Shown here one piece after another: positions 1 through 64,000 of a stretch of 64,000 nt of DNA. A program made the translations under genes and the position numbers. Position 1 is the stretch's first letter. Each line of letters opens with the position of its first letter. The stretch comes from Candidatus Sericytochromatia bacterium (GTDB taxonomy: Bacteria > Cyanobacteriota > Sericytochromatia > S15B-MN24 > JAQBPE01). The DNA lies in contig JAKFEW010000047.1 in NCBI GenBank assembly GCA_036675505.1, positions 8,821 through 72,820 of the forward strand, in the 5' to 3' direction. The notes beneath the pieces are model-generated. The model did no database searches. It was not told the DNA's origin and saw nothing but the letters and a program-made list of their open reading frames with translations.

Positions 1-720
1 GGCCCCGGCGTCCCGCTTCCAGCTGTCGCCGGCCTTGTCCTCGGAGAGCGCGGCCATGAGCCGTTCGACATGAGCTTCCGTCAGGCGGTGGCGCTTCCAC
101 ACCTCGAACGCCTTGGCCTTCGCCTTCTTGCGCTCGCTCGACGGGTAGGCTTCCCAGAACGCGAGGAACGCGGCCGTGTAGGACGGCGGCTTGCCGGGGT
201 CGTCGGGCTCGCGGCGATCGCCGTCCGGAAGTGCATATGCACGAGAGGCGATCGAGAAAACCTCTCCCCCTCCGGGGGGCATGGGGGGATCCATGTTCCT
301 GTTCCTGTTCCTGTTCCTGTTATCCAGGGACGTCCCGGCGACGGGACCGGGACGTCCCGGTGACAGGTCGTCGCCCACGTGTGAACCGCGGTTCACATCG
401 GGTCGGTCAACGCCCTCGGGCTTTTCCCCGCTCCGTTGCCGGGCCTTCTTCTCCCTCGCCTTTCGACGCTGCTCCATGAGGCGGCCGACGTACTCGTCCC
501 AGTCGTGCATGCGCCAGCCCGCGCTGTGCGGGTCGAGCCAGCCGGCCTCCGTCATCGCACTTGCGAAGCTGGCCGGGTCTCCCGCCCAATCCGCTGCTCG
601 GGCGAGGGCGGGCAGGCGGGCAGGCTCAATGATGCCGTCCTCGGTGAAGTCGACCGCCCAGGCGATCGCCATCGCCACATGGCCGACAACCGTCGCGCGG
701 CCGATGCCGGCAACGTCCAT
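1..720 (-). CDS. Hypothetical integrated-element protein. Start ATG at 718-720; the 3' end lies beyond the window edge. Possibly replication-related.
   Basis: Hand translation of the minus strand gives an uninterrupted frame from ATG(720) to position 1 (MDVAGIGRATVVGH...WRMHDWDEYVGRL...FLAFWEAYPSSERKKAKAKAFEVWKRH...). It is co-oriented with the excisionase and integrase. It is absent from the ORF track because no stop lies in the window. Confidence 0.45.
   Translation of the reverse strand, partial: MDVAGIGRATVVGHVAMAIAWAVDFTEDGIIEPARLPALARAADWAGDPASFASAMTEAGWLDPHSAGWRMHDWDEYVGRLMEQRRKAREKKARQRSGEKPEGVDRPDVNRGSHVGDDLSPGRPGPVAGTSLDNRNRNRNRNMDPPMPPGGGEVFSIASRAYALPDGDRREPDDPGKPPSYTAAFLAFWEAYPSSERKKAKAKAFEVWKRHRLTEAHVERLMAALSEDKAGDSWKRDAGA
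295..318. repeat. (GTTCCT)x4 hexanucleotide microsatellite encoding NRNRNRNR inside the 1-720 ORF
   Basis: gttcctgttcctgttcctgttcct read directly in the sequence. The unit is 6 nt, so slippage would change repeat number without breaking the frame. Confidence 0.8.
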
Positions 721-792
721 CAGGCGATCGGTCTTAGGATGGCGCGGCAGGCTCGTGTGGAACTCGAACCAGACGCCGGGGTCGCGCACGGC

Positions 793-981
793 CTACGCTC
801 CGGTGCGGGTAGCCGTGCGATCGGCCAGCCACGCCTCTACCTGGGCCGGGACGTACATCCGGCGCCTGCCGACTTTCACGAACGGAAGATTGTACCGGCC
901 GGTGCACGCCCAGATATCGAGTGTGGCGCGTTTCACGCCGATCGCCTGAGCCGTCTCCTCTGCGCTCATCATTTTGAGCAT
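793..981 (-). CDS. AlpA/Xis-family excisionase-like HTH DNA-binding protein (62 aa)
   Basis: MLKMMSAEETAQAIGVKRATLDIWACTGRYNLPFVKVGRRRMYVPAQVEAWLADR resembles the prophage AlpA/excisionase HTH (MerR-like) domain. AGGAGG lies 6-8 nt upstream of the ATG at 981. The ORF-track upstream extension looks spurious. Confidence 0.7.
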   Translation of the reverse strand: MLKMMSAEETAQAIGVKRATLDIWACTGRYNLPFVKVGRRRMYVPAQVEAWLADRTATRTGA

Positions 982-1201
982 GGCTACTCCTCCTTGAAGC
1001 CGCGTGGGGCGGCGTGTACCGCACCTGCTTACGCCACCCTTAATGGGTTTGGGGTAATGCTGGTGGACAACAAGAAGGATAGGTAAAGCTGACTCACATA
1101 GGGAGGCTACCCCCTTAACTCTAGGGACAGGGCATTGGGGCCGCAAAAGCAAGACCCCACCCCGAAAATAAGGGGTGGGGTGCTTGCGAGGGCTTAACTT
1201 T

Positions 1202-1897
1202 TCAGTGCTCGAGTCGCTTCCGCCTCCTGTTCTTGTTCGGCTCTTTCTTGTAAACAACTCTCCAAAGGCGCTCCACATCGTGGGTCGCAGGCGCGCCCCC
1301 CGTTAAGGCCAGCAGGCGCTCGCGAAGAAACGCTTCTGTGTCGGACCTCTCGTGGTCCTCGTGGCTGGCTCGCCGGGCTATCGCTTCTGCGATCACGATC
1401 TCCTCGGGGGTCAGGGTAGGGCGCGGCGGTGGCGCGGCGGGCTGTTCAAATGTCGTCGCCTTGACGACCGGCCGGGCGCAAGGAAGGTACTTAGCCAGGG
1501 GCGCCGGGAACGGCGTGATCCCGATCGCCTCCACCCAGCGTGCGAGGTTGAGGCGGCTCACGTCCTCGTCCTCCTCGTCCCAGCCGGGCCGAGCTGCGCG
1601 CAGCGCAACGGCCGCGGGCGGGTCGCTCGACACGTACCCGTCGCGCACAGCTTCCCGGAGGTCGTCCCAAATGGGGCCGACGGCATCAGGAGCGGGGACG
1701 GTTGGTGCGTCGACCCGCTCCTCTACACCTTGGCATAGAAACAGGGCTTCGAAGAATGGAAGCCTGTCACCGGTCTCGTCGCGTGAACTGCGCATCGTCT
1801 CGAGGGCCGGCGCGATGCCAGCACGGTCGCCGCGCGCAAAGCGCCCCCAGCCGCGCGCGGCGCTGCTGTATTCCGCGGCTTGCTGCTCGCTGTCCAC
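1202..1897 (-). CDS. Hypothetical protein of the integrated element
   Basis: 231-aa ORF between the integrase and excisionase on the same strand. High GC3. No recognisable domain. Confidence 0.45.
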   Translation of the reverse strand: MDSEQQAAEYSSAARGWGRFARGDRAGIAPALETMRSSRDETGDRLPFFEALFLCQGVEERVDAPTVPAPDAVGPIWDDLREAVRDGYVSSDPPAAVALRAARPGWDEEDEDVSRLNLARWVEAIGITPFPAPLAKYLPCARPVVKATTFEQPAAPPPRPTLTPEEIVIAEAIARRASHEDHERSDTEAFLRERLLALTGGAPATHDVERLWRVVYKKEPNKNRRRKRLEH

Positions 1898-1900
1898 GTG

Positions 1901-3142
1901 CTACCTCCCCGCCTTGGCGCGCGGCCTGCCTGCCGCGGCCTTGGACACCGCGGCGGCAGCTACCGGGAGGGCGGCGATCTTGGCGGCGGCCAGATGGAGG
2001 GCCTGGTGAGCATCGCGCTTCGCGTCGCGCACCGGGTCGAGAGAGAGGCGCGCGTATACCGCCGTGGTGGCCTGGCTCTTGTGGTTCAGGGCCTTGCCTA
2101 CGACCGCCATGCTCGCGCCGCTGTCAACCATGAAACTGGCGAGCGAGCGGCGAAGGTCGTGGATGCGAAGGTCAGCGATGCCGGCTCGGTCAAGGATGCG
2201 CTGCCAGCCCGCCTTGGGGTCGGCCAGGTGGCCGGCGGCCCCGGTTCCCGGGAACACCCACGGAGAGGTGGAGGTGGCCTGCCGGCGCTGGAGGATGTCG
2301 AGCTCGGCGTTCTCCAGCGGGATGGTCTGGGCGGTGCCGTTCTTCGTGAGCGGGATGCGCCACGTGCGCCCCTCGATGTCGATCTCGTCCCAGCGCATCG
2401 CGAGCACGTTCGCCTTGCGCGCGCCGGTGTAGAGGCTCAGGAGCACGTAGTCGCGCATCGCCTCGCTGGGGTCCTCGGTCACGGCGGCCAGGAAGCGGGC
2501 GACTTCGTGCGGCATCAGCCGGCGCTCGCGGCTCTGCTCGGCGAACGCTTCGACGCCAGCCGCCGGGTTGGGGCCCTTCATCTGGCCCTTCTTGATCGCC
2601 TTGTTGAACACGGCGCGCACCAGCGCCAGCATCCGGTTGGCCGCGTACCGGCCGTGCTCCTCACCGACGCGCTGGTGAAGGGCCTCGACGTCGCGCCCGG
2701 CGATCTGGGAGGGCTTCCGGTTCACGAGCGGGCCCAGGTACGAGCGCACGAGCTTGCGGTACTCGATGATGGTCCGCTCGCCGCGGTCGCCGGACTTCTT
2801 CGGCTGGGCGAGGTACCATTCGCATAGCTCGCCGAAGGTCTTGGCTTGCCGCTCCTCGCGCCGCTGAGCGTTCGGGTCCTCGCCCTCTGCGATCTGATTG
2901 TTGAGCCCTTCGGCCTTCTTGCGGGCCTGCTCGATGGTCAGGTCGGGGTAGGTGCCCAGGCGGATCTGCTGCGGCCGGTCGTTGTACCACCGGTAGATGT
3001 AGAAGGACTTGGCGCCTCGGTCGGTCACGCGGATCGCGAGGCCCCGCACCTTGGCGTCGTACACGAAGTACCGCTTGCCGGCCTCGGCCGGCGGCAGGGT
3101 GTCGATGATCGCTTTGGTGAGGCTGCGTCGGTCCTGCGCCAT
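1901..3142 (-). CDS. int: P4-type tyrosine recombinase/integrase
   Basis: The N-terminal arm-binding region (KRYFVYDAKVRGLAIRVTDRGAKSFYIYRW) is DUF4102-like. The C-terminal catalytic region contains ...RIHDLRRS...HKSQATTAVYARL (conserved R..H..R..Y). The likely true start is M31 (MAQDRRS), which has a GGAGG RBS. The ORF-track start at 3232 has none. Confidence 0.85.
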   Translation of the reverse strand: MAQDRRSLTKAIIDTLPPAEAGKRYFVYDAKVRGLAIRVTDRGAKSFYIYRWYNDRPQQIRLGTYPDLTIEQARKKAEGLNNQIAEGEDPNAQRREERQAKTFGELCEWYLAQPKKSGDRGERTIIEYRKLVRSYLGPLVNRKPSQIAGRDVEALHQRVGEEHGRYAANRMLALVRAVFNKAIKKGQMKGPNPAAGVEAFAEQSRERRLMPHEVARFLAAVTEDPSEAMRDYVLLSLYTGARKANVLAMRWDEIDIEGRTWRIPLTKNGTAQTIPLENAELDILQRRQATSTSPWVFPGTGAAGHLADPKAGWQRILDRAGIADLRIHDLRRSLASFMVDSGASMAVVGKALNHKSQATTAVYARLSLDPVRDAKRDAHQALHLAAAKIAALPVAAAAVSKAAAGRPRAKAGR

Positions 3143-3320
3143 CTGAGACCTCCATTTCATATGCCCGGGGTTCGGGCATAGGCCGGGCATAGAAGATAGG
3201 TATATATGCGCAGTTTTACGAAACCCTGTCAACCTAGATAATTACTGCATATGCACTTTCTAGCAACCCTTCCCGGCATAGACTGAACTATACGATTCTA
3301 GGTGCGCCCACACACTTTTA

Positions 3321-3356
3321 ATCTGCGGGTCCCGGGTTCAAGTCCCGGCGCGCTCA
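3321..3356 (+). other. tRNA 3' fragment (variable-loop remnant, T-arm and acceptor 3' strand) = att core at the element junction (attR)
   Basis: The fragment reads ...ggtcccgggttcaagtcccggcgcgctcA. The T-stem is ccggg/cccgg, the T-loop is ttcaagt, the acceptor 3' strand is cgcgctc, and the discriminator is A. No matching 5' acceptor strand (gagcgcg) lies within 100 nt upstream, so this is a fragment and not a gene. Confidence 0.6.
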
Positions 3357-3367
3357 TAAGTGAAGAA

Positions 3368-3402
3368 GCCGCTTTCCAGGATTGCTGGAAGGCGGCCTTT
3401 TT
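3368..3402 (+). terminator. Rho-independent terminator immediately after the tRNA 3' fragment
   Basis: gccgctttcc-aggattgct-ggaaggcggc stem-loop with one G-U pair, followed by cTTTTTg. Confidence 0.6.
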
Positions 3403-3474
3403 GTTGGGGCATACACCGGGCATACAACGGGCGAGAGGTCTCGGCGCGCCGTCGTGGCCCGGAACATCACCTCA

Positions 3475-4035
3475 TCACGGATTCCAGAGGATTAGACGAT
3501 CTGGAAGACTCGTGAAAGCCACTTGGCCTTCACGGCCGATCGTGAGGTTGGCGATCCACCATGGGGCGGGCTGATTGGGCGTGGGGCACAACATCATCAG
3601 CTTGAAGCCGCTGGAACTGCCCACGTCCGGCTCTGACGCAATCAACGAATGGCGGGAGCCATCGGCCTGGAACCGCACGATAGCCGTCGCGTATGGGTTG
3701 CTCTCGCCGTGAGCGCCGTCGAGTGGGCCGGCTTCGGCGACGATTACTGGTCCACCGGGAACGCCGGAGAGCGCCATCGGGTTCGTCACCCGACGGCCGT
3801 GCTCCCATGGGCGGGGCGCTTGGTCTGGCACCACATACCAGAGCGCGTCGACTCGTGTTTCGACCCGCGCCTCGGATTCAGTCGTCGGCTCGGCCTCGCG
3901 GTGCTCGTCCTCCTCGATGGCCGCATCCTCGTCAGCTTTTTCCGGCTCCTCCCACTCGTCGAAGTAATTGAACCCGGAATCGACCAGTCCCACGACGAAT
4001 GCGGCTGTCGGCACATAGATCGTGACTGCATTCAT
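3475..4035 (-). CDS. Hypothetical protein
   Basis: 186-aa ORF with an acidic middle region. No recognisable domain. Confidence 0.4.
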   Translation of the reverse strand: MNAVTIYVPTAAFVVGLVDSGFNYFDEWEEPEKADEDAAIEEDEHREAEPTTESEARVETRVDALWYVVPDQAPRPWEHGRRVTNPMALSGVPGGPVIVAEAGPLDGAHGESNPYATAIVRFQADGSRHSLIASEPDVGSSSGFKLMMLCPTPNQPAPWWIANLTIGREGQVAFTSLPDRLILWNP

Positions 4036-4140
4036 GAAATTCTGAACGATTGAATTCGGCTCTATCGATTCACTCTAGCAGGCTTGCGCGGGAGTACCTC
4101 GAAGAGGACGCGGGCATGCAGGTCCAGAGCGCGTGAGCTC

Positions 4141-4695
4141 TCAGCGGGAAGCCGGTTGAATCACGGAAGGCTCGCCAACGTTCTCCCACGTCCGCCCGTC
4201 GAAGCGCTGAGCCTGCCGCAGGTAGCGGCCGTCGTCGGCCAGGTACTGGAATTCCCGTTCGCCACCGGCCGGCCCGGGCACGGAGAACGCCTGGGGCTCC
4301 ACCTGGGTGGCGGCGACCGGCGCCGGCCTGGCGACCGCGGGCTTCGCGGGCGGCGGCGCGACGACGCGCGCGACTTTCGGCGCCTGGAGCGCGGTGAGCG
4401 CACGGGCCAGGGCGCCGCGCGTTTCGGGGCCCACGATGCCGTCCACCGCCAGGCCGTTGGCCCGCTGGAAGGCCACGAGCTCGATCAGCGTCTCGGCGCC
4501 GAACCGGCCATCTACCTGGAGCTGGGCGCCGCACGCGGCCAGGACGCGTTGGATGTTGGCCACGGCCGGTCCCCGCTGCCCGGTATGGACCAGGCCCTGT
4601 GGCGGCAGCTTGGTGTAAGCGCCTGTCTGTGCGGACGCCGGGGAGGCGGCCATACCCACCAGGATCACCGCTGCCAGGAAACGTGAAGCCATCAT
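4141..4695 (-). CDS. Secreted peptidoglycan-binding-domain protein
   Basis: The signal peptide is [25 protein letters not shown]_binding_1-like segment follows ([49 protein letters not shown]). I placed the start at the MM codon pair (4695). Confidence 0.65.
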
Positions 4696-4832
4696 CGTCC
4701 TACCCTTTTCACCCCCGCGAACCGCCATCGGAACGCGAGCCGAGCAATCGTTGTACCCTACCGACAGGCGTGTCAGGCGTTCGCATGGTATCTTCCGTGG
4801 CGACGTTCGTTCACCCAGGAGGAGGATCAACC

Positions 4833-5198
4833 ATGGCAGACCAGGCAGCACCGGAAGTCACGACCGCGTCGGGACTCGGCTACACCGTACTGAAAGCCGC
4901 CGATGAAGGCGCCCGCACGGCCGCAGCCGGCGATCAGGTCGCCGTCCATTACACGGGCTGGCTGACCAACGGCACGAAGTTCGACTCGTCGCTCGACCGC
5001 AACAGCCCGTTCGGCTTCAGGGTCGGCGGAGGCAACGTGATCAAGGGCTGGGACGAAGGCGTGGCCGGCATGAAGGTCGGCGAGAAGCGCAAGCTCACGA
5101 TCCCCGCCTCCCTGGGCTATGGGGCGAGTGGCGCCGGTGGCGTGATTCCGCCGAACGCCACGCTGATCTTCGACGTCGAGCTGCTCGAGATCAAGTAG
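4833..5198 (+). CDS. FKBP-type peptidyl-prolyl cis-trans isomerase
   Basis: [81 protein letters not shown] is the canonical FKBP domain. AGGAGGAGG lies upstream of the ATG at 4833. Confidence 0.9.
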
Positions 5199-5230
5199 GC
5201 GAGCGTTCGGCTGTCATTCGCCCGAGAAGC

Positions 5231-5262
5231 GGGTCGTCCCGGTTGCGGACGGCCCGATTTTC
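5231..5262 (+). terminator. Putative intrinsic terminator after the FKBP gene
   Basis: gggtcgtccc-ggttgc-ggacggccc hairpin followed by gaTTTTc. Confidence 0.4.
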
Positions 5263-5272
5263 ACGTGCACCC

Positions 5273-5300
5273 TTGACGTATTCCCATATGGGAATATGAT
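5273..5300 (+). promoter_or_regulatory. Candidate ArsR operator/promoter: the perfect 18-bp palindrome TATTCCCATATGGGAATA lies between a TTGACG -35 element and a TATGAT -10-like element
   Basis: ccTTGACGtattcccatatgggaaTATGATgg sits 10-30 nt upstream of the ArsR start at 5307. Palindromes that overlap the promoter spacer are typical of ArsR/SmtB autoregulation. Confidence 0.5.
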
Positions 5301-5306
5301 GGACTC

Positions 5307-5663
5307 ATGGCACGGTCAGCAACGACATCGGACGTCTTCAACGCGGTGGCAGAGCCTCGGCGCCGCCAGATCCTCGAGCTGCTCGCGCCGCGCGAGCGAT
5401 CCGTGAACGACGTCGCGCGGCTGCTGTGCCTGGCCCAGCCGACAGCTTCCAAGCACCTCAAGGTCTTGAAGGAGGTCGGGCTCGTGAGCGTGCGCGAGGA
5501 CGGCCCGCACCGGCTGTACAGCCTGAACGGCGGCGCGCTCAAGTCCATTTACGATTGGGCCGGGCAATTCGAGGCACTCTGGACCGCGCGCTTCGCGCGC
5601 ATGGACGAGCTCCTCGAGGAGCTGAAAGCCCAGGAACGCGACAGCGAAGGAGGAGAAAAATGA
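5307..5663 (+). CDS. ArsR/SmtB-family transcriptional regulator
   Basis: EPRRRQILELLAPRERSVNDVARLLCLAQPTASKHLKVLKEVGLVSVREDGPHRLYSL is a winged-HTH ArsR signature. Confidence 0.85.
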   Translation: MARSATTSDVFNAVAEPRRRQILELLAPRERSVNDVARLLCLAQPTASKHLKVLKEVGLVSVREDGPHRLYSLNGGALKSIYDWAGQFEALWTARFARMDELLEELKAQERDSEGGEK

Positions 5664-6160
5664 CCACCACCAACCGCGCCCGCCACGAGCTCACGATCGT
5701 GTCGGACACCGAGATCCGCATCACGCGCGACTTCGACGCCCCGGCACGGCTCGTCTTCAAGGCCACCACCACGCCCGAATACATGAAGCGCTGGTATGGC
5801 TGCAGCGAGATGGAAATGACCACTTGCGAGATCGACCTGCGGCCCGGTGGCGCATTTCTCTGGGTGCTGCGCGACCAGGACGGCTCGGAGTACAAGTTCA
5901 AGGGCGAGTACCGTGAGGTCGACCCGCCCCACAAGGTGGTCTTCACCGAATCATTCCTGATGGGTGACACCTGGACCAACGGCGCGCTGAACACGGTCGC
6001 GATGAACGAGCATGACGGCAAGACCACGGTCACGATCGGGATCGTGTACGCCTCGAAGGCGGACCGCGACGGCCACCTGGGCGCAGGCATGGAGACCGGC
6101 ATGGCCCAGGCCCACACCCGCCTCGACGCACTGCTCGCCGAACTGGTCCAGGCCGCCTAG
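5660..6160 (+). CDS. SRPBCC-superfamily protein (Aha1/AHSA1-like)
   Basis: ELTIVSDTEIRITRDFDAPARLVFKATTTPEYMKRWYGCSEMEMTTCEIDLRPGGAF... matches the SRPBCC/AHSA1 family. Its ATG overlaps the ArsR stop (ATGA). The ArsR-SRPBCC pairing is recurrent. Confidence 0.75.
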   Translation: MTTTNRARHELTIVSDTEIRITRDFDAPARLVFKATTTPEYMKRWYGCSEMEMTTCEIDLRPGGAFLWVLRDQDGSEYKFKGEYREVDPPHKVVFTESFLMGDTWTNGALNTVAMNEHDGKTTVTIGIVYASKADRDGHLGAGMETGMAQAHTRLDALLAELVQAA

Positions 6161-6273
6161 GCGGCCTGGAGGGAATTTTACGGAAGGTTAACGCCAGCAA
6201 TGGCGACCGCGAGCCGACAACTCCTTCCAGTTGGAGTCGGTCGGCCGCGGGTGCGGCGGCCTGGGAGGTCACC

Positions 6274-7440
6274 GTGGGATCCTGGAGCTTGCCGCCCGCG
6301 TTCGCGGGCCTGGTGCGCATGTTCGCGGCGGAGCAGCCCGCTGCTTCGCCGCCGCCCGTGGCGGCGGAGCCTTCGCGCGTGGCCGCGGCGCCCGCCGTCT
6401 CGGAGGTGATGGGCCATGACCGCTGGGCGCCCACCGCCCGCCCGACCCCGAAGCGGCTTGCGCCTCCGCCGCCGCCCGGCGCGGCTGCGGGCCGCATCAA
6501 GCTCGACACGGTCTCCTCGCCCTTCGTGAAGGACCCGGCGTTCGCCAACGAGGGCGCGCCGATCGGCGGCAAGCGCTACATGGTCTTCGGCGATCTCACG
6601 CGCTTCTACCTCAAGGGCTTCGACGTCGCCGCCACGGCGGAAGGCAAGCCCGGCCTGCGGTTCGGCGCGGGCGAGGTCCCGATCGACGTGAAGGGCCTGC
6701 CGGCCGGCGTGAACGGCCTGTGGGCGCCCGAGGTCGTGGTGCGCGGCGATCGCGTCCTACTGCTCTATGCCGGCGGCGCGCAGGGCTTCGGCGGCATCGA
6801 CTGGCCGAGCTTCCGGCTGCGGCTCGCCGAGGTACCGCTCAGGGACTTCGAGGCGGCGGTGCGGGCGGGCAAGCCGGTGCCGTTCGAGGACAAGGGCGCG
6901 CTCTTCCCGGACCAGGCCACCTTCGGCGACGATCCGAGCTTCGCGATGATCGACCCCGCGCTCCACGTCGCGCCGGATGGCACGGCGCACGTCACCTACA
7001 CCGTGGTGAAGCACGGCATCCCCGGCCAGCGGCCCCACGAGGAGTTCGTGCGCTCGCGCCGGGTCGATCCGGAGAACCCGCTGGTGGCCCTCGGCCCCGA
7101 TACGCCGATGATCGACGGCCTGGCCGGTGGCCGCCACGACGGCGTGGCCGAGGCGCAGGACGTGGTCACGATCGATGGCAAGCAGGTGCTCTTCGTCTCC
7201 AGCCGCGCCGGCGACAAGGACCAGCGCGTCTACGCCGCCCCCGTGGACCCGGGCCTCGGGCGGGTGGCCGAGGCGGCGTTGAAGCCTGTGCTCGAGCCCG
7301 GTGGCGAGGATTGGAGCGCGAAGGCGGTCGGCTCGACCGGCGCCGCGGTGATCGACGGGCAGCTCTTCGTGGTGCACCAGGGCATGGGCGCGGACGGCAA
7401 GTTCTCGCTGGGGTTCCGGACGCTGGCGAAGCCCGTCTGA
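6274..7440 (+). CDS. Hypothetical protein, possibly a five-bladed beta-propeller (GH43/DUF377-like). Start uncertain.
   Basis: 388-aa high-GC3 ORF. It has weak resemblance to glycoside hydrolase family 43 beta-propellers (segments with D..G..Y..Y). The N-terminal ~80 aa are Pro/Ala-rich, so the true start may lie downstream. Confidence 0.4.
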   Translation: MGSWSLPPAFAGLVRMFAAEQPAASPPPVAAEPSRVAAAPAVSEVMGHDRWAPTARPTPKRLAPPPPPGAAAGRIKLDTVSSPFVKDPAFANEGAPIGGKRYMVFGDLTRFYLKGFDVAATAEGKPGLRFGAGEVPIDVKGLPAGVNGLWAPEVVVRGDRVLLLYAGGAQGFGGIDWPSFRLRLAEVPLRDFEAAVRAGKPVPFEDKGALFPDQATFGDDPSFAMIDPALHVAPDGTAHVTYTVVKHGIPGQRPHEEFVRSRRVDPENPLVALGPDTPMIDGLAGGRHDGVAEAQDVVTIDGKQVLFVSSRAGDKDQRVYAAPVDPGLGRVAEAALKPVLEPGGEDWSAKAVGSTGAAVIDGQLFVVHQGMGADGKFSLGFRTLAKPV

Positions 7441-7455
7441 TCAGAACCCGTCTGA

Positions 7456-10200
7456 TCAGAGGCGTTCCTTCGGGATCCGCCGCACCTGGCGGCGCGGAAC
7501 GTCGCGCACGTAGAGGTTGCCCGCGGCATCGAAGCGCAGGTCCTCGGCCCAGCCGATCGAGTCGTCGAGCGACGTCCCGCCGAGCAGCGCGCTGCCCTGG
7601 CCGGCGACGACCTGGGGCTGGCCGTCGGCCGTGCGGCGGCGGATGTGGCGATCGCCGTAGTTGCCCAGCGTGTACGTCGGCGCGTCGCCCTCGTAGAGCC
7701 GCCCCTCGCCGTCCTTCGCCTCCGGCGCCAGCGCGTCGGCGGGCGCCTCGGTGATCGTGCCGTCGTCCGCGATGGCGAAACGGCCCGGCTTCGCGCCGAG
7801 GCCCTTGCGGGCCCGCATCCAGAGCGTGCCGTCGGGCGCGAAGGTCAGCTTCGCGATGTCGTCGAAGCCCGCCGAAGCGGGCACGAGGGTCTCGGCGACG
7901 GCCACGCCCGGCTTCCGGCGCACCACCTCGGCCGTCGTCCCGAAGCCATCGCTCACGGGCACATGCTTCGACGCGACGACCGTGCCGTCAGGCGCCGCGT
8001 CCCAGGCGTGCATCGCGATGTTCCAGGGATTGCCCCAGCTCTCGGCCTGCGTGAGCGCGACCTCCCAGGCGCCGGCGGCGTCCTGGCGCAGGATCAGCTC
8101 GCGGTTCGCGCCGAGCGCGCGGGCCGCGAGCTTCCCCGAGGCGAGCCGCCGCACGCCTGTGAACTGGAGCGCCTCGAGCGCCGCGGGCACGTAGGTCCCC
8201 TTCGCGGCCACCAGCTTCGGCGTGCCGCCCGGCGGGACCTCGAGCAGCGCGCCCGCATCGGCCAGGAAGAGCGTGCCGTCGGGGGCGACGTCCAGGCCCT
8301 TCGGGTAGAGCAGCGAGATCCGGCCATCCGCCGTGAAGCCCATGGGCAGCCCGTCGATGCCCGCCACGATGGTGGACGTTCCGCCGGGCGCTTCGAGGCG
8401 CCGGACGATCGCCGCGCCGAGGTTGTCGCCCATGTCGCAGTCGCTGATGTAGATCTTGCCGTCGTGGCCGGTCCGCGCCCAGGCCAGGCCGTGGCGGAGC
8501 GCCGCGCGGTCGGCGATCGCCTCGTCGCGGCCGTCCGGAGCCAGGCGGTGGATCTTCCCGTCGGCCGCGGCGACGTAGAAGAAGTTGCCGAATACGTCCA
8601 TCGCGGGGTCGTGGCGCGTGCCGTTGACGCTCGCCGCGAGCCGCGGGTCGTCCGCCGCCACCACGTCTTTCGGCGCTTCGGTCGTCGAGACCGCGACGAC
8701 GTGCTCGAACGACCGCGCGAGCCAGCGCGTGCGGCCGGGCAGTTCCACGAGGCCCATCGAGGCGCGCACGCCGGGCGCGTCGGCGAGCTTGGCCTTCGCG
8801 CCGCCGGGCGCCAGGGCCCAGATGGCATCGTCCGTCAGCGTCACGAGCGTGCCGTCCGAGCGCAGGTAGACGCGCGCGTAGAAGCTCTTGCCGAAGGCCG
8901 CCTCGAGCGCCGCGAGGGAGAAGAGCTCGCTGATCGTGCCGTCCGGCTCGAGCCGCCAGACGCCATGCTTGTCCTCCGCCACGATCGGCCGGCCGAGGTC
9001 GTCCACCTGCAGGCTCCAGACGTGTTGAAGCGCGATCTCGGCCGCCTTGCGTCCGCCGCGGGAGGCGGGCTCTTCGGTCGGCGCGGCGACGCCTGACCCT
9101 GCGACGGGCGCGAGCCTGCCGTCGGGCGAAACCCGCCAGATGAGGCCGTCGTCCGAGGCGTAGGTGTAGAGGCTGCCGTCGGCGGCGATGTCGGTCTCGA
9201 AGAGCCGCCGCATGTAGACCTCGGTGGCGGGCAGGCCGGCGCCGAGGTTCGAGACGCCCGCGGCGATCAGGATCTTCTTGACCGTCTCCATCTGGGCGTC
9301 GAAGGCCTGGTCCGTGCGGCGCAGGGCGGTGGCGGCCGCCACGAGCGCCGTGTTCTCCAGCGAGACGGGCGGCGGCGCGGCCGCGAGGGCCGACGCCGCG
9401 AGCGCGACGGTGTCCGCCTCGATGCGCGCCGGCAGCTTGTCGAGCGTGGCCTGGCGGTCCGGCTGCGTGCTCACGTACTGGTCGAGCACGTAGGTCGCGA
9501 CCACCGACGAGGCCAGGTCCACGTCCGCGGCGCGCACGCCGGTGGCGACGAGGCGCGAGAGCGCGCCGGTGCCGCCGGGCGGCGTGGCCCGCAGGATCAC
9601 ATGGCGGCCGGGCAGGGTCGCTGTGAACGCGAAGGTGCCGTCGGCGGCCGTGGTGGCTGTGAGCGGTGCGCCGTCGGGCCCGGTGACGGCCGCGCCCGCG
9701 GCGTCGAGCACCTCGACGCGGGCGCCCGGAATGAAGAACTGCTCGGGGGCGGCTTGCGCGAGGCGGTAGCCGCCGCCGTTGTTGCTCACCAGCCCGCCGC
9801 CGTTGTTGGCGATGATCCCGCCGCCGTTGTTCGCGATGATGCCGGCGCCGCGGTCGGAGATTAGGCCCGAGCCGTTGTTCGACAGCAACGGCGCGGGCGC
9901 CTTGACCTTGCCGGTCAGCGTGGCGGCCGCGAGATCGACCGCGGGCGGCGGGATCGACGCGCCCGCGATGATCGGGGCGGAGGCGCTCGCGAGGGGCGCC
10001 GATGAGGCGGGCGCCCCGGCCGACGGCGCGGTGACAGGGCCGAGCGGCGCCGGTGTGCTCGGTCTACTCGCTGTGCCCGGCGACGTTGCCGACGACGTCC
10101 GCGGCCGGGGCGCGGCGGTGGGCGACGCGGGTGGCGCTGTGCACCCGGCGACCAGCGCGATCGAGGCGGCCAACGGGAGCCAGCGGGTGAAAGCGAGCAT
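7456..10200 (-). CDS. Lipoprotein with NNGGG octapeptide repeats, a carboxypeptidase-regulatory-like domain and a C-terminal NHL/SMP-30-like beta-propeller
   Basis: Lipobox MLAFTRWLPLAASIALVAGC. Pro/Ser/Ala-rich linker. IIANNGGGIIANNGGGLVSNNGGG repeats. ARVEVLDAAGAAVTGPDGAPLTATTAADGTFAFT matches CarbopepD_reg. The C-terminus has NHL-like repeats (...LYVRD..., ...YISDCD...). I trimmed the start to M168 of the ORF-track frame. Confidence 0.75.
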   Translation of the reverse strand: MLAFTRWLPLAASIALVAGCTAPPASPTAAPRPRTSSATSPGTASRPSTPAPLGPVTAPSAGAPASSAPLASASAPIIAGASIPPPAVDLAAATLTGKVKAPAPLLSNNGSGLISDRGAGIIANNGGGIIANNGGGLVSNNGGGYRLAQAAPEQFFIPGARVEVLDAAGAAVTGPDGAPLTATTAADGTFAFTATLPGRHVILRATPPGGTGALSRLVATGVRAADVDLASSVVATYVLDQYVSTQPDRQATLDKLPARIEADTVALAASALAAAPPPVSLENTALVAAATALRRTDQAFDAQMETVKKILIAAGVSNLGAGLPATEVYMRRLFETDIAADGSLYTYASDDGLIWRVSPDGRLAPVAGSGVAAPTEEPASRGGRKAAEIALQHVWSLQVDDLGRPIVAEDKHGVWRLEPDGTISELFSLAALEAAFGKSFYARVYLRSDGTLVTLTDDAIWALAPGGAKAKLADAPGVRASMGLVELPGRTRWLARSFEHVVAVSTTEAPKDVVAADDPRLAASVNGTRHDPAMDVFGNFFYVAAADGKIHRLAPDGRDEAIADRAALRHGLAWARTGHDGKIYISDCDMGDNLGAAIVRRLEAPGGTSTIVAGIDGLPMGFTADGRISLLYPKGLDVAPDGTLFLADAGALLEVPPGGTPKLVAAKGTYVPAALEALQFTGVRRLASGKLAARALGANRELILRQDAAGAWEVALTQAESWGNPWNIAMHAWDAAPDGTVVASKHVPVSDGFGTTAEVVRRKPGVAVAETLVPASAGFDDIAKLTFAPDGTLWMRARKGLGAKPGRFAIADDGTITEAPADALAPEAKDGEGRLYEGDAPTYTLGNYGDRHIRRRTADGQPQVVAGQGSALLGGTSLDDSIGWAEDLRFDAAGNLYVRDVPRRQVRRIPKERL
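9771..9890. repeat. 24-bp tandem repeats (~5 units, 3 well conserved) encoding the NNGGG octapeptide repeats
   Basis: The units gccgccgttgttgctcaccagccc / gccgccgttgttggcgatgatccc / gccgccgttgttcgcgatgatgcc are read directly in the sequence. Confidence 0.7.
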
Positions 10201-10371
10201 ATGTTGGTTGTACCCTATGCCGCCGTTCACGCTTCGGTGGGAGCTGTCCGGGCATCCTTCAGGGAGGCTTAGCGAAAACACAACCCGCGCCGGGCCTTTT
10301 TGTCGCCCCGCTGTCGCCGGCGCGCGCCGATGACCTTCTCGTGAGTGTGAGCGATTGCGAAGGAGCCACCG

Positions 10372-10728
10372 ATGCTGATCACCAAGACCCCGCCGGCCAC
10401 CATCCCCACGGCGCCCGTGGCGAGCGAGGCGCCCGCGTCGATCGGCACCCCTACGATCAAAGTGTCGCCGGACTCGCTCTTCCTGACGCCGCCTGCGACC
10501 CCCCAGGCCCCGGCCAAAGAGCCGATGAACCGGTACGAGGCCGCGGTGAAGAAGGCGGCCGTGGTCGGCACGATCGTCGGCGGCATCGCCATCACGTCGG
10601 CCGTGTGCATCGCGCTCGCGAGCTCCATGGGCTCGGTCGGCATCGCCGTCCTCGGCGTCGGCCTCGCGGCCGACGCCCTGATGGGCTTGCTGGCCTGGCA
10701 CCTCGTCAAGACGCCGCTGACCAGGTAA
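10372..10728 (+). CDS. Small membrane protein (two predicted TM helices), hypothetical
   Basis: 118 aa with very strong GC3 bias in the + frame. AAGGAG lies upstream. The C-terminal half is hydrophobic (AAVVGTIVGGIAITSAVCIALA...IAVLGVGLAADALMGLLAW). I preferred it over the overlapping antisense ORF 10269..10709. Confidence 0.5.
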   Translation: MLITKTPPATIPTAPVASEAPASIGTPTIKVSPDSLFLTPPATPQAPAKEPMNRYEAAVKKAAVVGTIVGGIAITSAVCIALASSMGSVGIAVLGVGLAADALMGLLAWHLVKTPLTR

Positions 10729-10750
10729 GCCCGCGGGCCGGGCTGGGGCG

Positions 10751-12016
10751 CTAGAAGCGCCCGTGTTCGACGAAGCGCTCGAAGGCGTCGCAGGCCGCTG
10801 TCACGCCGTCCTCGGCACGGAGCAGCCGCCCCAGCGCCGCGGCCCGCGCCTGCATCGCTTCCGAGCTCACCGCCTCTTGGATCGCGGCGCCCAGACCCGC
10901 GGCCGTCAGCGTCTGCTGCGGCACCGGCCGCGGCCCGACGCCGAGCGCGTGGACGCGCCGGCCCCAGAAGGGCTGGTCCGCGAAGTAGGGCGCGATCACC
11001 GAGGGCACGCCCGCGCGCAGGCCGGCGGCGGTGGTGCCGGCGCCGCCGTGGTGCACCACCGCCGCACAGCGCGGGAAGAGCCAGTCGTGCGGCACGTCAT
11101 GCACGACCTTCACGTGGTCGGGCACGTCGCCAGCGCCGAGCCCGGCCCAGCCCGAAAGCACGATGCCGCGCCGGCCGGCGAGCCGCAGCGCTTCGTAGAC
11201 GTTGTGCGCGAGCCGGACCGGGTCGCGGCCGATCATGCTGCCGAAGCCCACGTAGACGGGCGGCTCGCCGGCCGCGAGGAAGGCGGTCAGGTCGGGCGGC
11301 GGCGTCCAGTCGGCCTGGGCGTCGAGGAACCAGAACCCGGTGACACTCGCGTGCGCCGGCCAGTCCGCAGGCCTGGGGAGCACGTGCGGGCTGAAGCCGT
11401 ACATGGCCGACATCACCGCCTGCCGGCCGAGGCTGAGGCCGCCCAACGGCAGCACCTGCATCCCCAGGCGCCGGCGCCACCGATTCAAGGGCGCCATGAG
11501 GCCGACCGAGGCGACATGGAGCACCGCCTGGTGGCTGAGCCAGTTGAGGTCGCCGGGCAAGCTGAGCCAGTCCGGCGAGATCGGGAAGGGGAACTCGCGG
11601 GTCGCCGTGAGCGGCACCGGCCCGGCCATCAGCGCGGGGATCCCGCGCGCCTCGGCGAAGTCGAGGGCGGGAAACGCCAACGGCGCATAAATCACCGCCT
11701 CGGCATCGGCGACGGCCGCGTGCACGGTCTCGAAGATCGGCTCGAGAAGCGGCACCATCAGCGTGCGAAAGTGCCTCACGAAGGCCACCGGGTTGGCGGC
11801 TGACTCGAGCCAGGCGAGCCCCGCGTCGCCCGCGAGCATGGCCTGCGGGTCGCCGGCGATCGCGCGGAAGCCCAGGCCGTGGCGGCGCACGAAGCCCTCG
11901 AAGGGGGCATGGGTCGCGAGCGTCACGGCGTGACCGCGGGCCGCGAGGCCGCGCCCGAGCGCGACATAGGGTTGGACGTCGCCGCGCGAGCCTGCGGTGA
12001 TGATCGCGATGCGCAT
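10751..12016 (-). CDS. Family-1 glycosyltransferase (MGT/UDP-glycosyltransferase, sterol/macrolide GT-like)
   Basis: The N-terminus reads MRIAIITAGSRGDVQPYVALGRGLAARGHAVTLATHAPF. The C-terminal UDP-sugar-binding region is HHGGAGTTAAGLRAGVPSVIAPYFADQPFW. AGGAGG lies before the ATG at 12016. Confidence 0.85.
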   Translation of the reverse strand: MRIAIITAGSRGDVQPYVALGRGLAARGHAVTLATHAPFEGFVRRHGLGFRAIAGDPQAMLAGDAGLAWLESAANPVAFVRHFRTLMVPLLEPIFETVHAAVADAEAVIYAPLAFPALDFAEARGIPALMAGPVPLTATREFPFPISPDWLSLPGDLNWLSHQAVLHVASVGLMAPLNRWRRRLGMQVLPLGGLSLGRQAVMSAMYGFSPHVLPRPADWPAHASVTGFWFLDAQADWTPPPDLTAFLAAGEPPVYVGFGSMIGRDPVRLAHNVYEALRLAGRRGIVLSGWAGLGAGDVPDHVKVVHDVPHDWLFPRCAAVVHHGGAGTTAAGLRAGVPSVIAPYFADQPFWGRRVHALGVGPRPVPQQTLTAAGLGAAIQEAVSSEAMQARAAALGRLLRAEDGVTAACDAFERFVEHGRF

Positions 12017-12120
12017 GGAATGGGCCTCCTGGCGGTTGGCCCTGTTTCCATACCCGGCGGCTCGACAATCGACGCCGCGCTGGGGAATAAGGGCCGGACG
12101 ACCCAAGGAGGTGCCCGCCC

Positions 12121-13020
12121 ATGCCGACCACGCCAATCTCCGTCGCCGACTCCGAAGCCTTCGTGCGCGCCCACGCCCGCCCGCTCGACGTCGCGCTCTT
12201 CGACCACTGGTTCCGCGGCGGGCCGGGCGGCCCCGTCGAGGCCGCGCTGGTGCACTTCCAGAACCCGGACGGCGGTTTCGGCAACGCGCTCGAGCCGGAC
12301 TTCCGGCTGCCGGACTCCTCGGTGATGGCCACGACCGTGGCGCTGCAATACTTGAGGAAAATCGACGCGCCGGAAACGGCGCCGCTCGTGGCGGACGCGA
12401 TTCGCTACCTGAACGCCACCTTCGACCCGGCCGTCGGCGGCTGGGCCGGCGTGCCGCCCGAGGTGAACGACCACCCGCGCGCGTTCTGGTGGAACTGGGA
12501 GGGCCCGCCGGAAGGCTTCCCGGGCAACCCGTCGGCGGAAGCGCTGGGCTACCTCTACCGGTACGGGGCGCACGCGAACGCCGACGCGCTGGCCGCCGCC
12601 GAGCGCGCCGCGCTCGACTACTTCGCCGCCGCGACCGAGGTCGAGTGGCACGAGGTGCTGTGCTGGATCCGGCTCTACGAGCTGGCGCCGCCCGCGATCC
12701 AGGCGCAGCTGAAGCCGCGCCTGCGCGAGCACGTCGCAGCCAGCGTCTCGCTCGACCCGTCCAGCTGGGATGAGTACAGCCCGCGTCCGCTACAGTTCGC
12801 GCCGTCGCCCGACGCGCCCTTCTACGACGTGGTCGCGGCCGGCATCCCGGCGGACCTCGACCGCCTGGCTGGCGAACGCGAGGCCGACGGCGCCTGGAGC
12901 CCGCCCTGGACCTGGGGGCGCTACGAGGCCGACTGGCCGCAAGCCCGCGCCGACTGGCGGGGGTACCTGACGGTCCACAACCTGCGAACGCTCGCGCGGC
13001 ACGGGCGGGTGAGCGGGTAA
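12121..13020 (+). CDS. Prenyltransferase/squalene-oxidase-repeat (alpha/alpha-toroid) protein
   Basis: Two QW-like motifs (HFQNPDGGFG, DPAVGGWAG) of the kind seen in terpenoid cyclase/prenyltransferase beta-subunit repeats. Confidence 0.5.
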   Translation: MPTTPISVADSEAFVRAHARPLDVALFDHWFRGGPGGPVEAALVHFQNPDGGFGNALEPDFRLPDSSVMATTVALQYLRKIDAPETAPLVADAIRYLNATFDPAVGGWAGVPPEVNDHPRAFWWNWEGPPEGFPGNPSAEALGYLYRYGAHANADALAAAERAALDYFAAATEVEWHEVLCWIRLYELAPPAIQAQLKPRLREHVAASVSLDPSSWDEYSPRPLQFAPSPDAPFYDVVAAGIPADLDRLAGEREADGAWSPPWTWGRYEADWPQARADWRGYLTVHNLRTLARHGRVSG

Positions 13021-13034
13021 GTAAGGGTTATCGG

Positions 13035-13223
13035 TTAGCGCTCCGTCTCTTCTTCGGTGCGCGCGAGCAATTCTTCAAGCTTGGCGCGCACCTCGGGCGG
13101 CACGTTCGCGCGCTCTTCGGCCGTGAGGCTCTCCCAGGTCTTCACCATGAGCGCCGCGCTCGCTTCGACCAGCTCGGCCATCGCGTCCAGCGTCTTCTCG
13201 CGCATCGTCTCGTCCATCTTCAA
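13035..13223 (-). CDS. Small hypothetical protein (62 aa) translationally coupled to lspA
   Basis: High GC3. Its ATG overlaps the lspA stop (ATGA at 13220-13223). Confidence 0.5.
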   Translation of the reverse strand: MKMDETMREKTLDAMAELVEASAALMVKTWESLTAEERANVPPEVRAKLEELLARTEEETER

Positions 13224-13720
13224 GCCTCCACTCGCACGCGTTTCTCATACCCTTCGCGGAGCGCCTGCAGGCCGAGCAGGCCGACGCCCAGGTTGATCGC
13301 GATGTCGGCGACGTTGAAGATCGGGAAGACGTTGGCGCCATACCAGCGCAGGTCGAACATGTCGCGCACCTCGCCGACGAAGGCGCGGTCCAGGCCGTTG
13401 CCGAGCGCGCCGCCCAGCAGCAGGCCGAGCCCTATGACGATCAGCGGCGCGACCGGGCGCGTGGCATGGAGGTAGACGGCGATGCCGAGCGATACCGTCA
13501 GCGAGATGGCCGCCAGCACGCCGACGTGGCCGTAGAACAGGCTCCAGGCGGCGCCCTTGTTCAGCGCGGGCGTGAGGTGGAAGAAGCCGTCGATCAGCGG
13601 GCGCGAGTGGCCGACGGCGATCGCCGTGACGATCGCGAGCTTCGCGAGCTGGTCGAGCAGCAAGGCCGCGAGCGCGGTCAGGTAGAACGTGAGCGTCCGG
13701 TACAGGCGGTCGTGGGCCAC
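13220..13720 (-). CDS. lspA: Lipoprotein signal peptidase II
   Basis: The conserved SPase II blocks are present (...LTPALNKGAAWSLF..., ...FPIFNVADIAINLGVGLL...) and the protein has four TM segments. Confidence 0.9.
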   Translation of the reverse strand: MAHDRLYRTLTFYLTALAALLLDQLAKLAIVTAIAVGHSRPLIDGFFHLTPALNKGAAWSLFYGHVGVLAAISLTVSLGIAVYLHATRPVAPLIVIGLGLLLGGALGNGLDRAFVGEVRDMFDLRWYGANVFPIFNVADIAINLGVGLLGLQALREGYEKRVRVEA

Positions 13721-13814
13721 GGGCTTCCTCCTCGTCGACGGGAGCCGTCGGTCGCCCCCTGGCCGATAGACCGGCCGGTGCTACGCTGGGTTCCAGCAGA
13801 AGGAGGGTGACCCG

Positions 13815-13976
13815 ATGGCCCCCGACGACGACAAGAAACGTGCAGTTCCGCCCGGCTTCCCCACGCCCGGCGAGCCCGGCTGGCCCCAAGTGCCGCCCGA
13901 GATCTCGCCACCGCCCGGCTCTCCGGGTGGCGAGCCCGAGATTCCCATGCCGCCGGACCAGCCCGGGAAAGGCTAG
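13815..13976 (+). CDS. Possible small Pro-rich ORF (53 aa) upstream of prfC
   Basis: GAAGGAGGG RBS lies 6 nt before the ATG. The frame reads MAPDDDKKRAVPPGFPTPGEPGWPQVPPEISPPPGSPGGEPEIPMPPDQPGKG*. It is below the 60-aa cutoff of the ORF track. Confidence 0.25.
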   Translation: MAPDDDKKRAVPPGFPTPGEPGWPQVPPEISPPPGSPGGEPEIPMPPDQPGKG

Positions 13977-14088
13977 CTCCGCGCGCCTCGAAACGGCCTG
14001 GCCGGTTCCCCGGAAGCCGCTTGCCGCCTTGACGAAGGGACGGTGGGCGCGGTATCGTGGCGTGTTCCCCCGTCCTGACGAGCAAGCC

Positions 14089-15717
14089 ATGACCACGACG
14101 CTCAGCCCCCTGAATACCGAGATCGAAAAGCGCCGTACGTTCGCGATCATTTCGCACCCTGACGCCGGCAAGACGACCTTGACCGAGAAGCTGCTGCTGT
14201 ACGGCGGGGCGATCCACACGGCCGGCGCGGTCAAGGCGTCCAAGGCCGCCCGCCACGCGACGTCGGACTGGATGGAGCTTGAGAAGCAGCGCGGCATCTC
14301 GGTCACGACCTCGGTCATGCAGTTCCCATACAAAGGCCACGAGCTGAACCTGATCGACACGCCGGGCCACCAGGACTTCTCCGAGGACACCTACCGCACG
14401 CTGGCGGCCGTCGACGCGGCGGTCATGCTGATCGATTGCGTGAAGGGCGTCGAGGCGCAGACCAAGAAGCTCTTCGCGGTCTGCCGCATGCGCGGCATCC
14501 CGATCTTCACCTTCATCAACAAGCTCGACCGCAACGGCCAGGACCCGCTCGAGCTGATGGAGGAGATCGAGCGCGTGCTCGGCATCCGCACCACGCCGAT
14601 GAACTGGCCGATCGGGATGGGCTCGGACTTCAAGGGCATCTACGAGCGCCGCACCGAGGAGGTCGTGCTCTTCACGGACACCCGCCATGGCACCAAGGAG
14701 GGCACGGTCCGCCGCATCAAGATCGACGATGCCGGCCTGACGGCGGCGATCGGTGAGGCGGCGCATGCCAAGCTGCTCGAGGACATCGAGATGCTCGACA
14801 TCGCGGGCGATCCGTTCGACGCCGAGCGCGTCACGAACGGTGAGCTCTCGCCGATGTACTTCGGCTCGGCGATGACGAACTTCGGCGTCGAGCCCTTCCT
14901 CGACTCGTTCATCGGCCTCGCGCCGATGCCCACGTCGAAGCCCACCACCGACGGCGTACGTGAGCCCGCCGACGAGCGGTTCAGCGGCTTCATCTTCAAG
15001 ATCCAGGCCAACATGAACCCGGCCCACCGGGACTGCGTGGCCTTCATGCGCATCGTGTCGGGCAAGTTCACGCGCGGCATGAGCGTCCGCCACGTGCGGC
15101 TGGGCCGCGACATCCGGCTCGCGAAATCCCTGCAGTTCATGGCCCAGGACCGCGTGCTCGTGGAGGACGCCTACCCGGGCGACGTGGTCGGCCTCTTCGA
15201 CCCCGGCATCCTGCGCATCGGCGACACGCTGTGCGAGGGCGAGGCGATCGCCTTCCGCGGGATCCCGCGCTTCACGCCGGAGATCTTCGCGACCATCCAG
15301 CTCAAGGACCCGGGCAAGCGCAAGCAGTTCAAGAAGGGCCTCGACCAGCTGATCGAGGAGGGCGCCGTCCAGATGTTCTACCGGCCGAGCGTGGGCGAGC
15401 AGGAGCCCATTCTGGGGGCCGTCGGCCGCCTGCAGTTCGACGTCTTCCAGCACCGCCTCAGGAGCGAGTACGGCGTGGACGTGATCTTCCGCGAGCTGCC
15501 CTTCGAGACGGCCCGCTGGGTCGTCGGCGAGGCGCTCGACGTCCCCAAGCTCGAACACTTCGGCGACAACATGTTCCTCAACGACCGCGACGGCCGCGCG
15601 ATGCTGCTCTTCCGCAACTCCCTGGCGCTGCGCTGGGAAGGTGAGCGGCACCCGCACCTGCAGTTCCTCGAGAACCTCGACGACGCGATCGCCGGGCCGC
15701 GGCTGCCCACCGCCTAG
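14089..15717 (+). CDS. prfC: Peptide chain release factor 3 (translational GTPase)
   Basis: G1-G4 motifs are present (AIISHPDAGKTTLTEKLL, DTPGH, NKLD). The C-terminus is RF3-type. I trimmed the start to MTTTLSPL. Confidence 0.92.
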   Translation: MTTTLSPLNTEIEKRRTFAIISHPDAGKTTLTEKLLLYGGAIHTAGAVKASKAARHATSDWMELEKQRGISVTTSVMQFPYKGHELNLIDTPGHQDFSEDTYRTLAAVDAAVMLIDCVKGVEAQTKKLFAVCRMRGIPIFTFINKLDRNGQDPLELMEEIERVLGIRTTPMNWPIGMGSDFKGIYERRTEEVVLFTDTRHGTKEGTVRRIKIDDAGLTAAIGEAAHAKLLEDIEMLDIAGDPFDAERVTNGELSPMYFGSAMTNFGVEPFLDSFIGLAPMPTSKPTTDGVREPADERFSGFIFKIQANMNPAHRDCVAFMRIVSGKFTRGMSVRHVRLGRDIRLAKSLQFMAQDRVLVEDAYPGDVVGLFDPGILRIGDTLCEGEAIAFRGIPRFTPEIFATIQLKDPGKRKQFKKGLDQLIEEGAVQMFYRPSVGEQEPILGAVGRLQFDVFQHRLRSEYGVDVIFRELPFETARWVVGEALDVPKLEHFGDNMFLNDRDGRAMLLFRNSLALRWEGERHPHLQFLENLDDAIAGPRLPTA

Positions 15718-15719
15718 CG

Positions 15720-16223
15720 GTGCGACTGCTCAACGTCCGCGCGCGCCGACACGACCGACTCAAGCTCAGCGTTGGCTGGCCCTGGGACCAGCTCGGGCTG
15801 GGCGTGGCGCTCGTGCTGGTCGGGCTCGGGCTCATGTGGCCGGCGCTCGCCACCGATTTCGTCGCCTTCCTGAGCCGCCTGATCCTGGGGGGCGTCGTCG
15901 CCTGCGGCGGCATGCTGATGCTCTACTTCGCGGCGGAGGTGATGAGCGAGGCGGTGGTCTTCGACCGTCGCACGGGCGATTTCCTGACGATCGCGCTGGC
16001 GCGCGGCCGGCGGCGGGTGACGCGCCGGCCGATCCACATGCTGCGGCAGGTGACGGTCCGGCCGAACGGCCTTGCGCCCGGCGGCTACGGGCTGGTCTTC
16101 GAGTTCCGTGGCGAGCCCGCGATCACCTTCCCGCTCGACGCGAACGCGCAGGACCCGGGCGAGGGCGAGGCGATCGTGCGGCAGGTGTGGGCGTTCATCC
16201 AGCGAAAGGGTGCCGCGGGTTAG
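15720..16223 (+). CDS. Hypothetical membrane protein
   Basis: Two hydrophobic helices (LGVALVLVGLGLMWPALA, ILGGVVACGGMLMLYFAA). A GTG start abuts the prfC stop. Confidence 0.45.
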   Translation: MRLLNVRARRHDRLKLSVGWPWDQLGLGVALVLVGLGLMWPALATDFVAFLSRLILGGVVACGGMLMLYFAAEVMSEAVVFDRRTGDFLTIALARGRRRVTRRPIHMLRQVTVRPNGLAPGGYGLVFEFRGEPAITFPLDANAQDPGEGEAIVRQVWAFIQRKGAAG

Positions 16224-16858
16224 CCCACGTCGCCGAAGCGGCGGACCATCAGCTGGCCGAGCAGCCGGTCGAGCTCGGCGCGGTCGAGCGCGAAATCGCG
16301 GTTCAGGTCGCCCGCCTTCACCCAGGCCGCGATCGGCTCGCTGTCGAGGTAGAGCGACGCGCGCACGTGCCCGGGCAGCCAGCCCACGAACAGGCCGACC
16401 TCGTCGGCCGTCAGCTTCTCCGACGCATCCAGGTCCACCCGCAAGAACCCGTCCGCGATGTCCACCGCCGCGAACGGCGCGTCCTTGAAGCGCACCAGCG
16501 CGAAGGCCGTCCACTCGTTTTCGACGATGCGGCCGTCGCCGTTCTTGTCCGCCGTGGCGTGCGGCGTCGCGCCGCGCAGGATCGCGGCCTCGTCGTAGGG
16601 CCACTCGGCGTTGGTCACCGCGCCGTCGGCGTCCGCGTCGATCACGCGGAACATGAGCGCCGCGTTCGCGGGCAGGGGCGAGGCCGGCTTCTTCGTCACC
16701 AGCTTGCCGGCGTCGCGCTTGCCGCCGCCGGCCTTGCCGCCGCTGAGCTTGCCCGCGGCCGCGAAGCCGCCCGCCGCGCGGTCCACCGCCGAGAGCGGCG
16801 CGGCTCCGCAGGCGGTGAGCAAAAAGGTGAGGCCGAGGACGAGGCAGGTCTTGTGCAT
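16220..16858 (-). CDS. EF-hand calcium-binding lipoprotein
   Basis: Lipobox LLTACGAA. Two EF-hand loops (DADADGAVTNAEW, DKNGDGRIVENEW). Confidence 0.7.
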   Translation of the reverse strand: MHKTCLVLGLTFLLTACGAAPLSAVDRAAGGFAAAGKLSGGKAGGGKRDAGKLVTKKPASPLPANAALMFRVIDADADGAVTNAEWPYDEAAILRGATPHATADKNGDGRIVENEWTAFALVRFKDAPFAAVDIADGFLRVDLDASEKLTADEVGLFVGWLPGHVRASLYLDSEPIAAWVKAGDLNRDFALDRAELDRLLGQLMVRRFGDVG

Positions 16859-17021
16859 ACGGGGTTATCGCCCGCACTGGCACGCCACGCGCTCAAGGAC
16901 TGATTAAGGTGAGGCAAAACTTCAGCTGGTTCGGCTGTAACAAAAACGGCTTGACGACCGTTACACGGATCACATAGAATCATAACCTGGACTTAACCTT
17001 AATTGAACAGGGAGAGAACGC

Positions 17022-18329
17022 ATGCGGACGACGACGACGCGGCGCAAGGTGATCGGGATCGGCCTCACGGCCGCCCTCGCGGCCACGATGGCCGGCTGTG
17101 GCGCGGGACCCCGCATGGCCGGCAGCGTCGCCGCCGGCGACCTGGTGACCCAGGGCGCGCGCGATCCCGGCCGCGACGAGGGGCCCACCCAGTCCCTGTT
17201 GCAGCCGGCGCATGCGCTGCGCGGCCCGAACCCCGTGCGCAGCGGCAACTTCGCGCGCCTGCACGCCTCGGCGTCGCAGACCCTGCCCGCGCTGCGCGCG
17301 CTGATCGGCTCGGCGAAGCGGTCGCTCTGGTTCGAGACCTTCAACTTCGGCAACGATTCGATGGGCCAGCAGATTTACCCGCTGCTGATCGAGAAGGCCA
17401 GGGCCGGCGTCGAGGTGAAGGTGATCATGGACTACGTCGGCAGCCGCTTCCTGCCGAAGCACGGCGAGATGGTCCGCGCGATGCGTCAGGCCGGCGTCGA
17501 GGTGCGGATGTACAAGCCGCGCTGGATCGTCAAGGACGACAAGCAGCGCGGCATCAACATCCAGCACCGCAAGGTCTACCTCGCGGACGGCGAGCGCGGC
17601 CTCACCGGCGGCGTGAACCTCATGCAGCCCTTCGACACCCACACCGAAGACGTGCTGGTGGAGTACCGCGGCCCGATCATCCGCGACCTCGCGGCCGAGT
17701 ACGCGTTCGACTGGAAGGCGAGCGGCGGCGATACGCTGGCGCTGCCGCCCCAGGCGCCGCCGCAGCCGGATGGCGACGTGGAGGCCCGCGTGGTCGTGAC
17801 CAGCCCGGCCGAAGGCCGCTTCGAGGGCCGCGACGCCATCTACGCCGGCCTCGCCGCCGCCCGGCGCCAGATCGAGATCGCGAACCAGTATCTCTGGGAC
17901 GACGGCATCATCAAGCGCCTGCACGCGGCGCTCGCGCGCGGCGTGAAGGTGCGCGTGATCGTGCCCGGCGACGAGGACCACGGGCCGTTCAAGGCGCTGC
18001 ACGGCGAGGAGCTCAAGAAGCTCACTGAGCACGGCGCGGAGGCGCGGTTGTTCACCGGCACGCACGCCGAGGCGCACCTGCACACGAAGTTCTTCGGCGC
18101 GGACGACGCCTGGGTGGCGATCGGCTCGACCAACGGCGACACGCGCGCGCTGATGGACAACCAGGAGCTCGACACGATCATCACGGACCCCTGGCTCGCC
18201 AAGGATTTCCGCGACCGCATGTTCCAGCGCCTCTGGACGAGCGAGTCGAAGCCGTTCGTCTACAAGCCGGGCGGCCCGATGACGAAGCCGTTCCGGACCC
18301 TGCTCGAGATCATCGACTACTACCTGTAG
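17022..18329 (+). CDS. Phospholipase D-family (HKD) lipoprotein, paralog A
   Basis: Lipobox LAATMAGCGAG. Two HKD motifs (NIQHRKVYLADGERGLTGGVNL, HLHTKFFGADDAWVAIGSTNGDTRAL). Confidence 0.85.
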   Translation: MRTTTTRRKVIGIGLTAALAATMAGCGAGPRMAGSVAAGDLVTQGARDPGRDEGPTQSLLQPAHALRGPNPVRSGNFARLHASASQTLPALRALIGSAKRSLWFETFNFGNDSMGQQIYPLLIEKARAGVEVKVIMDYVGSRFLPKHGEMVRAMRQAGVEVRMYKPRWIVKDDKQRGINIQHRKVYLADGERGLTGGVNLMQPFDTHTEDVLVEYRGPIIRDLAAEYAFDWKASGGDTLALPPQAPPQPDGDVEARVVVTSPAEGRFEGRDAIYAGLAAARRQIEIANQYLWDDGIIKRLHAALARGVKVRVIVPGDEDHGPFKALHGEELKKLTEHGAEARLFTGTHAEAHLHTKFFGADDAWVAIGSTNGDTRALMDNQELDTIITDPWLAKDFRDRMFQRLWTSESKPFVYKPGGPMTKPFRTLLEIIDYYL

Positions 18330-18333
18330 CCAG

Positions 18334-19701
18334 TTAGAACAGGAAGTCCACCGACTCCAGGATACTGAACAGCCACTTCTTCCAGAAGGGCAGCGCCTCG
18401 ATGGTCGCGAGCGCGATCGGCTTCGCCGTCTTCCAGTCGCGCTCGAGCTGCTCGTCGATGAACTTCTTCGCCGCGGCCTTGTCGTAGATGATGCTGTTCA
18501 GCTCGTGGTTCTGCGACAGCGTGCGCGCGTCGCCGTTCGCCGAGCCGATCGAGAGCACCTTGCCGTCGACGACCATCGCCTTGAAGTGCGAGAAGCTCTC
18601 GACCTGCTCGTTGCCGACCTTGAAGTTGCTCAGGAAGCGGACCTCGATGCCGGCCGCGAGCAGCTGGCGGGCCGACTCCATGTTGAGGTTGCCGTACAGG
18701 AAGCCCGGGATCCCGCGCTCGCCCTTGCCGGGCATCATCACCTTGATCGAGAGCTTGGGGTTGCGCTTCTTGGCCTTGATCAGCTCGTCGATCATCGCGT
18801 CGTCCGAGAAGTACGGGTAAACGATGCGGATCTCCGAGGTGGCGTAGCGGATCAGCTTGAGCTGGGTCTCGCGCAGCTCGGTCTTCTTGGCGTGCGGGTC
18901 GGTCACGACCGACTGCACCCAGGCCGCGCCGCCCTTGGCGGGCTTCACTTGCGGGATGTGGGCGGGCACCTTGCCGCCGGCCTTGACCCAGTTCTTGAGG
19001 AACTCGCGCTGGATGCGGGCGGTCTCGTCGCCCTCGACCGTGTACATCAGGTCGTGCCAGGCCTTCTCGGTGCCCTGGCCGGGGTTGAAGAAGGTGGGCT
19101 TGAGGTACTCGTCGCCGATGTTGCGGCCGCCCGAGAGGAACTTCGTGCCGTCCTGGATGAAGAGCTTGCGGTGGGTGATCGGCGTGGCGCCCGTGGCGGT
19201 GGGGTCGACGCTGCCGCGGTTGAACTCGCGGACCTCGATCCCGTTGTCGCGCAGGAACTTCACGATCTCCGTGTCCTTGGTCGGGTTCGTGGCGTCGCGC
19301 AGGCCGGACCAGTCGATCAGGACCTTCATGTCGAAGGGCTCGCCCTTCTCGTCGGCGAGGCGCTTGCGGTCGATCAGGGCCTGGGCGATCTCGCGGCCGG
19401 ACTCGTCGTTGTGCCAGATGAAGATCTCGAGCCAGAAGGCTTCCTTCGAGGTCTTGATCGCGTCGAGGATGGCGAGGCGCGATTCGTCGGGCGAGACGTG
19501 CAGGGTGACCTTGTTGTGGAAGGTGGGCTGGTTGAGGGCCAGGCGCTCGACGCCGAGCGTGCCGTTGCGCGCGAGCACCCGGTTGGCCGTCACGTCCTTG
19601 GGGGGCGCGATCTTGGCCTCCAGCTTGGGCAGCCGGCGGTCCTGGAACTTCAAGATCTTTTCGCGAATGTTCGTCGGCATCGTCAGATCGGCTCTCAACA
19701 A
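18334..19701 (-). CDS. Phospholipase D-family (HKD) protein, divergent paralog B (no obvious signal peptide)
   Basis: Two HKD motifs (THRKLFIQDGTKFLSGGRNIGDEY, SHFKAMVVDGKVLSIGSANGDARTL). The protein is Lys-rich and its codon usage has lower GC than the flanking genes. Confidence 0.85.
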   Translation of the reverse strand: MLRADLTMPTNIREKILKFQDRRLPKLEAKIAPPKDVTANRVLARNGTLGVERLALNQPTFHNKVTLHVSPDESRLAILDAIKTSKEAFWLEIFIWHNDESGREIAQALIDRKRLADEKGEPFDMKVLIDWSGLRDATNPTKDTEIVKFLRDNGIEVREFNRGSVDPTATGATPITHRKLFIQDGTKFLSGGRNIGDEYLKPTFFNPGQGTEKAWHDLMYTVEGDETARIQREFLKNWVKAGGKVPAHIPQVKPAKGGAAWVQSVVTDPHAKKTELRETQLKLIRYATSEIRIVYPYFSDDAMIDELIKAKKRNPKLSIKVMMPGKGERGIPGFLYGNLNMESARQLLAAGIEVRFLSNFKVGNEQVESFSHFKAMVVDGKVLSIGSANGDARTLSQNHELNSIIYDKAAAKKFIDEQLERDWKTAKPIALATIEALPFWKKWLFSILESVDFLF

Positions 19702-19902
19702 GGCGGCAGGCGCCTGTGGATCTTGTCCCGCATGATCGGGCCGAATCTTCTTATGCTGGGGTTAACCGGGGGGCGTCGAAAGGTTAAGGAGTTGAGTTTT
19801 TCGATACAGCCTGTTGACGAATCGCCTAACAAGGTTTAGGATAGGTTAAGGGGATAACTTGGAGTTAACCACGGCGCACTGGCTCGGGAGGTTGGACGTT
19901 CG

Positions 19903-21201
19903 ATGAAGAGCGGAACCCGGATCGTCTTCACGGTTGCGATGGCAGCGCTGCTCGGCGCGTGCACCACCTTGTCGACTCCGCCCAGCGCCGGCACGAAGGC
20001 CGGCGCCCTCCAGGCCCTCGACGCCGTCGACGGCCCCGAGCCGCGCCTCGACCAGTACCCGACGCTGACGATCGACGTGCCGGCGCGGCCCACGCGCACC
20101 GCGCCGCGGCCCACCGGCGGCAACGTCGTCACGCCGTACGTGTCGCCCGCCGAGACCCTCCCGGCGCTGCTCGCGCTGATCGACGGCGCGAAGTCGTCGA
20201 TCTACCTCGAGACCTTCAACTTCGGCAGCCAGTCCTATGGCGAGCGGCTCGTGCCGCGCCTGATCGCGAAGGCCCGCGCGGGCGTCGAGGTGAAGGTGGT
20301 CATGGACTACTGCGGCAGCCGCTTCCTGCCGGGCCACAAGGAGATGCTGCGCGACCTGCGCGCGGCCGGCGTGGACGTGCGCCGCTACCTGCCGCGCGGG
20401 ATCCGCAAGGACGACCGGCAGATCGGCATCAACATCCAGCACCGCAAGGTCTACCTCGCGGACGGCGAGCGCGCGCTGGTGGGCGGCGTGAACCTCATGA
20501 AGGGGTTCGACACGATTCACCAGGACATCCTCGTGGCGTTCAGCGGGCCGGTGGTGGCGGACCTCTACAAGGAGTTCGCCCACGACTTCAAGGCCGCCGG
20601 CGGCAAAGCCGCGGTGCGCCTCCCGGCGCCGGTCTCGGCGGGCGGCTCGGCCACCACGCAGGTCTGCGTGACCAGCCCGGCCGAGGGCCGCTTCGAGGGC
20701 CGCGACATGATCTATGCGGGCATCGACGCCGCCAGCCGCTCGATCGTGATCGAGAACCAGTACCTCTGGGACGATCGCCTGATCGGGAAGCTCTACGCGG
20801 CGCTCGAGCGCGGCGTGCGGGTGCGCGTGATGGTGCCCGGCGAGGAAGCCAAAAAGGTGTGGCAGCACGTGCACGCCGAGGAGCTCAAGCGCCTCGTCGA
20901 TCGCGGCGCCGAAGCGCGCGTCTACCACGGCGATCCCTTCGAGGCCCACCTGCACGTGAAGTACTACTCGGTGGACGACCGCTGGACGGCGATCGGCTCG
21001 ACCAACGGCGACACGCGCGCGCTGCTCGACAACCAGGAAGTCCAGATCGCCGTCACCGACCCCGGATTCGCGGTGGAGCTGCGTCAGCGGCTCTTCGAGC
21101 GCGACTGGAACGAGCGCTCGCAGCCGTTCGTTTACAAGCCGGGGACCTTCATCAGCCGCCCCTTCCGGAGCCTGATGGAGATCATCGACTACTACTTGTA
21201 G
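19903..21201 (+). CDS. Phospholipase D-family (HKD) lipoprotein, paralog C (close paralog of A)
   Basis: Lipobox LLGACTT. HKD motifs (NIQHRKVYLADGERALVGGVNL, HLHVKYYSVDDRWTAIGSTNGDTRAL). It is collinear with paralog A over its whole length. Confidence 0.85.
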   Translation: MKSGTRIVFTVAMAALLGACTTLSTPPSAGTKAGALQALDAVDGPEPRLDQYPTLTIDVPARPTRTAPRPTGGNVVTPYVSPAETLPALLALIDGAKSSIYLETFNFGSQSYGERLVPRLIAKARAGVEVKVVMDYCGSRFLPGHKEMLRDLRAAGVDVRRYLPRGIRKDDRQIGINIQHRKVYLADGERALVGGVNLMKGFDTIHQDILVAFSGPVVADLYKEFAHDFKAAGGKAAVRLPAPVSAGGSATTQVCVTSPAEGRFEGRDMIYAGIDAASRSIVIENQYLWDDRLIGKLYAALERGVRVRVMVPGEEAKKVWQHVHAEELKRLVDRGAEARVYHGDPFEAHLHVKYYSVDDRWTAIGSTNGDTRALLDNQEVQIAVTDPGFAVELRQRLFERDWNERSQPFVYKPGTFISRPFRSLMEIIDYYL

Positions 21202-21301
21202 CTTTTAGAGCGGCGGGCGCTCGAGAATCAACGGTGAGAGAGAGGGCAACGGGTCGTCGGGGAAATCCCGATGGCCCGTTCGCCTTTGCAGGGCCAGGCG
21301 C

Positions 21302-21670
21302 TCAGGCCACGACCGGCGAGAGGTGCTTGCCGATCACGCGGAAGAGGCGGTCATCGGCGAGCGGGTTGGCGATGAAGTCCAGCGCGCCGGCCCGCTTGGC
21401 CTCGAGCACGGGCGTGTGGTGGTGCACAGGGCCGGTCAGGATCACGCCGGCGCAGGGATCGGCCACGCGCAGCGCCTTGAGCGCCGTCACGCCGTCCATG
21501 TCGGGCAGGTGGTGGTGCATGACCACCACGTCGGGGTCGGTCTGGCCGTAGATGGCGATCGCCGCCATCCCCGAGCCGACCTCGACCACCTGGTAGCCGT
21601 GCGCCTCGAGGGCGCGCGCCAACAGGCGGCGTTTGAAGACCCCAGGCTCGACGAGCAGCACGGTCCGCAT
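21302..21670 (-). CDS. Single-domain response-regulator receiver (CheY-like)
   Basis: MRTVLLVEPGVFKRRLLARALEAHGYQVVEVGSGMAAIAIY...DVVVMHHHLPDMDGVTALKAL has the receiver-domain fold. There is no output domain. Confidence 0.7.
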   Translation of the reverse strand: MRTVLLVEPGVFKRRLLARALEAHGYQVVEVGSGMAAIAIYGQTDPDVVVMHHHLPDMDGVTALKALRVADPCAGVILTGPVHHHTPVLEAKRAGALDFIANPLADDRLFRVIGKHLSPVVA

Positions 21671-21812
21671 GGCGCACCTCCAGGGCCCCAGCCTAAGCGG
21701 GATCCGGGAGGACGTCCTCGGCCGGCGCTACGACGGTCTTCGTGCGTTTCGGCAAAGGAGCGCCGCCCCCGCACGAACATGGGCGGAGGCGGCACGGGAA
21801 GCGCGTTGCGAG

Positions 21813-22826
21813 CTACGCGGCGGTAGCGGTGGCCTCGTCGTCGTCGTCGACGCCCGTCGCGTCATCGTCGTCGTCGGCCTCGTCGTCTTCACCGTCATCG
21901 TACGGATCGGCCGAGGGCAAAGGCGCGGGGTTGTGGGCCGGGGCGATCTTCGAGACCTCGACGTTGACCTTGCCGTCCGCGTCGCGGGTGCCGGTGATCT
22001 CGGTGCGGTTGCCGTCGCGGTGGGTGATGTAGCCGTCGATCTTCTCGGTGCCGTCCGCATTGACCGTCTTGGTCCACTCGGCGTACTCCTGGCGGCCGTC
22101 CTTGTAGATCACGGTGCGCTTGGTGACGACCTGGTAGGCGCCGTTGTCGCCGACCAGCGTGCGGATGCGCTCGAGGTCGATGCGCAGGTCCTTGTTGTTC
22201 TGGCCGGTCTGGTGGACCGACAGCGTCTGGGTCGTGCCCTCGTCGTCGACGACGCGGCGGGTCTCGACTTCCCAGGTGCCCTTGTTGGTGGAGGTCCAGG
22301 TCGTGACGATTTCCTTGCCGCCGCCGCCGAGGTCGTTGATCGTGGTGACGGGCGCCGTCCGGTTCTTGCGGATGCTGTCGATCTCGCCTTCGTGGAGCTC
22401 GAACGCGAGCTCGCGCTTGTGCTTGAGGGCGGCCTTCACTTCACGCTTGAGCTTGAAGCGCTGCCAGGCGCGCTTGAGCTTGTCCTTGAGGTCCTGGAAC
22501 CAGCCCTGCAGCTGGTAGGTCGGGCCGTCGTCGGCGAGCAGCTCGAGCGCTTCGAGCTCGGCGTCGGCCGTGATCACGTCGGCGGTGACTTCCTGCGCGG
22601 CGACGGCGAGCGCGGCGGGGGCGGCGCCGGCCGTCACCACGACGGTCGGGGCGGGACCCTTGAAGCCGGGGACCGTGCGAATCAGCGGGGCGGCCGCGGG
22701 CGCCAGCGGAGCCGGGGCGACGGGCACCGAGACCGACGTCGCGAGACGGGCCGAGGGCGCGGACGTGCAGCCTGCCAGCAGGGCGGCGGCGAGGGTCACG
22801 AGGATCGCGGTACGGCGAGCGGCCAT
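21813..22826 (-). CDS. Hypothetical lipoprotein with an acidic C-terminal tail
   Basis: Lipobox LLAGCTSA. GAAGGAG RBS. The C-terminus is a D/E-rich tract. Confidence 0.55.
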   Translation of the reverse strand: MAARRTAILVTLAAALLAGCTSAPSARLATSVSVPVAPAPLAPAAAPLIRTVPGFKGPAPTVVVTAGAAPAALAVAAQEVTADVITADAELEALELLADDGPTYQLQGWFQDLKDKLKRAWQRFKLKREVKAALKHKRELAFELHEGEIDSIRKNRTAPVTTINDLGGGGKEIVTTWTSTNKGTWEVETRRVVDDEGTTQTLSVHQTGQNNKDLRIDLERIRTLVGDNGAYQVVTKRTVIYKDGRQEYAEWTKTVNADGTEKIDGYITHRDGNRTEITGTRDADGKVNVEVSKIAPAHNPAPLPSADPYDDGEDDEADDDDDATGVDDDDEATATAA

Positions 22827-22991
22827 CGGTCTATCTCCTTCGGTGGGGGCTTTGTACTTGAATGAGCTGTTAGCTCTGCACGGGATCTTTGTCGCCAGGC
22901 TTTTGGTGATCCTCGATAAAGACGAGGTAAAGGCGTGTTGAAAACTGGCGAAAGAAGTTTTCCCAGAGTGAAGGTGCTCCGGGAAACCGCG

Positions 22992-24167
22992 CTACTTGCC
23001 CTTGCCCTTGCCCTTGTCGCCCGACGCGTCGCCCGCAGGGCCATCGTCGTCCCCGTCGTCGTCGTCGCCGTCGTCGTCGCCCGAGCCGCTGCCGTGCCCA
23101 GCGCCGCCCGACGGGGTGTCACCCGCCGGCGCGTTGCCGGCACCCGCGCCACTGCTGCCACCGCCTGCGGCGCCGCTGCCACTCTGGTCGCCGCCGCCGT
23201 GTTCGGTCGGGGCGGCCGGCGTGGCGGGCTGCGCCGGTTGCGCGGCGTTGCCCGGCTCAGCAGGCTGCGCGGGCGTCGCGGGTTGGGCCGGCGTCGCGCC
23301 GTTGTCGCGCGGGGCTTCCTGCGGCGCCGCGGCGGCCGCCTTCTTCGCTTCATCGGCAGCCGCCTGCTTCTCCACTTCGGCGGCCTGCTTCGCCTCGGCG
23401 ACGGCGGCCAGGGCGGCCTGGGCGGCTTCGGGCCGCTTCTCGAGTGCCTTCTCGAGCGCCTTGTCGGCCGAGCCGCCCGGCTTGAGATCGATCTGGATCT
23501 CGCCGGCGTCGGAGGCGGCCTTTACGGCGTCTTCGAGGGCCTTCAGCTTGTCGGGCTTGATCTGGGCGAGCTCCTTGGGATCCTTGAGCTTCGCGCGCAC
23601 GCCGTCGGAGACCGCCGTCGAGACCGGGTCGACGCGCAGCTCTTCGGCCGCGTTGGCCTTCATCAGGCGGCCGAGCCGGAAGCCCTTGCCGCGAATCTCG
23701 ATGAAGGCGACGGTTCCTTCGGGCACGCCCGCGAGCGAGAATTTGCCCAGGGTGTCGGTCTTGGCCGGCGCCACGCCGGGGAAGGGCCGGCCGTCTGCGG
23801 CCAAAAGCACGACCTCGGCATCCGGCACAGGCGCGAGCGCCTCGGCGGCGAGCAGGCCGAATCGCGGGACGCTCAGCGAGCCGCCGCCATTCGCGACGAT
23901 CGAGCTGCCGCCGTTCGTGACGATCGAGCCGCCGCCATTCGCGACGATCGAGCCGCCGCCGTTCGCAATCACCGAGCCGCCGCCGTTTGCGATGACGCTC
24001 GCGGGGGCCTGGGCCACGCCGCCAATCATGATCTTGGGGGCGATCCGGGCCGCGGGGCCACTGACGCGGTTTTCTACGAGGCCGCCGTCGGGTTTGGTCA
24101 GGCTCGGCGGCTGACACGCGGTCAGCACCAGGGCGAGCGGAAGAGCCAACGGCCAGGCACGCAACAT
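22992..24167 (-). CDS. Lipoprotein with ANGGGS octapeptide repeats and a carboxypeptidase-regulatory-like domain (paralog of 7456-10200 and 36629-38296)
   Basis: Lipobox LALVLTAC. VIANGGGSVIANGGGSIVANGGGSIVTNGGSSIVANGGGS repeats. AEVVLLAADGRPFPGVAPAKTDTLGKFSLAGVPEGTVAFIEIRGKG matches CarbopepD_reg. The C-terminus has an Ala/Lys/Glu coiled-coil-like region and a Gly/Asp-rich tail. I took the start at the second ATG (24167), which has a GAAAGGGGG RBS. Confidence 0.7.
   Translation of the reverse strand: MLRAWPLALPLALVLTACQPPSLTKPDGGLVENRVSGPAARIAPKIMIGGVAQAPASVIANGGGSVIANGGGSIVANGGGSIVTNGGSSIVANGGGSLSVPRFGLLAAEALAPVPDAEVVLLAADGRPFPGVAPAKTDTLGKFSLAGVPEGTVAFIEIRGKGFRLGRLMKANAAEELRVDPVSTAVSDGVRAKLKDPKELAQIKPDKLKALEDAVKAASDAGEIQIDLKPGGSADKALEKALEKRPEAAQAALAAVAEAKQAAEVEKQAAADEAKKAAAAAPQEAPRDNGATPAQPATPAQPAEPGNAAQPAQPATPAAPTEHGGGDQSGSGAAGGGSSGAGAGNAPAGDTPSGGAGHGSGSGDDDGDDDDGDDDGPAGDASGDKGKGKGK
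23877..23996. repeat. 24-bp tandem repeat x5 encoding the ANGGGS repeats
   Basis: The units gagccgccgccattcgcgacgatc / gagctgccgccgttcgtgacgatc / gagccgccgccattcgcgacgatc / gagccgccgccgttcgcaatcacc / gagccgccgccgtttgcgatgacg are read directly in the sequence. Confidence 0.8.
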
Positions 24168-24252
24168 CAGGATCCCCCTTTCCATACGGAAGTCCTATAC
24201 CCGAACCCTTGCCTGGTTGACACAGCGGGGCGCGGTCCGTCCGGTCATCGCC

Positions 24253-25248
24253 TCAATGCCCGTGGTGGTGGTCGTGGTGATGATCGTGGCCGTCGTCGTG
24301 GTGGTGGTGGTCGTGCCCGTGATGGGGTGGCTGCACCATGCCGAGGTTGCAGGCCGGCGAATCCGGCGAGCAGTGCTCCGCCTCGGCCTGGATCGTGGTG
24401 TGGATGATGCCGTACTTGTCGGCGAGCAGCTGGGTGCAGGCGGCGACGACGCCGACGCTGCGCGGCACGAGTTCGTCCTCGATGAGGACGTGGCACGAGA
24501 GGCTCGGCATGTTGCGGGCGATGCTCCAGACGTGCAGGTCGTGGACCTCGCGAACGCCCGCGATCGCCTTCAAGTCGCCCACCAGGCCCTCGACGTCGAG
24601 GTCCGGCGGCGCGCCTTCCATGAGGATCGCGATGCTCTCATCCACGACCTGCCAGGCCCCGTAGGCGATGAAGACGGCGATCGCCACCGACAGCAGCGGG
24701 TCGACCGCGTGCCAGCCCGTCACAGCGATCACGATCGCGCCGACGATCACGCCGCCGGACGCCGCCGCGTCGCCCATCACGTGCAGGAAAGCGCTGCGCA
24801 CGTTGAGGTTGTGCTCGGACTCGCCCTTGAGGCCCAGGCCGATCGCGAGGTTGATCACCAGGCCGATCGCCGCGGCGGCGAGCATCGTCATCGGCTGCAC
24901 GGCGACCGGTGCGCCCAGGCGCCCGTACGCCTCGTAGCCGATCCACAAGGCGATCAAGATCAGGCTCACGGCGTTCGCGAGCGCGGCGAGGATGCCGGTG
25001 CGGTGGTAACCGAAGGTGCGCTTCCGATCCGCCGGGCGCGTGGCTTGCCAGGTGGCGTACCACGAGAGGCCGAGGGCCGCGATGTCGGTGACGACATGGC
25101 CGGCGTCGGCGAGCAGGGCCAGGGACTTCGAGAGCCAGCCACCCACCAGCAGCACGGCGAGAACGCCGAAAGACAGGAAGAACGCGATCGCGAGCTTCCG
25201 CCCCGTCAGGTGGGCGTGGTGGTGATGGTGGTGGGCGTGGCCGATCAC
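24253..25248 (-). CDS. czcD: Cation diffusion facilitator (CDF) family metal exporter, CzcD-like, with His-rich termini
   Basis: The TM core follows the CDF signature (FFLSFGVLAVLLVGGWLSKSLALLADAGHVVTDIAAL...HVMGDAAASGGVIVGAIVI). Both termini are His-rich (HAHHHHHHAH at the N-terminus, HHGHDHHHHDDGHDHHHDHHHGH at the C-terminus). The GTG start overlaps the stop of the upstream small ORF (GTGA). Confidence 0.85.
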   Translation of the reverse strand: MIGHAHHHHHHAHLTGRKLAIAFFLSFGVLAVLLVGGWLSKSLALLADAGHVVTDIAALGLSWYATWQATRPADRKRTFGYHRTGILAALANAVSLILIALWIGYEAYGRLGAPVAVQPMTMLAAAAIGLVINLAIGLGLKGESEHNLNVRSAFLHVMGDAAASGGVIVGAIVIAVTGWHAVDPLLSVAIAVFIAYGAWQVVDESIAILMEGAPPDLDVEGLVGDLKAIAGVREVHDLHVWSIARNMPSLSCHVLIEDELVPRSVGVVAACTQLLADKYGIIHTTIQAEAEHCSPDSPACNLGMVQPPHHGHDHHHHDDGHDHHHDHHHGH

Positions 25249-25448
25249 GCTTCCGGGGTGATCTTCGCGATGCGCTCGCGCACGCTCTGGATCGTGCCCA
25301 GCGGCGCCGGCGTAGCGGGCACGTCGGCCGTAGGCGCCTGCGCCGCGGGCTCGATCGGGCCCAGCAAGGGCCCGGTCGCCACCTTCTTGGCGCGGCGGGC
25401 GACCGCGCGCGAGAGCTTGAGCTGATCGTTTGGCTGCTTGTCGGCCAT
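25245..25448 (-). CDS. Small hypothetical protein (67 aa) translationally coupled to the CDF exporter
   Basis: GAAGGAGG lies 6 nt before the ATG. High GC3. Its stop overlaps the CDF start. Confidence 0.55.
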   Translation of the reverse strand: MADKQPNDQLKLSRAVARRAKKVATGPLLGPIEPAAQAPTADVPATPAPLGTIQSVRERIAKITPEA

Positions 25449-25882
25449 GCGGGCCTCCTTCGGGCGGGCAGGGATCGCCCTCAGTATACCCCGCGTCGTG
25501 GCCGCCGGTGACGCGGCTCACGGCCCGCTAGGCGGCTTCCGGCGGACCATACCGGTGGGGAAAGCCCCCGCGATCCGGGTATACGGATCACGACGCCGAA
25601 GCCCCCAGCGGGAAAAGGCGCCGAGCGGGGGGCCGACCACCCGAGCGGGTGGAAGGTCCCCAGGCGAGGACCCCTCCGTATGATGTCTCTGGAAGCCCTG
25701 GCGATGGTACTGTGCGCCGCGATCGCGGTTTACCTGGCCTTCACCAAATGCCCCTGTAGCGTCGTTTCCGACGACTTGCAAGCGAGCTACGATCCATCTG
25801 AGCAGCCGTCCCGCTAGAGCGGGTCTGGACGCGCCCCGCGCGCTCATGTTAGGATGACCAGACTCCCGGCGATGCCGGGCGC

Positions 25883-25954
25883 GCCCCGATGGTCTAGTGG
25901 TTAGGACACCACCCTTTCAAGGTGGTAACACGGGTTCAATTCCCGTTCGGGGTA
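25883..25954 (+). tRNA. tRNA-Glu (anticodon TTC)
   Basis: Cloverleaf folded by hand. The acceptor pairs gccccga with tcggggt (G1-U72 wobble). The D-arm is gtct/agtggttaggac. The anticodon stem is ccacc/ggtgg and the loop is cTTTCaa. The T-arm is acggg/ttcaatt/cccgt. The discriminator is A and there is no encoded CCA. It resembles the E. coli tRNA-Glu architecture. Confidence 0.85.
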
Positions 25955-25966
25955 CTCGCTTTCTGG

Positions 25967-26000
25967 CCCCGCCTGCGATAGCAGGCGGGGTCTTGCTTTG
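25967..26000 (+). terminator. Rho-independent terminator after tRNA-Glu
   Basis: ccccgcctgc-gata-gcaggcgggg perfect 10-bp stem, followed by tcTTgcTTTg. Confidence 0.65.
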
Positions 26001-26287
26001 AGGGCCGGTGCCGAATTTGGACCAACAGCCGCGTCGCCGGAGAAGATTCGAAGAGCGAGGCTATCGGCTCATCTTCAAGTTCGAATCCCGTCGGGTCGGT
26101 GGGTGCCTGTCAGCGAAGATGACGTCGATCGGCCGTTACAAGGCCCGGCGCAAAGGCGGCGGCACCTGAGGGTCGGCGTGCCGCGCCCGGCGCCCCCCGG
26201 CCTGTCTGGCGGGGAGCGGAAGTCGATGCCATTTGGCTCACGGGAGCGTGGGCGACGGCCTCGCCGGAACAGTCGGCACTGCTCCCC

Positions 26288-26878
26288 TTACCTGGGCACG
26301 CGCGCGACGATCGTGCCCCGCAGCTTGAATGTGCCCGTGGACCTGGCTTCAGCCACGGTGTCCGGGCTGTCGTCCGGCTCAAACATCAGGTCGAGGTTCA
26401 GGTCGATCCGATCGTCTTCCAAATCGTCGACCTCGACCGTCCCCGACGTCGCATGCCAGCGCCACCCATTGGTCGCGGTCGACTGGTCGAACTGCACGTT
26501 GGCCGTGCCGGGCGGGTCGTCCTTGCCGACCCGCCGTACGGTGTAGGTCCGCCCGCTTGCCGGTTTGCCCCAGATGGACACCGCAATCGAGCCAACCTTG
26601 CCCGTGTCGGCCTTTGGCCGCAGCGAGAAGTTCGGGCCCCAGAAGTTCGAGCCCATCTTCCCCAGGCCCTGCTCGTGGACGACGTCGGCGATCGGGCTCG
26701 CATCGAAGTTGCCTGGCGTAATGGCGGAGAACCACAGCTTCGCCCGCGTGCCTCCTTCGTCTTCGAGGGACACGAGCGTCACCTCGCCCGGCCGCTTTTC
26801 GTCGAGGCCCGCGAGCAGGTAGCACCCGGCAAGCGTCGAGGCCGTGCCGAACACGGCGACGGCCAGCGTTTGGGCCAT
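26288..26878 (-). CDS. Hypothetical lipoprotein
   Basis: MAQTLAVAVFGTASTLAGC lipobox at the trimmed start (26878). The longer ORF-track N-terminus overlaps repeat copy 1 and looks spurious. Confidence 0.5.
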   Translation of the reverse strand: MAQTLAVAVFGTASTLAGCYLLAGLDEKRPGEVTLVSLEDEGGTRAKLWFSAITPGNFDASPIADVVHEQGLGKMGSNFWGPNFSLRPKADTGKVGSIAVSIWGKPASGRTYTVRRVGKDDPPGTANVQFDQSTATNGWRWHATSGTVEVDDLEDDRIDLNLDLMFEPDDSPDTVAEARSTGTFKLRGTIVARVPR

Positions 26879-27095
26879 GCAGTTGCGAATGAAGCTCAAC
26901 TCAACCTCCTTGGAGCAGGCGAGCACTTTGGGCCGCCCAGGCAGCCCACATTGTACATCGGGAGGCGTGGCGCTGAACCTGATCACGATTTCGAACATTT
27001 GCACCGCCGCCTGTCCGAATTGGCCCGCGTCATGCGGCACCCGGTACAAGCGTCCGGACCTCCGGGGTGACCATGGCTCGGCAAAGCTCGCCAGC

Positions 27096-27144
27096 GAAAG
27101 TTCTAACATCGTTCCGTTGGGGGTACAAGCGAGCAAGGGTTCCG
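27096..27144 (+). repeat. Island direct repeat, copy 1 (GAAAGTTCTAACATCGTTCCGTTGGGGGTAC-aagcgag-CAAGGGTTCCG)
   Basis: It shares a 16/16 core with copies 2 and 3. Its 3' half (CCGTTGGGGGTAC) resembles the tRNA-Glu 3' end (CCGTTCGGGGTAC). Confidence 0.7.
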
Positions 27145-27168
27145 TCGATCAGTCGATGGGACCCTTCT

Positions 27169-27687
27169 TCATTCGGATGCCGTCTCGGGCTGCGGGCGTG
27201 GCGTTACTTCTCGCCCCCACTTCATGAATTCGGCCCGATCCATGGTCTTCTGCTTGTCCTCGGCCAACATATCGAACGCCTCGTCCGTCCGGCCGCCCAG
27301 CATCGCCTCGAGGTACCGCTGGCCGCCCTTCACGTAGATCGCCGTGTCGGTCGGCACGCGCGTGACGGCGTCGGCGATTTCAACGCCCACAGGGTCGTGT
27401 ACGATGAGCGTTGAGAGTTGATCGCCGAGAAAGCCGACGATCATCGACAGCTCGCGCTTCTCGAACACGAACAAGCCCTTGAACTGGCGAGACCGGCGGG
27501 ACCCGTTGAGGTTGTCGCTGAACTCGTCCGACTTGATCGACTCGAGCGCTCCGAAGCGCGTCGCGATCTCCTTGACGAACGCCGCGAATAGCTCCGGATC
27601 GACCGCCTTGGCCTTGAGCTCGGGCGCGAGCTGCGCCTCGATCTGGGCCAGGCTGGCGCCACGCGTGGCCTCGAAGAATTGTTTGGT
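27169..27687 (-). CDS. Hypothetical protein. Only the C-terminal 172 codons are convincing. The 5' part is probably frameshifted or truncated (pseudogene candidate).
   Basis: The well-formed coding part is TKQFFEATRGASLAQIEAQLAPELKAKAVD...MKWGREVTPRPQPETASE. The upstream part of the 439-aa ORF is Cys/Arg-rich junk. A different frame (ORF 27441..27950) carries a plausible continuation ...PLVRIEFDVPVP. Confidence 0.35.
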   Translation of the reverse strand, partial: TKQFFEATRGASLAQIEAQLAPELKAKAVDPELFAAFVKEIATRFGALESIKSDEFSDNLNGSRRSRQFKGLFVFEKRELSMIVGFLGDQLSTLIVHDPVGVEIADAVTRVPTDTAIYVKGGQRYLEAMLGGRTDEAFDMLAEDKQKTMDRAEFMKWGREVTPRPQPETASE

Positions 27688-27922
27688 GTCGGCACCGGAA
27701 CGTCGAACTCGATGCGCACGAGCGGGCTCACCGTCGGCGCTCTTGCAAGCGGCTTGACCTGGCCCACGGCAACGCCGGTCAGTCGTCCGGTAGACGAGAC
27801 AAGCGTAAGCGTCGTCGTCGCACGGGGGCTGGCCGAGCTGTCCGTCCAATTCCGATGGCGGGAGGGTATGCAAGTCCCAAGGGCATGAATTCCATCGGCG
27901 GTAGCTGCGGCAGTGTGACTCG

Positions 27923-28357
27923 ATGCGTTGGACCAAGCTAGCGAGCGCATGGGCGCTGGTGGTGGTAGCCGGGCTGTATTCGGCGAGCTTGGTGCCGAGC
28001 TGGCACCTGGGCACGATGCTGTGGCCTTGGGCCGCGATCGGGAGCTTCCTGGCGTTGGCTCTCCTTCTTTGGCAGACGCCGGATGACGTCGATTTCGACG
28101 TGTGGCGGCGCTTCCCGACGTGGACCGTTGTTGGCTGCGCGTTCTTCGCGATCAGCGTGATGGGGAACACCATATACCTCGGCGACGAGATCGCGGTCCG
28201 CGACGGTCGACTTGCGATGCGGCAAGACTCCAGGTGGACTTCCATTTCGGAAGACGAACCGGCTCGCCAAATGGACATGAAGCTCAGGCTGGGCCTGGGC
28301 TTGGTGCTGCCGGGCTTCCTCTTCCTCGTCCTGGCCAATCGCCGTCGAGGCGGCTGA
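27923..28357 (+). CDS. Hypothetical membrane protein (3-4 TM helices)
   Basis: Hydrophobic segments (LASAWALVVVAGLYSASLV, AAIGSFLALALLLW, VVGCAFFAISVMG, LGLGLVLPGFLFLVLA). Coding-like GC3. Confidence 0.5.
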   Translation: MRWTKLASAWALVVVAGLYSASLVPSWHLGTMLWPWAAIGSFLALALLLWQTPDDVDFDVWRRFPTWTVVGCAFFAISVMGNTIYLGDEIAVRDGRLAMRQDSRWTSISEDEPARQMDMKLRLGLGLVLPGFLFLVLANRRRGG

Positions 28358-28488
28358 CGTTCGAGCGGCGTCGCCCAGCTGCAAGGGGGCAAGCCACTGC
28401 GATATGCTTCCGAGGTCAAGACAGCCACAGCGGTGTCTACCGGCCAGTGGAGAAGTTCTTGGGTTGCAAGCGCGGCAGCAAAGCTCAC

Positions 28489-28540
28489 GAAAGAAGTTCT
28501 AACATCGCCCCGTTGGGGGTACTATCATGCAAGGGTCCCG
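28489..28540 (+). repeat. Island direct repeat, copy 2 (GAAAGaagTTCTAACATCGCCCCGTTGGGGGTAC-tatcatg-CAAGGGTCCCG)
   Basis: Read directly in the sequence. It has a 3-nt insertion relative to copy 1. Confidence 0.7.
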
Positions 28541-28832
28541 CCTGGATGCAGGCGGGACCTTCATTTTGAGGGCAGCCGCTACTCCATCTCCATCACGTCG
28601 ACGAACCGCCCGTCGATGCCCTGGCCGTTCGCGAAGTTTCGACCCGTTGACACGGGTGTCGAGGCCGTTCGCGGGCTGTCGTCGAATACGATGCGGTTCC
28701 AAGCGCCCCGACTTGAATCAGAAGCCGGACCGTCTCCTCGTCGAAGCACGCGAAGGACCGATTCCCGGTTTCGCAAATGTGTTGACAATTCCGTGTGATA
28801 AGGCTACCTTGGGGACAGGGAAAAAGGTCCGA

Positions 28833-29111
28833 ATGCCCTTTTGGAACCGGAAGCGAAATGGCATCACCTTTGTCTTCAAGTCGGACCCGGTTGACGACAC
28901 GATGGCGCATATCTTCGCCCGGCACCGCAAGACTGAGGCGCAGGCGATGGCCATCTGGTTCGGCTTCACAAAGGAGCGGTAGAACGACGAGCACCAGCGG
29001 TTCGAGTCCTACACAGACGCGGAAGGCCTATTCTGGAAGTGGCATGACAAGGACACCGACAACACCCTTGTCCTGGTCATCAGCTGCTTCGATCGTCGCG
29101 AAGGCGAGTAA
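28833..29111 (+). pseudogene. brnT: BrnT-like (DUF497) ribonuclease toxin gene interrupted by an in-frame TAG at 28980-28982
   Basis: The N-terminal half (...ITFVFKSDPVDDTMAHIFARHRKTEAQAMAIWFGFTKER*) resembles BrnT FEWD..K...N..KHGVSFEEA..VF. Reading through the TAG in the same frame gives NDEHQRFESYTDAEGLFWKWHDKDTDNTLVLVISCFDRREGE*, which matches the BrnT C-terminal block (ER....G...LLVVV.T.R...IRIISAR). Confidence 0.55.
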
Positions 29112-29122
29112 GGGAGGCTGTT

Positions 29123-29473
29123 ATGTCGACCAACACCAACCCACGCCCCCGGCGCGTAGCGCCTGAACCTGGTCTGACGGCGTCTCAGGCCGAGATGAGC
29201 GAGCGTGAGCCGTGCACGTTCGACGATCCGGCATCGGAGGCTCATGCCGAGGCCGCGATCGCCCAGGCGGACGCGGAATTGGCCGCCCGAAAGCCCAACG
29301 TCAACTTTCGTTGGGAAGCCGCGCCGCTTGACGTGGTTCGGCTCGCGGCCGAACTCGCGGGCGTCCCCTATCAGACCTGGATGAAGCAGGTGCTATACAA
29401 GGAGGCCGTCGCGGCCATCACGGCCGCCCGCGAGGTGGACCCCCGCGCCCGCAAGCTCGCCGGCGGCGGCTAA
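29123..29473 (+). CDS. brnA: BrnA-like antitoxin (DUF4415/RHH-like)
   Basis: RKPNVNFRWEAAPLDVVRLAAELAGVPYQTWMKQVLYKEAV matches the BrnA C-terminal signature (...isiRLpe.lle.lk.lA...gvpYQtlin..L.e...). GGGAGG RBS. It lies 12 nt after the brnT stop. Confidence 0.65.
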   Translation: MSTNTNPRPRRVAPEPGLTASQAEMSEREPCTFDDPASEAHAEAAIAQADAELAARKPNVNFRWEAAPLDVVRLAAELAGVPYQTWMKQVLYKEAVAAITAAREVDPRARKLAGGG

Positions 29474-29528
29474 CCACTTCGCCGATGTCAGCCACGACGG
29501 GCATCCGGTTCATGGGTGTGGGATTCTC

Positions 29529-30296
29529 ATGTCCCCCATGATCATGCGAAGCGGATGGGTCTACTGCGACTGCTGGCGTGCCGGCCGGATCGGCGCGCTG
29601 CCGTTCCCGCGAGAATGGGTCAAGGTGGACCCCGAGTCGGGCGGGACGTGGGTCGAGAACCCGGCTTGGCCTCACCCTCCCGCCGACGGGACGCCGGCTC
29701 GCGAGGCGTTGGATGCCTCCAACGAGGCGCTCCGGCAGGCCTGTCCGCATGGCTTCAACGACGAGATGCTCACCAACGTGGACGGCGTCGACGGGCTCGC
29801 GAGGCGCCTGAAGGCCAATGGCGCCCCACACCTCTCGCACCTCATGGCCTTGTTGGAGGACCCCGGCCCGTACACGTCGCCGGCCGTCGCAGAGTCCGCA
29901 CTGCCGGAGCTGACGGTGGCGGAGGCTACGCTCGTCACGGAACGGGGCCTGGCGATCGTGGATGCGGACACCGGGGAGACCCTCGCAGGGCCACTACCGC
30001 CCGAGCTTCACCAGCAGCTCTACTTACCTCTGGATCACGAGCGAATCTTGTACCTGGAGGGCCGCGAACTGGTTCTGAAGCGCCACTTTCGGGTCGTCGA
30101 GGTGCGCCGCTTCAGGGCGCGTGACGTCCGGCTGCGGACCCGGAAGGTCGAGGATCTAGGAAGAGGTCCGGGGATCACCGCAGGGCGACGTTTCCGCGTC
30201 GAGGAGCGGCCGTATCGGCCCTATGCGGACCTGGTGAGCAGCCTGCGGGCGTTGTGCCTGGAGTCCGTGCGCTTCCGGAACCCGATCGTGTGGTAG
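29529..30296 (+). CDS. Hypothetical protein (255 aa), unknown function
   Basis: Strong GC3 bias. No recognisable domain. It lies immediately upstream of, and co-oriented with, the HTH antitoxin-like gene. Confidence 0.5.
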   Translation: MSPMIMRSGWVYCDCWRAGRIGALPFPREWVKVDPESGGTWVENPAWPHPPADGTPAREALDASNEALRQACPHGFNDEMLTNVDGVDGLARRLKANGAPHLSHLMALLEDPGPYTSPAVAESALPELTVAEATLVTERGLAIVDADTGETLAGPLPPELHQQLYLPLDHERILYLEGRELVLKRHFRVVEVRRFRARDVRLRTRKVEDLGRGPGITAGRRFRVEERPYRPYADLVSSLRALCLESVRFRNPIVW

Positions 30297-30430
30297 CCCG
30301 GCCATCTTGGTCAGGCCGGCATCCAGCCGTGCACGGTCCTCCGCGATCGCCCGGGATCCACACGACCTGTTCGCCTGGCCATTTGGGCCGCTCAAGCCGC
30401 ACCGGGCAGCAGTTCCTGAACTTCGGGCTC

Positions 30431-30694
30431 ATGGAGGGCCGATATGAAGACGCAGATGAGCTGGCGATCAAAGCCGAGCTGGCTTCGAGCATCCACGCGA
30501 TGGTCGAGGCGCGCGAGTTCACTCAGGAGCAGGCTGCCAAGGTCCTTGGGATGCCAAGACCCGAGGTGAGCCACCTGATGCGCGGGCGGCTCGCGCGCTT
30601 CACGATCGACCGGCTCGTGCGGGCCCACAACGCCCTCGCCCCCGACATCAGGATCGGGATCTCGTCTCAGCCTCGAAAGGCTGTACAGATGTAG
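30431..30694 (+). CDS. XRE/HTH_37-type antitoxin-like DNA-binding protein (HigA-family-like)
   Basis: AREFTQEQAAKVLGMPRPEVSHLMRGRLARFTIDRLVRAHNALAPDIRIGI matches the HTH_37/HigA2-like antitoxin pattern (..tQ.eaA..lg..q..vS.l.rGk...fsldrL...l.aLg..v.i). No RelE/HigB-like toxin lies adjacent. Confidence 0.6.
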   Translation: MEGRYEDADELAIKAELASSIHAMVEAREFTQEQAAKVLGMPRPEVSHLMRGRLARFTIDRLVRAHNALAPDIRIGISSQPRKAVQM

Positions 30695-31189
30695 ATGATG
30701 GCGACCGAAGGAGACGCGGTCGTGCCCCTGATGAGCTACGACGACTTCTTGAAGCTCGAGATTCCGGGCGAGGTGATCGAGGGCGTGCTCTATCTGGGAG
30801 GCCGGCGCGTCAAGGATTGGCGCAAGCTTGCGGAGTTGCTTGACGACGGCGACGAGGATGGCTAGGTCGTCGTTAGTCGGGTCAGGCCCTCAGCCAGGCG
30901 TGGATCAGGATGCTCAGGTCCAGATAGGTGCGGAGCTTCACTTCCCTTGATCATCTCAATCAGCGCCACCAGTTCAGGTGTTGAATTATGCGCGCAGCGG
31001 GCAGGTCACGATGTCCGAAGGGACGTGACCGCCCGACTGTGATCCAAGTGGTGTGGCCATCCTGGCGGTTCGATCCCCGTTGGCAGGGACACGCCCGAGG
31101 CAGACGCGTGTGCTGCGCGCCTGACGGCACCCTTCGGCAACCGCCTGCATTTCAACGAGCGGGCGGCGGGCGGCAGCCAAGCAGGGCCG

Positions 31190-31945
31190 TCAGCGGCCGC
31201 CGGCGACGTCCCACCAAGGCACGCCCTGGCTATCGTAGATGCCCACGGCGTAGTCGCGCACGGCCACCAAGTGGCCATTCGAGGTGGCCCTCAGGGCCCG
31301 CCAGGGCCCCTTGGGGCCGGCCGAAATGGGCATGTAGAGCAACGCGCCGGCCCGGCGCGGATCCACGCCGACGCCCGCCGAGTCGCCGCCCTCCGACGTC
31401 GCCGAGGTGCGATCGCCCACCATGGGCGCGAGCGCCACGGTCCCGGCCAGCACGTCCGGCCCGAGCTTCCCGCCCCACGGGCTGCGGTCGTAGTCATCCG
31501 CCGATTTCGCCTGCCACATCGCCACGAACTCCGCGCCAGTCGGCAGACGGTGCGCGCTGCCACGGTACGCCTCCACCATGGCCACAGCGTTACGGATGCG
31601 GTCCTGCGCGTAGCGATCCTGGGCCATGCGGACGACCACGCCGCGTGGGACCACGCTGCAGAGCAGGAGCAACGAAAGCAGGCCCGCCCCCGCAAGGCCG
31701 CCGGGCGTGCCGGGCAGGCGGCTCGCCTTGCCGGCCGCCTTGAACCCGGCGACCACGAGCATGGCCACGGACACGCTCGCGCAAGCCGCCGCCAGCCGAT
31801 CGAGGACTTCGGTCTCGCCCCGGATCAAGTCGAAGAAGACCGCCGGCTGGAGAGCTGCGGGCCCGTTCCAGATCGTGACGGCGCTGCAGGTGAAAACGTA
31901 GAGCACCACCAGGGCATAGGGGATGCCGATGAGCCACTTCAACAC
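31190..31945 (-). CDS. Hypothetical membrane protein
   Basis: The N-terminus has TM segments (LIGIPYALVVLYVFTCSAVTIW, VSVAMLVVAGFKAAG...LLSLLLLCSVV). Coding-like GC3. Confidence 0.5.
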   Translation of the reverse strand: MLKWLIGIPYALVVLYVFTCSAVTIWNGPAALQPAVFFDLIRGETEVLDRLAAACASVSVAMLVVAGFKAAGKASRLPGTPGGLAGAGLLSLLLLCSVVPRGVVVRMAQDRYAQDRIRNAVAMVEAYRGSAHRLPTGAEFVAMWQAKSADDYDRSPWGGKLGPDVLAGTVALAPMVGDRTSATSEGGDSAGVGVDPRRAGALLYMPISAGPKGPWRALRATSNGHLVAVRDYAVGIYDSQGVPWWDVAGGR

Positions 31946-32248
31946 GTCCGGGCCTCCTTCATGGCACCTGTGTACCCGGCGTCACCGGAGGCCGTGATTT
32001 CGTGGCTGCCCTGGCGCGTCCGGATTCGAGCCGCCGCGCCCCGAAGCGATGCCCCGCCGGCCGCCAGCGCCAAGTACATCCTTGGTGCGACCCCCGTCCT
32101 GCGCGTCGAGTTCAAGCGGTTCATCGCCGAGCATGGGGACGTGGCCCAGCCGGTGCCCGGGAGGGCGGCGAACCAGAACACGATGCTCTGATCAAGCTGG
32201 TACCGCTTCGCACGCCAGGCCGGTCATCGCTACGCTGAAGTGGTGGAC

Positions 32249-32278
32249 GAAAGTTCTAACATTGTCCCGTTGGGGGTC
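32249..32278 (+). repeat. Island direct repeat, copy 3 (GAAAGTTCTAACATTGTCCCGTTGGGGGTC)
   Basis: Read directly in the sequence. It lacks the CAAGGGTYCCG tail. Confidence 0.65.
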
Positions 32279-32307
32279 TCACATTCCGGCCCCTCCAGCG
32301 CCTCGAC

Positions 32308-32859
32308 TCAAGTCACTTGAGTTGGGGCTTCTTGCTTCGCGTCGTTTCGACGCTGCGCCCGTGCCCGGATCAGCGCGATGGCGGCCTGGCAGGTGTCTTC
32401 GAGCGTGTCCTGGATCGCGACCGCCGGGCATTCCTGCGCGAAGCGGTGGCGGATGTAGCGCGCTCCGGTGAAGCCTTCTTCGATCCCAACCGCGAGGGCC
32501 ACGCCGTCTCGCCGGTGGTTCTCCTTCCACTCCGCGAGCTCGAAGCGCGTGGTCTGGGCGTAGGCGCGCTCGCAGCGGTGGAAGCGCTCGGCGGCGAGCC
32601 AGAACAGCACCACGCCGTCAGTCCCCGCCCGCCGCAGGTACGCCGTCTCCCAGTCGACTTGTTCCTCGTACATCGCCTGGTCGAAATCGCGATCGACGTC
32701 CACCGGCCGGCGCGGGTTGGCGATGTGGACGTCGGGCGCGTGGCGCAGGAGGTAGGCGATTGCCTCGTCTTGCCAGGCCGAGGTCCAGGTCGGACCGGCC
32801 AGGAAGACCAGCGGACCTTCGATGACAGGATGCGCCGGGGCTACGATGAGCTTGCCCAT
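32308..32859 (-). CDS. Nucleoside 2-deoxyribosyltransferase-like (SLOG-superfamily) protein
   Basis: MGKLIVAPAHPVIEGPLVFLAGPTW... carries the 'FLAGP' Rossmann-like signature of Ndt-like and DUF4406 proteins. GGAGGA RBS. I trimmed the start to M12. Confidence 0.5.
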   Translation of the reverse strand: MGKLIVAPAHPVIEGPLVFLAGPTWTSAWQDEAIAYLLRHAPDVHIANPRRPVDVDRDFDQAMYEEQVDWETAYLRRAGTDGVVLFWLAAERFHRCERAYAQTTRFELAEWKENHRRDGVALAVGIEEGFTGARYIRHRFAQECPAVAIQDTLEDTCQAAIALIRARAQRRNDAKQEAPTQVT

Positions 32860-33026
32860 GGATCGGTCCTCCACAAAGTGTAAAGTGTACAATAAGCAGT
32901 GTAGGCGAGATGGGAACGGCTGGTCAAGCCTTCGGTGCTCGAATCATCAAGCTCCCAGGGCTCGGCTTCGCCGGCGGTCTGCCAGATCCCCGCGTTCCCA
33001 GTCAGGATTGCGCGGAGGGTCTCGAC

Positions 33027-33914
33027 TCAGCGCCGCAGCTGTTGGGCCGTAAAGGCCGAGTAGTCCTCGGATGGCGAAGCGACGTCCGAGGACGTGAGGC
33101 CCGCGGACGCCAAGACGCGGCCGAGCTGGCCCGCGAAGGCGTATTCCCGATCGGTGGTCAGCGGCGCGACCGGCGCGCCTTCGACCTCGAATAGCTCGGC
33201 CGGACGGCCCTGTGCGTCGCGCACCGCGTGCCGGCGCAGAATCAGCCGGGTACCGTCGTCCGCGGATGTCGTGGCCCAGGTCTGCGTCTGCTTCATCGAT
33301 GACGGCAGATAGGGCTCGCGCGTCAACATGCCGCCGCTCAGGCGCCGCAGCACGTCGCCGTTCAGCTCGCGCCAGATCCGGTCTACAACGTCTCCCTGCC
33401 GGCGCAGCGGCTCCCCGCCGTTCTCGAGCAAGCCGAAGAAGGTCCGAGTCGCGCCGATCAGGCCCGCGGCGGGCTTCAGGTCGTCACGCCAGACCCAGCG
33501 CGTGTCCAGGTTGATCGGCACGCCGCCGTCCGGCACGATCAAGCGGAGACTGTAGTGACTGAGCTGCCAGGCGGCGGCGTCCCCGCTGAGCTGCAGCGTA
33601 AGCGTGGGGCGCTGCTTGTCGTCGAAGCTGTAGTTCCTGGAGAAGGACGCGACCCACCACTGCTCGAGCTCCACCTCGGCGCTCTCGGGCCGCGTGGTCC
33701 AGGTGAAGGCCCGCTGAAGGCGCGAGAAGCCCTCGGCGGTCAGCGTTGCGTGGTAGGCGACGGAGAGGTGGGCCTCGGGCGTCAGTCCGGCGGCACGCAC
33801 ACCGAGCGGGGCGCGCGCCGTCAAGGCCACGGTCGGCGAGCCCGGGCGGGCGGTGGCGCATCCGGCGAGGGTGACCAGCGCGAGGGTCGCGAGGAGCAAG
33901 GGACGACAAGACAT
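33027..33914 (-). CDS. Hypothetical lipoprotein
   Basis: MSCRPLLLATLALVTLAGC lipobox at the trimmed start (33914). Confidence 0.5.
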   Translation of the reverse strand: MSCRPLLLATLALVTLAGCATARPGSPTVALTARAPLGVRAAGLTPEAHLSVAYHATLTAEGFSRLQRAFTWTTRPESAEVELEQWWVASFSRNYSFDDKQRPTLTLQLSGDAAAWQLSHYSLRLIVPDGGVPINLDTRWVWRDDLKPAAGLIGATRTFFGLLENGGEPLRRQGDVVDRIWRELNGDVLRRLSGGMLTREPYLPSSMKQTQTWATTSADDGTRLILRRHAVRDAQGRPAELFEVEGAPVAPLTTDREYAFAGQLGRVLASAGLTSSDVASPSEDYSAFTAQQLRR

Positions 33915-34037
33915 GCCATGCCTTCTCGGGCGGTCGATCCTGGAACATACGTCCGCGGAAAAATCCTTAACTCGTGCTTGCTCGCGCTGCGATTCGGCGT
34001 AAGTCGTCGACTTCGGGCGAGGCCTGGTTTGCGACGA

Positions 34038-34068
34038 AGCGTGCCCCGAAGGTTCAATAACCGTCCAG
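34038..34068 (+). repeat. Island direct repeat, copy 4 (most diverged: GAAGGTTCAATAACCGTCCAGTTGGGGGTAC)
   Basis: It shares GTTGGGGGTAC and GGTTCAAT with the T-loop/acceptor region of tRNA-Glu. A CAAGG sequence follows ~25 nt downstream. Confidence 0.5.
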
Positions 34069-34086
34069 TTGGGGGTACTGGCAAGT

Positions 34087-35445
34087 TCAATCTCGCGCGA
34101 TGGGCAAGGTGAACCAGAAGGTGGCGCCACGGCCTTCCTGGGAATCCACGCCGATTTGCCCACTATGCGCCTCGACGAGATGCTTCGCGAGCACGAGCCC
34201 AATGCCTGCGCCGCCGACATCGCGCGTCGCGCTCATGTCGACCTGGGAGAACACCTGAAAGAGCTTCCCGAGCTCCTGCTCCGCGATGCCGACGCCCGTA
34301 TCCCGGACGTGAAACCGCACCATGTCGCCCTCGAGCGTCGCCCCGACGGTGATGGTCCCCGTCTCGAAGCTGAACTTGATGGCGTTGTCGACGAGGATCG
34401 CCAGCACCTGGGCGAGCCGCATCTCGTCGGCGAGCACCGGCGGCAGGTCCACAGGAACCTCGTTCTCGATGACGCGCCGCTGGGCCGCCTCCGCCACCTC
34501 GTCGAGCACCCGCTCCACGACCGGTACGACGACGACGGGCCGGGGGTCGACCGTGAACCGACCCGCCTGGACGCGCGAGAGGTCGAGCAGGTTCCCGACC
34601 AGGGCGAGCAGGCGCTCGCTGCTCGCGGCGGCCTTGGCGAGGAACTCCTGCTGCTTCGGCAGGAGCGGCCCCGCAATCTCGTCTTGGAGGATGCTGATGA
34701 ACCCCATGATGCCGTTGAGGGGCGTCCGCAGCTCGTGGGAGAGGACGCCCAGGAACTCGGTCTTCATCCGGTCCGCCTGCTGGAGCTCGGCGAGCTGCCG
34801 GAGGATGTCCGCCTCCATCTTCTTGCGCTGCGAGATGTCCGAGAAGGTGATGGCGAGACCGTTCGCCACCCGGATCACGAGCACGCGGAACCAGCGGGCG
34901 CTGTCCTCCCGCTCGTAGCGGTACTCGCCTTCGAAGGGCTCGCCGGTCCTCAACACGTGCAGGTACTCGGACCAGAGCCCCGCGTCGTGGATGTCGGGGT
35001 GGAGCTCGAGCAGGCGCTTCCCGGCGAGGCTGTCGAGCGCGTACAGGCGCTGGGCCGCCGGGTTCGTGAGCACGCACTCGAAGTCGACGACCTCGCCATC
35101 CGGGCCGGGGACCGAGCGGTAAACAAGCACGCCGTCGACCGAGGACTCCAGGACCCAGGCCAGGAGCATCTCCTTCTCATGCAACTCCAGCGTCTGTTGG
35201 TAGATGTCGAGCTGGAGGCGATCCACCCGGTCATCCGAGGCGTCCCGCTCGCCCTTCAGCCTCGCGATCGAGACGCGCTGGCCCGCCAGGGAGCCCGCCT
35301 GGCGCTCGATCGTCGCCTCCGCCGCGCCAAGGTCCGCGGCGCCCTGCTCCGCGGCCGCGATCAGACCATCACGCTCCCCTTCGAGGGAGTGGAGCGCGGC
35401 CTCGGTCGAAGGATCGGGGTTCCCGTCGGGCTCGAGGGTGGTCAT
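34087..35445 (-). CDS. PAS-domain sensor histidine kinase (orphan)
   Basis: H-box FLGVLSHELRTPLNGIMGF. N/G1/G2 ATPase motifs (LVDNAIKFS, DTGVGI, GGAGIGLVLAKHLV). A PAS-like segment and an N-terminal coiled coil. Its ATG overlaps the stop of the upstream GNAT remnant (ATGA). Confidence 0.85.
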   Translation of the reverse strand: MTTLEPDGNPDPSTEAALHSLEGERDGLIAAAEQGAADLGAAEATIERQAGSLAGQRVSIARLKGERDASDDRVDRLQLDIYQQTLELHEKEMLLAWVLESSVDGVLVYRSVPGPDGEVVDFECVLTNPAAQRLYALDSLAGKRLLELHPDIHDAGLWSEYLHVLRTGEPFEGEYRYEREDSARWFRVLVIRVANGLAITFSDISQRKKMEADILRQLAELQQADRMKTEFLGVLSHELRTPLNGIMGFISILQDEIAGPLLPKQQEFLAKAAASSERLLALVGNLLDLSRVQAGRFTVDPRPVVVVPVVERVLDEVAEAAQRRVIENEVPVDLPPVLADEMRLAQVLAILVDNAIKFSFETGTITVGATLEGDMVRFHVRDTGVGIAEQELGKLFQVFSQVDMSATRDVGGAGIGLVLAKHLVEAHSGQIGVDSQEGRGATFWFTLPIARD

Positions 35446-35852
35446 GCGGGCATCGTAGCATGAGGCCAACCCCGCCCAAACCCTCTGTTCGCCGCTGGGC
35501 CTGGAGCCGGCCGGTTGTGCCCACGCCCGTGGCGGAGCGGTCGCGGCCGGGCGGCCGACTCGCCTTCCAGGGCGGGCAGCGGGAAGAACCCGTAGCGGTC
35601 ATACCAGGCCACCGCCGGAGGCTTGGCGTCGACGACGATGCCCACGCATCCCACTGCGTCGGCCTGCGTCAACGCGAGATGGATCACCGCATGCAGCAAC
35701 GTACTACCGATCCCTCGCCCTTGGGCGGCCTTGCCGATATGGTGGCGAAACTGGTTCTGGCCGGCGTATTTGAGGAAGAAGCGGTCGAGATCGGCATCGC
35801 CGCTCGTGAAGGCGGTGCGGTGGTCCTGTTCTCGGAGTGCCCTAACTTCCAT
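35442..35852 (-). pseudogene. TacT/AtaT-like GNAT toxin remnant with a ~50-aa internal deletion and a run-on C-terminus
   Basis: It aligns to Salmonella TacT in two blocks. HRTAFTSGDADLDRFFLKYAGQN matches [23 protein letters not shown], and HAVIHLALTQADAVGCVGIVVDAKPPAVAWYDRYGFFPL matches [40 protein letters not shown]. The ~50 residues between them, which span the central beta-strands, are missing. The last ~45 codons read through into the HK promoter region. Confidence 0.5.
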
Positions 35853-35958
35853 GCCGCTTCATCAAGGCTCGCAACGCCGGCGTCGGCTGCGGCGCTTCCA
35901 TCTGCTGCAACATCGCTTCCGCCGCCTCCGAAACACGGGCGTTGATTTGCACAGCCAT
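35842..35958 (-). CDS. Truncated RHH/DUF1778-like (TacA-like) antitoxin remnant (38 aa)
   Basis: MAVQINARVSEAAEAMLQQ... matches the TacA N-terminus (VQLNLRAKESQRALIDAAAE). GAGGTGA RBS. It overlaps the toxin ATG by 11 nt. It is below the ORF-track size cutoff. Confidence 0.4.
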   Translation of the reverse strand: MAVQINARVSEAAEAMLQQMEAPQPTPALRALMKRHGS

Positions 35959-36065
35959 CGCCAATCACCTCACCAGGAGGGCGAGCACGCCTCATAGCCC
36001 TGGCGATGATGATGGGTGTTCATGGTAACGTGGGGCCGTCGCCCCCGCATCCAGGAGCCTTCAGC

Positions 36066-36560
36066 ATGTCACCCGACGACACCCTCACCACGCCCGTCCA
36101 GTCCTCCCTCGCCCGCCTGATCGGGGAGTGGGTCGGCACGACAAGCACCCGCTTCATGCCCACGGACGCGTTCGAAACCTGCGAGGTGAAGGCGAGCATG
36201 CGCTGGGTGGCGAACGGCACGTTCGTCCTCCACGAGTACGACGGGCGCTTCAACGGTGAGGAAGCTCAAGGCGCGGCCTTCTACGGCATCGACCCCGAGA
36301 GCGGGGAAGGCTCGGCGGCCTGGGTCGACAGCTTCCACTCGAGCGCCGCCCCGATGCTCTCGAAGGGCCAGGCCGCGCCCGGCGAGATCCTGAACGTGAC
36401 GACGACCTACGGGGACCCGGCCGAGCCGTGGGGCTGGCAGACCGTCATCACCGAGCAGGGGCCGGACGCGATCATGATCGAGGCCTACAACATCCCGTTC
36501 GGCCGCGAGCGCTACGTCGCGATCGAAACCAAGCTCCGGCGCGCGTCCGCGCGGGCCTGA
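36066..36560 (+). CDS. DUF1579-like hypothetical protein
   Basis: 164 aa. The pattern (GEWVGTTSTRF...FETCEVKASMRWVANGTFVLHEYDG...) matches DUF1579-family proteins by recollection only. Confidence 0.4.
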   Translation: MSPDDTLTTPVQSSLARLIGEWVGTTSTRFMPTDAFETCEVKASMRWVANGTFVLHEYDGRFNGEEAQGAAFYGIDPESGEGSAAWVDSFHSSAAPMLSKGQAAPGEILNVTTTYGDPAEPWGWQTVITEQGPDAIMIEAYNIPFGRERYVAIETKLRRASARA

Positions 36561-36628
36561 AGCCGTCGCCGCCGGGACCGCCGCCGCCGGCCTGTGATCC
36601 GCTCCACCGCGCCGTGAGGAGGACCGCC

Positions 36629-38296
36629 GTGTCGCGTCCGATCGCCCCTGGAATCGCTCTGGTGCTCGCGCTCTCGGGCCCGCTCGGCGGCTGCGCCGGC
36701 GGCGGCCAGCCGCCCGCGCCGGCGCCGCGAGCCAGCGGGAAGCCGGCGATCGCGAGGCCCGGGGCCTCCCTGGTCGAGCTGGAAGGGCGCGTGCTCGCCA
36801 CGGCCACGCTGATTTCGGACAAGGGCGGCGCCATCCTGTCGAACAACGGCGCGGGCATCGTCTCCAACAACGGCGGCGCGCTCACGGCCAAGGTGAAGCT
36901 GGCGCTGGCGCAGGCCGCGGAGCCGTGGCAGCTGGTCGAGAAGGCCGAGGTCGAGCTGGTGGACGCGGCCGACCGGCCCGCGCCGGGCGTCGCGCCCGTG
37001 CGCACGGACGGCACCGGACGCTACCGCCTCCAGGCCCCGCCCGGCACCTGGTTGGTGCGCGTGAAGGCCAACGGCGTGCGGCTCAGCGCCTTCGTCCGCA
37101 TCGGCGCGGCGGCCACGAAGGCGGACGTCTCGCCGGCCACGACCGTGGTCGCCGAGTACGTCCGCGAGCAAGCGAAGGCCAGCCAGGCCGCGTTGGAATC
37201 GGTCGCCGAGGCCTCGGTCGCGGCGCTGGTCGCGCGCGTGGAGCCCGTGCTGCGGTCCGGCGCGGTGGCGCTGGAGCTGGCGTCCCCGGCGGCGGCGGTG
37301 AAGGTGCTGGAGCGTGCCGCGGCGGCCGAGCCGCTGGTGAAGACCCAGGCCGCGGCGGTCGCGGCCGAGCTGGGCGTCGCCTTGGCCGGCGCCGGCGCGC
37401 GGCCCTCGACGGCGCCGACCAGCGTGCCCGGGGAACCCTCGCCCAAGCCGGCCTCGACCCCCACGCCGGGCGCGACCCCCACCCCCGACCCGCTGCTCGG
37501 CACCATCATCGCCGGGCAGGCCCAGCTGGATCCGAAGCCGGCGTCAGCGGCGGACGCGGCCGACGCCGTCGGCGTGGACCTCGGCGTGCCGGACAGCCTG
37601 GCCGTCGCCGCCGACGGCACCGTGTTCTTCACCAGCCCGGCCGGCACGCTGCGGGCCATCACCCCCGCCGGGGCCTACGTCGCGGCGCCGCTGGCCGCGC
37701 CGATCGGCTCCCGGCTCGCCACCTTGAACGGCGACGCGCTGTTCGTCGACGCCGCCCGCACGGGCATCGTCGCCGTCGCATCCGGCGCCGGCCCGTTGCA
37801 GGTCCGCCGGCTCGTGGCGGTGAAGGGGGCGCCGCTGCCCGCCGGGGCGCCGCTCGCGGCGGCGGGGGACGGCACCTTCCTCGTCGGGCACACGCGCATC
37901 GGCGTCGACGGCGTCCAGGCGGATCTCCTGGCCACCTCCGCGAGCCTGGCGGGCAAGGCGGAGCCCCAGGCGGGCACGTTGCCGTCGGCCCTGGCGTACG
38001 GCGTGGGCGGCCGGCTCTTCGCCGGGTACGGCGCGAAGGACGCCAGCGGGAACGTCTACGAGGTGCTGTCCGGCGGGCAGATCCTCGCCACCTACGGGTC
38101 CTCGACGACGTGGACCCTCGCCACGGACCGGGCGGGGCGGCTGGTCATGTCGCAGGGGGGCCGGGTCTCGCGCCGCGACGGGCCGGGGGCGAGCGTCGAG
38201 CTCGCGCGGGGGCTGGCTTGCGGGGCGATCGCCTTCGCGCCCGACGGTACGCTCTACTACGTCGACGTCGGCGCCATCCGGCGGCTCAAGCCGTAG
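36629..38296 (+). CDS. Lipoprotein with SNNGAG repeats, a carboxypeptidase-regulatory-like domain and a C-terminal beta-propeller-like region (third paralog)
   Basis: GAGGAGG RBS before the GTG at 36629. Lipobox LALSGPLGGCAG. ILSNNGAGIVSNNGGAL repeats. AEVELVDAADRPAPGVAPVRTDGTGRYRLQAPPGTWLVRVKANG matches CarbopepD_reg. Confidence 0.7.
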   Translation: MSRPIAPGIALVLALSGPLGGCAGGGQPPAPAPRASGKPAIARPGASLVELEGRVLATATLISDKGGAILSNNGAGIVSNNGGALTAKVKLALAQAAEPWQLVEKAEVELVDAADRPAPGVAPVRTDGTGRYRLQAPPGTWLVRVKANGVRLSAFVRIGAAATKADVSPATTVVAEYVREQAKASQAALESVAEASVAALVARVEPVLRSGAVALELASPAAAVKVLERAAAAEPLVKTQAAAVAAELGVALAGAGARPSTAPTSVPGEPSPKPASTPTPGATPTPDPLLGTIIAGQAQLDPKPASAADAADAVGVDLGVPDSLAVAADGTVFFTSPAGTLRAITPAGAYVAAPLAAPIGSRLATLNGDALFVDAARTGIVAVASGAGPLQVRRLVAVKGAPLPAGAPLAAAGDGTFLVGHTRIGVDGVQADLLATSASLAGKAEPQAGTLPSALAYGVGGRLFAGYGAKDASGNVYEVLSGGQILATYGSSTTWTLATDRAGRLVMSQGGRVSRRDGPGASVELARGLACGAIAFAPDGTLYYVDVGAIRRLKP

Positions 38297-38655
38297 CCGG
38301 CAGGGCGTAACGAGCCGAGTTGGTCCGCATGTTCAAGATGCCCGTCTCGTGGCGATGTTCCGGCACGTTCTGGCCGATCGACCAGGGGCCGTACTCGTCC
38401 GCGTAGGCCAGGTGCGAGAACAACGTGTAGCCAAGGTCGGTAGAGCCCGCACGAGCAACGCGAACCCCGAGAGGGCAGCCGCCAACGCGCCTCGCGTGAT
38501 CCGGTCCGCCGGTCCGCCGGTCCGCCAACTCGATCAGATCGGACCATTTTTCCGGAGCGTGTGTCAATAATGGCTGGAGATCCAGTCGTGGAGCCGATTT
38601 TATTGAATCCGGCATTCGCGTTATAGTGGCGCCCTTCGACAAAGGGGGTGACCAG

Positions 38656-39609
38656 ATGAACGCCTACGTGCTCGGTTTTCGGGAAATCGACAAGACGAGC
38701 GCCACAGTGGTTGGGGGTAAAGGCGCCAACCTGGCCGAGATTTCCAGGCTTGAAGGGATATGCGTGCCAGATGGCTTTTGTGTTTCGGTGGAGGCCTTCA
38801 AACGGGTCTTCGGGGCATCCTCGGCGGTAGTTGGGCTGCTCGACCGGTTGTCGCGCTTGACCATGACAGACCGGAATGAACTCAGGGAGCTTTGCGGCGA
38901 GATCCGCCGGGTCATCGAGGGGATCGCCATTCCTGGCGAAATCGAGGCCGCGATCACCCGCCATCTCGCCAGGCTTGGTGCGGAGAATGCCTATGCCGTC
39001 CGCTCCAGCGCAACCGCAGAGGATTCGCCGACGGCCTCTTTTGCGGGCCAGCAGGATACCTACCTGAACGTGATCGGCAAGGAAGCCGTCCTTGCGCATA
39101 TCAGCAAGTGCTGGGCTTCGCTGTTCACGGAACGCGCGGTCGTCTACCGCCTTCAAAACGGCTTCGACCACCGCGACGTTCACCTGGCCGTGGTCGTCCA
39201 GCGGATGATCTCGGCGCAGGCGGCCGGCGTCTTGTTCACGGCCGATCCCCTCACGTCCGACAGGAAGGTGGCGTCCATCGATGCCGGCTTCGGGCTCGGT
39301 GAAGACATGGTCGCCGGCCTGGTGAATGTGGACGCCTACAAGGTGCGTGACGGCGAGGTCATCGCCAAGAAGGTCGCCACCGACACGCCCGCGCTGACGG
39401 ATGGGCAGATCCGCCGGCTCGAGCACATCGGCCGGAAGCTCGAGGCGCACTTCGGCTGCCCCCAGGACATCGAGTGGTGCCTGGCCGACGACACGCTCCA
39501 CCTCGTCCAGAGCCGGCCCATCACCACCTTGTTTCCCATCCCCGAGGCCAGCGATGGGCAACGCATTCGCGTGGATGGTACCGAAGGGTATGTCGAAATC
39601 CTTGCCTGA
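38656..39609 (+). CDS. PEP-utilising enzyme N-terminal ATP-binding domain protein (PPDK_N/rifampicin-phosphotransferase-like N-domain only)
   Basis: GGKGANLAEISRLEGICVPDGFCVS...VRSSATAEDSPTASFAGQQDTYLNV...LAVVVQRMISAQAAGVLFTADPLT are conserved ATP-grasp blocks of pyruvate phosphate dikinase / PEP synthase N-terminal domains. The gene ends after ~320 aa with no phospho-His or PEP-binding domains. Confidence 0.65.
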   Translation: MNAYVLGFREIDKTSATVVGGKGANLAEISRLEGICVPDGFCVSVEAFKRVFGASSAVVGLLDRLSRLTMTDRNELRELCGEIRRVIEGIAIPGEIEAAITRHLARLGAENAYAVRSSATAEDSPTASFAGQQDTYLNVIGKEAVLAHISKCWASLFTERAVVYRLQNGFDHRDVHLAVVVQRMISAQAAGVLFTADPLTSDRKVASIDAGFGLGEDMVAGLVNVDAYKVRDGEVIAKKVATDTPALTDGQIRRLEHIGRKLEAHFGCPQDIEWCLADDTLHLVQSRPITTLFPIPEASDGQRIRVDGTEGYVEILA

Positions 39610-39816
39610 ATGGAATGTGGCCGCCTCACCAGGGCACGATCTACGAGTTCACGACCGACGGCGCGCGTGCAGCTGGACGACGCGTCTTTCGCCGGCAACC
39701 TGCGGTGTCGCTGCTGTAGTTCAGCCCGACTGGTAAGGACGGGCTTGACGCTCGACTGCGGCGACCGCCAGGCGGCGCAGAGCGAAGTCTCGAAGCTCTG
39801 CTGAGGGTAGTTCCGC

Positions 39817-41166
39817 TCACAGCGGACAGCCGAAGGCGGCGGCGACGTCCGCGCCCGCGCGGATCGCGTCCTCATGGAAGCCGTTGCCGAAGTAGCTGCC
39901 GCAGAAGTAGGTGCGCCGCCCGCCGTTCGCCGCGGCCAGGGCGGCGCGCGAGGCCACCGCGGCGGGCCCGTAGCACGGGTGGGTGAAGCGGAACGTGCGC
40001 AGCACGCGGGCCGGGTCGATCGCCCGGCGCGCGTTGAGCGTCAGGAAGTACTGTTCGGCGGTGTCGCGGTGCCCCTGGAGCCGGTTCAGGTGGTAGGTCA
40101 GCGAGGGCGCCCCGGCGGCGTCCGCCTCGCCGCAGTAGTTCCATGAGGCCCACACCGCCCGGTTCTCGGGCATGACCCCTGCATCGGTGTGGAGCACGGC
40201 TTCGTTGGCCTGGTAGCGCCACGCGCCCAGCCACGCGGCCTCGTCGGGCGACGGGTCCGCCAGGAGCGCGAGCGCCTGGTCGGCGTGGGTCGCCACGACC
40301 ACGTGATCGAAGGCCGCCGTCGAGCCGTCCGCGAGCGTCAGCCGCACCCCGTCCTCCCCGCGCGCGACGTGCGCCACGCCGGTGCCAAGGCGCAGCGCGC
40401 CACGGAGCTCGCGGGCGATGGCGTCGACGTACGTGCGGGCGCCGCCCTCCAGGTAGAGCCACTGCGGGCCGGCCTCGACGCTGAGCAGGCCGTGGTTGCG
40501 GAAGAACCCCAGCACGAAGGCCGCCGGCGCCGCCGGGAGGTCGGCGGGCGACGCCGACCAGATCGCCGCGCCCATGGGCACGAGGTAGTCGCGCAGCAGC
40601 CCTTCGGAGAGCCCGAGCGAGCGGACGTAGTCGCCGAGGCTGGCATCGCCGAGGGCGCCGGCCTCCAGGTCGCGCGAGGCGCGGCGGAACAGCCGCAGGA
40701 CGTCGCCCATCATCGGCACGAGCCCGCTTTGGGCGGCCGCGGCACCCCCCGGCACGAGGTTGAGCCGCTGGGCGAACGCGCCCGCCGGATCCCAGTTGAG
40801 GGCGTACTGCACGGCCCCGTCCGCCGAGGTGTAGCCGAAGGACATCTCGCTGGGGCTGATCACCATGCCGCCGAGGCGCTCGAGCAAGCGGTGCATGTGC
40901 GGGTAGTTCCGGTCGTTGAAGACCATGAAGCCGACGTCCAGCGCGGTGCCTGCGTCCGGCCCGTCCGGGACGACGAAGGTGTGGGCGTGGCCCCCCGCGA
41001 AGGGCGCGGCCTCGAAGAGCGTCACCGTATGCCGCTCCCGCATCAAGTACGCGGCCGTGAGGCCCGCCGCACCGGCGCCCACGATGGCCACGCGGGCGCC
41101 AGGGGCGATGGGGCCCACCGGACCGAGGGCGCTCGCGTCGGCGCGTTGCTCCTCGACCTCGTCCAT
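39817..41166 (-). CDS. FAD-dependent amine-oxidase-family oxidoreductase
   Basis: N-terminal dinucleotide-binding motif RVAIVGAGAAGLTAAYLM followed by a long amino-oxidase-type fold. Confidence 0.7.
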   Translation of the reverse strand: MDEVEEQRADASALGPVGPIAPGARVAIVGAGAAGLTAAYLMRERHTVTLFEAAPFAGGHAHTFVVPDGPDAGTALDVGFMVFNDRNYPHMHRLLERLGGMVISPSEMSFGYTSADGAVQYALNWDPAGAFAQRLNLVPGGAAAAQSGLVPMMGDVLRLFRRASRDLEAGALGDASLGDYVRSLGLSEGLLRDYLVPMGAAIWSASPADLPAAPAAFVLGFFRNHGLLSVEAGPQWLYLEGGARTYVDAIARELRGALRLGTGVAHVARGEDGVRLTLADGSTAAFDHVVVATHADQALALLADPSPDEAAWLGAWRYQANEAVLHTDAGVMPENRAVWASWNYCGEADAAGAPSLTYHLNRLQGHRDTAEQYFLTLNARRAIDPARVLRTFRFTHPCYGPAAVASRAALAAANGGRRTYFCGSYFGNGFHEDAIRAGADVAAAFGCPL

Positions 41167-41329
41167 GGGGCTCCCTGTCTTTTTCGACACCTCCCAGCGG
41201 GTTACATCTTAGTCGAGCCAGCGTCCGCCGTACAACCGAATGTCGAGGGCCGCCGGTTTGGAAATGTTATGATGTCCCGTCAGATTTTGCAGGCCGTAAA
41301 TGCCATTTCCCGAGCCAGGAGCTTATGCC

Positions 41330-41980
41330 ATGCGCCGTTTTGCCATCCCTGTCGCCATGATCGCGCTCGCCGCCGGATGTGGCCCTACCGGCGTCCCGTC
41401 GCCCGGCGCTTCGCCGTCGTCCCCTTCGCCGGCGCCCAGCGCGTCCGGCAAGGCCTCCGCGGCGCCCGGTGCGTCGGCCTCGACGGTGGCAACGCCGACG
41501 CCGGCCCCCACCGCAGTGCCGGTTACGCTCAAGCTGACCATCGACGGCAAGCCGGCCCAAGTCGAACCGCTCGCCTACTTGCTGCCCGTGGTCGTCACGG
41601 GCAACACCTCGTTCTTCTGGAACGTCGGCACCTTCGCCAAGAGCGGCGAAGCGAACATCGGCCAGGGCTACGGCATCCTGAAAGAGGGCGAGGGGAACGT
41701 GACGCTGCACATGAAGTACGTCGGCGAGTCGACCGGCGCCGCGGCGCTGCGCACGATGACGGACGCGGAGTTCAAGTCGGGCGTGAACATGACCTACAAG
41801 GAAGGCCCCAAGACCTTGACCTGGTACGCGAACGCGCAAAACTACTCGACCGGATCGTTGACGGTCGAGGGGGGTGTCGTGACCTTCAAGCTGACCGCCA
41901 CGATCGCGGGTGACGCGAAGGCCAACGACGGGACCACGCGGAAGTTCGACATCGAGATCGTCGGGTTGCCCAAGCCCTAG
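41330..41980 (+). CDS. Hypothetical lipoprotein
   Basis: Lipobox MRRFAIPVAMIALAAGC at the trimmed start. Pro/Ser/Ala linker. Confidence 0.5.
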   Translation: MRRFAIPVAMIALAAGCGPTGVPSPGASPSSPSPAPSASGKASAAPGASASTVATPTPAPTAVPVTLKLTIDGKPAQVEPLAYLLPVVVTGNTSFFWNVGTFAKSGEANIGQGYGILKEGEGNVTLHMKYVGESTGAAALRTMTDAEFKSGVNMTYKEGPKTLTWYANAQNYSTGSLTVEGGVVTFKLTATIAGDAKANDGTTRKFDIEIVGLPKP

Positions 41981-43438
41981 CTAGCCTCCAGCGACGCCCC
42001 TTCGCCATCCCCCGCCCAGGGCCTGGTAGAGGTTGACCACGGCCTGTTGCAGCAGCTTCCGGCGCTCGATCACCTCCATCTCGGCCTCCAGCAGGTCGCG
42101 CCGGACCAGCAGGACCTCGACGTAGTCCGCGCGCGCCGCCTTGAAGAGCACGGTCGACATCTCGACGGACCGCTTCAGCTTCTCCACCTGCTTCACCCGC
42201 AAGGCGTAGCCGGCCTGGACGTTCTCGAGGTTCGCGAGCTGGTTCGTGACGTCCGTGAACGCCTGCAGCACCGCCCGCTCGTAGCCGATCACCGCCGACA
42301 CCTGGCGCGCGTCGGCCGAGCGGTACTCGGCCTCGATCGCCGCCCGGTTCAGCACCGGCGCGATCAGGTTGCCGCCCAGTGCTGCCGCCAACGACTCCGG
42401 GATCGCCAGCAGGTGCGCAGGGTTGAAGGCCTTGAAGCCGGCTTTCGCGTCGATGGTCAGCGCCGGGAAGAAGGCCGCGCGCGCGGCCGCCACCTCCAGC
42501 TTCGCCGCGCCCAGCGCCAGCTCGGCTTGCCGCACGTCCGGCCGGTTCGCGAGCAGCGCCGACGGCACGCCGGCGCGCAGCAGCGGCGGCAGGGGGGCGT
42601 CGAGCTCGCGCACCTGCCGCGCGACGGCCTGCGGGTAGCGGCCCACCAGGAAGTTGATGCGGTTCTGGACCTGCACCTGCTCTTGCTCGAACTCCGGGCG
42701 CAGCGAGCGATTCTTGAGCACCTCGGCTTCGAAGCGCTGCACGGCGAGCTCCGTCACGCGCGCGGCCTGCTTCTCGATCTTGATCAGCGCCAGCGCCCGG
42801 GCCTGGATCGCGATGTTGCGGTCCAGCACCGCGAACTTCGCGTCGAGCGCCAGGAGGTCGTAGTACGACCGCGCGATCTCCGCAACCAGCTGCGTCACGA
42901 CGAAGTTCCGGCCCTCGAGGCCGGCCGCGTAGCGCGCGTCCGCCGCCGCGGCGTCGGCGCGCAGCTTGCCCCAGACGTCGACCTCCCACGAGGCCACGAG
43001 CCCGAAGCCGAAGTCGCCGAGCGGGTTCGACAGCTCATGCGCCTCGTCGCTCGTGCCCTGGCTGGTGTACCTCCCGACCCGGTCGGCCCCGAGGCCCGCG
43101 TCCGCGCGCACCTTGGGCCGGTACTCGCCGTGCTTCGCGGAGGCTTCGTTCTGGAGGATCACCAGCTCCTGGATGCGGAGGTTCAGCTCCTGGTTCTTGC
43201 CCAGCGCCTCATCGATCAGCGTGCGCAGCGCCGGGCTCGGGAAGACGTCGCGCCAGCTGCGGGTGGCGAGCCCTTCACCCATGGCCGCCGAGGGCTGGGG
43301 CGCGGGGTAAGAGGCCGGCAACTGGGCGGCAGGCTCCGCCTCGCGGTTGCGCACCAGCGCCGGGACGCAGGCGGTCGCGAGCAGGCACGCTGCCGCCAGT
43401 ACGGCCAGGGCGGCGGCGCGGCGTAGCTTACGCGGCAT
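41981..43438 (-). CDS. RND efflux outer-membrane factor (TolC/NodT-family lipoprotein)
   Basis: Lipobox LLATACVP. Paired coiled-coil/beta-barrel repeats typical of the OEP family. It overlaps the upstream RND gene. Confidence 0.8.
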   Translation of the reverse strand: MPRKLRRAAALAVLAAACLLATACVPALVRNREAEPAAQLPASYPAPQPSAAMGEGLATRSWRDVFPSPALRTLIDEALGKNQELNLRIQELVILQNEASAKHGEYRPKVRADAGLGADRVGRYTSQGTSDEAHELSNPLGDFGFGLVASWEVDVWGKLRADAAAADARYAAGLEGRNFVVTQLVAEIARSYYDLLALDAKFAVLDRNIAIQARALALIKIEKQAARVTELAVQRFEAEVLKNRSLRPEFEQEQVQVQNRINFLVGRYPQAVARQVRELDAPLPPLLRAGVPSALLANRPDVRQAELALGAAKLEVAAARAAFFPALTIDAKAGFKAFNPAHLLAIPESLAAALGGNLIAPVLNRAAIEAEYRSADARQVSAVIGYERAVLQAFTDVTNQLANLENVQAGYALRVKQVEKLKRSVEMSTVLFKAARADYVEVLLVRRDLLEAEMEVIERRKLLQQAVVNLYQALGGGWRRGVAGG

Positions 43439-46400
43439 GCACGAGCACCTCGGTCACGGGCTCTTCATCCTCGTCGCTGACGAGCTTCTTGCGCTCCGCC
43501 AGGCTGCCGAAGATGTAGTAGAGGCCGGGGATGAGGATCGCCCCGATGATGGTGCCAAGCACCATCCCGCCCAGGGCCGAGGAGCCGATCGTGCGGTTGC
43601 CGATGGCGCCCGGGCCGGTCGCGACGACCAGCGGCAGCAGGCCCGCGATGAAGGCCAGCGAGGTCATCAGGATCGGGCGGAAGCGGACCCTGGCGCCTTC
43701 GATCGCCGCCTCGGCGACCGACAGGCCCTGGTGGTGCTTCTGGACGGCGAACTCGACGATCAGGACGGCGTTCTTGCCGAGCAGGCCGATCAGCATGATC
43801 ACGCCGATCTGCGCGTAGACGTCGTTGGCGAGTCCCATGTACTTGAGCAACGCGTACGACCCGAGCACCCCGGGCGGCAACGAGAGGATCACGGCGAACG
43901 GCAGCAAGAAGCTCTCGTACTGGCCCGCGAGCACCAGGTAGACGAAGCCGACCACGACCAGCATCAGGACGATCGACTCGTTGCCCTTCTGCGCCTCCTG
44001 GAACGACAAGCCTTCCCAGCCGATGCCGTAGCCGCGCGGCAGGGTCGTAGCTGCCACCTCCTTGACCGCGGCGATCGCGTCGCCGCTGGAGTAGCCCTTG
44101 GCGGCATCGCCGCGGATGGTCGCCGCGTTGTACAAGTTGTAGCGCGTGACCTCGTTCGGGCCGACCGTCTTGCGCAGCTTCATGAACGCGGCGTAGGGCA
44201 CCATGTCGCCGCGATCGTTCTTGACGAAGTAGTTCATGAGGTCCGACGGCACGCGCCGGAACTCCGGCGAGGCCTGCACGTACACCTTGAAGAAGTTGCT
44301 GAACCGGATGAAGCCTTGCTCGTAGGTCGAGCCGATCAGGATGTCCAGGTTCTCCATCAGGTCCTTGATCGTCAAGCCCTTCTGCATCGCCGCCTCGTTG
44401 TCGATTTGCAGCTCGTACTGCGGGTAGTTGGCGGCGTAAAAGGAGAACAGGCCGGTCAGCTCCTGGCGCTTGCCCAGGTTCGCCATGAACTCCTTGTTGA
44501 CCTCGTCGAACGAGAAGTAGTCGCCGGTGTTGGTCTTGTCGAGCAGGCGCAGCGAGAAGCCGCCCGCCTCGCCGTAGCCCGGCACCGCGGGGGGCTCGAA
44601 GAACTCGATGTTCGCGCCGAGGCCCCTGGATTTCTCCTCGAGCTCCTCGATGATCTGGCGGATGCCCTGCTTGCGCTCGGACCAGTCCGTGAGGTCGATC
44701 ATGCAGGTGCCGGCGTTCGAGCCGCGGCCCTCCGTGAGCACCTCGTAGCCGGCCAACGAGGTGACCGAGGCGACGCCCTCGACCTTCTTCGCGATCACCT
44801 GGAGCTGGCGCGAGACGTCGTTGGTCTGCTCGAGCGTCGTGCCCGGCGGCGTCTGGATGATGCCGTAGATCATGCCCTGGTCCTCGCTCGGCACGAAGCC
44901 GTCGGGCAGGACACGGCCCAGGTAGACGGTGCCGGCCACGGCGATCGCCAGCATGCCGACCGTGAGCACGCGCCTGGTCACGATCCGCCGCAGCAGCGCG
45001 ACGTACAGGTCCGTGAGGCGCTCGAAGCTGCGGTTGAACCAGCCGAGGAACAGGCTGAGCGGCGTGCGCCGCCTCGCCCGCCCATGGAGCGGGCGCAGGA
45101 TCATGGCGCACAGGACCGGCGTGAGCGTGAGCGCCACGATGCCGGAGAGGATGATCGACGAGGCCATCGTGAGCGAGAACTGGCGGTAGAACTCGCCGAT
45201 CGGCCCGTCGATGAAGCACAGCGGCACGAACACGGCCGTCATGACGAGCGTGATGGCGACGATGGCGCCACTGATCTCGCCTAGCACCATCTTCACGGCG
45301 TCGGCCGGCGAGACGTACGCCTGCTCCATCTTCGCATGCACCGCCTCGACCACGACGATCGCGTTGTCGACGACGATGCCGATCGCGAGCACCAGGGCGA
45401 AGAGCGTGATCAGGTTGATCGTGGCGCCGAAGCCGCGCATCACCGTGAAGGCGCCGATCAGCGACACCGGCACGGCCAGGGTCGGGATCAAGGTCGATCG
45501 CCAGTCGCCCAGGAAGATGAAGACGACGAGCGCCACCAGCACGAAGGCCTCGCCCAGCGTGTGCAGCACCTGCGCGATCGAAGCGTCGAGGAAGCGCGAG
45601 ACGTCGTAGCTGAGCTCGAAGTCCATCCCCGGCGGGAAGGATTCCTTCCGCAACTCCTCGAGCTTCGCCTTGACGTCCTGGATCACCTGGCGCGCGTTGC
45701 TGCCGTAGGACTGCTTGAGCACGATCGAGGCGGACGGGTGGCCGTCGATGTTCGAGTAGATGTCGAAGAACTCGCTGCCGAGCTCGACCTTCGCGAGATC
45801 CTTGAGCCGCAAGAACTCGCCGTTGGGGTTGGCGCGGACGATGATGTTCTCGTACTCCTCGGGCTTGTTGTAGCGCCCCTTGTACGTCAGGCAGTATTCG
45901 GTCGCGTTGGACGTCATGCCCGTCGCCTGGCCCAGCCGGCCCGGCCGGCCGATCACGCTCTGCTCCTCCAGCGCCTTCATGACTTCGTTGGTCGCGACGT
46001 TGTAGGCGCGCATGCGGTCGGGGTTCAGCCAGACGCGCATGGCGTAGGTGCGCGAGCCGAGGATGCGGGTCTGGGCGATGCCTGGGACGCGGCTCAGCTC
46101 GGGCAGCAAATTCACGCTGGCGAAGTTGAACAGGAACTTCTGGTCGGCGGCCTTGTCCTTGCTGTACAAGTTGATGTTCATCAACATGCTCGGCCGCACC
46201 GGGTTGACGATCACGCCTTCGAGCTGGACGAGCGGCGGCAGCTTGTTGGCGACCTGGTCCACGCGGTTCTTGACCTGGACCAGCGCGTCGTTCGGGTCGG
46301 TGCCCAGGTCGAAGATGACCTGAATCGTCGCCTCGCCGGCGCTGGTCGCGTCGGACATGATGTAGCTCATGCCTGGCACGCCATTGATCGACCGCTCCAG

Positions 46401-46592
46401 GGTGATCAGCGACGACTGGATCAGCACGTCCGCGCTGGCGCCGGGGTAGGCCAGCGAGACCATGACGCGCGGCGGGGCGATCTCGGGGAACTGCGAGACC
46501 GGCAGCGCGCCGAGCGAGAGCAGGCCCACGAAGACGACCAGGACCGACAGGACGATCGCGAGGACCGGTCGGCGGAGGAACTTCTCAAACAC
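43428..46592 (-). CDS. RND-family (HAE1, AcrB-like) efflux permease
   Basis: 1054 aa with 12 TM helices and large periplasmic loops. AcrB-like conserved blocks are present (e.g. GIVVDNAIVVVE). Confidence 0.92.
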   Translation of the reverse strand: MFEKFLRRPVLAIVLSVLVVFVGLLSLGALPVSQFPEIAPPRVMVSLAYPGASADVLIQSSLITLERSINGVPGMSYIMSDATSAGEATIQVIFDLGTDPNDALVQVKNRVDQVANKLPPLVQLEGVIVNPVRPSMLMNINLYSKDKAADQKFLFNFASVNLLPELSRVPGIAQTRILGSRTYAMRVWLNPDRMRAYNVATNEVMKALEEQSVIGRPGRLGQATGMTSNATEYCLTYKGRYNKPEEYENIIVRANPNGEFLRLKDLAKVELGSEFFDIYSNIDGHPSASIVLKQSYGSNARQVIQDVKAKLEELRKESFPPGMDFELSYDVSRFLDASIAQVLHTLGEAFVLVALVVFIFLGDWRSTLIPTLAVPVSLIGAFTVMRGFGATINLITLFALVLAIGIVVDNAIVVVEAVHAKMEQAYVSPADAVKMVLGEISGAIVAITLVMTAVFVPLCFIDGPIGEFYRQFSLTMASSIILSGIVALTLTPVLCAMILRPLHGRARRRTPLSLFLGWFNRSFERLTDLYVALLRRIVTRRVLTVGMLAIAVAGTVYLGRVLPDGFVPSEDQGMIYGIIQTPPGTTLEQTNDVSRQLQVIAKKVEGVASVTSLAGYEVLTEGRGSNAGTCMIDLTDWSERKQGIRQIIEELEEKSRGLGANIEFFEPPAVPGYGEAGGFSLRLLDKTNTGDYFSFDEVNKEFMANLGKRQELTGLFSFYAANYPQYELQIDNEAAMQKGLTIKDLMENLDILIGSTYEQGFIRFSNFFKVYVQASPEFRRVPSDLMNYFVKNDRGDMVPYAAFMKLRKTVGPNEVTRYNLYNAATIRGDAAKGYSSGDAIAAVKEVAATTLPRGYGIGWEGLSFQEAQKGNESIVLMLVVVGFVYLVLAGQYESFLLPFAVILSLPPGVLGSYALLKYMGLANDVYAQIGVIMLIGLLGKNAVLIVEFAVQKHHQGLSVAEAAIEGARVRFRPILMTSLAFIAGLLPLVVATGPGAIGNRTIGSSALGGMVLGTIIGAILIPGLYYIFGSLAERKKLVSDEDEEPVTEVLVHAA

Positions 46593-46598
46593 GGCGAA

Positions 46599-47681
46599 TC
46601 ACTCCACGGGCACGTCGAGGTGCGCGAGCACCTCTTCGGGCTTCTGGTAGGCGGGCGCGATCTCGCTGCCGTCCTGCACCTTGCGCAGCCCCTCGAAGAG
46701 GATCCGGTCCTGCTCGCTCAGGCCGCTCGCGACCAGGAAGGTCTCGGTCGTCTCCGCCGCGGTCGTGATCAGGCGCGACCTGATGACGTTCTTCTCGTCC
46801 ACGACGTAGACGTACTTCTTGTCGAGCACGTCGAAGGTCGCCTTCTTCGGGATGAGCAGGGCATCGTTGACCGGTAGCTTCATGAGCACCTTGCCGGTCT
46901 CGCCGTGCCTGAGCAGGCCCTCGGGGTTCGGGAAGGTCGCCCGGAAGGGGATGGTGCCGTTCTCGACGTTGAAGTCGGCGATGATCGTCTCGATTTTGCC
47001 GGGCCGGCTGTAGGTCTTGCCGTTCGCCATGAGGAGCTGCACCGCCGAGGGGTTCTGCTTCGACGACCGCGATTTGAGGTCGAGGTACTCGGCCTCCGAG
47101 ACGTTGAAGTACACCCAAATCTTGCTGTTGTCGGACAGCGTGGTCAGCGTGTCGCCTTCGGCGAGCAGGCTGCCGCGCCGCACTTGCAGCTGGCCCATGA
47201 TCCCGTCGAACGGGGCGCGGATCAGCGTGAAGTCCTTGTGTGCGTCGGCGAGCGAGAGCTCGGCCTTGGCCTTGTCGTAGTTGGCCTTGGCGAGCGCGAA
47301 CTCGTTCGGCGATACGATCTGCTTGTCGGCGAGCATCTTCGCGTTCGCGAGCTCGACCCGCGCGCGCGCAAGCTCCGCCTTCGCCTTCTGGGCCTCGGCC
47401 TGGTAGATGAGGGGCTGGATCTGGAACATCTTGGCGCCGCGCCGGACCGCCTGGCCCTCGTCGACGAAGGTGTCCTGGAGGTAGCCCCGCTCGAGCGCAC
47501 GGAGATCGACGTGCTGGATGGCGCGGATCCTCGCCACATACTCCTTCGTGAGCTCCGTCGATTTCCGCAGCGGGTGGGTGACGGGGAACTTCACAGGTTC
47601 CTCGGCGTGGTGGCCCTCGGAATGGCATCCCTGCACCCAGAGCGCAGCCAACGCGGTGGCGACAATGGCGAAGCGGTTCAA
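46599..47681 (-). CDS. RND efflux membrane fusion protein (periplasmic adaptor, AcrA/HlyD-like)
   Basis: Signal peptide, then coiled-coil hairpin, lipoyl and beta-barrel segments typical of MFPs. It is the first gene of the MFP-RND-OMP operon. Confidence 0.85.
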   Translation of the reverse strand: MNRFAIVATALAALWVQGCHSEGHHAEEPVKFPVTHPLRKSTELTKEYVARIRAIQHVDLRALERGYLQDTFVDEGQAVRRGAKMFQIQPLIYQAEAQKAKAELARARVELANAKMLADKQIVSPNEFALAKANYDKAKAELSLADAHKDFTLIRAPFDGIMGQLQVRRGSLLAEGDTLTTLSDNSKIWVYFNVSEAEYLDLKSRSSKQNPSAVQLLMANGKTYSRPGKIETIIADFNVENGTIPFRATFPNPEGLLRHGETGKVLMKLPVNDALLIPKKATFDVLDKKYVYVVDEKNVIRSRLITTAAETTETFLVASGLSEQDRILFEGLRKVQDGSEIAPAYQKPEEVLAHLDVPVE

Positions 47682-47913
47682 TGGTTCCCTCTTTCACGCG
47701 AGCGCGATCTCTCGAACAGTCTGCATCACGGCCCGGAGAGGAACCGAAGAGTACGACGAGAATTTGCAGAGAACGGGCAGGCGCCGCGCCGGGCCGCGCA
47801 CAACCAGGCGACCCCGGATGATCGACCCGACCTTGCCGCTGGTTCTCGCTGAACTCTAAGGATCCCGCGTTAGCCTCGGCGGAGGTCTTCCGACGAGGCC
47901 AGCACGGTGTACC

Positions 47914-48615
47914 ATGACGAGCGTGACGACCGATCCCTCAAACAAGCTGCGGATCCTCGTGGTGGAGGACGAGGCGGCCATCGCGGAGTTCCTCGCCACC
48001 GAGCTGCGCTTCGAGGGCTTCGAGGTGCGCGTGGAGCGAGACGGGATGCGGGGCATGATCGCAGCCCGGCAAAACCCGCCGGACCTGATTTTGCTGGATC
48101 GGATGCTGCCTGGCGTCGACGGCCTGGAGTTCTGCCGTCGGATTCGCAGCAGCTCCGACGTGCCGATCATTATGCTGACCGCGAAGGGCGACCTCCTCGA
48201 CCGGGTCGAAGGGCTGAACACGGGGGCGAACGACTACGTGGCGAAGCCCTTCCACTTCGAGGAGCTGCTCGCCCGCGTCAACGCCCAGCTCCGGGCGTCG
48301 CGGCCCGCCCCCAAGGCCGTTTACCGCGTGGGCGACCTGTCGCTCGACCCGGCCACGCGGGAAGTGCGGCGGGGAGACAGCCTCATCGAGTTGACGCCCC
48401 GCGAGTTCGGGCTCCTGGCGTACATGATCCGCCATCCGCGCCAGGTGCTCACGCGCGACCAGATCCTCGAGGCCGTGTGGGGCTTCGATTTCGGCGGCGA
48501 GGGCGGCGTCGTCGAGGTGTACGTGCGCTACCTGCGCGCGAAGCTCGAGCGCGACGGGTTGCCGCGCCTCTTCCACACCGTGCGCGGGGTCGGCTACATC
48601 TTGAAGGAGCGCTAG
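47914..48615 (+). CDS. OmpR-family response regulator
   Basis: Receiver domain (LRILVVEDE...DLILLDRMLPGVDGL) and winged-helix trans_reg_C domain (...VEVYVRYLRAKLE...VRGVGY). It is divergent from the RND operon. Confidence 0.9.
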   Translation: MTSVTTDPSNKLRILVVEDEAAIAEFLATELRFEGFEVRVERDGMRGMIAARQNPPDLILLDRMLPGVDGLEFCRRIRSSSDVPIIMLTAKGDLLDRVEGLNTGANDYVAKPFHFEELLARVNAQLRASRPAPKAVYRVGDLSLDPATREVRRGDSLIELTPREFGLLAYMIRHPRQVLTRDQILEAVWGFDFGGEGGVVEVYVRYLRAKLERDGLPRLFHTVRGVGYILKER

Positions 48616-48620
48616 CCGAG

Positions 48621-50024
48621 GTGACCATCCGGCTACGGCTCACGTTCTTGATCACCGCGTTGCTCGGGGCGGTGGGGCTTTTGTGGGGCGTCGCGCTCGT
48701 CGGCGGGCTGTGGCTGACGCTCGGTCGCATCGCCGAGACCGACGTGCGCGACAAGGTCCATGTGATCGAGGATTACCTCGTCGACCTCGACCGCGAGCTG
48801 CGGCGCGATGGACGGCAGCTCGCGCTCACGTCGTTCGACGCCCTGCCCCGGGCATTCTCGGACGACGGCATGTTCCTGCAGCTCACCGCGCCCGACGGGG
48901 CACCGCTCAACCGCAGCCCCAACCTCGGTGACCGCCGGCTGCCGTTGCCGACGAGCGCTGAGCTCACCCAGATCGACCTCGACGTCGGCCGGCCCGGCGG
49001 CCCCCGCGAGGCGTTGATGGCGGCCCGCCCCCTTGTGCTGCCGGGACGCGGGAACGTCGGTTGGGTCCTGGCGGCCTACCCCCTGGAGCGGCATGAGCGC
49101 ACGGTGTCGCGCTTCGCGGCCATGGCCGGCGCCAGCTGGCTGCTCTTCGTGAGCGTCGCGGTCATGCTCGGCTACTACTTCGCCGGCCGGGCGCTCGCAC
49201 CCGTGGTCGCCATGACGGAGGGCGTCGAGCGCTTGAGCTCGACCGAGCTCCCGTGGCGGGTGCCGATCAACCACCCGCCCCAGGACGAGATCGATCGGCT
49301 CGGCTCGACGTTCAATGCGCTTTTCGAGCGCCTCGAGTCCACGTTCGAGGCGAAGCGCCGCTTCGTCGCCGACGCCTCACACGAGCTGAAGACGCCGCTC
49401 ACCGCGATCCTGGGCAACCTCAGGCTGATCCGGGCGCGGGGACCCGCTCACCCGACCGAGATCCCCGCCTGGGCCGATGCAGCCAGCCGTGAGGCGGAGC
49501 GGCTGGAGCGACTCGTCGAGAGCCTCCTGGTGCTGGCTCGGTCGGGCGAGGGCAGGCTCGCGCTCGAGCGGCTGCCGGTCGACCTCGCGGAGGTCGCGCG
49601 CGAGGTCGTCGCCGAGTTCCGGACCCTGGCATCGCGCGTCACGTTCGTCGGCGATGAGCGCGCCTGGGTGATCGGCGACCGCGACCGGCTCAAGCAGGTC
49701 GCGATCAACCTCGTGGACAACGCCTTGCGCGCCACGCGCGAGGCGGGCGAGGTGGAGGTGCGCGTCGAGCCTGGTCGCGAGGTCGTGCGGCTAATCGTCA
49801 AGGACACCGGCATCGGCATGCCGCCCGAGGCGCTCCCGCGGATCTTCAACCGCTTCTACCGGGTCGATGAGGCCCGTGATCGCGCCTACGGCGGCTCGGG
49901 GCTCGGCCTCGCGATCACGGCCGCGCTGGTCGAAGACCACGAGGGCAGCATCGACGTGGAGAGCACGGAGGGCGTGGGCACCCGCTTCGAGGTGCGCTTG
50001 CCCGCGGCCCACGCCGATATCTGA
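48621..50024 (+). CDS. Sensor histidine kinase (two TM helices, HAMP, HisKA, HATPase_c)
   Basis: H-box ADASHELKTPLTAILG. N/G boxes (LVDNALRAT, DTGIGM, GGSGLGLAI). A GTG start lies 5 nt after the RR stop. Confidence 0.85.
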   Translation: MTIRLRLTFLITALLGAVGLLWGVALVGGLWLTLGRIAETDVRDKVHVIEDYLVDLDRELRRDGRQLALTSFDALPRAFSDDGMFLQLTAPDGAPLNRSPNLGDRRLPLPTSAELTQIDLDVGRPGGPREALMAARPLVLPGRGNVGWVLAAYPLERHERTVSRFAAMAGASWLLFVSVAVMLGYYFAGRALAPVVAMTEGVERLSSTELPWRVPINHPPQDEIDRLGSTFNALFERLESTFEAKRRFVADASHELKTPLTAILGNLRLIRARGPAHPTEIPAWADAASREAERLERLVESLLVLARSGEGRLALERLPVDLAEVAREVVAEFRTLASRVTFVGDERAWVIGDRDRLKQVAINLVDNALRATREAGEVEVRVEPGREVVRLIVKDTGIGMPPEALPRIFNRFYRVDEARDRAYGGSGLGLAITAALVEDHEGSIDVESTEGVGTRFEVRLPAAHADI

Positions 50025-50056
50025 GGCCACCGGCGCGCCTGGGGGGCTTTGCGCGG

Positions 50057-50554
50057 TCAACGGTCGTTGCAGATGATACAGCCTTCGGCGTGCTGGAAGA
50101 CGCCGTGCACCGGACACCGGATGACCGCGGCCGGCCATCCGAGCCACGGCGTCCGATCCTCCTCCCAGGCCACGTCCGCAGGCTCCAGGGCCTCGATCAG
50201 CGTCGCGAAGCCGTCCAGGTTGGCGTCCACCCGGTCGGGCGGGGGGGCGTAACTCAATCGGTCCCAGCCCGTCCGCGCCTTCGCTGCTTCAACGGCCGTG
50301 AGCAGGAACGCGCGGTCGGCCGCGAACGTGGCTGGCTCCCACGGAAGGTCGGACAGCGCGAACCCCGCCACGCCCCGGCCCATCAGCGCCTGGTCCTGGC
50401 TGGCGAGCCAGATCAGCAGGCGTTCCTGCGGGGCCGTCCGGGCCAGCGCCGCGCCGGCCAGGCACAGGACCGCGAGCAGCGCGTCCGTGCCGCCGTTGGT
50501 GATGCGGAACTCACCCTCACGTTTGGCGGGGCTCGTGGCGAACCGGTTGGACAT
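50057..50554 (-). CDS. Hypothetical protein with a C-terminal Cys/His cluster
   Basis: 165 aa ending with ...CPVHGVFQHAEGCIICNDR. Confidence 0.4.
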   Translation of the reverse strand: MSNRFATSPAKREGEFRITNGGTDALLAVLCLAGAALARTAPQERLLIWLASQDQALMGRGVAGFALSDLPWEPATFAADRAFLLTAVEAAKARTGWDRLSYAPPPDRVDANLDGFATLIEALEPADVAWEEDRTPWLGWPAAVIRCPVHGVFQHAEGCIICNDR

Positions 50555-50691
50555 CTCGGACCTCGTCGAACTTGTTGCCCGCTGCGCCGGCGACTATGAT
50601 TATCCTATGCATACGACTCCCCCTGCCAGGATGCTCAAATCCCGGATAGGAGCCGCCTTGACGGAGTCTACCTTGCTCGAGGCGGTGGCGT

Positions 50692-51261
50692 TTGGCTGAG
50701 ACCAAGCCCGGCCGGGGTTGCGGTTGCCTGTCGATCTATGTCGTCTTGTTCGCCGCATTCGTGATCCAACTCCAGTGGAAGTTTCACCAGCGCGACGTGC
50801 GCAACGCGGCCTTCGTCCAGGAGGCCGGCCAGGTGGCCGACGCCCTCGAAGCCTATTCCCGCGACCATGGAGGCGTCTTCCCGGAAGCCGCCGAGGTCCA
50901 GACGGCGGTGGCCCCACGCCTGCCCGACCACCGCTGGCCCGCCCAGCGCTGGAACCGCCACGGCCGACCAGCCGTGCCGGTCCCGCTCATGACGCCAGAC
51001 GAGATGATGACCTTTCGCGATGCGTCGGGAAACCACCCGCTCGTCGGCTCCGCAGCGGCGGGCCCGCTGCCTTCGTTCGCGCCCGGCGGGCACGCTTCCC
51101 TCGCCTACGGGTCCATGCCGCTCGGGTCCCTGATTTACGTGACGGACCCGCCGCGTCGCCACTACGTGCTGTACGCCGTCGGCGGCTACGCCCTCACGGA
51201 CTCACCCGACGGCGGCGTCGAGCTGCCCGCGATCCGGCTCGTGCGCACGAATCGAAGGTGA
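50692..51261 (+). CDS. Hypothetical membrane-anchored protein
   Basis: N-terminal TM helix LSIYVVLFAAFVIQL. Coding-like GC3. Confidence 0.4.
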   Translation: MAETKPGRGCGCLSIYVVLFAAFVIQLQWKFHQRDVRNAAFVQEAGQVADALEAYSRDHGGVFPEAAEVQTAVAPRLPDHRWPAQRWNRHGRPAVPVPLMTPDEMMTFRDASGNHPLVGSAAAGPLPSFAPGGHASLAYGSMPLGSLIYVTDPPRRHYVLYAVGGYALTDSPDGGVELPAIRLVRTNRR

Positions 51262-51305
51262 AGGATTCAGGCCCGAATCGGTATGATGGTGTTCCAGGAG
51301 AAGCA

Positions 51306-51881
51306 ATGCCACACGTCGTCCCCCCCGAGGCCCAACCCCCCTTCCCTCCTCTGCGTTCCGCCCGACTCGTCCTGCGCCGGCTGGAGCATCGGGACGTCGA
51401 CGCGTTCACGGCCTACCGCAACGATCCCGAGGTCGCGCGGTACCAGAGCTGGGACGGCATGACGAGCGACGAGGCCGATGCCTTCATCCGCGACCAGCAC
51501 ACGGTCGTGCCGGGCCAACCGGGCCGCTGGGTCCAGTACGCCATCGAGCTCGAGGCGACAGGGGCGTTGTGCGGCGACGCCGCCATCGGCCTCTCGGAGG
51601 ACGGCCGCCAGGCGGAGATCGGCTTCACCCTGGCCCGCAGCCGCCAGGGCCGGGGCATCGCCACCGAAGCCGTGGCGACGATGCTCGATCACGCGTTCGC
51701 CGCCTGGGGGCTGCATCGCGTCTCGGCGACCACCGATTGCCTCAACGCGGGCTCGATCGCCCTGCTCGAGCGACTCGGCTTCCGGCGAGAGGCCCACCAC
51801 GTCCAGAACGTGTGGTTCAAAGGCGGGTGGGGCAGTGAGTACGTGTACGCGATGCTCGCGCGGGATTGGGCCCAGCGTTAG
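51306..51881 (+). CDS. GNAT-family N-acetyltransferase (RimJ/RimL-like)
   Basis: LRSARLVLRRLEHRDVDAFTAYRNDPEVARYQSW...ARSRQGRGIATEAVATMLDHAF...ALLERLGF has the acetyl-CoA-binding motif Q/RxxGxG/A. Confidence 0.8.
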   Translation: MPHVVPPEAQPPFPPLRSARLVLRRLEHRDVDAFTAYRNDPEVARYQSWDGMTSDEADAFIRDQHTVVPGQPGRWVQYAIELEATGALCGDAAIGLSEDGRQAEIGFTLARSRQGRGIATEAVATMLDHAFAAWGLHRVSATTDCLNAGSIALLERLGFRREAHHVQNVWFKGGWGSEYVYAMLARDWAQR

Positions 51882-52003
51882 GCGCGGTCAAGGACGAACA
51901 GCTGACCCTTTGCGTCGCCCGCCGGAGCCAGCCCGCCGCCAATCCTTAACGCCGCCGGCCGGGTTTGTCGCCGGCCTGTCGCCCGCGCGCCCGATGAAAC
52001 GGT

Positions 52004-53653
52004 ATGACCGCCCGTAGCCCTTTGTTCGCCGCCCTGCGCCGCGCCGTCCGCGATGCGGAGCGCGCGGCGACGCTGCCGCTCGACGAGGTGATGGACCGCC
52101 GCGCGTTTCTGCGCGGCCTGGGTGCGGTGGGGGCCGGCACGCTGCTCTCCGCCTGCGGCATCGGGCCGGCCCGCGCGCAGGGCGCAGGCCTCGGCACGCT
52201 GGCCGCACACGCGGCCGGGCAGGGCGCGCGGGTGGCGATCGTGGGCGCCGGGATGGCCGGCCTCGGCGCAGGCCGCGCGCTCGCGAAGGCGGGCGTCGCT
52301 TACACGATCTACGAGGGCAACACCCGCGTGGGCGGCCGGATCCGCTCGGCCGGCGGCCTGATGGGGCCCGGGCTCACGACGGAGGTCGGGGCCGAGTTCA
52401 TCGACAGCTCGCACGCCCGCATGCTCGGCCTTGTGCGCGAGTTCGGCTTCCGGCTGATCGACGTGGCGCAGGACCACTCGCCCGTGGCGAGCGTCTACAG
52501 CTTCGGCGGCCAGCGCTACACGGAGCAGGACATCGCGACCGCGATCCGCCCGTACCTGGCGCGGTTCAAGGCCGACCAGGCGAAACTCGGCGACGCCCCG
52601 AGCTATCACGCGCCAGGCGCCTGGGCCGCGCTCGACCGGCTCAGCCTGGCCGACTACCTCGACCGGCTCGGCGTGAGCGGCTGGCTGCGCGCCTTCCTCG
52701 AGGCGGCCTACCTCTCGGAGTGCGGGCTCGACCCGGCCGAGCAGAGCGCCGTGAACTTCGTCGGGCTGGTCGGCACCGCGCTCCAGGGGGGCCTCTTCCC
52801 GATCATCGGCGACAGCGACGAGCGCTACAAGGTGGTCGGCGGCAACGAGCGCATCCCCCGCCGGCTCGCCGAACTGCAGGGCGAGCGCCTCCAGCTCGGC
52901 CACAAGCTCGTGGCGTTGGAGGCGGCGGGGGCCGGCTACCGCCTGACTTTCGCCCAGGCCGACGGGCCCACGCGCGAGGTGGCGGCGGACTTCGTGGTGC
53001 TCACGCTGCCCTTCTCGACCCTGCGGCAGGTCGCGCTGCGCGTCGAGCTGCCGCAGGCGAAGCGGCGGGCGATCGCCGAGCTCGGCTACGGCACCAACGC
53101 CAAGCTGTTCCTGGGCTTCCGCTCGCGCGTCTGGCGCGAGCAGGGCTGCTTCGGCGCCTTCCTCGCCGACGGCCTGCTGCCGAACGGCTGGGACAACACC
53201 TACGCCCAGCCAGGCCTGGCCGGCTCGCTGACGATCTACGCGGGCGGCCGCGGCGGCGTGGAACTCGCGCGGGGCACGGCCGCCGACCAGGCCGCGGCGC
53301 GCCTGCCCGGTCTCGAGGCGATCTTCCCCGGGGTGGCCGCGGCCTACACCGGCCAGGCCGAGCGCTTCGACTGGCCCGGCCACGTCTGGGCGCGTGGCAG
53401 CTACGGCTGCTACCGGCCCGGCCAGGCCGCGGCCTTCAAGGGCGCCGAAGGCGAGCCGGTCGGCCGCCTGTACTTCGCGGGCGAGCACTGCGCGGGCGAC
53501 AACCAGGGCTTCATGGAGGGGGCGCTCGAGACGGGCGAGGCGGCGGCGCGGGCGATCGTGCAGGCGCTGCGGGTGCCGGCCGCGCGTCAGGGTTCGCGGG
53601 CCGAAGCGGGTCCGGCTCGTGATCGCCTTCACCGGTATTTAGCCAATCGTTAA
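52004..53653 (+). CDS. Tat-exported flavin-containing amine oxidase
   Basis: Twin-arginine signal DRRAFLRGLGAVGAGTLLSA. Dinucleotide-binding motif RVAIVGAGMAGLGAGRAL. The C-terminal FAGEH motif is typical of the amino-oxidase family. Confidence 0.85.
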   Translation: MTARSPLFAALRRAVRDAERAATLPLDEVMDRRAFLRGLGAVGAGTLLSACGIGPARAQGAGLGTLAAHAAGQGARVAIVGAGMAGLGAGRALAKAGVAYTIYEGNTRVGGRIRSAGGLMGPGLTTEVGAEFIDSSHARMLGLVREFGFRLIDVAQDHSPVASVYSFGGQRYTEQDIATAIRPYLARFKADQAKLGDAPSYHAPGAWAALDRLSLADYLDRLGVSGWLRAFLEAAYLSECGLDPAEQSAVNFVGLVGTALQGGLFPIIGDSDERYKVVGGNERIPRRLAELQGERLQLGHKLVALEAAGAGYRLTFAQADGPTREVAADFVVLTLPFSTLRQVALRVELPQAKRRAIAELGYGTNAKLFLGFRSRVWREQGCFGAFLADGLLPNGWDNTYAQPGLAGSLTIYAGGRGGVELARGTAADQAAARLPGLEAIFPGVAAAYTGQAERFDWPGHVWARGSYGCYRPGQAAAFKGAEGEPVGRLYFAGEHCAGDNQGFMEGALETGEAAARAIVQALRVPAARQGSRAEAGPARDRLHRYLANR

Positions 53654-53731
53654 GCTATCGTTACCGCAAGTTCGACCGCCCGTCGGGGGATGGATCGGGT
53701 GGGGACGGGTGTCCCTGGAGTGGAGTCGGTG

Positions 53732-54784
53732 ATGAACTACGATGCCGGTGCCTACCGGCTGCTCGCTTACGCGGGTAGCCGGCCATCGACGGCGAAAGCC
53801 GAGCTTGCGGAGGTGCGTCAGCACGCGCGGGCGCTGAAGCGGGTGGCGCTGCTCGCGCGGCGGCCGGCGCCAGCCGCCCCGATCTCACTGCCGGGCCTGT
53901 TCCAGGCGATCCAGGGCATCCTCGCGACCATGGCCGGCTGGCTCTCGTCGTTCGTGTCCGTGCCCGTGCCACCCGCGCCCTTGCCGCCCCCGCCGGTACC
54001 ACCCTCGCCCCTGCCGCCAGCGGGCCCGGCGCCGTCCGGCCGCGCGGCGCGTTTCACGGTGAGCTCCTACAACATCCTCGGCAGCGACCACACGAAGCCT
54101 GGGGCCGACGCGGAGGAGTACGCCGCGGGGCCGACGCGCATCCGCTGGGCCGTCCAGCTACTCGAGGCGAAGGGCGTGGATGTGGTTGGCTTCCAGGAGA
54201 TGGCCCGGGACCAGGCGGCGGCGTTCCTGCAGGCCGCCGGCGGCACCTACGGGCTCTTCCCCGGCAACGGGAAGAAAGCTCCTTTCTCGTCGCACAACTC
54301 CATCGCCTGGCGCAAAGACACCTGGGACATGGTCAAGGCCTCCATGGTCGACATGGTCGGCCACAAGGGCCGGACCCAGCCGAGCCCGGTCGTGCGGCTG
54401 CGGCACAAGACCACCGGCGAGGAGGTCCTCTTCCTGAACTTCCACAACGCGCCTGGCTACCGCACCGGAACCCAGCAGCACAACCGCGACCAGGCCCGCG
54501 CGGCGCAGGTCGAGCTCGTGAGCCGCCTCCAGCGCGAGACCGGCCTGCCAGTCGTCGTGACCGGCGACATGAACGAGAAGGACGTCTACTTCCGCGACAT
54601 GACCCAGCAGGCCGGCATGCACGCCGCCAACCAGGGCCCGGGCGGCAAGGCGCCTCGCCAGATGGGCATCGACTGGATCTTCGGCTCGGCCGCTGTGAAG
54701 TTCTCGCGGTTTCTGCGCGAGCGCGGGCCGCTCGGGAAGAAGGTCTCGGACCACGCGATGCTCGTGACCGAGGTCAGCATCTGA
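53732..54784 (+). CDS. Endonuclease/exonuclease/phosphatase (EEP)-family protein
   Basis: ARFTVSSYNILG...VDVVGFQE...LPVVVTGDMN...SDHAMLVTEV are EEP catalytic motifs. Start uncertain (MNYD at 53732, or upstream at 53690). Confidence 0.7.
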   Translation: MNYDAGAYRLLAYAGSRPSTAKAELAEVRQHARALKRVALLARRPAPAAPISLPGLFQAIQGILATMAGWLSSFVSVPVPPAPLPPPPVPPSPLPPAGPAPSGRAARFTVSSYNILGSDHTKPGADAEEYAAGPTRIRWAVQLLEAKGVDVVGFQEMARDQAAAFLQAAGGTYGLFPGNGKKAPFSSHNSIAWRKDTWDMVKASMVDMVGHKGRTQPSPVVRLRHKTTGEEVLFLNFHNAPGYRTGTQQHNRDQARAAQVELVSRLQRETGLPVVVTGDMNEKDVYFRDMTQQAGMHAANQGPGGKAPRQMGIDWIFGSAAVKFSRFLRERGPLGKKVSDHAMLVTEVSI

Positions 54785-54788
54785 GCCC

Positions 54789-55598
54789 TCAGGGCTCGCG
54801 GAACTGGCCGTAATCCGGTGGGCGCTTTTCCATGAAGGCGTGTTGCCCCTCCATCGCCTCCTCCGTCCCGTAGTACAGGCTCAGGCCGCCGACGCCGAGG
54901 TTCGTGATCCCGGCCACGCCGTCCGTTTCGGCGTGGAAGGCGTACTTGAGCATCTTCAGCGCCGTCGGGCTCTTGGCGAGCAGCTCCTGGCACCACTTCG
55001 CCACCTCCTCATCGAGCTTCTCGGCGGGGACGACGGCGTTGACGAGGCCCATCTGGTGCGCCTCCGCGGCGGTGTAGCGGCGGCAGAGGTACCAGATCTC
55101 CTTGGCGCGCTTCATGCCGACCAGCCGGGCGAGGTCGCCGGTGCCGAAGCCCGGGTCGAAGCTGCCGACGCGCGGACCGGCCTGGCCGAACTGCGCGTGC
55201 TCGGCGGCGATCGACAGGTCGCAGACGACGTGGAAGACGTGGCCGCCGCCGATCGCGAAGCCGTTCACGCGCGCGATCACGGGCTTGGGGAGGGTGCGGA
55301 TCAGGTTCGTGACCATCTGCCAGCCGACTTCCAGCGGCAGCGCGGCGATCGCCCGGCCGTCGGCCCCGCGGTAGCCGCCGGGCTCGCGCAGGCTCTGGTC
55401 GCCCCCGGTGCAGAACGCCTTCTCGCCAGCGCCCGTCAGCACCACCACGCCCACGCGGGTGTCCGCCCAACATTCCGTGAGCGCGTGGGTGAGCTCGTGG
55501 ATCGTCACAGGGGTGCAGGCGTTGTAGCGCTCGGGGCGGTTGATGGTGAGGGTCGCGACGCCGTCGCGCTTCTCGAACAGGATTTCCGAATAGGTCAT
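54789..55598 (-). CDS. menB: 1,4-dihydroxy-2-naphthoyl-CoA synthase (crotonase fold)
   Basis: MTYSEILFEKRDGVATLTINRPERYNA...KAFCTGGDQ...VNGFAIGGGHVFHVVCDLSIAAEHAQFGQ matches the MenB signature. Confidence 0.85.
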   Translation of the reverse strand: MTYSEILFEKRDGVATLTINRPERYNACTPVTIHELTHALTECWADTRVGVVVLTGAGEKAFCTGGDQSLREPGGYRGADGRAIAALPLEVGWQMVTNLIRTLPKPVIARVNGFAIGGGHVFHVVCDLSIAAEHAQFGQAGPRVGSFDPGFGTGDLARLVGMKRAKEIWYLCRRYTAAEAHQMGLVNAVVPAEKLDEEVAKWCQELLAKSPTALKMLKYAFHAETDGVAGITNLGVGGLSLYYGTEEAMEGQHAFMEKRPPDYGQFREP

Positions 55599-55782
55599 GT
55601 TCCGTCCTCCCGCGCCGGGCGCGGGCCGGCGACCTGACCTTTCTACCATGGGAGTCGAACTCTTAGAGCACACCTGAGCTGCGCTCAGCTGGATCTCGGC
55701 CTCGGCGGATCAAGTGCGCCTCATTCATGTTACTATATGGTGACATATGGACAGCCCCCCATCGACGCAGGAGAATGAGACT

Positions 55783-56271
55783 ATGCCCCAGACGCAAACC
55801 CCCACGCGCCGCCTCGTGCAGCACATCCGCTTGAAAGCGCCCGTGGCGCGCGTGTTCAAGGCGCTGACGGATGCCGACGAGCTTCGGAAGTGGTTTCCCG
55901 ACCAGGCGGCCACCGATCCGCGCGTGGGCGGCGGCTGGCGCTTCGAGTTCCAGAAGGCCGGCGCGCTCTTCGTGGCCGAAGGCAAGTACCTGGAGGTGGT
56001 GCCGGATCGGCTCGTTCGCTACAGCTGGATCTCGCCGCTCGACGCGTCCGGTGCCGAGCTGACGAACTTGACCGTGGTCTTCAAGCTGGAGGCTGACGGC
56101 GACGAGACCGACGTCTACCTGGAGGAGACCGGTTATGGCGAAGGCAGCCTCTACGATGCGTTGTTCGGCGACCGCTCGAACGGCTGGGGCTTCTTCATGG
56201 GCAACCTGGCCTCGATGCTCGCGGGCGGTGCGGACCTGCGCGAGCCCGGGAAGGCCCCTTGCGACGCCTGA
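55783..56271 (+). CDS. SRPBCC-superfamily protein (AHSA1-like)
   Basis: VQHIRLKAPVARVFKALTDADELRKWFPDQAATDPRVGGGWRFEF is SRPBCC-like. Confidence 0.65.
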   Translation: MPQTQTPTRRLVQHIRLKAPVARVFKALTDADELRKWFPDQAATDPRVGGGWRFEFQKAGALFVAEGKYLEVVPDRLVRYSWISPLDASGAELTNLTVVFKLEADGDETDVYLEETGYGEGSLYDALFGDRSNGWGFFMGNLASMLAGGADLREPGKAPCDA

Positions 56272-56678
56272 AACGAGGCGACGAGGCGGAGCGCGCGAGC
56301 GCCCCGCCTGACCCGCCGGAGGTGGACGCGGACGAGGACGACCTCGGTCCGGTCTGGAAGGCCCTGGCGGATCCGACCCGCCGGCGCTTGTTGGACGCGC
56401 TGCGCGCGGGCCCGCAAACCACCGGCGCGCTCTGCGCCCTGTTCCCTAAGCTGGCCCGCGTCACCGTGATCAAGCACCTCGGCGTCCTGGAGGATGCCGA
56501 CCTGGTGGTGGTGAGGGCCCGCGGACGCGAGCGCTGGAACTATCTGAACGCCGTGCCGATCCAGCGGATTGCCGAGCGCTGGATCGGGCCTTTCGAGGCC
56601 CACTGGGCTTCAGCGTTGTTGAGCCTGAAGTCGCACGTGGAGCGGCCGGCCGAATCCGACGCCGGGGGGCGTCCTTGA
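56259..56678 (+). CDS. ArsR/SmtB-family transcriptional regulator (second copy)
   Basis: LADPTRRRLLDALRAGPQTTGALCALFPKLARVTVIKHLGVLEDADLVVVRARGRERWNYL is a winged-HTH ArsR signature. Start uncertain; it overlaps the upstream gene by 13 nt. Confidence 0.75.
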   Translation: MRRLKRGDEAERASAPPDPPEVDADEDDLGPVWKALADPTRRRLLDALRAGPQTTGALCALFPKLARVTVIKHLGVLEDADLVVVRARGRERWNYLNAVPIQRIAERWIGPFEAHWASALLSLKSHVERPAESDAGGRP

Positions 56679-56742
56679 CCCCGGTGTTCAGGCCGGCATA
56701 TGATCCGCGCTCGCCCGGATGCCCGATCCTTCTGGAGGTTCG

Positions 56743-57222
56743 ATGACCACGACGATCTCCCAACCTATGGCCACGGCGGTCATGCTCATTCGCAGGCCGG
56801 TTGAAGAGGTCTTCGAGGCGTTCATCGATCCGGCGATCACCACCAAGTTTTGGTTCACCAAGAGCACGGGAAGGCTCGAGGTCGGCAAACAAGTCGAGTG
56901 GAGCTGGGAGATGTATGGCGTCTCCGCCCCCGTAGATGTGAAGGCGATCGCACCCAACGACAAGGTTGTCATCGAATGGGGCGCCGAGGGTAGCAAGACC
57001 ACCGTCGAATGGTCCTTTAGAAGCTTGGGCGAGAAGGGAACCTATGTCAGCATCGTCAATACGGGCTTCAAGGGCAGCCCCGATGAAATCGTCGCCCAGG
57101 TGAACGATTCGGCCGGAGGCTTCAACCTCCTACTGGCGGGCCTCAAGGCCTGGCTCGAGCACGGCCTCCAGCTCAACCTGGTGGGCGATCATGTTCCGGA
57201 AGAAATTCGCCAGGGTGGTTGA
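56743..57222 (+). CDS. SRPBCC-superfamily protein (AHSA1-like)
   Basis: AVMLIRRPVEEVFEAFIDPAITTKFWFTKSTGRLEVGKQVEWSWEMYGVS is SRPBCC-like. It lies downstream of the ArsR copy, as in the 5307-6160 module. Confidence 0.7.
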   Translation: MTTTISQPMATAVMLIRRPVEEVFEAFIDPAITTKFWFTKSTGRLEVGKQVEWSWEMYGVSAPVDVKAIAPNDKVVIEWGAEGSKTTVEWSFRSLGEKGTYVSIVNTGFKGSPDEIVAQVNDSAGGFNLLLAGLKAWLEHGLQLNLVGDHVPEEIRQGG

Positions 57223-57391
57223 CTGAATCAGGAGCCACCCTCCAGGAGCGTGCCCATCGGGAGTTGCAGGCGCGTCGGCAGCCGCGCGCCCTTGACGGTG
57301 AACGTCCAGTCCTCCGCCGTGCCTCGCGGGCGGGCGTCCAGCAGGAAGGGCCAGCCGGCGGCCTCGATGTGGCCGTCCCCCTCGAGCGTGA

Positions 57392-58888
57392 TCAGGGCGC
57401 CTGCGAAGGCAGCACCGGCGGCCCGTCGCCGCCGGCGGTCGGATCCGGCAGCGCGCCGGGATCGAAGACCCGGATGCGGTGGTTGGCCGTGTCGGCCACG
57501 TACACCTTGCCCGCCTTGCCATCGCCCACGTAGATCACGCCCAGCGGGTTGTGGAATCGTCCGCGGTCCTCGACCGGTCCTGCGAGGGTGGGCCCGTCGC
57601 GGAACAGCCCGGCCACGGCGGCGCCTTCCGCCCGCTCGCCGGCGCCTGCCAGCGTGCGGGAGCCCAGCGTGTCGGTGTGCAGGCGGATGCGCTGGTTGCC
57701 GCTCTCTGCGATGAACAGGTTCATGGTCGGCCCAACGCAGAGGCCACCGCCCGCCGCGCTGAAATCGTAGCGGCCTGCTCCCTGGCCGGCGTCCTCGTAG
57801 CCCGGGTCGATCGCCCCCGAGTAGCTCAAGACCTGGGCGGTGGCGGCCGTCCCTTCGTTGACCAGGACCTGCCGGATGCGGCCGTCGAGCCGGTCGATCA
57901 CGAAGAGCAAGAAGCCATCCCAGGCCACCGCCATCGGCTCGAAGAACGTCGCGGCGGTCCCTGTGCCGTCGGCATTGCCCGGCAGGCCGGTCCCCGCGAT
58001 GGTCGTGACCGTGTGGTCGGCGCCCTGGGTGTCGATCACGCGGATCCGCCGGTTGCCGGAATCGGCCACGTAGAGCAGCTTCTTGGTTTCATCGTACGCG
58101 AGCCCGCGGGGCGACTTGAACGCCGCGGCCGCGCCGGGGCCGTCGAGAAAGCCTTCCGCCGTCCCCGCGAGCGTCGAGACCGAGGTGACATTGCCGCCCG
58201 TGAGGCCCAGCTTGCGAATCCGGTGGTTGCCGGTGTCCGCGATGTAGATGGCGTCCGGCGCCACCGCCAGGCCCGCGGGGCGGTTGAAGGTGGCGGCCCG
58301 CGGGTCGGAGGCGTCGTCGGCGCCGATCCCGCCCTCGCCCGCGAGGGTCGAGACCATGCCCGCGCGCGTGACGTGACGCACCCGGTGGTTGCCGGTATCC
58401 ACGACCACGATCATGTCGGTCGCCTGGACGTAACCGATCGCGGCCGGCTCGCTGAAGCTCGCGGCCGCGCCCTGGCCGTCGTCGTCGCCCGCCGTGCCGC
58501 TGCCGGCCAGGGTGGTCAGCAGGGGCGGCGTCGGGGTCGGCGCCGGCGCCGTGGAGACGACCGGCGACGGGGAGGGTGAAGTGGTTTCGCCGGGCGAAGC
58601 CGAAGCCGAGGGCGAGCCCGTCGGCGTGGCGGACGCGCCCGTCGTGGGCGCCGTGCTCGCGTCGCTGCCGGGCGAGCCCGAGGGCTGCGGCGACGTCTCG
58701 GTGCCACCGTTCGGCGGCGCAACGGAAGCCGAGGCCGGGATCAGCGGCCCGCTGCCACCCGAAGACGGCGACGCACCGGTCGAGGTCTTGCGCGAGGTGG
58801 GTCGCTTCGCGACGGTCTCGTCGCCACCGTTCGTCGGCACCGTGGTGGGCGGTGCCGTGCAGGCCACCAGGCAGACGGCCAGCAGCAT
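57392..58888 (-). CDS. NHL-repeat beta-propeller lipoprotein
   Basis: Lipobox MLLAVCLVACTAPP. Long Ser/Pro/Thr linker. At least six NHL-like repeats with the YV/IADTGNHRIR motif. Confidence 0.8.
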   Translation of the reverse strand: MLLAVCLVACTAPPTTVPTNGGDETVAKRPTSRKTSTGASPSSGGSGPLIPASASVAPPNGGTETSPQPSGSPGSDASTAPTTGASATPTGSPSASASPGETTSPSPSPVVSTAPAPTPTPPLLTTLAGSGTAGDDDGQGAAASFSEPAAIGYVQATDMIVVVDTGNHRVRHVTRAGMVSTLAGEGGIGADDASDPRAATFNRPAGLAVAPDAIYIADTGNHRIRKLGLTGGNVTSVSTLAGTAEGFLDGPGAAAAFKSPRGLAYDETKKLLYVADSGNRRIRVIDTQGADHTVTTIAGTGLPGNADGTGTAATFFEPMAVAWDGFLLFVIDRLDGRIRQVLVNEGTAATAQVLSYSGAIDPGYEDAGQGAGRYDFSAAGGGLCVGPTMNLFIAESGNQRIRLHTDTLGSRTLAGAGERAEGAAVAGLFRDGPTLAGPVEDRGRFHNPLGVIYVGDGKAGKVYVADTANHRIRVFDPGALPDPTAGGDGPPVLPSQAP

Positions 58889-58978
58889 GGTCCCCACAAC
58901 CGCGCGCCGCGGAGGACCGTTTGGGGAGCGCTGCCAGCCGTTCGCCATGTTTATCCGTCTTCCGCCCGGTCGGCGCGC

Positions 58979-61507
58979 CTACTTGGGCGCCACGAACGAG
59001 GTCTTGAGGGTCACCGGGTAGGCGTAATCGCCGCCCCGGCTGATGTTCGCGAGCACCGGGTAGTTGAAGCTGCCGTCCTGCATCGTCAGGGAGTTCGCGA
59101 AGTCTTCGGTCATGATGCGCACGATTTCAAACTTATGCTTGTTGGGCACGCCCACCGGCTCCTCGACGGGGATGCTGACCGTGATCACGCCGGCGGCCGG
59201 CGCGGGCAGCTTCATGGTGCGTTCCAGCTTCACGCCGCTCGCGTCCGTGATGGTGTAGGCCATGACCAGGTCGGCGCCGGCCGTCCCATCCACCTGGATG
59301 CGGACGGTGGGCAGGTTGGCGTTGAGCGCGATCGCGACGTTGCGGCCGTCGATCTGGCCCGTGCCGCTGCCGGTCAGCCTGACGCCGTTGGCGCTGCGCT
59401 CGGCGGTGATCGTGGAGGTCGTGCCGCCGATGCCCCAGGTCGAGGCGCTGCCCACGTTGGAGAACGAGAGCGCCTCCGAGCGCGTCTTGCGCGTGTAGCC
59501 CGACTGCGCGTGAGCGAACGTGATCGAGGCGCCCGAGACGGCCTGGCCGGACCACTTGCTGGTCGGCCGCTGGTCGGTCGCCACCGAGGCGTCGTTGGAG
59601 CCGTAGCTCAACACGGCGCCGATCTTGCGCGACACCCAGATGTCCGCGGGGAGGGAATGCGTGCCGTTCCAGGTCGCGTTGACCGCCCCGGAGGTCACAT
59701 CGGCCCAGGTATCCGCGTTCGGCTGATAAGTGCCGTCGATCGCGAAGGACGCCGAGGCGCTCGCAAGCGGAATCGTCGGCTTGACGGTCGCCCGCGGCAG
59801 GCTCGCCAACTTGTACGTGCCCAGGTTGGTCGGCACGTCGAGGCTGCCGGGCCAATCGCCCCGCACGTTCGCGCTCACGTTCACGCGCGGCATCATCTTC
59901 ACGATGTTCAGCCCGACCGTGCGGCAGTCGACGTGGTAGTTCGCGGTCGTGCCGTAGGTGAAGCCGCCCTGGCTCGGATACGAGGCGGTCGCCGAGCCGT
60001 AGGAGCCGTTCACGCCGATCGTCGAGGCGTAGCCGTCGGAAGCCGTGTAGACCGACATCGGCACGTTGTTCCGCACCGGCGCCAGCGAGTGGCTGAAGTC
60101 CACGCGGGCGTTGGGCACGGTGCCGCTCACGCGCGGGTCATCCGAGAGCCAGGTGACCAGGGCGTTGATCGACTTGGAGGCCCAGGTCGTGTAGGTCGTC
60201 TGCCACGCGTAGCCGGGGTCCCGCACGTAGATGCGGCCGTTGTCGCAGTAGTACTGCTCCGGATCGAACTGGTAATAGACGCAACGCCCGCCGTTCACGT
60301 TCGGGTGGTGGGTCATGATCGTGATCCAGCTCGGGATCGAGCTGCCTGCCTGCATGCCCCAGCTGTTGTGCTCGTACTGCGCCGCGGTGCCCCCGCTGAC
60401 GCAGTGGCCGCCGGCGGACGGCGAGTAGCTGTTGATCCAGTTCGAGCTCACGTTGTTGCTGGTGCGGTAGCCGCCGCTCCAGATCGGCACCTCGATGCCC
60501 GGCTTGAGCGTGCCCCACTCGCGCTTGACCTGGAAGGTCTGCGACTGCTGATCGCTGTAGTTGTCGCACTTGGCCGCGAACAGCCGACGCTTGGCGGCCT
60601 CGCCCGACGCGGTCTGGGGGCCCACGTAGCGCATCGCCAGCCAGAAGTTGCCGTCGGCGTCGCGCGTGATCGCTTCCGAGGAATCCTCGAACTTGTCGCC
60701 GGCCTCGTGGCGCGCGCGCAGCAGCTCCGCCATCTTGCCTTCGGTGCGGAACTTGACGATCACCTCGGCGCCCGGGGCGACTTCGACGCCTTCACCCAGG
60801 TCGAGGCTGTAGTGGTACGTGCCGAGCGGCATGTTGTCGGCGAGCTTGTAGCCGGCATCCGCGAACGAGAGCGGGTTCGCGTTGTCCTTGTGGGCGCTCA
60901 CCGTGAAGGGGATCTCTTCGGGCAAGCGCTGCCCGGGCAGGCCGTTCTCGGCGTACAGGCGCGTGACGGCGACCTGGGAGTCGCCGGTCAGCGCGCCCGG
61001 CGGGAAGACGACCTCGAGGTTCCCGGCGCTGTTGCGGGCCGAGCCACCACCGCCGGCGGCGATCGCCGTGCGCTGCGCATCGAGCGGCGTCAACGCCACG
61101 GCGTGGCCGGGCGTGACGTCCATGACCTGGGGCGCAAAGCCCGCGGCGCGCACGACGGCGGCGCTCTTGCCCTCGGCGACGAGCTCGGCGGGAAGGGTCA
61201 CGACGCCCTTCTCGTCCGCGACGAGCATCGCCTGGCCGATCTGGAGCTGGGCGCCCGGCAACAAACGGCCTTCGACGTCCTTGATCTGGATCTGATCGCC
61301 GCGCACCGCCGAGTCGGCGAGCACCATGCCCAGGTTCCTCGCGAGCTCGGCGTTCGCACGGAGGACGGGCCCCATCGTGCTGCCGTTGATCACGGCTTCG
61401 CTCACCACGCCTTGCGGCGCCTTCCCGTTGCACGCGGCCAGCATCGCGAGGCCGAGCGTGGCGAACAGCAGAGGCGAGGCTCCCCGGTACGGACGCTTCA
61501 TCTTCAT
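58979..61507 (-). CDS. Large secreted lipoprotein (842 aa), hypothetical, with an N-terminal carboxypeptidase-regulatory-like domain
   Basis: Lipobox LGLAMLAAC. IQIKDVEGRLLPGAQLQIGQAMLVADEKGVVTLPAELVAEG is CarbopepD_reg-like. The remainder is Ser/Thr/Gly/Asn-rich beta-rich sequence with no recognised catalytic motif. Confidence 0.55.
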   Translation of the reverse strand: MKMKRPYRGASPLLFATLGLAMLAACNGKAPQGVVSEAVINGSTMGPVLRANAELARNLGMVLADSAVRGDQIQIKDVEGRLLPGAQLQIGQAMLVADEKGVVTLPAELVAEGKSAAVVRAAGFAPQVMDVTPGHAVALTPLDAQRTAIAAGGGGSARNSAGNLEVVFPPGALTGDSQVAVTRLYAENGLPGQRLPEEIPFTVSAHKDNANPLSFADAGYKLADNMPLGTYHYSLDLGEGVEVAPGAEVIVKFRTEGKMAELLRARHEAGDKFEDSSEAITRDADGNFWLAMRYVGPQTASGEAAKRRLFAAKCDNYSDQQSQTFQVKREWGTLKPGIEVPIWSGGYRTSNNVSSNWINSYSPSAGGHCVSGGTAAQYEHNSWGMQAGSSIPSWITIMTHHPNVNGGRCVYYQFDPEQYYCDNGRIYVRDPGYAWQTTYTTWASKSINALVTWLSDDPRVSGTVPNARVDFSHSLAPVRNNVPMSVYTASDGYASTIGVNGSYGSATASYPSQGGFTYGTTANYHVDCRTVGLNIVKMMPRVNVSANVRGDWPGSLDVPTNLGTYKLASLPRATVKPTIPLASASASFAIDGTYQPNADTWADVTSGAVNATWNGTHSLPADIWVSRKIGAVLSYGSNDASVATDQRPTSKWSGQAVSGASITFAHAQSGYTRKTRSEALSFSNVGSASTWGIGGTTSTITAERSANGVRLTGSGTGQIDGRNVAIALNANLPTVRIQVDGTAGADLVMAYTITDASGVKLERTMKLPAPAAGVITVSIPVEEPVGVPNKHKFEIVRIMTEDFANSLTMQDGSFNYPVLANISRGGDYAYPVTLKTSFVAPK

Positions 61508-61696
61508 CTCGATTCCTTCCCCTAGGCGGCTGGCGCCGCGTCATGCCATGACGCAGGTTCTTCCCCAGAACCCCTGGCTTCTTGTTCCACAGATTGACAG
61601 TAAGTTAACAGCTCCGACATAAACAGGCGGCCGATCAGCCCCGGCCAGCCGCCGGGCCCGGGTGGCGGGATCACTTCGCGGGGGCCATCGACGGGT

Positions 61697-62710
61697 ATGT
61701 GCTCATGGCCGCCGTCCAAGGAGCCCCCGTTGCCGTCCCTGCGCCTGCCTTGCTTCACCCTGTTCGTCGCCCTCATGGTCGTGGGCGCCGTTGCCCCCGC
61801 CTGGGCCCACCCTGCACACGCGCCCGCGGCGGCACCCGCCGTCGCCGGGCCGGCCGGCTGGCGCGAGCCGGTGGACCTGGCCGACGCCGTGGCGCGCCTG
61901 GCCGCGGCCCGCGCGCGGCTGGCGGCCACCGGGCGCGTGCCGCTGCGGTACACCGAGGCGCAGCTGCGGGCCATGGCCAAGGCCGGCGACCTGGGGAACA
62001 CGCGCTATCTGGTGCGCATCGTGCCGGCGGCGCCCGGTGAGAACGCCCTGTTGGGGTTCCCGCGGCCCTTCGGCAAGCTGCCGCTCTGGGTGGCGACCTT
62101 CGAGCAGCTCGAGGCCGCCGACACCGATCCTGAGGTCATCGCGCGCCTGTTGGGCCTGAACCTCGATCCCGCGGCCAGCTACCACGTCCTCGTGCTGCGC
62201 GACCTGGGGGCCGACGCGGCCCGGCGGCCGGAGCTCGTGTGCCCCACGCGCGCGAAGATAGCCGAGCTGGCGGCGCGTGACCTGACCAACGCGGCGTTCG
62301 GCGCCGCCGATTTCACGGCGGTGCTCGCCAAGGACTACCGCATTCCCTACCACCACCTGATGGACGATTTCTACAAGCGGGGCTTCAAGGAGTACATCCC
62401 AGACGACGTCGACCACTTCATCGCGACCACCCCGGCCTTGAAAGACGACGCCGCGGCGCAGAAGCGGTTTCGCGCCCGGATCCGCGTGCATGCGCAGTTC
62501 GGCGTTTCGGAGTGGTTCCGCGGCAACGGTGCGACCTTCATGACGGGCGGTGGGGCGCGCGAGCTGGGGGTCCACGAGATCTTCTTGCTCGATCCGGACC
62601 CCAAGCCGATCGGGACTTACGTGTCCCAGGGGAGGCTCGCGATCGTGCCCTGTAAGCCGCTGGTCAAGCCGGGGCCGCTGGTATTCTTGGAACCAGATGG
62701 CCGGCCCTGA
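61697..62710 (+). CDS. Hypothetical secreted protein
   Basis: Signal-like N-terminus (LPCFTLFVALMVVGAVAPAWA). Coding-like GC3. Confidence 0.45.
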   Translation: MCSWPPSKEPPLPSLRLPCFTLFVALMVVGAVAPAWAHPAHAPAAAPAVAGPAGWREPVDLADAVARLAAARARLAATGRVPLRYTEAQLRAMAKAGDLGNTRYLVRIVPAAPGENALLGFPRPFGKLPLWVATFEQLEAADTDPEVIARLLGLNLDPAASYHVLVLRDLGADAARRPELVCPTRAKIAELAARDLTNAAFGAADFTAVLAKDYRIPYHHLMDDFYKRGFKEYIPDDVDHFIATTPALKDDAAAQKRFRARIRVHAQFGVSEWFRGNGATFMTGGGARELGVHEIFLLDPDPKPIGTYVSQGRLAIVPCKPLVKPGPLVFLEPDGRP

Positions 62711-63155
62711 GGCGGGCGAAGTCCTGCTCGGCCAGGTCAGCGACCCGGTGACCCCGGACTGGCATACCTCGCTGTACCGCCGGGGCGACCAGCTGATCAT
62801 CCGCACCAGGCGGGAGAGCACCGGGTCGTCGGGCGAGCGTGCGGTGCCGCTGAGCGCCGCCGGCTGGATCCACCGGACGATCACGCAAGGGTTCTGGCGC
62901 GAGCCTGCGGACGGCGGCTTCGACCGCAAGACGACGCGTGCCGAGGCCGTGATCGCGGGCGAGCGCCTGGAACTGCGTCGCAGTTGGGGCCTGGGCGGGC
63001 CGGAGGGCCTGGGCTTCACACTGACGAACCACAGCCGGGTCTCCCAGGCGGGCTACCCCGAAGAGTACCCGATGACGGACGAGCTGCTGATCACGGGCGG
63101 CCTGCTGGCGCTCTTCGCGGGTATACCGATAGTAACCGAGAGGACCGACCTCTGA
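62697..63155 (+). CDS. Hypothetical protein (152 aa). Its start overlaps the upstream gene's stop by 14 nt.
   Basis: The trimmed start is MAGPEAGEV, inside a 201-aa ORF-track frame. Coding-like GC3. Confidence 0.35.
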   Translation: MAGPEAGEVLLGQVSDPVTPDWHTSLYRRGDQLIIRTRRESTGSSGERAVPLSAAGWIHRTITQGFWREPADGGFDRKTTRAEAVIAGERLELRRSWGLGGPEGLGFTLTNHSRVSQAGYPEEYPMTDELLITGGLLALFAGIPIVTERTDL

Positions 63156-63177
63156 CGTCTATGCTGGGAATCGCGCC

Positions 63178-64000
63178 ATGCAACAGGTTGCCGTCTTCGT
63201 AGACGCAGGCTATCTCTACGCCCAAGCCTCGGTCCTGCTCACCGGGCGCAAGCAGCCACGGCCGCTCATGTCGCTGGACGAGCCGGCGGTGGTGTCCGCG
63301 CTGACGCAGTTGGCGCTCGAGCGGAGCGATGGTGGCCGCTTGCTGCGCATTTACTGGTACGACGGCGCGCCCTACGGCAACCCGACCCCGGATCAGGCGC
63401 GGATCGCGGACCTCGCCTTCGTGCGGCTGCGGCTCGGCCTGCTGAACAGCGTCGGGGAGCAAAAGGGCGTGGATTCGCTCATCATGACCGACCTGATGGA
63501 GCTCGCCCGCAACCATGCCCTCTCGGACGCCCTGCTGTTGTCGGGCGACGAGGACGTGCGGATGGGCATGCACATGGCCCAGAGCTTCGGCGTGCGGGTC
63601 CACCTGCTCGGGATCGCGCCAATCCGGGAGTCGCAGTCCTACGGCCTGCGCCGCGACGCCGACACCGCCACGGAGTGGTCGGCCGACGTCGTGCGTCCCT
63701 TGATCGCGTTCCGGGAGACCGACCCGATGGCGGGCACGGGCCCGCTCGAGCCCATCTGCCCGCCTGCGGCGCCGGTCGAGGCGTCGCCCGCACCCGCGCA
63801 GGCCGCGGATGACCTGGCGCCCACGCCCATCGAGGTCGTGGTCCCGGTCGCGCCGGCCTCGCCCCCCCTGGATCCGATCCTCGCGATCCAGCGGGTCGCT
63901 GCCGACTTCGCGTCGCGACTCTCGGCTCCCGAGCGCGTCGAGGTGCTCGAGGACCTCGCGCACAACCGGGGCATCCCGCGCTTCTGGGACCGCAAGATGC
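63178..64000 (+). CDS. NYN-domain (LabA-like/PIN-like) protein; the 3' end lies beyond the window
   Basis: Hand translation gives MQQVAVFVDAGYLYAQASVLLTG...IYWYDGAPY...GEQKGVDSLIMTDLMELARNHALSDALLLSGDEDVRMGMHMAQSFGVRVHLLGI, which matches the NYN/LabA signature (VFIDggNl...D..l...). There is no stop before the window end, so the ORF is absent from the track. The antisense ORF 63091..63963 looks spurious. Confidence 0.65.
   Translation, partial: MQQVAVFVDAGYLYAQASVLLTGRKQPRPLMSLDEPAVVSALTQLALERSDGGRLLRIYWYDGAPYGNPTPDQARIADLAFVRLRLGLLNSVGEQKGVDSLIMTDLMELARNHALSDALLLSGDEDVRMGMHMAQSFGVRVHLLGIAPIRESQSYGLRRDADTATEWSADVVRPLIAFRETDPMAGTGPLEPICPPAAPVEASPAPAQAADDLAPTPIEVVVPVAPASPPLDPILAIQRVAADFASRLSAPERVEVLEDLAHNRGIPRFWDRKM

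Follow-up and report, generated by a model that had tools for sequence, protein, structure and literature searches.

A tRNA-Lys(UUU) fragment with arm-type repeats on both sides at the integrase end of a likely phage-derived element

Tracts of mobile DNA that target tRNA genes, and that decay or stack there, are well established biology, and an integrase end at a tRNA attachment site is an ordinary feature. The locus at the left edge of our window (the whole stretch of DNA analysed, 64 kb) is ordinary in this sense except for one property: repeats of a single motif flank the tRNA piece left and right. Is the DNA beyond that piece original host sequence, or did it arrive with a mobile element? 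The left 3.3 kb is most likely the integrase end of a phage-derived integrative element of more than 12 kb that attaches at tRNA-Lys(UUU), and the tRNA 3' end and terminator beside it are, judging from the repeats, probably not native host sequence. The left edge carries the following features.

1-789, minus strand: Rep-like ORF, the first 263 codons of the gene for a phage-type replication initiator (306 aa in full), cut by the left edge of the window
294-321, no strand: (TGTTCC)x4.7 tandem repeat within rep (TRF), translated as an Asn-Arg repeat linker
380-397, no strand: 18-bp perfect palindrome TGTGAACCGCGGTTCACA, present in three exact copies in the element
793-981, minus strand: AlpA-like HTH_17 protein of 62 aa (Pfam HTH_17 and phrog_66)
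1154-1181, minus strand: terminator-like hairpin after the int-orf231 gene pair (hairpin search)
1202-1897, minus strand: gene of unknown function, 231 aa, starting 3 nt past the integrase stop codon
1901-3142, minus strand: 413-aa tyrosine integrase (N-terminal arm-binding domain and catalytic domain)

The initial annotation had seen here four co-oriented minus-strand genes, namely a replication-like ORF leaving the window on the left, an AlpA/Xis excisionase, a hypothetical gene and a DUF4102/P4-type tyrosine integrase. Gene calls and family profile matches bear out the whole set, with the excisionase as a candidate. The Rep-like product matches the phage-type replication initiator family phrog_9474 (E 1.8e-37 for the part in the window; 2.6e-47 at full length in contig L011, where a DnaC-like loader gene comes after it). 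The palindrome, which recurs in L011 at 8380 and 11792 and has no copy elsewhere in the 64-kb window than the one at 380, is a candidate operator or origin site. The 62-aa protein matches Pfam HTH_17 (E 5.6e-6; 27.0 bits, equal to the gathering score of 27) and phrog_66, described as "excisionase and transcriptional regulator" (E 5e-8); it has no match to PF05930 (Phage_AlpA) itself, and it belongs with the small AlpA/excisionase-type HTH proteins by way of HTH_17. It shares 39-43% identity with the genes at the same position in four related elements (L013, L014, L036 and L038). In a further relative, L039, the gene at this position matches PF05930 and gives no significant BLASTP match to the window protein. 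By position and family, the 62-aa window protein is a candidate excisionase or regulator. The 231-aa gene has no Pfam or PHROG family, and the genes at its position in the relatives are not conserved with it.

The integrase contains the Arm-DNA-bind_3 domain (PF13356, formerly DUF4102; E 2.3e-16, residues 8-97) and the Phage_integrase domain (PF00589; E 2.6e-24), and matches phrog_1 (E 4e-65). Its catalytic set, R242, K267, H328, R331, H354 and Y363, is invariant in an alignment with 11 homologues. Both the catalytic residues and the arm-binding domain place the protein in the P4-like tyrosine recombinase subfamily, and site-specific recombination at t(m)RNA genes is predicted for it from the sequence context. 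The ATG at 3142 is the start favoured by gene calling, by the alignment with homologues and by a ribosome-binding site (GGAGG), which puts the tRNA piece 172 nt away and not 90-125 nt as first estimated. A Logan contig continues the element 8.6 kb further to the left, through genes for a DnaC-like loader, a Bro-N anti-repressor and a small terminase (PF03592, 27.9 bits against a cut-off of 26.1; phrog_51, E 2.3e-12), and the element is therefore phage-like and longer than 12 kb. Of phage genes, the 12 kb seen contains only those for the small terminase, Rep, DnaC and Bro-N, and we find neither relaxase or type IV secretion genes, as an ICE would carry, nor a second recombinase.

To the right of the integrase start, the junction is composed as follows.

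3160-3168 (minus strand), 3172-3180 and 3183-3191 (plus strand): P-arm repeats (C)GGGCATA, 18-49 nt upstream of the integrase ATG
3272-3280, plus strand: P-arm repeat variant CCCGGCATA, with one mismatch
3314-3356, plus strand: 3' piece of tRNA-Lys(UUU), beginning with the final base of the anticodon-stem 5' strand and reaching the discriminator
3368-3403, plus strand: rho-independent terminator, a hairpin (3368-3396) and a T run (folding)
3407-3432, plus strand: P'-type tandem arm repeats GGGCATACA(C/A)C (TRF: period 11, 2.4 copies)
3475-4035, minus strand: orphan ORF of 186 aa (orf186), with low GC3 (0.73)

The tRNA piece can be read directly: CTTTTAA (3315-3321), TCTGC, GGGTC, CCGGG-TTCAAGT-CCCGG, CGCGCTC and the final A (3356). 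These 42 nt run from the anticodon loop to the discriminator of a tRNA-Lys(UUU). A 3' tRNA fragment had been described here before and is real; it is longer than the 36 nt then proposed and begins at the anticodon loop. The anticodon-stem 5' strand is mismatched (ACACA where GCAGA is expected), and both the D arm and the 5' acceptor strand are missing. Rfam, applied to the sequence cut at 3310, reports a 5'-truncated tRNA at 3310-3356 (model positions 26-71 of 71; 21.2 bits, E 0.015). Neither ARAGORN nor Rfam finds a complete tRNA near 3300, and the only tRNA that ARAGORN reports in the window is the tRNA-Glu at 25883-25955. The earlier statements that no 5' half is present and that the target differs from this tRNA-Glu thus hold. 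The rho-independent terminator noted directly after the piece is also confirmed, with a folding energy of -25.7 kcal/mol (z -5.1 against shuffles). As in an Islander-type tRNA island, a displaced 3' fragment in the correct orientation adjoins an integrase-bearing element.

What sets the junction apart is the distribution of GGGCATA. Of its seven copies in the 64 kb, five cluster at 3160-3424 to the left and right of the tRNA piece, leaving a background of two copies outside the locus. The cores of the tandem pair on the right (3407-3413 and 3418-3424) are spaced 11 nt apart and lie about 51 and 62 nt beyond the tRNA end. The relatives have comparable repeat clusters beside the integrase start, each with its own motif, and the spacing and tRNA-end distance of our tandem pair agree with the P' arms of the L013 attL, of the L036 attP and of L014. 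The junction is thus laid out as P arm, core and P' arm, as far as the repeats allow the arms to be named. Binding of the integrase to GGGCATA itself is suggested by comparison with the relatives.

Two of these relatives are particularly informative. In L013 the island is complete and measures 8.1 kb; it has a 49-nt direct repeat without mismatches, its integrase gene adjoins the fragment, and an intact tRNA-Thr stands at the opposite end. Its attL has a tandem arm pair 49 and 60 nt past the tRNA end, no arm motif is found in the host flank beyond its fragment, and its attP and attB part ways exactly at the tRNA end. L036 is a circular relative of 9,090 bp (integrase 69% identical) present in three SRA runs. 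Its attP shows, in order, the integrase start, three repeats, a tRNA-Lys piece, a hairpin and, at 52 and 63 nt from the tRNA end, a tandem pair. A hairpin equivalent to the one at 3368-3403 follows the tRNA piece in both the L036 attP and the L013 attL. In this integrase clade, then, attP itself contains a terminator and a fixed arm-site pair after the tRNA piece, so that a "fragment plus terminator" cannot safely be taken as native host sequence.

Data from Logan point to a second copy of the site. In two SRA samples, k=31 contigs terminate at 3343 and begin at 3348, which implies that the segment 3314-3377 is present in a second context; it is the break at 3343 that puts the beginning of the shared stretch at 3314. 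The left side of this context differs exactly where an intact anticodon stem would; we take the pairing of left and right contexts from the source assembly, since the Logan graph leaves it unspecified. Beyond the tRNA end the two copies stay identical for another 21 nt, as would be expected of two homologous P' arms and not of attP against a native attB. An attL with an intact tRNA-Lys would be expected to the left of the window. An exact search of viral, genome and metagenome collections with the 30-mer at 3327-3356 gave no match.

We give slightly better than even chances to the following account: a phage-derived element sits at a tRNA-Lys(UUU) gene that had been rebuilt by an earlier or tandem related element, whose relic now lies to the right. 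The native origin of the tRNA 3' end and terminator is doubtful because GGGCATA repeats with P' geometry follow them, and with repeats on both sides of the piece the DNA beyond has the look of something left over from a related element that came earlier. The integrase would be heterobivalent, its N-terminal domain binding the (C)GGGCATA arm repeats and its core-binding and catalytic domains acting at the anticodon stem-loop. Strand exchange would take place in or next to the 7-nt anticodon loop (3315-3321). We place the crossover there because L012, whose integrase is 73% identical, shares the element-side ACACA with the window and differs in the T arm and acceptor. The final 42-43 nt of the tRNA would be duplicated on the element, and integration would rebuild the tRNA gene at the far (left) end while the integrase gene lands beside the displaced piece. 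The AlpA-like HTH_17 protein would most likely serve in excision or regulation, and through the arm sites that lie 18-49 nt before its start codon the integrase gene is probably also repressed by its own product. The tRNA piece, the terminator and the GGGCATACA pair would most likely be the attP-derived 3' end of the earlier or tandem related element, which would since have lost its integrase end; the present element would then have entered the tRNA gene that the relic had rebuilt.

The DNA to the right bears on this history. The flank is chromosomal, with lspA, prfC, AcrB/OEP and two-component systems; tRNA-Glu, RND and CDF efflux genes and metabolic genes also occur in the 60 kb, and from 6 kb to 64 kb we see ordinary chromosome free of mobile-element genes. 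For many ORFs in the window, Pfam gives no family. The right flank shows no second integrase or integrase remnant and no likeness to the element, and a second tRNA-Lys fragment is likewise not found right of the junction; this counts against the account, since deletion would have had to remove the entire far end of the relic. Nor does GC content mark a relic boundary: it is slightly lower up to about 6 kb, yet within the normal range of the window. No homologue of orf186 is found among 5.8 billion proteins, and it may be cargo of the relic element. The peptidoglycan (PG)-binding protein, also encoded just right of the junction, is nearly an orphan.

Could the junction instead be an unrecombined attP (3143-3440), with orf186, the PG-binding gene and perhaps everything up to about 6.2 kb forming the other end of the same element? 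Such an arrangement might reflect another route of entry that left a decayed composite island, or a contig joined through reads of the excised circle. One arm motif on both sides is what the circular L036 attP shows, and orf186 with its low GC3, the nearly orphan neighbour and the somewhat lower GC up to about 6 kb would fit. However, ordinary chromosome from 6 to 64 kb requires a second, unexplained junction, the 12 kb of element seen contains no second recombinase, the GC signal stays inside the normal range, and the 21-nt identity past the tRNA end is unexpected for attP compared with a native attB. We consider this unlikely.

The account originally given, a plain attR, treats the tRNA piece, the terminator and 3397-3440 as original host DNA, the GGGCATACA pair being there by chance or for some host reason. 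Its first half is well founded: this is the integrase-proximal boundary of a tRNA-targeting element with a displaced piece, and the orientation and the integrase-by-fragment layout recur in the true attR of L013, L038, L039 and L040, the last three of which also have the integrase next to the fragment and host genes beyond. A chromosomal right flank, lacking a second fragment or integrase, agrees with it too. The native origin of the 3' end is the improbable half. In a plain attR the host flank would be free of the element's arm sites, whereas a GGGCATA pair lies at 3407-3424; with a background of two copies per 64 kb, a chance pair with P' spacing and offsets is very unlikely. The three host-flank controls with a defined arm motif (L013, L038 and L040) have no such repeats, the search in L038 and L040 having been made with their own motifs; beyond the L039 fragment there is no repeated 8-mer, the arm motif of L039 itself being one that could not be defined. 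The second-copy identity, reaching 21 nt past the tRNA end, again speaks against it, and we regard a native origin as quite improbable. That the source contig, all 87.5 kb of it, represents a circular integrative plasmid or a giant element with this site as its attP, for which the attP-type layout and the many ORFs lacking a Pfam family could be cited, is highly implausible against lspA, prfC, tRNA-Glu, the RND and CDF efflux genes and the metabolic genes, and against the absence of conjugation, partition and virion genes from 60 kb of the window.

Several known systems can be compared with the relic-bearing site that we favour. With the P4-like and CP4-57-type integrases it shares the domain architecture, the complete catalytic set, a small AlpA-like HTH gene nearby, and predicted integration into a t(m)RNA gene whose 3' part is replaced by an end that the element brings. 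It differs in that even the closest homologues from genome collections reach no more than 37% identity, and in that the HTH protein matches HTH_17 (PF12728) and not Phage_AlpA (PF05930). Unlike the distant relatives L005-L007, where a tRNA gene lies directly upstream of the integrase gene and co-oriented with it, here the integrase is tRNA-distal and antiparallel to the piece. Repeats that flank the core and a dedicated arm-binding N-terminal domain recall the heterobivalent attP of lambda. In contrast to lambda, the anticodon stem-loop of a tRNA forms the core, the P' arm contains the tRNA 3' end, the terminator and a fixed tandem pair, and the P-arm sites abut the integrase start codon. The order of integrase, AlpA-like, Rep and small terminase genes, with no adjacent large terminase in the 12 kb seen, resembles PICI-type phage satellites; compared with these, the element exceeds 12 kb and is seen in part, no capsid-redirecting or helper-interference genes are recognised in the 12 kb, and the element may instead be a full prophage.

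The span of the fragment, anticodon loop to 3' end, is that of the anticodon-centred attP class (Williams 2002; Islander), from which the site differs in host lineage and element and not in kind. This class accounts for 2,083 of the 3,919 islands in Islander, where 3,760 have a 3' fragment and 125 tandem arrays are recorded (PMC4383910). As in tandem arrays, a tRNA fragment lies between stretches of element-type DNA, and both L012 and L014 (integrase 54% identical), which have a tRNA-Lys(UUU) piece beside the integrase gene in the same orientation as the window, show tandem occupancy of tRNA-Lys. Unlike Islander's tandem members, the right-hand member here lacks both an integrase and a separate fragment; as a truncated relic it would fall outside that definition. 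There is a slim chance that the relic P' arm is functional, making the junction attP-like and able to recombine with attL without excisionase, or making the relic tRNA-Lys an improved landing pad. If so, a relic-bearing tRNA-Lys would recruit related elements repeatedly and lead to tandem accretion. For annotation, the right limit of the mobile element is 3313/3314 and its target tRNA-Lys(UUU), and the geometry of arm repeats can tell attR, attL, attP and tandem junctions apart from sequence alone.

Gene calls, together with Pfam and PHROG matches, bear out the four co-oriented genes that the initial annotation placed at the left edge of the window:

1-789, minus strand: Rep-like ORF running off the left edge (phrog_9474, E 1.8e-37)
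793-981, minus strand: HTH_17/AlpA-like gene, 62 aa (Pfam, E 5.6e-6; phrog_66 "excisionase and transcriptional regulator", E 5e-8)
1202-1897, minus strand: 231-aa gene of no assigned family
1901-3142, minus strand: tyrosine integrase, 413 aa (Arm-DNA-bind_3, formerly DUF4102, E 2.3e-16; Phage_integrase, E 2.6e-24)

The integrase looks intact, since the catalytic residues (R242, K267, H328, R331, H354, Y363) are all invariant in an alignment with 11 homologues. The gene calls, the homologue alignment and a GGAGG ribosome-binding site place its start at the ATG at 3142 and not at the upstream TTG at 3232. The gap between the integrase and the tRNA piece is therefore 172 nt, which corrects an earlier estimate of 90-125 nt.

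A Logan contig from SRR17380409 (L001/L011, 11,991 nt) is 100% identical to window positions 1-3343 and reaches 8.6 kb farther left, adding the following genes:

Rep, complete, 306 aa
DnaC-like helicase loader (phrog_50, E 1.3e-36)
Bro-N anti-repressor (phrog_130, E 1.6e-44)
two proteins without assigned function
small terminase (phrog_51, E 2.3e-12; Pfam Terminase_2 above cut-off)
additional proteins without assigned function

Judging from the predicted Rep, DnaC-like loader, Bro-N protein and small terminase, the element is phage-derived, a new example of a well-known element type. There is no att repeat at the far end of this contig, so the element must be longer than 12 kb; a full prophage and a satellite are both compatible with the ~12 kb seen. 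Two sequence features of the element may be mentioned here. The rep gene contains a perfect tandem repeat, (TGTTCC)x4.7 (294-321), translated as an Asn-Arg repeat linker and perhaps prone to slippage. A perfect 18-bp palindrome, TGTGAACCGCGGTTCACA, has three exact copies in the element (window 380-397; L011 8380-8397 and 11792-11809), located within rep, at the overlap of terS with the next gene and in one intergenic region, and no further copy in the 64-kb window; its role might be that of an operator or origin site.

ARAGORN finds a sole tRNA in the window, the tRNA-Glu at 25883-25955, and Rfam finds no complete tRNA near 3300. When the search is begun at 3310, the Rfam tRNA model gives a 5'-truncated match at 3310-3356 (model positions 26-71 of 71, 21.2 bits, E 0.015). 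Direct reading yields CTTTTAA (3315-3321, the anticodon loop, anticodon UUU), TCTGC, GGGTC, CCGGG-TTCAAGT-CCCGG, CGCGCTC and A (3356). The piece is the 3' 42 nt of a tRNA-Lys(UUU), which agrees with the expectation that the target differs from the tRNA-Glu at 25.9 kb. The fragment first described as 36 nt long is thus a real tRNA 3' fragment, but it is longer and begins at the anticodon loop. The 5' half is absent upstream, as had been noted: pairing in the anticodon stem would require GCAGA as its 5' strand, but the sequence there is ACACA, and neither a D arm nor a 5' acceptor strand can be recognized ahead of the piece. The rho-independent terminator reported after the fragment is also real (3368-3396 plus a T run; dG -25.7 kcal/mol, z -5.1 versus shuffles). 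A mini tRNA-like shape can be drawn in 3301-3356, with 3302-3308 able to pair with 3347-3353 (Rfam mascRNA model, E 1.7); we rejected it as chance because its stability is no better than that of shuffles (z -0.88). There is also a sigma-70-like promoter match on the plus strand at 3215-3242 (TTTACG, 16 nt, GATAAT), in the AT-rich P arm and directed at the tRNA piece and terminator. A short RNA covering the tRNA fragment might arise from it, but AT-rich DNA may equally yield such a match by chance.

The integrase has about 2,000 homologues, and we examined the genomic contexts of several. Among genome, metagenome and viral contigs the integrase matched distant relatives only (<=37% identity), and viral contigs yielded no match to Rep. 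The most complete context is an 8.1-kb island (L013; integrase 55% identical) bounded by an exact 49-nt direct repeat that extends from the anticodon stem to CCA; its far end holds an intact tRNA-Thr(CGT), and its integrase lies 160 nt from the displaced fragment, antiparallel to it. In L012 (73%) and L014/L015 (54%), a tRNA-Lys(UUU) 3' piece adjoins int in the same orientation as in the window. L012 and the window have the element-side ACACA in common and differ in T arm and acceptor, which locates the crossover within the anticodon loop or beside it. Host genes lie beyond the fragment in L038 (58%), which has a tRNA-Phe(GAA) piece, and in L039 (52%) and L040 (51%), where the fragment is another t(m)RNA 3' end. 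The remaining relative (L035, L036, L037) is one 9,120-nt contig found circularly permuted in three SRA runs (SRR8893621, SRR8893622, SRR32548947) with a 30-nt end overlap, hence a circular element of 9,090 bp; its integrase is 69% identical and its tRNA-Lys-type attP is intact. This circle also encodes a ParE toxin and a 730-aa AAA_25 protein. As far as these sequences indicate, the layout of the clade has the integrase at the tRNA-distal end, adjoining the displaced piece, and the geometry originally proposed for the window agrees with it.

What lies beyond the piece complicates the picture. The heptamer GGGCATA, a predicted integrase-binding arm site, has only seven copies in the 64-kb window, and five of them fall within 3160-3424, on both sides of the piece:

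3160 (minus), 3174 (plus), 3185 (plus): GGGCATA core copies, 18-49 nt upstream of the integrase start; 3174 and 3185 form a tandem pair spaced 11 nt
3272-3280: one-mismatch arm variant CCCGGCATA
3407, 3418: second GGGCATA tandem pair, 11-nt spacing, 51 and 62 nt beyond the tRNA end, behind the terminator

TRF independently calls a period-11 array at 3407-3432. At the corresponding places each of the relatives carries an arm motif of its own. The circular attP (L036) runs from the int start through three TGCCTACC and an inverted copy to the tRNA-Lys piece, a hairpin and, 52 and 63 nt past the tRNA end, two TGCCTACC in tandem. In L013 the tandem GGTAGCACC pair stands at attL, 49 and 60 nt past the intact tRNA, with a terminator supplied by the element in between; no such pair occurs in the host DNA flanking its displaced fragment. 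Likewise, the plain host flanks of L038 and L040 lack their own arm motif beyond the fragment, and L039, whose arm motif is undefinable, has no repeated 8-mer there. Because repeats flank the piece as in the relatives' attP and attL, the window junction is best read as P arm, core and P' arm, not as P arm, core and host flank. The terminator belongs to the attP architecture of the clade and so is no evidence of native host sequence. The arm sites abut the integrase start, which suggests that the integrase may repress its own gene. AATCTGCG(G/T)G, a match to the 3' anticodon stem region within the core, recurs in the P arm ~33 nt upstream of the core in L012 (~9475-9440) and L036 (~1405-1370). 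This additional copy is absent from the window and may serve the integrase as a further core-type site.

Logan contigs come from de Bruijn graphs with k=31, where no 31-mer appears twice, and the output omits contigs <150 bp (PMC12424806). The element-side contig stops at window position 3343, and flank-side contigs from two samples (L002, L003) begin at 3348, the pattern expected of a 64-nt segment (3314-3377) common to two contexts. Its left limit, 3314, is the first position where an intact anticodon stem (GCAGA) would depart from the ACACA of the window; a simple SNP bubble at 3344-3347 is less likely as the cause of the breaks because of this coincidence. Indirectly, then, the breaks are strong evidence that these samples also contain an intact tRNA-Lys sharing this 3' part. 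Looking for attL or an empty attB through exact copies of the 30-mer 3327-3356 turned up neither in the viral, genome and metagenome collections. We also sought the empty site through the neighboring genes. The first, orf186 (3475-4035, minus strand, 186 aa), borders the att region on the right. A search of 5.8 billion proteins gave no homologue of it, and its GC3 of 0.73 is below the roughly 0.9 of neighboring chromosomal genes. The next, a secreted PG-binding protein, has one homologue (54%), on a 719-nt contig.

With some reserve, we favor the reading that the left element integrated at tRNA-Lys and that the DNA right of the crossover is the attP-derived 3' end of an earlier or tandem related element whose integrase end has since been lost. 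The relic would comprise the tRNA piece, the terminator, the tandem arm pair and perhaps orf186. This fits with the stacked elements that L012 and L014, of the same clade, have at tRNA-Lys, and with the documentation of tandem arrays elsewhere (125 among 3,919 islands; PMC4383910). Moreover, the inferred common segment reaches 21 nt beyond the tRNA end, an identity expected of two homologous P' arms; the attP and attB of L013, on the other hand, cease to match where the tRNA ends. Right of 3400 we find no second integrase, no second tRNA-Lys fragment and no similarity to the 12 kb of the element seen. L012 (5721-9450) and L014 (8216-9840) are tandem arrays, with the tRNA-Lys piece beside int followed by a second element that carries an HTH_17 gene, a Phage_int_SAM_3-type integrase and its own tandem repeat pair with 11-nt spacing (GTGCAGCCAC or GTGGCTTAT).

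It is tempting to sketch how such an element would move. A heterobivalent integrase would bind the arm repeats through its N-terminal domain, while its core-binding and catalytic domains would act at the near-symmetric anticodon stem-loop, with strand exchange in the anticodon loop. The tRNA gene would be rebuilt at attL from the element's own tRNA 3' copy. The AlpA-like protein would aid or regulate excision, the excised circle would be replicated by Rep and the DnaC-like loader, and the small terminase would tie the element to phage packaging.

The junction is unlikely to be an unrecombined attP, whether this lies in a decayed island or the contig was joined by reads from the excised circle, as a second, unexplained junction would be required. 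We give little credence to a plain attR with native flank, the interpretation first put forward. Its boundary, orientation and non-Glu tRNA target stand, but the native 3' end and terminator are probably wrong: the GGGCATA pair lies beyond the piece, where the control relatives have no such pair, and the terminator is part of attP.

That the stretch is part of an 87.5-kb circular element is scarcely credible, being contradicted by the gene content: from about 6 kb on, the window is ordinary chromosome (lspA, prfC, tRNA-Glu, a CDF transporter, an AcrB/OEP/HlyD efflux system, histidine kinases, enoyl-CoA hydratase and others), with no conjugation, partition or virion genes. GC content was rejected as a boundary marker, since the values at 1-6 kb (0.65-0.67) are matched by equally low 2-kb bins elsewhere in the chromosomal part. 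At 17007-21201 there are three adjacent PLD-domain (cardiolipin-synthase-like) paralogues of about 440-475 aa on alternating strands.

Follow-up and report, generated by a model that had tools for sequence, protein, structure and literature searches.

Three genes in the 64,000-nucleotide stretch of Candidatus Sericytochromatia DNA analysed here (the window) encode predicted lipoproteins, P1, P2 and P3, with tandem arrays of an octapeptide that has no previous description in Pfam, NCBIfam, PDB sequences or the literature searched, and the superfamily to which they belong appears, from sequence matches, to be essentially confined to Sericytochromatia in current genome collections. Two of the arrays, those of P1 and P3, most likely interrupt a transthyretin-like beta-sandwich between its strands 1 and 2. 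The joint reading that we favour, with a probability of about 0.55, is of a lipid-anchored Sericytochromatia superfamily in which a structured array occupies a loop of the sandwich, and the module built around it has no catalytic role and serves as a stalk or for docking.

That three paralogous lipoprotein genes lie at 7456-10200, 22992-24167 and 36629-38296 had been proposed in a sequence-only reading of the window, and both the coordinates and the strands proved correct. The architecture proposed for them (a lipobox, a Pro/Ala/Ser linker, octapeptide repeats and a carboxypeptidase-regulatory-like domain) could likewise be traced in the sequence of all three. P1 and P3, with the starts given below, are present as called genes in a public protein collection; P2, which has a GC3 of 0.88, is absent from it under either of its candidate starts, and a protein search with P2 aa 1-276 as the query gave no match. 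Overall identity among the three is 25-31%, rising to 32-34% in the shared module, so that they are, as supposed, paralogues, though old and distant ones, and assembly duplication is ruled out. A segment of 3,668 bp spanning the P3 gene (window 35629-39296) is 100% identical in a separate public assembly, which probably comes from the same sample. The features of the three genes, with the basis for each, are as follows.

7456..10200, minus strand: P1 gene (P0006), 914-aa lipoprotein (open reading frame and start)
10141..10200, minus strand: P1 signal peptide with lipobox VAGC, aa 1-20 (sequence)
9919..10140, minus strand: P1 Pro/Ala/Ser/Thr-rich tether, aa 21-94 (composition)
9895..9918, minus strand: P1 LTGKVKAP, predicted beta-sandwich strand 1, aa 95-102 (models; PF13620 alignment after array excision)
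9769..9888, minus strand: P1 array of five units, aa 105-144 (sequence, motif scan, Tandem Repeats Finder)
9526..9768, minus strand: remainder of the predicted P1 transthyretin-like (CarboxypepD_reg-type) beta-sandwich, aa 145-225
9241..9516, minus strand: predicted P1 helical bundle, aa 229-320 (AlphaFold2 models; conserved across the family)
7474..9201, minus strand: predicted P1 tandem NHL-type beta-propeller region, aa 334-909 (AlphaFold2, Foldseek, Pfam matches of homologues)
22992..24167, minus strand: P2 gene, 391-aa lipoprotein, with an alternative ATG start at 24185
24114..24167, minus strand: P2 signal peptide with lipobox LTAC (sequence)
23877..23996, minus strand: P2 array of five units, (V/I)(I/V)(A/T)NGG(G/S)S (sequence, motif scan, Tandem Repeats Finder)
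23643..23876, minus strand: P2 CarboxypepD_reg-like beta-sandwich (PF13620 at aa 111-167; aligns with P1 and P3)
23298..23642, minus strand: P2 helical, Ala/Lys/Glu-rich region (sequence; alignment with the P1 and P3 helical regions)
22995..23297, minus strand: P2 Pro/Ala/Gln-rich segment and Gly/Asp-rich acidic tail (sequence)
36629..38296, plus strand: P3 gene (P0007), 555-aa lipoprotein (open reading frame and start)
36629..36694, plus strand: P3 signal peptide with lipobox LGGC (sequence)
36779..36802, plus strand: P3 LEGRVLAT, putative strand 1 (alignment with LTGKVKAP)
36809..36880, plus strand: P3 array of three units (sequence, motif scan, Tandem Repeats Finder)
36881..37138, plus strand: P3 LTAKVKLALAQA bracket and CarboxypepD_reg-like beta-sandwich (PF13620 match)
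37139..37492, plus strand: P3 helical region and Pro-rich linker, the linker at 37394-37492 (alignment with P1; sequence)
37493..38293, plus strand: P3 putative single C-terminal beta-propeller (hhalign against the P1 family profile)

All three proteins begin with a positively charged n-region and a hydrophobic h-region followed by [LVI][ASTVIG][GAS]-C, the pattern of a PROSITE PS51257-type lipobox (P1 MLAFTRWLPLAASIALVAG-C, P2 MLRAWPLALPLALVLTA-C, P3 VSRPIAPGIALVLALSGPLGG-C), and most full-length P1 homologues also have a lipobox. AlphaFold2 gives P1 aa 1-83 a pLDDT below 50 (about 30-40 per ten-residue block), and the P1 tether is therefore probably disordered.

Two to five tandem octapeptide copies had been claimed, and the counts are five in P1 (LLSNNGSG, LISDRGAG, IIANNGGG twice, LVSNNGGG), five in P2 (VIANGGGS twice, IVANGGGS, IVTNGGSS, IVANGGGS) and three in P3 (LISDKGGA, ILSNNGAG, IVSNNGGA). 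A six-frame motif scan found no further copies elsewhere in the window; a loose two-unit DNA pattern had seven matches there, every one within the three arrays, and matched in none of 100 dinucleotide-preserving shuffles. The supposition that the DNA consists of exact 24-bp units did not hold: adjacent units share 14, 15, 23 and 17 of 24 bases in P1, 21, 19, 21 and 21 in P2, and 15 and 17 in P3, so that the window has a single near-identical adjacent pair, and Tandem Repeats Finder reports 84%, 85% and 73% matches for P1, P2 and P3, respectively. In P2, identical peptide units carry three synonymous base differences, which suggests that the majority of units are of old standing and are maintained by selection at the protein level; a hot slippage tract is unlikely. 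An N-glycosylation sequon was considered and rejected, since the consensus NNGGG holds no N-x-S/T.

Unit number nevertheless changes, and it does so by whole 24-bp units through gain and loss of near-identical central units. Orthologues of P1 at 79, 73 and 71% identity (the first being its closest relative among about 15 billion proteins searched) have six, four and three units against five in P1; the first two units are kept in all four orthologues and the last in three of the four, and the central IIANNGGG-type unit occurs one, two or three times, in copies identical at 22-23 of 24 bases. The predicted in-frame variation in copy number was thus found, with orthologues of three, four, five and six units, but the exact 24-bp units that had been supposed were not.

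The carboxypeptidase-regulatory-like domain recognised earlier corresponds to matches to PF13620 (CarboxypepD_reg) in all three proteins, each below threshold (E = 0.01 for P1, 5e-4 for P2 and 2e-5 for P3), and the fold of this family, a transthyretin-like sandwich of seven strands (prealbumin-like, CnaB-type; clan Transthyretin), was found. The full proteins score 16.6, 20.7 and 25.1 bits and, with the array excised in silico, 24.7, 24.1 and 30.9 bits, so that none reaches the gathering score of 32.3 bits with or without its array. Excision adds 3-5 bits to the match in P1 and P3 and, above all, changes where it starts: with the array in place the Pfam match begins at profile position 11-14, and with it removed LTGKVKAP of P1 aligns to position 1 and the P3 match reaches position 2. 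In P2 there was no strand-1 gain upon excision. In both AlphaFold2 models of P1, LTGKVKAP is a strand, with a pLDDT of about 88-92. Models and profile excision together therefore place the array of P1 and P3 most probably between strands 1 and 2, and not, as had been claimed, as a spacer between domains; the connection between these strands, normally about 8 residues in CarboxypepD_reg domains, here runs to 45-90 residues of octapeptide units. Arrays also occur without LTGKVK or a CarboxypepD_reg-like domain at three other Sericytochromatia loci (L002, L004 and L008), so the array is not obligatorily a loop of that domain. A CnaB-pilin-like intramolecular Lys-Asn isopeptide was rejected, as LTGKVK does not keep its Lys in homologues, where R, V or T takes its place.

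Model confidence in P1 is high, with a pLDDT of about 90 or more, for LTGKVKAP and the rest of the sandwich, for the helices and for the larger part of the propeller region. The array falls below 50 in both models, which makes any fold proposed for it a conjecture; both models do show beta-bridges with a spacing of exactly 8 residues, formed at positions 2-3 of one unit after another.

A feature now added to the earlier description is that the shared module extends past the sandwich into a helical region, which in P1 is modelled as five helices (residues 229-311) with a pLDDT of about 80 or more per ten-residue block, mostly above 90, in both models; this conserved bundle distinguishes the family from CarboxypepD_reg domains. 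Beyond it, the C-terminal modules differ much as had been described. The C-terminal part of P1 is most likely a pair of NHL-type propellers of six blades each: residues 334-909 are all-beta in the AlphaFold2 model (pLDDT mostly 85-95), and Foldseek matched the model to a teneurin-like structure, the BT4663 sensor, PorZ, a teneurin NHL domain and Vgb lyase, and aligned it with Pizza6 at a TM of about 0.68 over about 300 columns. The four-stranded blades, six per propeller, expected of NHL were found on the predicted P1 model only, with blade number estimated from its strand lists rather than counted on coordinates. P1 itself misses the Pfam gathering scores (NHL 12.6 bits against a cut-off of 20, TEN_NHL 11.6 against 27.1); its homologues at 30-47% identity have precomputed PF01436 and PF25021 matches. 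The P3 C-terminus aligns with the first P1 propeller in an hhalign comparison with the P1 family profile (probability 94.5%, E = 7.6e-8), which points to a homologous propeller, and its TEN_NHL match is weak (13.7 bits, below the cut-off of 27.1). P2 has no propeller, and the coiled coil and Gly/Asp tail attributed to it correspond to the helical region followed by the Pro-rich segment and tail.

An exhaustive profile search with the module gave 170 matches below 1e-30, and the module was found in at least 120 related proteins (counted among those up to 1150 aa); about 100 clusters of 860-990-aa homologues have the P1 architecture. The array was present in all 120 proteins counted, and its consensus over 629 units is L/I/V, I/V/L, S/A, N/D, N, G, G, G, with Asp at position 4 in 31% of units. 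An automated count gave 1-10 units per protein, with at least two in every sequence inspected by eye, low-count ones included; unit number showed no even/odd preference, which argues against strict closure with two units per coil. Among 185,579 species genomes the two-unit pattern occurred at 19 loci, 18 of them in Sericytochromatia MAGs, as expected of the lineage-specific family that had been suggested. Seventeen of these loci have complete ORFs, all 17 with a lipobox-like signal peptide by eye, and NHL-type or SGL/Vgb-type propellers end six of the eight genome-scan proteins scanned with Pfam.

The belief that no such repeat had been described was upheld by each search made. Searched with the full proteins, Pfam and NCBIfam had no entry for the repeat and gave CarboxypepD_reg and NHL matches below threshold only; isolated natural and synthetic arrays, among them a synthetic one of eight units, matched nothing meaningful in Pfam at E up to 10; a PDB sequence search with a nine-unit query gave chance-level matches only (E > 0.4); the repeat strings matched only DNA primers in the literature; and nothing relevant was found on Sericytochromatia NHL lipoproteins.

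Among known systems, teneurins and bacterial teneurin-like proteins have a transthyretin-related domain upstream of an NHL propeller (PMC5851990; PDB 9ifo). P1, likewise extracytoplasmic by prediction, resembles them in placing a transthyretin-like domain ahead of an NHL-type beta-propeller, and its homologues have Pfam TEN_NHL matches; 9ifo is also the best Foldseek match of the full P1 model (E 1.3e-17), yet the global TM-score is only 0.18. Unlike teneurins, P1 is equipped with a second propeller, a helical bundle and, in place of a transmembrane helix, a predicted lipid anchor; it ends after the second propeller, and Pfam at E up to 1 gave no match to the YD/RHS shell, the FN-plug or a toxin domain. 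A pair of consecutive propellers spanning about 600-700 residues is shared with the BT4663 sensor (PDB 4a2l), a periplasmic part of a Bacteroides hybrid two-component system, and with PorZ (PDB 5m11), a tandem beta-propeller envelope protein, at Foldseek E-values of about 1e-13 to 1e-14 and a sequence identity of 10-13%. The propellers of those two proteins are seven-bladed and of the Reg_prop type, whereas those of P1 are NHL-like and probably six-bladed, and P1 has neither the kinase of BT4663-type systems nor a type IX secretion C-terminal domain. The BT4663 sensor reportedly binds glycan, which makes a binding role plausible.

On the favoured joint reading, the proteins would be exported and anchored by lipid through the lipobox cysteine, hanging on a disordered Pro/Ala/Ser tether. 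The conserved N-terminal module would consist of the transthyretin-like (CarboxypepD_reg-type) sandwich and then the helical bundle, with the array of P1 and P3 separating strand 1 (LTGKVKAP or LEGRVLAT) from strand 2, and would carry a variable C-terminal working part, i.e., two NHL-type propellers in P1, one in P3 and the helical region and acidic tail in P2. We infer that the array is a structured, selectable element and not random coil, probably of stacked short strands (G-G-phi-phi-S/A) with tight [ND]-x-G turns between them; such a stack might project from the sandwich as a beta-meander or as a beta-roll in which two units form each coil. The module itself may lack catalytic activity and hold ligand-binding propellers in place within the cell envelope, as a stalk or docking piece. 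The cell-surface adhesin or receptor function put forward in the sequence-only reading is hypothetical.

The leading alternative to this reading, though a somewhat unlikely one, is that the array is an intrinsically disordered, flexible Gly/Asn-rich loop or linker of drifting length that provides spacing only. Low model confidence for the array, its high Gly and Asn content, a unit number that ranges freely over 1-10 without parity preference and the tolerance of three to six units among close orthologues are all consistent with it. Such a loop fits poorly with the fixed positions of two aliphatics, Asn/Asp and Gly across 629 units in 120 proteins, with the presence of the array in every one of them, and with the synonymous differences between identical peptide units, which point to selection at the peptide level. 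Asn-Gly exposed in disordered chains undergoes fast deamidation, so that conserving it in a coil would be costly. The arrays at L002, L004 and L008 suggest that the array could work independently of the sandwich, and it may be a self-contained hairpin stack or beta-roll, a length-adjustable docking device or ruler tying NHL-propeller lipoproteins to a lineage-specific envelope component; this we consider doubtful.

Two further explanations appear distinctly improbable. On the first, the arrays are contingency loci at which frequent slipped-strand changes would give one population exposed adhesins or antigens of differing length; changes that are always in frame, and near-identical central units gained or lost among orthologues, are in keeping with this. 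However, neighbouring 24-bp units share only 14-23 bases, near-identity is confined to a single adjacent pair in the window, the genomes in which unit number was seen to differ are 21-29% divergent in protein sequence and do not belong to one population, and for P3 the sole second assembly, probably from the same sample, shows no difference over 3.7 kb. An equally long shot is a lineage-specific envelope-targeting or anchoring signal (outer membrane or surface sorting, or wall-polymer binding), which would operate for the most part irrespective of the downstream domain. In the genome scan, all complete ORFs with an array that were read by eye have a lipobox-like signal peptide; the array is always found close to the N-terminus, past the tether, and precedes different modules, including in the three proteins that lack a CarboxypepD_reg-like domain. 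This is an association only, and nearly all of the same proteins carry NHL-type propellers, so the link between array and lipobox could equally reflect superfamily ancestry; nor is a dedicated transport or partner gene conserved beside the window genes. The neighbourhoods of P1, P2 and P3 gave no functional clue, the neighbouring genes being unrelated (a cation efflux protein, a response regulator, DUF1579, a histidine kinase and a PLD-like protein). A functional tie to an upstream glycosyltransferase was rejected, its synteny being found only in the closest orthologue.

Short-period beta-solenoids include the RTX nonapeptide, the ice-nucleation octapeptide/16-mer and the Lolium ice-binding protein with its 7-8-residue units, and the known examples form each coil from two units. 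The array resembles these folds in its short unit, its one or two aliphatics and its Gly and Asn turns, and its Asn column recalls Asn ladders; it differs from them in having no sequence match, only 2-10 units and low AlphaFold2 confidence. That it is itself an RTX-kind calcium-binding beta-roll or another known beta-solenoid, such as the ice-nucleation octapeptide, is scarcely credible, even with a Gly-rich short period, an Asp or Asn and an aliphatic in each unit, and the 31% of Asp at position 4. The period is 8 and not 9, the order of [LIV][IVL][SA][ND]NGGG is unlike the tandem GGxGxDxUx of RTX (HemolysinCabind), most units have Asn rather than Asp, and neither HemolysinCabind, Ice_nucleation (PF00818; long arrays of AGYGSTxT-type octapeptides) nor any other Pfam repeat matched at E up to 10, nor any PDB sequence.

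Sericytochromatia are the non-photosynthetic sister lineage of oxygenic Cyanobacteria and are known almost only from metagenome bins; to our knowledge, nothing is known of their cell envelope. The family has expanded in their genomes. It joins ordinary parts (a lipid anchor, a transthyretin-like domain and NHL-type propellers) to a repeat absent from the databases. If the array is structured, it would represent a new short-period repeat class, a natural loop-embedded array of tunable length and a convenient sequence tag by which to recognise the lineage; should it be no more than a flexible loop, the finding shrinks to a new domain-of-unknown-function entry. One MAG contains at least 12 matches to the two-unit pattern, and three members of the family lie within 30 kb of DNA in the window.

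The sequence-only reading had placed three lipoprotein genes in the window, and open reading frames were found at exactly those positions:

7456-10200, minus strand: P1, 914 aa; five octapeptide units (LLSNNGSG, LISDRGAG, IIANNGGG, IIANNGGG, LVSNNGGG)
22992-24167, minus strand: P2, 391 aa, alternative ATG at 24185; five units (VIANGGGS twice, IVANGGGS, IVTNGGSS, IVANGGGS)
36629-38296, plus strand: P3, 555 aa; three units (LISDKGGA, ILSNNGAG, IVSNNGGA)

P1 and P3, with exactly the same starts, are called genes of an 87.5-kb NCBI contig in a public protein collection. In all three proteins a signal peptide leads to a lipobox (VAGC in P1, LTAC in P2, LGGC in P3), followed by a Pro/Ala/Ser-rich tether and the tandem octapeptides (the array). 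A six-frame motif scan revealed no additional octapeptide copies elsewhere in the window, and all 7 matches of a loose two-unit DNA pattern fell within the three arrays, as against 0 matches in 100 dinucleotide-preserving shuffles. Tandem Repeats Finder located the 24-bp arrays at 9770-9850, 23877-23992 and 36815-36879 with only 84, 85 and 73% matches (P1, P2, P3), so that the earlier description of exact 24-bp units has to be given up; neighbouring units have 14, 15, 23 and 17 of 24 bases in common in P1, 21, 19, 21 and 21 in P2, and 15 and 17 in P3, and P2 units with an identical peptide carry three synonymous base differences. Identity among the three proteins is 25-31% overall and 32-34% within their shared module, which comprises the array, a transthyretin-like (CarboxypepD_reg-type) beta-sandwich and a helical bundle; judged by these identities they are old paralogues and, as had been supposed, not assembly duplicates.

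Searches against known families produced Pfam matches to PF13620 (CarboxypepD_reg) with E = 0.01, 5e-4 and 2e-5 for P1, P2 and P3, all sub-threshold (16.6-25.1 bits, the cut-off being 32.3), and faint NHL and TEN_NHL signals were also present, while NCBIfam gave no meaningful match to the three proteins. The isolated arrays, natural or synthetic, matched no Pfam repeat at E up to 10 and nothing better than E = 0.4 among PDB chain sequences, and the repeat strings recovered only DNA primers from the full-text literature. On these searches the array is not a known Pfam repeat, and the initial remark that no description of such a family was known has held: the octapeptide repeat is undescribed, and could well be given a repeat or domain entry of its own. 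RTX, ice-nucleation and other catalogued repeats were considered as its identity and rejected, the array being none of these. The building blocks, i.e., the lipoprotein, the transthyretin-like/CarboxypepD_reg domain and the NHL-type propeller, are already known. In the teneurin super-fold (PMC5851990; 9ifo), too, an NHL propeller is preceded by a transthyretin-like domain, but teneurins are defined by a YD shell, and since this is absent from the window proteins they are not teneurins.

An exhaustive search of 1.84 billion representative proteins with the module profile produced 3600 matches at E up to 1e-3, 170 of them below 1e-30. The very long top matches involved the sandwich part only, repeated, and about 100 clusters of 860-990 aa matched the whole module near the N-terminus; local re-scoring gave at least 120 module-bearing proteins. 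An automated count in 120 proteins found 1-10 units each, the commonest number being 5; neither even nor odd numbers were preferred. Members scored with 0-2 units by a stricter pattern had at least two variant units by eye (e.g., FISDAGSG), and no array-less module protein was seen among the sequences inspected in this way. The proteins make up a genuine and sizeable family, restricted to one lineage.

Table. Unit consensus from 629 units in 120 proteins.
Position 1: L41/I34/V20
Position 2: I55/V27/L12
Position 3: S58/A23
Position 4: N58/D31
Position 5: N64
Position 6: G81
Position 7: G60/A23
Position 8: G56/S20

The proposed lineage specificity was borne out by a scan of one genome per species (185,579 species) for a DNA pattern encoding [ND]NGGG-phi-phi-x-[ND]NGGG, in which 18 of 19 loci lay in Sericytochromatia MAGs, the same MAGs from which the named P1 homologues come:

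RYN_339: 12 loci
EUL_180: 3 loci
isolate 241672: 1 locus
isolate 1783137: 2 loci

The window itself thus most likely comes from a genome related to Sericytochromatia, outside the set of species representatives. The sole match outside Sericytochromatia (L011, 3497-3534, in the Deltaproteobacteria MAG JAFGIB010000274.1) is a different period-8 Gly-rich repeat, LFGN[DN]GGG, which counts at least 9 units and lies where a contig ends. A lipobox-like signal peptide was recognized by eye in 17/17 complete array-bearing ORFs of the scan loci. Eight scanned ORFs have a non-P1 architecture: by Pfam, five bear NHL-type propellers, one TIG with an SGL/Vgb-type propeller, and two have no match. Three Sericytochromatia lipoproteins carry an array without the sandwich:

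L002, 1602-1687: array; NHL repeats at the C-terminus (Pfam)
L004, 3569-3654: array; the same NHL-like C-terminal sequence
L008, 3129-3214: array

In these, 5-7 LIANNGGG units are followed by YR(I/L/V)LQ, with neither an LTGKVK strand nor a CarboxypepD_reg-like domain; the array can thus occur outside the sandwich and is not tied to one host domain.

The position of the array within the module was approached with AlphaFold2, using an alignment of 32 sequences (window proteins and homologues) for P1 aa 69-353 and one of 35 sequences for full-length P1, and the two models agree. Following the unconfident tether (aa 1-83), LTGKVKAP (95-102), read as strand 1 of the sandwich, is modelled as a beta-strand at pLDDT about 90; in the array (105-150) the value falls below 50 in both models; aa 154-218 form a beta-sandwich above 90; aa 229-311 form five helices (about 80 or more per ten-residue block, mostly above 90, in both models); and aa 334-909 are all-beta. 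With the array present, the PF13620 matches start at profile position 11-14, i.e., without strand 1. Excision of the array in silico extended the match to profile position 1 in P1 and 2 in P3, where LEGRVLAT is the putative counterpart strand, and raised the score by 3-5 bits; no extension was obtained for P2. The excision gain and the confidently modelled strand together point to an array that, in P1 and P3, stands in place of the short connection between strands 1 and 2; it would lie inside the sandwich, not between domains as the spacer first envisaged. Many homologues have L(T/I)GK(V/T)K-type segments flanking the array on both sides, and some carry extra units N-terminal of the first such bracket.

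That unit number could vary without a frameshift was upheld by comparison of orthologues, P1 having 5 units and its orthologues P0155 (79% identity), P0156 (73%) and P0157 (71%) having 6, 4 and 3, with 2 in more distant ones. In the DNA, units one and two keep their position in 4/4 orthologues and the last (LVSNNGGG-type) in 3/4, and the central IIANNGGG-type unit is present in one, two or three copies that are 1-2 of 24 bases apart, so that over evolutionary time entire central units are duplicated or deleted, and each such change in number preserves the reading frame. No relative above 79% identity exists in a collection of 15 billion proteins, and the only other P3 assembly, which shows 100% identity across 3.7 kb, probably derives from the same sample.

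The C-terminal parts are variable and mostly NHL-type propellers, in keeping with the differing modules originally noted. The best Foldseek match of the full P1 model was the bacterial teneurin-like protein 9ifo (E 1.3e-17), accompanied by tandem-propeller sensor domains of Bacteroides hybrid two-component systems (about 1e-14), PorZ, teneurin NHL domains, Vgb lyase, and the designed, six-bladed, NHL-like Pizza6 (TM about 0.68 over about 300 columns). The best reading of the 576 C-terminal residues is two predicted six-bladed NHL-type propellers, the blade number being estimated from strand lists, not coordinates. P1 homologues have precomputed PF01436, PF25021, PF08450 and PF24684 matches and source labels such as "hypothetical protein", "repeat containing protein" and "sugar lactone lactonase YvrE". 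In hhalign the final 267 residues of P3 align with propeller one of the P1 family profile (probability 94.5%, E = 7.6e-8), making P3 a one-propeller relative; P2 has no propeller, its sandwich being followed by a helical region rich in Ala, Lys and Glu, then by a segment rich in Pro, Ala and Gln, and last by an acidic Gly/Asp tail.

An aliphatic pair is retained in the units, along with a small residue, [ND]-x-G and two further glycines, and from this conservation and the synonymous differences between identical units we infer that selection acts on the peptide sequence of the array, which hence probably has a defined structure in the mature protein. Such units could form short strands (G-G-phi-phi-S/A) with tight [ND]-x-G turns between them, stacked as a beta-meander or as a beta-roll with two units per coil. 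A hint of stacking is provided by isolated beta-bridges at unit positions 2-3 of four successive units, exactly 8 residues apart (P1 aa 114-138, window about 9787-9861), found in both models at pLDDT <50 and compatible with meander and roll alike. The module would most plausibly be a non-catalytic stalk or docking piece that keeps ligand-binding propellers in a fixed place within the envelope; other envelope proteins with tandem propellers suggest, by analogy, a glycan or wall polymer as a possible ligand.

To this whole package, a structured array with a stalk or docking module presenting propellers, we give slightly better than even odds (about 0.55). Of what is left, a large part goes to the array being just a flexible loop, for which its low pLDDT has to be weighed against the conserved unit positions. 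Small shares are left for contingency variation of array length, the turnover seen being that between orthologues; for an envelope-sorting or anchoring signal; and for an RTX-like metal-binding roll.

Several neighbouring features of the window were recorded:

10372-10728, plus strand: small high-GC3 ORF, predicted membrane protein, in the gap upstream of P1
10769-12016, minus strand: GT1/GT28-type glycosyltransferase, upstream of P1 on the same strand
21813-22826, minus strand: P0008, a fourth lipoprotein of 337 aa with lipobox LAGC, immediately downstream of P2 and sharing its strand
24253-25521, minus strand: cation-diffusion-facilitator transporter (PF01545 and ZT_dimer) whose N- and C-termini are unusually rich in His (HHHHHH; HHGHDHHHHDDGHDHHHDHHHGH)
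25883-25955, plus strand: tRNA-Glu (anticodon ttc), the sole RNA gene detected in the window by ARAGORN and Rfam
about 38300-39800: GC 57-67% against about 75% in the flanks; public gene call with PF01326 (PPDK_N)

P0008 has no Pfam match, its poly-acidic tail (DDGEDDEADDDDD...) resembles the GDDDGDDDDGDDDG tail of P2, and the two may form a two-gene unit. The glycosyltransferase is 75% identical to the gene (Glyco_transf_28/UDPGT/EryCIII-like_C) that lies upstream of the P1 orthologue in locus L020, where the gap is 84 bp as against roughly 570 bp in the window; beside the 71% orthologue in L022 the glycosyltransferase is not conserved. The low-GC stretch may be horizontally acquired DNA.

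Follow-up and report, generated by a model that had tools for sequence, protein, structure and literature searches.

Three genes for proteins of the phospholipase D (PLD or HKD) superfamily lie side by side in the 64 kb stretch of Sericytochromatia DNA analysed here (64,000 nucleotides, referred to as the window), and may form a phosphate-responsive module that remodels envelope phospholipids in two compartments, on both sides of the inner membrane. Judged from the sequence, the chances for and against this reading are about equal, and membrane-lipid remodelling is the best fit among the three functions offered for the locus in an earlier sequence-only reading. The ORF listing placed the three genes where that reading had put them, namely:

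17022 to 18329, + strand: PLD-A, a 435-aa lipoprotein (Cys26) with two HKD motifs, cardiolipin synthase (Cls)-like (ORF, Pfam, NCBIfam, AF2)
18334 to 19680, − strand: PLD-B, a basic protein of 448 aa with two HKD motifs, lacking both a signal peptide and a TM segment (ORF, Pfam, orthologue starts)
19903 to 21201, + strand: PLD-C, a 432-aa lipoprotein (Cys20) with two HKD motifs (ORF, Pfam)

All three proteins contain two PLDc_2 domains (Pfam) and two intact HxKx4D motifs, then GG/GS-x-N. The motifs are at residues 182 and 354 in PLD-A, 170 and 365 in PLD-B (counted from the ATG start) and 180 and 351 in PLD-C, and by these motifs the proteins appear to be catalytically intact Cls-like phosphatidyl transferases or hydrolases. 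The description of a trio of different HKD proteins, comprising two lipoproteins and a divergent member that lacks a signal peptide, is borne out by domains, motifs and N-termini, but the placing of PLD-B needs some revision. Its ORF does extend to the TTG at 19701 that had been given as its end, but translation probably begins with the ATG at 19680 (MPTNIREKILK...), which matches all of its orthologues. It is tail-to-tail with PLD-A, their stop codons being 4 bp apart, but not with PLD-C, to which it is head-to-head across a 222-bp intergenic region.

PLD-A and PLD-C share 55.7 % identity along their whole length and are, as had been claimed, collinear lipoproteins with paired HKD motifs. Their lipoboxes (TMAG-C26 and LLGA-C20, respectively) follow a charged n-region and a hydrophobic h-region, and 94 of the approximately 98 A/C-family proteins (median pI 6.5) have one. 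In the AF2 model of PLD-A (pLDDT 86.7; 133 bits for the two PLDc_2 domains in Pfam), a signal helix (residues 7–24) and a disordered tether (27–44) precede a confident two-lobed PLD fold; the structures compared with this model included no cardiolipin synthase. Because of their lipoprotein signal peptides, both proteins are predicted to act outside the cytoplasmic membrane, where a flexible linker of approximately 30 residues would tether them to the inner or outer membrane. The window also encodes LspA and a TolC/AcrB/HlyD system, which points to a two-membrane organism that processes lipoproteins. Fusions to a DSP-type PTP phosphatase occur in some members of the A/C family.

PLD-B is about 28 % identical to PLD-A and likewise to PLD-C. 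As previously noted, it lacks a signal peptide, there being no hydrophobic N-terminal segment, and is Lys-rich (9.0 % K, pI 9.3, versus 4.6 and 4.2 % K in PLD-A and PLD-C). None of the 58 members of its family, defined at ≥42 % identity, has a signal peptide or TM segment, and their median pI is 8.9. PLD-B would thus be an enzyme associated peripherally with the anionic inner membrane, on its cytoplasmic side. Its whole-gene GC is indeed lower (0.646 versus 0.70 for PLD-A and PLD-C), but the deficit is confined to codon positions 1 and 2, and its GC3 (0.978) is that of the host (0.968 and 0.958 in PLD-A and PLD-C). The proposal that PLD-B was probably acquired separately does not survive this, nor the retention of its place in a cluster kept in five genomes with identities as low as 57 %, nor the restriction of its family, weakly the sister clade of the A/C family, to the lineage that carries the latter. 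On these sequence grounds PLD-B is inherited with the cluster.

That PLD-B is a horizontally acquired toxin, secreted effector or defence nuclease, with immunity supplied by its neighbours, is very improbable. The missing signal peptide is shared with T6SS PLD effectors, whole-gene GC sets PLD-B apart and there are weak DrmC-like matches, but these matches (PADLOC) reach at most 55 bits against an NCBIfam cut-off of 133 and cover one HKD half only. Secretion-system, immunity and defence partner genes, including T6SS, VgrG, Sel1-type immunity and DISARM genes, were not found in the 64 kb, and PLD-A and PLD-C are themselves enzymes by sequence, not immunity proteins. Together with host-like GC3 and synteny in five genomes, this largely refutes such a role and leaves neither the toxin/immunity-like arrangement nor the predatory or secreted lipase set of the sequence-only reading with the partner genes it would call for.

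A cluster of one B-type and two lipoprotein-type genes was also found in four other Sericytochromatia-type genomes (L001, L002, L092 and L094), with PLD-B orthologues 57–84 % identical and with synteny beside the housekeeping gene prfC. The arrangement is not due to chance. The GC3 values of 0.96–0.98 in all three genes, the recurrence in four other genomes and the bootstrap support for the A and C orthogroups (95 and 100 %) indicate that the cluster is vertically inherited.

In the phylogenetic tree, the A/C and PLD-B families (the latter with 97 % bootstrap support) formed two lineage-restricted clades found only in Sericytochromatia-type bacteria, and both fell outside the ClsA, ClsB, ClsC/ClsO, PssA and Nuc groups. 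The best full-length profile matches were to ClsB and bacterial Cls models, and all three proteins were below every curated cut-off; the highest scores, for PLD-A and PLD-C, were 121 and 119 bits with the NCBIfam ClsB model, for which the cut-off is 281. The three proteins would thus belong to a broad Cls-like radiation, though none lies in a characterized cardiolipin synthase clade by tree or profile cut-off. The sequence-only reading had held that conserved synteny together with placement of all three in the cardiolipin synthase clade would mark them as ordinary housekeeping paralogues; the first was found and the second only in this broad sense.

The closest characterized sequence to PLD-A and PLD-C is E. 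coli ClsB (YbhO; 28 % identity, E about 1e-25), which like PLD-B has no TM helices. However, ClsB is cytoplasmic, not a lipoprotein, and a grouping of the A/C family with ClsB-like sequences was recovered in 0 of 100 bootstraps. In design, the pair resembles ClsO, a cardiolipin synthase that Acinetobacter baumannii and other Proteobacteria expose at the cell surface as an outer-membrane lipoprotein (Herrera et al., PNAS 2026, PMC12846801). Like PLD-A and PLD-C, ClsO combines a lipoprotein signal peptide with a flexible tether and a Cls-like domain bearing two HKD motifs, in a two-membrane organism, and such a design could allow PLD-A and PLD-C to synthesize or remodel phospholipids beyond the cytoplasm with no energy input. 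However, ClsO is ClsC-like, whereas PLD-A and PLD-C are just 21–22 % identical to E. coli ClsC (E about 1e-8), joined the ClsC/ClsO clade (99 % support) in 0 of 100 bootstraps and have a C-terminal tail of PFRxLLExIDYYL in place of LPIEWLL. ClsO is reported only in Proteobacteria, and here, in Cyanobacteriota-related Sericytochromatia, there are two lipoprotein paralogues, a sister family with no signal peptide and Pho-box-like sites. The lipoprotein design looks like an invention independent of ClsO.

The case for phosphate control comes from the upstream regions of the PLD genes and of the following genes:

16220 to 16858, − strand: EF-hand (Ca2+-binding) lipoprotein, divergent from PLD-A (Pfam EF-hand; N-terminus ...LLTAC), syntenic in L001 only
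21813 to 22826, − strand: 337-aa lipoprotein (h337), from a family of 34 proteins restricted to the Sericytochromatia-type lineage and syntenic with the PLDs in 5/5 genomes
53690 to 54784: EEP-family phosphoesterase (Pfam Exo_endo_phos), 32 kb away, putatively in the same regulon

Upstream of these six genes are tandem 8-bp repeats in 11-bp phase. They match the SphR Pho box of cyanobacteria (CTTAACCT), the consensus and architecture of which are published (PMC1906773, PMC4195498). The elements, with predicted promoters, are:

16890 to 16919, − strand: array upstream of the EF-hand lipoprotein gene, 20.7 bits (26.3 bits in the L001 orthologue)
16951 to 16980, + strand: sigma-70-like promoter of PLD-A, TTGACG-N18-TAGAAT
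16981 to 17010, + strand: array in the PLD-A leader, CATAACCT-gga-CTTAACCT-taa-TTGAACAG, 24.4 bits, 12–41 nt upstream of the ATG
19748 to 19788, − strand: PLD-B-proximal units in 11-bp phase, CTTAACCT ... GTTAACCC-cag-CATAAGAA
19814 to 19842, + strand: sigma-70-like promoter of PLD-C, TTGACG-N17-TAGGAT
19832 to 19850, − strand: two-unit element on the PLD-B sense strand, CTTAACCT-atc-CTAAACCT (two-unit p=0.0005), overlapping the PLD-C −10 element
19853 to 19871, + strand: two-unit element in the PLD-C leader, GATAACTT-gga-GTTAACCA (two-unit p=0.002)
22903 to 22954, − strand: five-unit array 77–128 nt upstream of the h337 gene, 24.8 bits, the top score in the window (orthologues 22.3, 20.2, 31.2 and 25.2 bits)
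53627 to 53678, + strand: array upstream of the EEP-family phosphoesterase gene, 20.3 bits

The PWM used was built from published cyanobacterial SphR sites and may not mark the Pho regulon of this lineage, from which no pstS, phoA or phoX was available, but with it arrays scored 20–25 bits, whereas the best of 100 shuffled windows scored 17.3, and the six top upstream regions among 35 genes were those of h337, PLD-A, EF-hand, EEP, PLD-B and PLD-C. In local-composition shuffles, the PLD-A, EF-hand, h337 and EEP arrays were equalled in 0 of 2000 and had a sharp period-11 peak. The PLD-B and PLD-C arrays have only two units in this window (three-unit p 0.013 and 0.07), and that of PLD-B had no period-11 peak by the same approach. 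The motif ATAACYTGGASTTAACC occurs twice in the 64 kb, in the PLD-A and PLD-C leaders, against 0.03 occurrences expected.

In L001, L002, L092, L094, L085 and L086, the best arrays were again upstream of orthologous PLD and h337 genes, although two of the four in L094 are on the opposite strand; the PWM scan found none in L003 and L091. The PLD-A array is conserved in L001, L002 and L094 and the PLD-B two-unit element in L001, L002 and L092, and the L001 orthologue of the PLD-C element is a three-unit array of 25.8 bits. Arrays ending ...TTAAGAA, similar to the PLD-B-proximal units, immediately precede B-family genes in L002, L085 and L086.

The PLDs could instead be ordinary, constitutively expressed cardiolipin or phospholipid synthase paralogues serving different compartments, the motif belonging to another OmpR-family regulator (envelope stress, Ca2+ or metals) or to duplicated promoter architecture. 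The Cls models as top matches, synteny beside prfC, the strong sigma-70-like promoters of PLD-A and PLD-C, with a TTGACGA element that is invariant in six orthologous upstream regions, the cyanobacterial origin of the PWM and the EF-hand, TerD and CDF metal-efflux genes that recur at the locus are all consistent with this. However, the motif fits the published SphR unit, 3-bp linkers and 11-bp phase beyond AT-richness, and precedes B-family genes whose surroundings are unrelated (L085, L086). It is also present at the non-paralogous EF-hand, h337 and EEP genes, so duplication alone is an insufficient cause. The shared sites argue against plain housekeeping paralogues, and we regard this explanation as unlikely.

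Because they share these repeats, the three PLD, EF-hand, h337 and EEP genes are probably one phosphate-responsive regulon. As in the SphS-SphR (PhoR-PhoB) regulon, the unit (CTTAACCT or PyTTAAPyPy(T/A)) is repeated with 3-bp linkers, with at least three tandem units, upstream of genes for exported phosphoester-handling proteins. However, the known members of that regulon are pst, sphX, phoA and nucH, with no PLD or Cls genes reported, and the PLD-A and PLD-C arrays are located 3' of the predicted −10 element, an unusual place for activation of the PhoB type. Placed directly after a strong sigma-70-like promoter, these sites would be in a repressor-like position. The only OmpR-family regulator in the window is not assignable to PhoB/SphR.

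In the proposed remodelling module, each enzyme would go through a phosphatidyl-histidine intermediate at one of its HKD motifs. The phosphatidyl group would then be transferred either to the alcohol of another lipid (PG, for example, would yield cardiolipin, the reaction of ClsO at the Acinetobacter surface) or to water, with phosphatidic acid as the product. Envelope phospholipids would be adjusted in both compartments when the phosphate supply changes. The DSP-type PTP fusions in the A/C family favour a lipid over a nucleic-acid substrate; PTPMT1, a DSP phosphatase, makes PG from PGP for cardiolipin synthesis. The condensation of two PG to cardiolipin saves no phosphorus, and this counts against the logic of phosphate control.

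Alternatively, PLD-A and PLD-C could be Pho-induced periplasmic or surface phosphodiesterases that scavenge phosphate from exogenous phospholipids or phosphodiesters, possibly nucleic acids, with phosphatases then freeing the phosphate, while PLD-B recycles the cell's own phospholipids like plant PLD-zeta. Pho-box-like arrays are common to the PLD and EEP phosphoesterase genes, PTP fusions would pair a diesterase with a monoesterase, and the HKD fold is also that of nucleases such as PLD3/4 and Nuc. Phosphate limitation induces phospholipases in other bacteria (PMC11828411), and PLDs have a phosphate-recycling role in plants (PMC9460063). A similar concept, phosphate-regulated phospholipid cleavage that frees membrane phosphorus, applies to plant PLD-zeta and bacterial PlcP (PMC9460063), but neither is orthologous in sequence to the three PLDs and PlcP is not an HKD enzyme. 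Against scavenging, full-length similarity is to Cls and not to hydrolytic PLDs or Nuc (NucT scores ≤32 bits against cut-offs >200), lipoprotein PLDs once named secreted lipases proved to be cardiolipin synthases (PMC12846801), PTP-fused A/C members have no Pho arrays or Pho-gene neighbours, and the array position at PLD-A and PLD-C resembles repression. We consider scavenging unlikely.

One further gene lies between PLD-C and h337:

21302 to 21670, − strand: stand-alone pseudo-receiver, 122 aa (Pfam Response_reg; alignment to E. coli CheY)

The CheY-like receiver reported at 21302 does have a Response_reg domain, but its gene lies on the minus strand and the domain is degenerate, without the phospho-acceptor Asp and the conserved Lys (relative to E. 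coli CheY, D12/D13 are E/P, D57 is H and K109 is N). Genes for Ca2+-binding proteins (EF-hand, TerD) and CDF metal efflux are recurrent at the PLD locus.

The sequence-only reading had described three HKD paralogues in a row, here referred to as A, B and C, and all three open reading frames were recovered, each encoding two complete HxKx4D motifs.

Genes of the three-PLD cluster (position in the window, strand, product and basis)
17022-18329, + strand: A, 435 aa, lipobox TMAG↓C26 (ORF scan)
18334-19701, - strand: B as an ORF; 448 aa from the ATG start at 19680 (ORF scan and orthologue starts)
19903-21201, + strand: C, 432 aa, lipobox LLGA↓C20 (ORF scan)

All three belong to the PLD (HKD) superfamily, scoring 99-133 bits with the Pfam model PLDc_2 (cut-off 27), and each contains two PLDc_2 domains in which the HxKx4D motif is followed downstream by G(G/S)xN. 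Full-length identity is 55.7 % between A and C; B is about 28 % identical to either. The earlier description of A and C as lipoproteins holds, as both have a charged n-region, a hydrophobic h-region and a lipobox (at Cys26 in A and Cys20 in C). B is, as was also described, Lys-rich (9.0 % K versus 4.2-4.6 % in A and C) and lower in GC (0.646, in a window of 69 % GC), and has no hydrophobic N-terminus that could serve as a signal peptide. Its start was assigned to the ATG at 19680 and not to the TTG at 19701 because the orthologues all start MPT(N/V)I. It follows directly from their lipoprotein signals that A and C would act beyond the inner membrane. B is basic (pI 9.3, net charge +9) and, because of this charge and the missing signal peptide, is predicted to lie at the cytoplasmic face. 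The tail-to-tail placement of B between its neighbours applies on one side only: B is convergent with A, with stop codons 4 bp apart, but divergent from C. There is no terminator-like hairpin between the A and B stop codons (18327-18336), and the 3' ends of the two transcripts probably overlap.

B had been considered probably a separate acquisition. However, its GC3 is 0.978, compared with 0.968 for A and 0.958 for C; the GC deficit is confined to codon positions 1 and 2 and therefore reflects amino-acid composition. Synteny is also retained. In the related locus L001, the gene order is identical to that of the window (RF3, EF-hand protein, A, B, C, receiver, 337-aa protein, CDF) and the B proteins are 84 % identical. 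Loci L002, L092 and L094 (the last from 'Cyanobacteria bacterium RYN_339'), in which B is 65, 65 and 57 % identical, respectively, each have, besides prfC, the 337-aa protein gene and the CDF gene, a set of three PLD genes, of which one is B-type and two are lipoprotein-type, and include local insertions, e.g. TrkA_N, a VTT/pyridine-nucleotide oxidoreductase gene and TerD. Horizontal acquisition of B was rejected on GC3 and synteny, and the simplest account is that A, B and C are a vertically inherited, lineage-specific Cls-like set serving two compartments. Among more distant B-family genes, that in L003 has an A/C-type neighbour, those in L085 form a B-B tandem and that in L086 stands alone. 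A tyrosine-recombinase (phage-type) integrase gene is found near the start of the window (1901-3232, - strand), and the CDF gene is followed by a single tRNA gene (25883-25954, + strand); the GC3 values of the PLD genes contain no indication that the cluster belongs to a mobile element.

Both families are sharply bounded. The B family has 58 relatives at ≥42 % identity, followed by a gap down to ordinary cardiolipin synthases at about 28 %, and the A family has about 98 relatives at ≥40 % identity from the same sources, followed by a drop to 31-34 %. All of the B relatives are from metagenomes or MAGs; where a label is given, it is usually Candidatus Sericytochromatia or 'Cyanobacteria bacterium RYN_339'. 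Of the 98 A/C-family members, 94 have a lipobox, the exceptions being fragments or variant boxes, and neither a signal peptide nor a TM segment is found in any of the 58 B-family members. The C-terminal tails of the two families are related (PFRxLLExIDYYL in A/C, LEAxDFL(L/F) in B) and are unlike those of ClsA-type (...SPLL), ClsC/ClsO-type (...LPIEWLL) and ClsB-like (...LLRSQL) proteins. Exact-protein look-ups of A (P0117) and of P0033 found no match on record, and a scan of genome contigs with a B-family profile recovered only matches of 22-36 % identity and no orthologous loci, the patterns being generic to all Cls; the loci recovered served as ClsA-type and ClsC/ClsO-type outgroups in the tree described below. 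One B-family and one A/C-family protein (P0048 and P0156; MGE5707713.1 and MGE5707727.1), apparently from one MAG, are labelled 'Bacteroidota bacterium' in NCBI. The contig may be mis-binned or mislabelled, or both families may, rarely, occur outside Sericytochromatia.

None of A, B or C reaches a curated NCBIfam cut-off. The top model is ClsB for A and C and the generic bacterial Cls model for B (122 bits, cut-off 290). Scores were 108-122 bits for the ClsA type (TIGR04265/PRK12452, cut-off 290), whose two-TM N-terminus is found in none of the three; 121 (A), 119 (C) and 63 (B) bits for ClsB (NF008427, cut-off 281); and 47.6 (B) and 16 (C) bits for PssA (NF006946, cut-off 314), with PssA structures in the PDB matched only at E ~4e-4. 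Nuc/NucT proteins are defined by a single, dimerising HKD domain of about 170 aa and a score above the cut-off; A, B and C exceed 430 aa, have two HKD motifs and score ≤32 bits with the NucT models (cut-offs 211-351). Relative to E. coli K-12 proteins, A and C are 28 % identical to ClsB (E ~1e-25), 23 % to ClsA and 21-22 % to ClsC (E ~1e-8), with PssA barely detectable, and B matches ClsB and ClsA at E 1e-13 and 1e-14, respectively.

The phylogenetic placement called for by the sequence-only reading was obtained from a neighbour-joining tree (88 sequences, 385 columns, 100 bootstraps) that included ClsA-type and ClsC/ClsO-type proteins from 80 species genomes as outgroups. The A/C clade (100 % bootstrap support) and the B clade (97 %) fall outside the ClsA, ClsB and ClsC/ClsO groups. 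The two were recovered as sisters in 55 % of bootstraps, and A/C never grouped with ClsB-like proteins (0 %). Within A/C, the A and C orthogroups are separate (95 and 100 %), and the A/C duplication is therefore older than the divergence of the genomes carrying both. The AF2 model of A (pLDDT 86.7, pTM 0.83) consists of a signal helix, a disordered tether (residues 27-44) and a two-lobed PLD domain that matches PLD structures at E ~1e-21. In Foldseek it matches the superfamily broadly (Streptomyces PLD, PLD1-3, F13 and PssA; TM ~0.6). As no cardiolipin synthase structure has been solved, the PDB sequence and fold searches, which gave generic PLD-superfamily matches only, do not separate synthase from hydrolase.

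The closest described design is that of ClsO from Acinetobacter baumannii, a lipoprotein of the outer membrane that is exposed at the surface, has two HKD motifs, makes cardiolipin and is most similar to ClsC, with homologues found and tested in Proteobacteria only; proteins of this type had earlier been misread as secreted phospholipases (PMC12846801). [quoted passage not shown] The resemblance does not extend to ancestry, as A and C show only the distant match to E. coli ClsC, and the ClsC/ClsO-type clade (99 % support), among whose members are proteobacterial lipoproteins and a Neisseria locus, included A/C in 0 of 100 bootstraps. A and C share the design of ClsO and differ from it in descent. 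The window encodes LspA and a TolC/AcrB/HlyD efflux system, a gene content that fits a two-membrane envelope and the processing of lipoproteins. The lspA gene (lipoprotein signal peptidase II; 13220-13720, - strand) lies 3.3 kb upstream of the cluster, which encodes at least five predicted lipoproteins (EF-hand, A, C, 337-aa and 397-aa).

The sequence-only reading had also raised a toxin/immunity-like arrangement, and neither this nor a defence function finds support. The codon usage of B is that of the host, its synteny is retained across genomes, and the 64 kb window contains no partner genes. No immunity-like or T6SS neighbours, and specifically no VgrG/T6SS or Sel1-repeat immunity genes of the Tle5/Tli5 kind, were found among the annotated genes of the window or of five related loci. 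For DISARM, DrmC scores with NCBIfam were ≤70 bits (cut-off 133) with no DrmA, DrmB or methylase partners in the window, and the DrmC-like scores from PADLOC were ≤55 bits and covered one half of the protein (one HKD domain). Both readings were rejected on the PADLOC scores and context.

A few A/C-family members (P0176, P0179 and P0194; the locus L091, 8001-9863) are fusions of 600-620 aa, in which a lipoprotein signal is followed by a DSP-type PTP phosphatase (PTP-NADK/Y_phosphatase2-like) and then two PLD domains. Such proteins would tether a phosphatase and a Cls-like enzyme outside the cytoplasm. PTPMT1, a DSP phosphatase, dephosphorylates PGP in cardiolipin synthesis, and the fusion to a phosphatase of this type leads us to favour lipid head-group chemistry. 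The pairing is also compatible with a diesterase and a monoesterase acting together in phosphate release, and A and C as phosphate-scavenging hydrolases are a serious alternative to Cls-like transferases. The L091 context includes no phosphate genes and no significant Pho-box-like array.

The upstream regions of the cluster share a regulatory motif. ATAACYTGGASTTAACC is common to the A and C leaders, with 2 copies in 64 kb (0.03 expected), both just downstream of sigma-70-like promoters (TTGACG-N17/18-TAG(A/G)AT) whose TTGACGA element is invariant across six orthologous upstream regions. GGTTAAG/CTTAACC occurs three times in the window, in all cases in these two intergenic regions. The motif is built of 8 bp units on an 11 bp phase, CATAACCT-gga-CTTAACCT-taa-TTGAACAG, and matches the Pho box of the cyanobacterial phosphate regulator SphR (PhoB) in unit consensus (CTTAACCT or PyTTAAPyPy(T/A)), 3 bp linkers and tandem layout of at least three units (PMC1906773, PMC4195498). 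A riboswitch or leader-RNA reading was rejected, as Rfam identifies no RNA family in the leaders. A PWM derived from 18 published cyanobacterial SphR sites was used to scan the window for three-unit arrays.

Pho-box-like arrays in the window (position, strand, score and downstream gene)
22914-22943, - strand: three units, 24.8 bits, upstream of the 337-aa lipoprotein gene (h337; 21813-22826, - strand)
16981-17010, + strand: three units, 24.4 bits, upstream of A
16890-16919, - strand: three units, 20.7 bits, upstream of the EF-hand lipoprotein gene (16220-16858, - strand)
53627-53656, + strand, extending to 53678 (4-5 units): 20.3 bits, upstream of the EEP phosphoesterase gene

Shuffled windows (n=100) reached a maximum of 17.3 bits (mean 8.9). 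Among the best sense-strand upstream scores for 35 genes, the top six were h337, A, EF-hand, EEP, B (14.4) and C (11.3), and the next was 8.8. Because the intergenic regions are locally AT-rich, the shuffles were repeated region by region with local background and dinucleotides. No shuffle of 2000 equalled the score for A, EF-hand, h337 or EEP, and there was a sharp score maximum at period 11. These four genes have the arrays of at least three CTTAACCT-like units with 3 bp linkers that mark a SphR Pho-regulon site; B and C are significant for two units only (p=0.0005 and 0.002; for three units p=0.013 and 0.07, respectively), and three-unit arrays for B or C exist in some orthologous loci.

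In each of L001, L002, L092 and L094, the top-scoring arrays in the locus lie upstream of the PLD and h337 orthologues, with scores in that order of 22.3, 20.2, 31.2 and 25.2 bits for h337, 15.6, 17.5, 19.8 and 22.1 bits for A, and 15.6, 10.4, 25.8/18.5 and 13.7-20.4 bits for B; the C array in L001 scores 25.8 bits. In L085 and L086, the best array of the whole locus is directly upstream of the B-family gene despite an unrelated neighbourhood; L003, like L091, has no such arrays. The A and C arrays start 1-11 bp downstream of the predicted -10 element, which is more usual for repression, and the h337 arrays precede the start codon by 77-128 nt.

From the motif match, the statistics and the conservation across loci, we infer control by a PhoB/SphR-type regulator. 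It is possible instead that the genes are housekeeping cardiolipin synthase paralogues under an unrelated regulator. No pst or pho genes were found in the 64 kb window, which thus offers no bona fide Pho genes on which to check the PWM for this lineage, and the candidates for PhoB (the OmpR-family regulator, 47914-48615) and PhoR (a PAS histidine kinase, 34087-35469) are ambiguous and below cut-offs. The EEP gene (53690-54784, + strand) is 32 kb from the PLD cluster and is a possible member of the regulon; its array overlaps with the end of the amine-oxidase gene that precedes it. A pairing like that of ClsB and YbhP was rejected, since the EEP protein resembles E. coli YbhP, the clsB operon partner, at superfamily level only.

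Under Pho-type control, A, B and C, as predicted Cls-like phosphatidyl transferases or hydrolases, would act with the accessory lipoproteins and the phosphoesterase. Candidate chemistries are condensation to cardiolipin, as for ClsO, or lipid hydrolysis, and low phosphate could be inducing or repressing. We propose, tentatively and as the less probable outcome, that Sericytochromatia independently evolved extracytoplasmic phospholipid synthesis or remodelling, with A and C as ClsO analogues from another Cls lineage, joined in a PhoB/SphR regulon by the cytoplasmic sister B and accessory lipoproteins, such that the phospholipids of both membranes are co-ordinately reset by phosphate. The assessment as a whole rests on in silico evidence. 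The genes themselves are not new, as public MAGs annotate them 'phosphatidylserine/phosphatidylglycerophosphate/cardiolipin synthase family'. What appears to be new is that non-proteobacterial lipoprotein Cls-like enzymes exist whose phylogenetic origin is separate from that of ClsO, that they cluster, in a conserved arrangement, with a sister family devoid of signal peptides, and that a Pho-box-like regulon is shared. Our literature search yielded no PLD or Cls gene assigned to a cyanobacterial Pho regulon and no work on lipid enzymes of Sericytochromatia. The first account of a lipoprotein enzyme making a major phospholipid at the outer membrane dates from 2026 and is confined to Proteobacteria (PMC12846801). 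If the proposal is correct, there would be a second, independent lipoprotein Cls-like lineage, in the sister class of the photosynthetic cyanobacteria, and extracytoplasmic lipid chemistry would be a recurrent solution in two-membrane bacteria and not a proteobacterial peculiarity. If these are plain cardiolipin synthases under another regulator, the finding shrinks to a lineage-specific expansion of an annotated family. The shared sites provide a testable link from phosphate sensing to envelope phospholipid remodelling in an uncultured lineage, and name the 337-aa lipoprotein, the EF-hand lipoprotein and the pseudo-receiver as candidate accessory proteins.

The last of these (21302-21670, - strand) had been taken for a CheY-like receiver. 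Compared with E. coli CheY, the phospho-acceptor D57 is replaced by His and K109 by Asn, and the D12/D13 positions are E/P. In the L001 counterpart (6030-6398), the D57 and K109 positions are Ser and Gln, and the RYN_339 counterpart (150 aa) retains the DD pair. Three of the five loci have the receiver gene next to that of the 337-aa lipoprotein; the structure of this lipoprotein shows only a generic beta-meander likeness to outer-membrane barrels and JlpA. Ca2+-binding proteins recur: the EF-hand lipoprotein, which has its own Pho-box-like array, is found in the window and in L001, and two TerD genes occupy the corresponding position in RYN_339 (L094, 10711-11890). The CDF cation-efflux gene (24253-25521), whose product has His-rich termini, is syntenic in all five genomes, and a link of divalent cations to anionic lipids such as cardiolipin is conceivable. 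In the 397-aa lipoprotein (22992-24185, - strand), heptad-like (V/I)(I/V)ANGGGS repeats occur in tandem; the protein also has a CarboxypepD_reg-like domain, a low-complexity region rich in Ala, Pro and Gln, a stretch of poly-Asp/Gly and the C-terminal sequence KGKGKGK, and a similar CarboxypepD_reg-like hypothetical protein is encoded at the same position in RYN_339.
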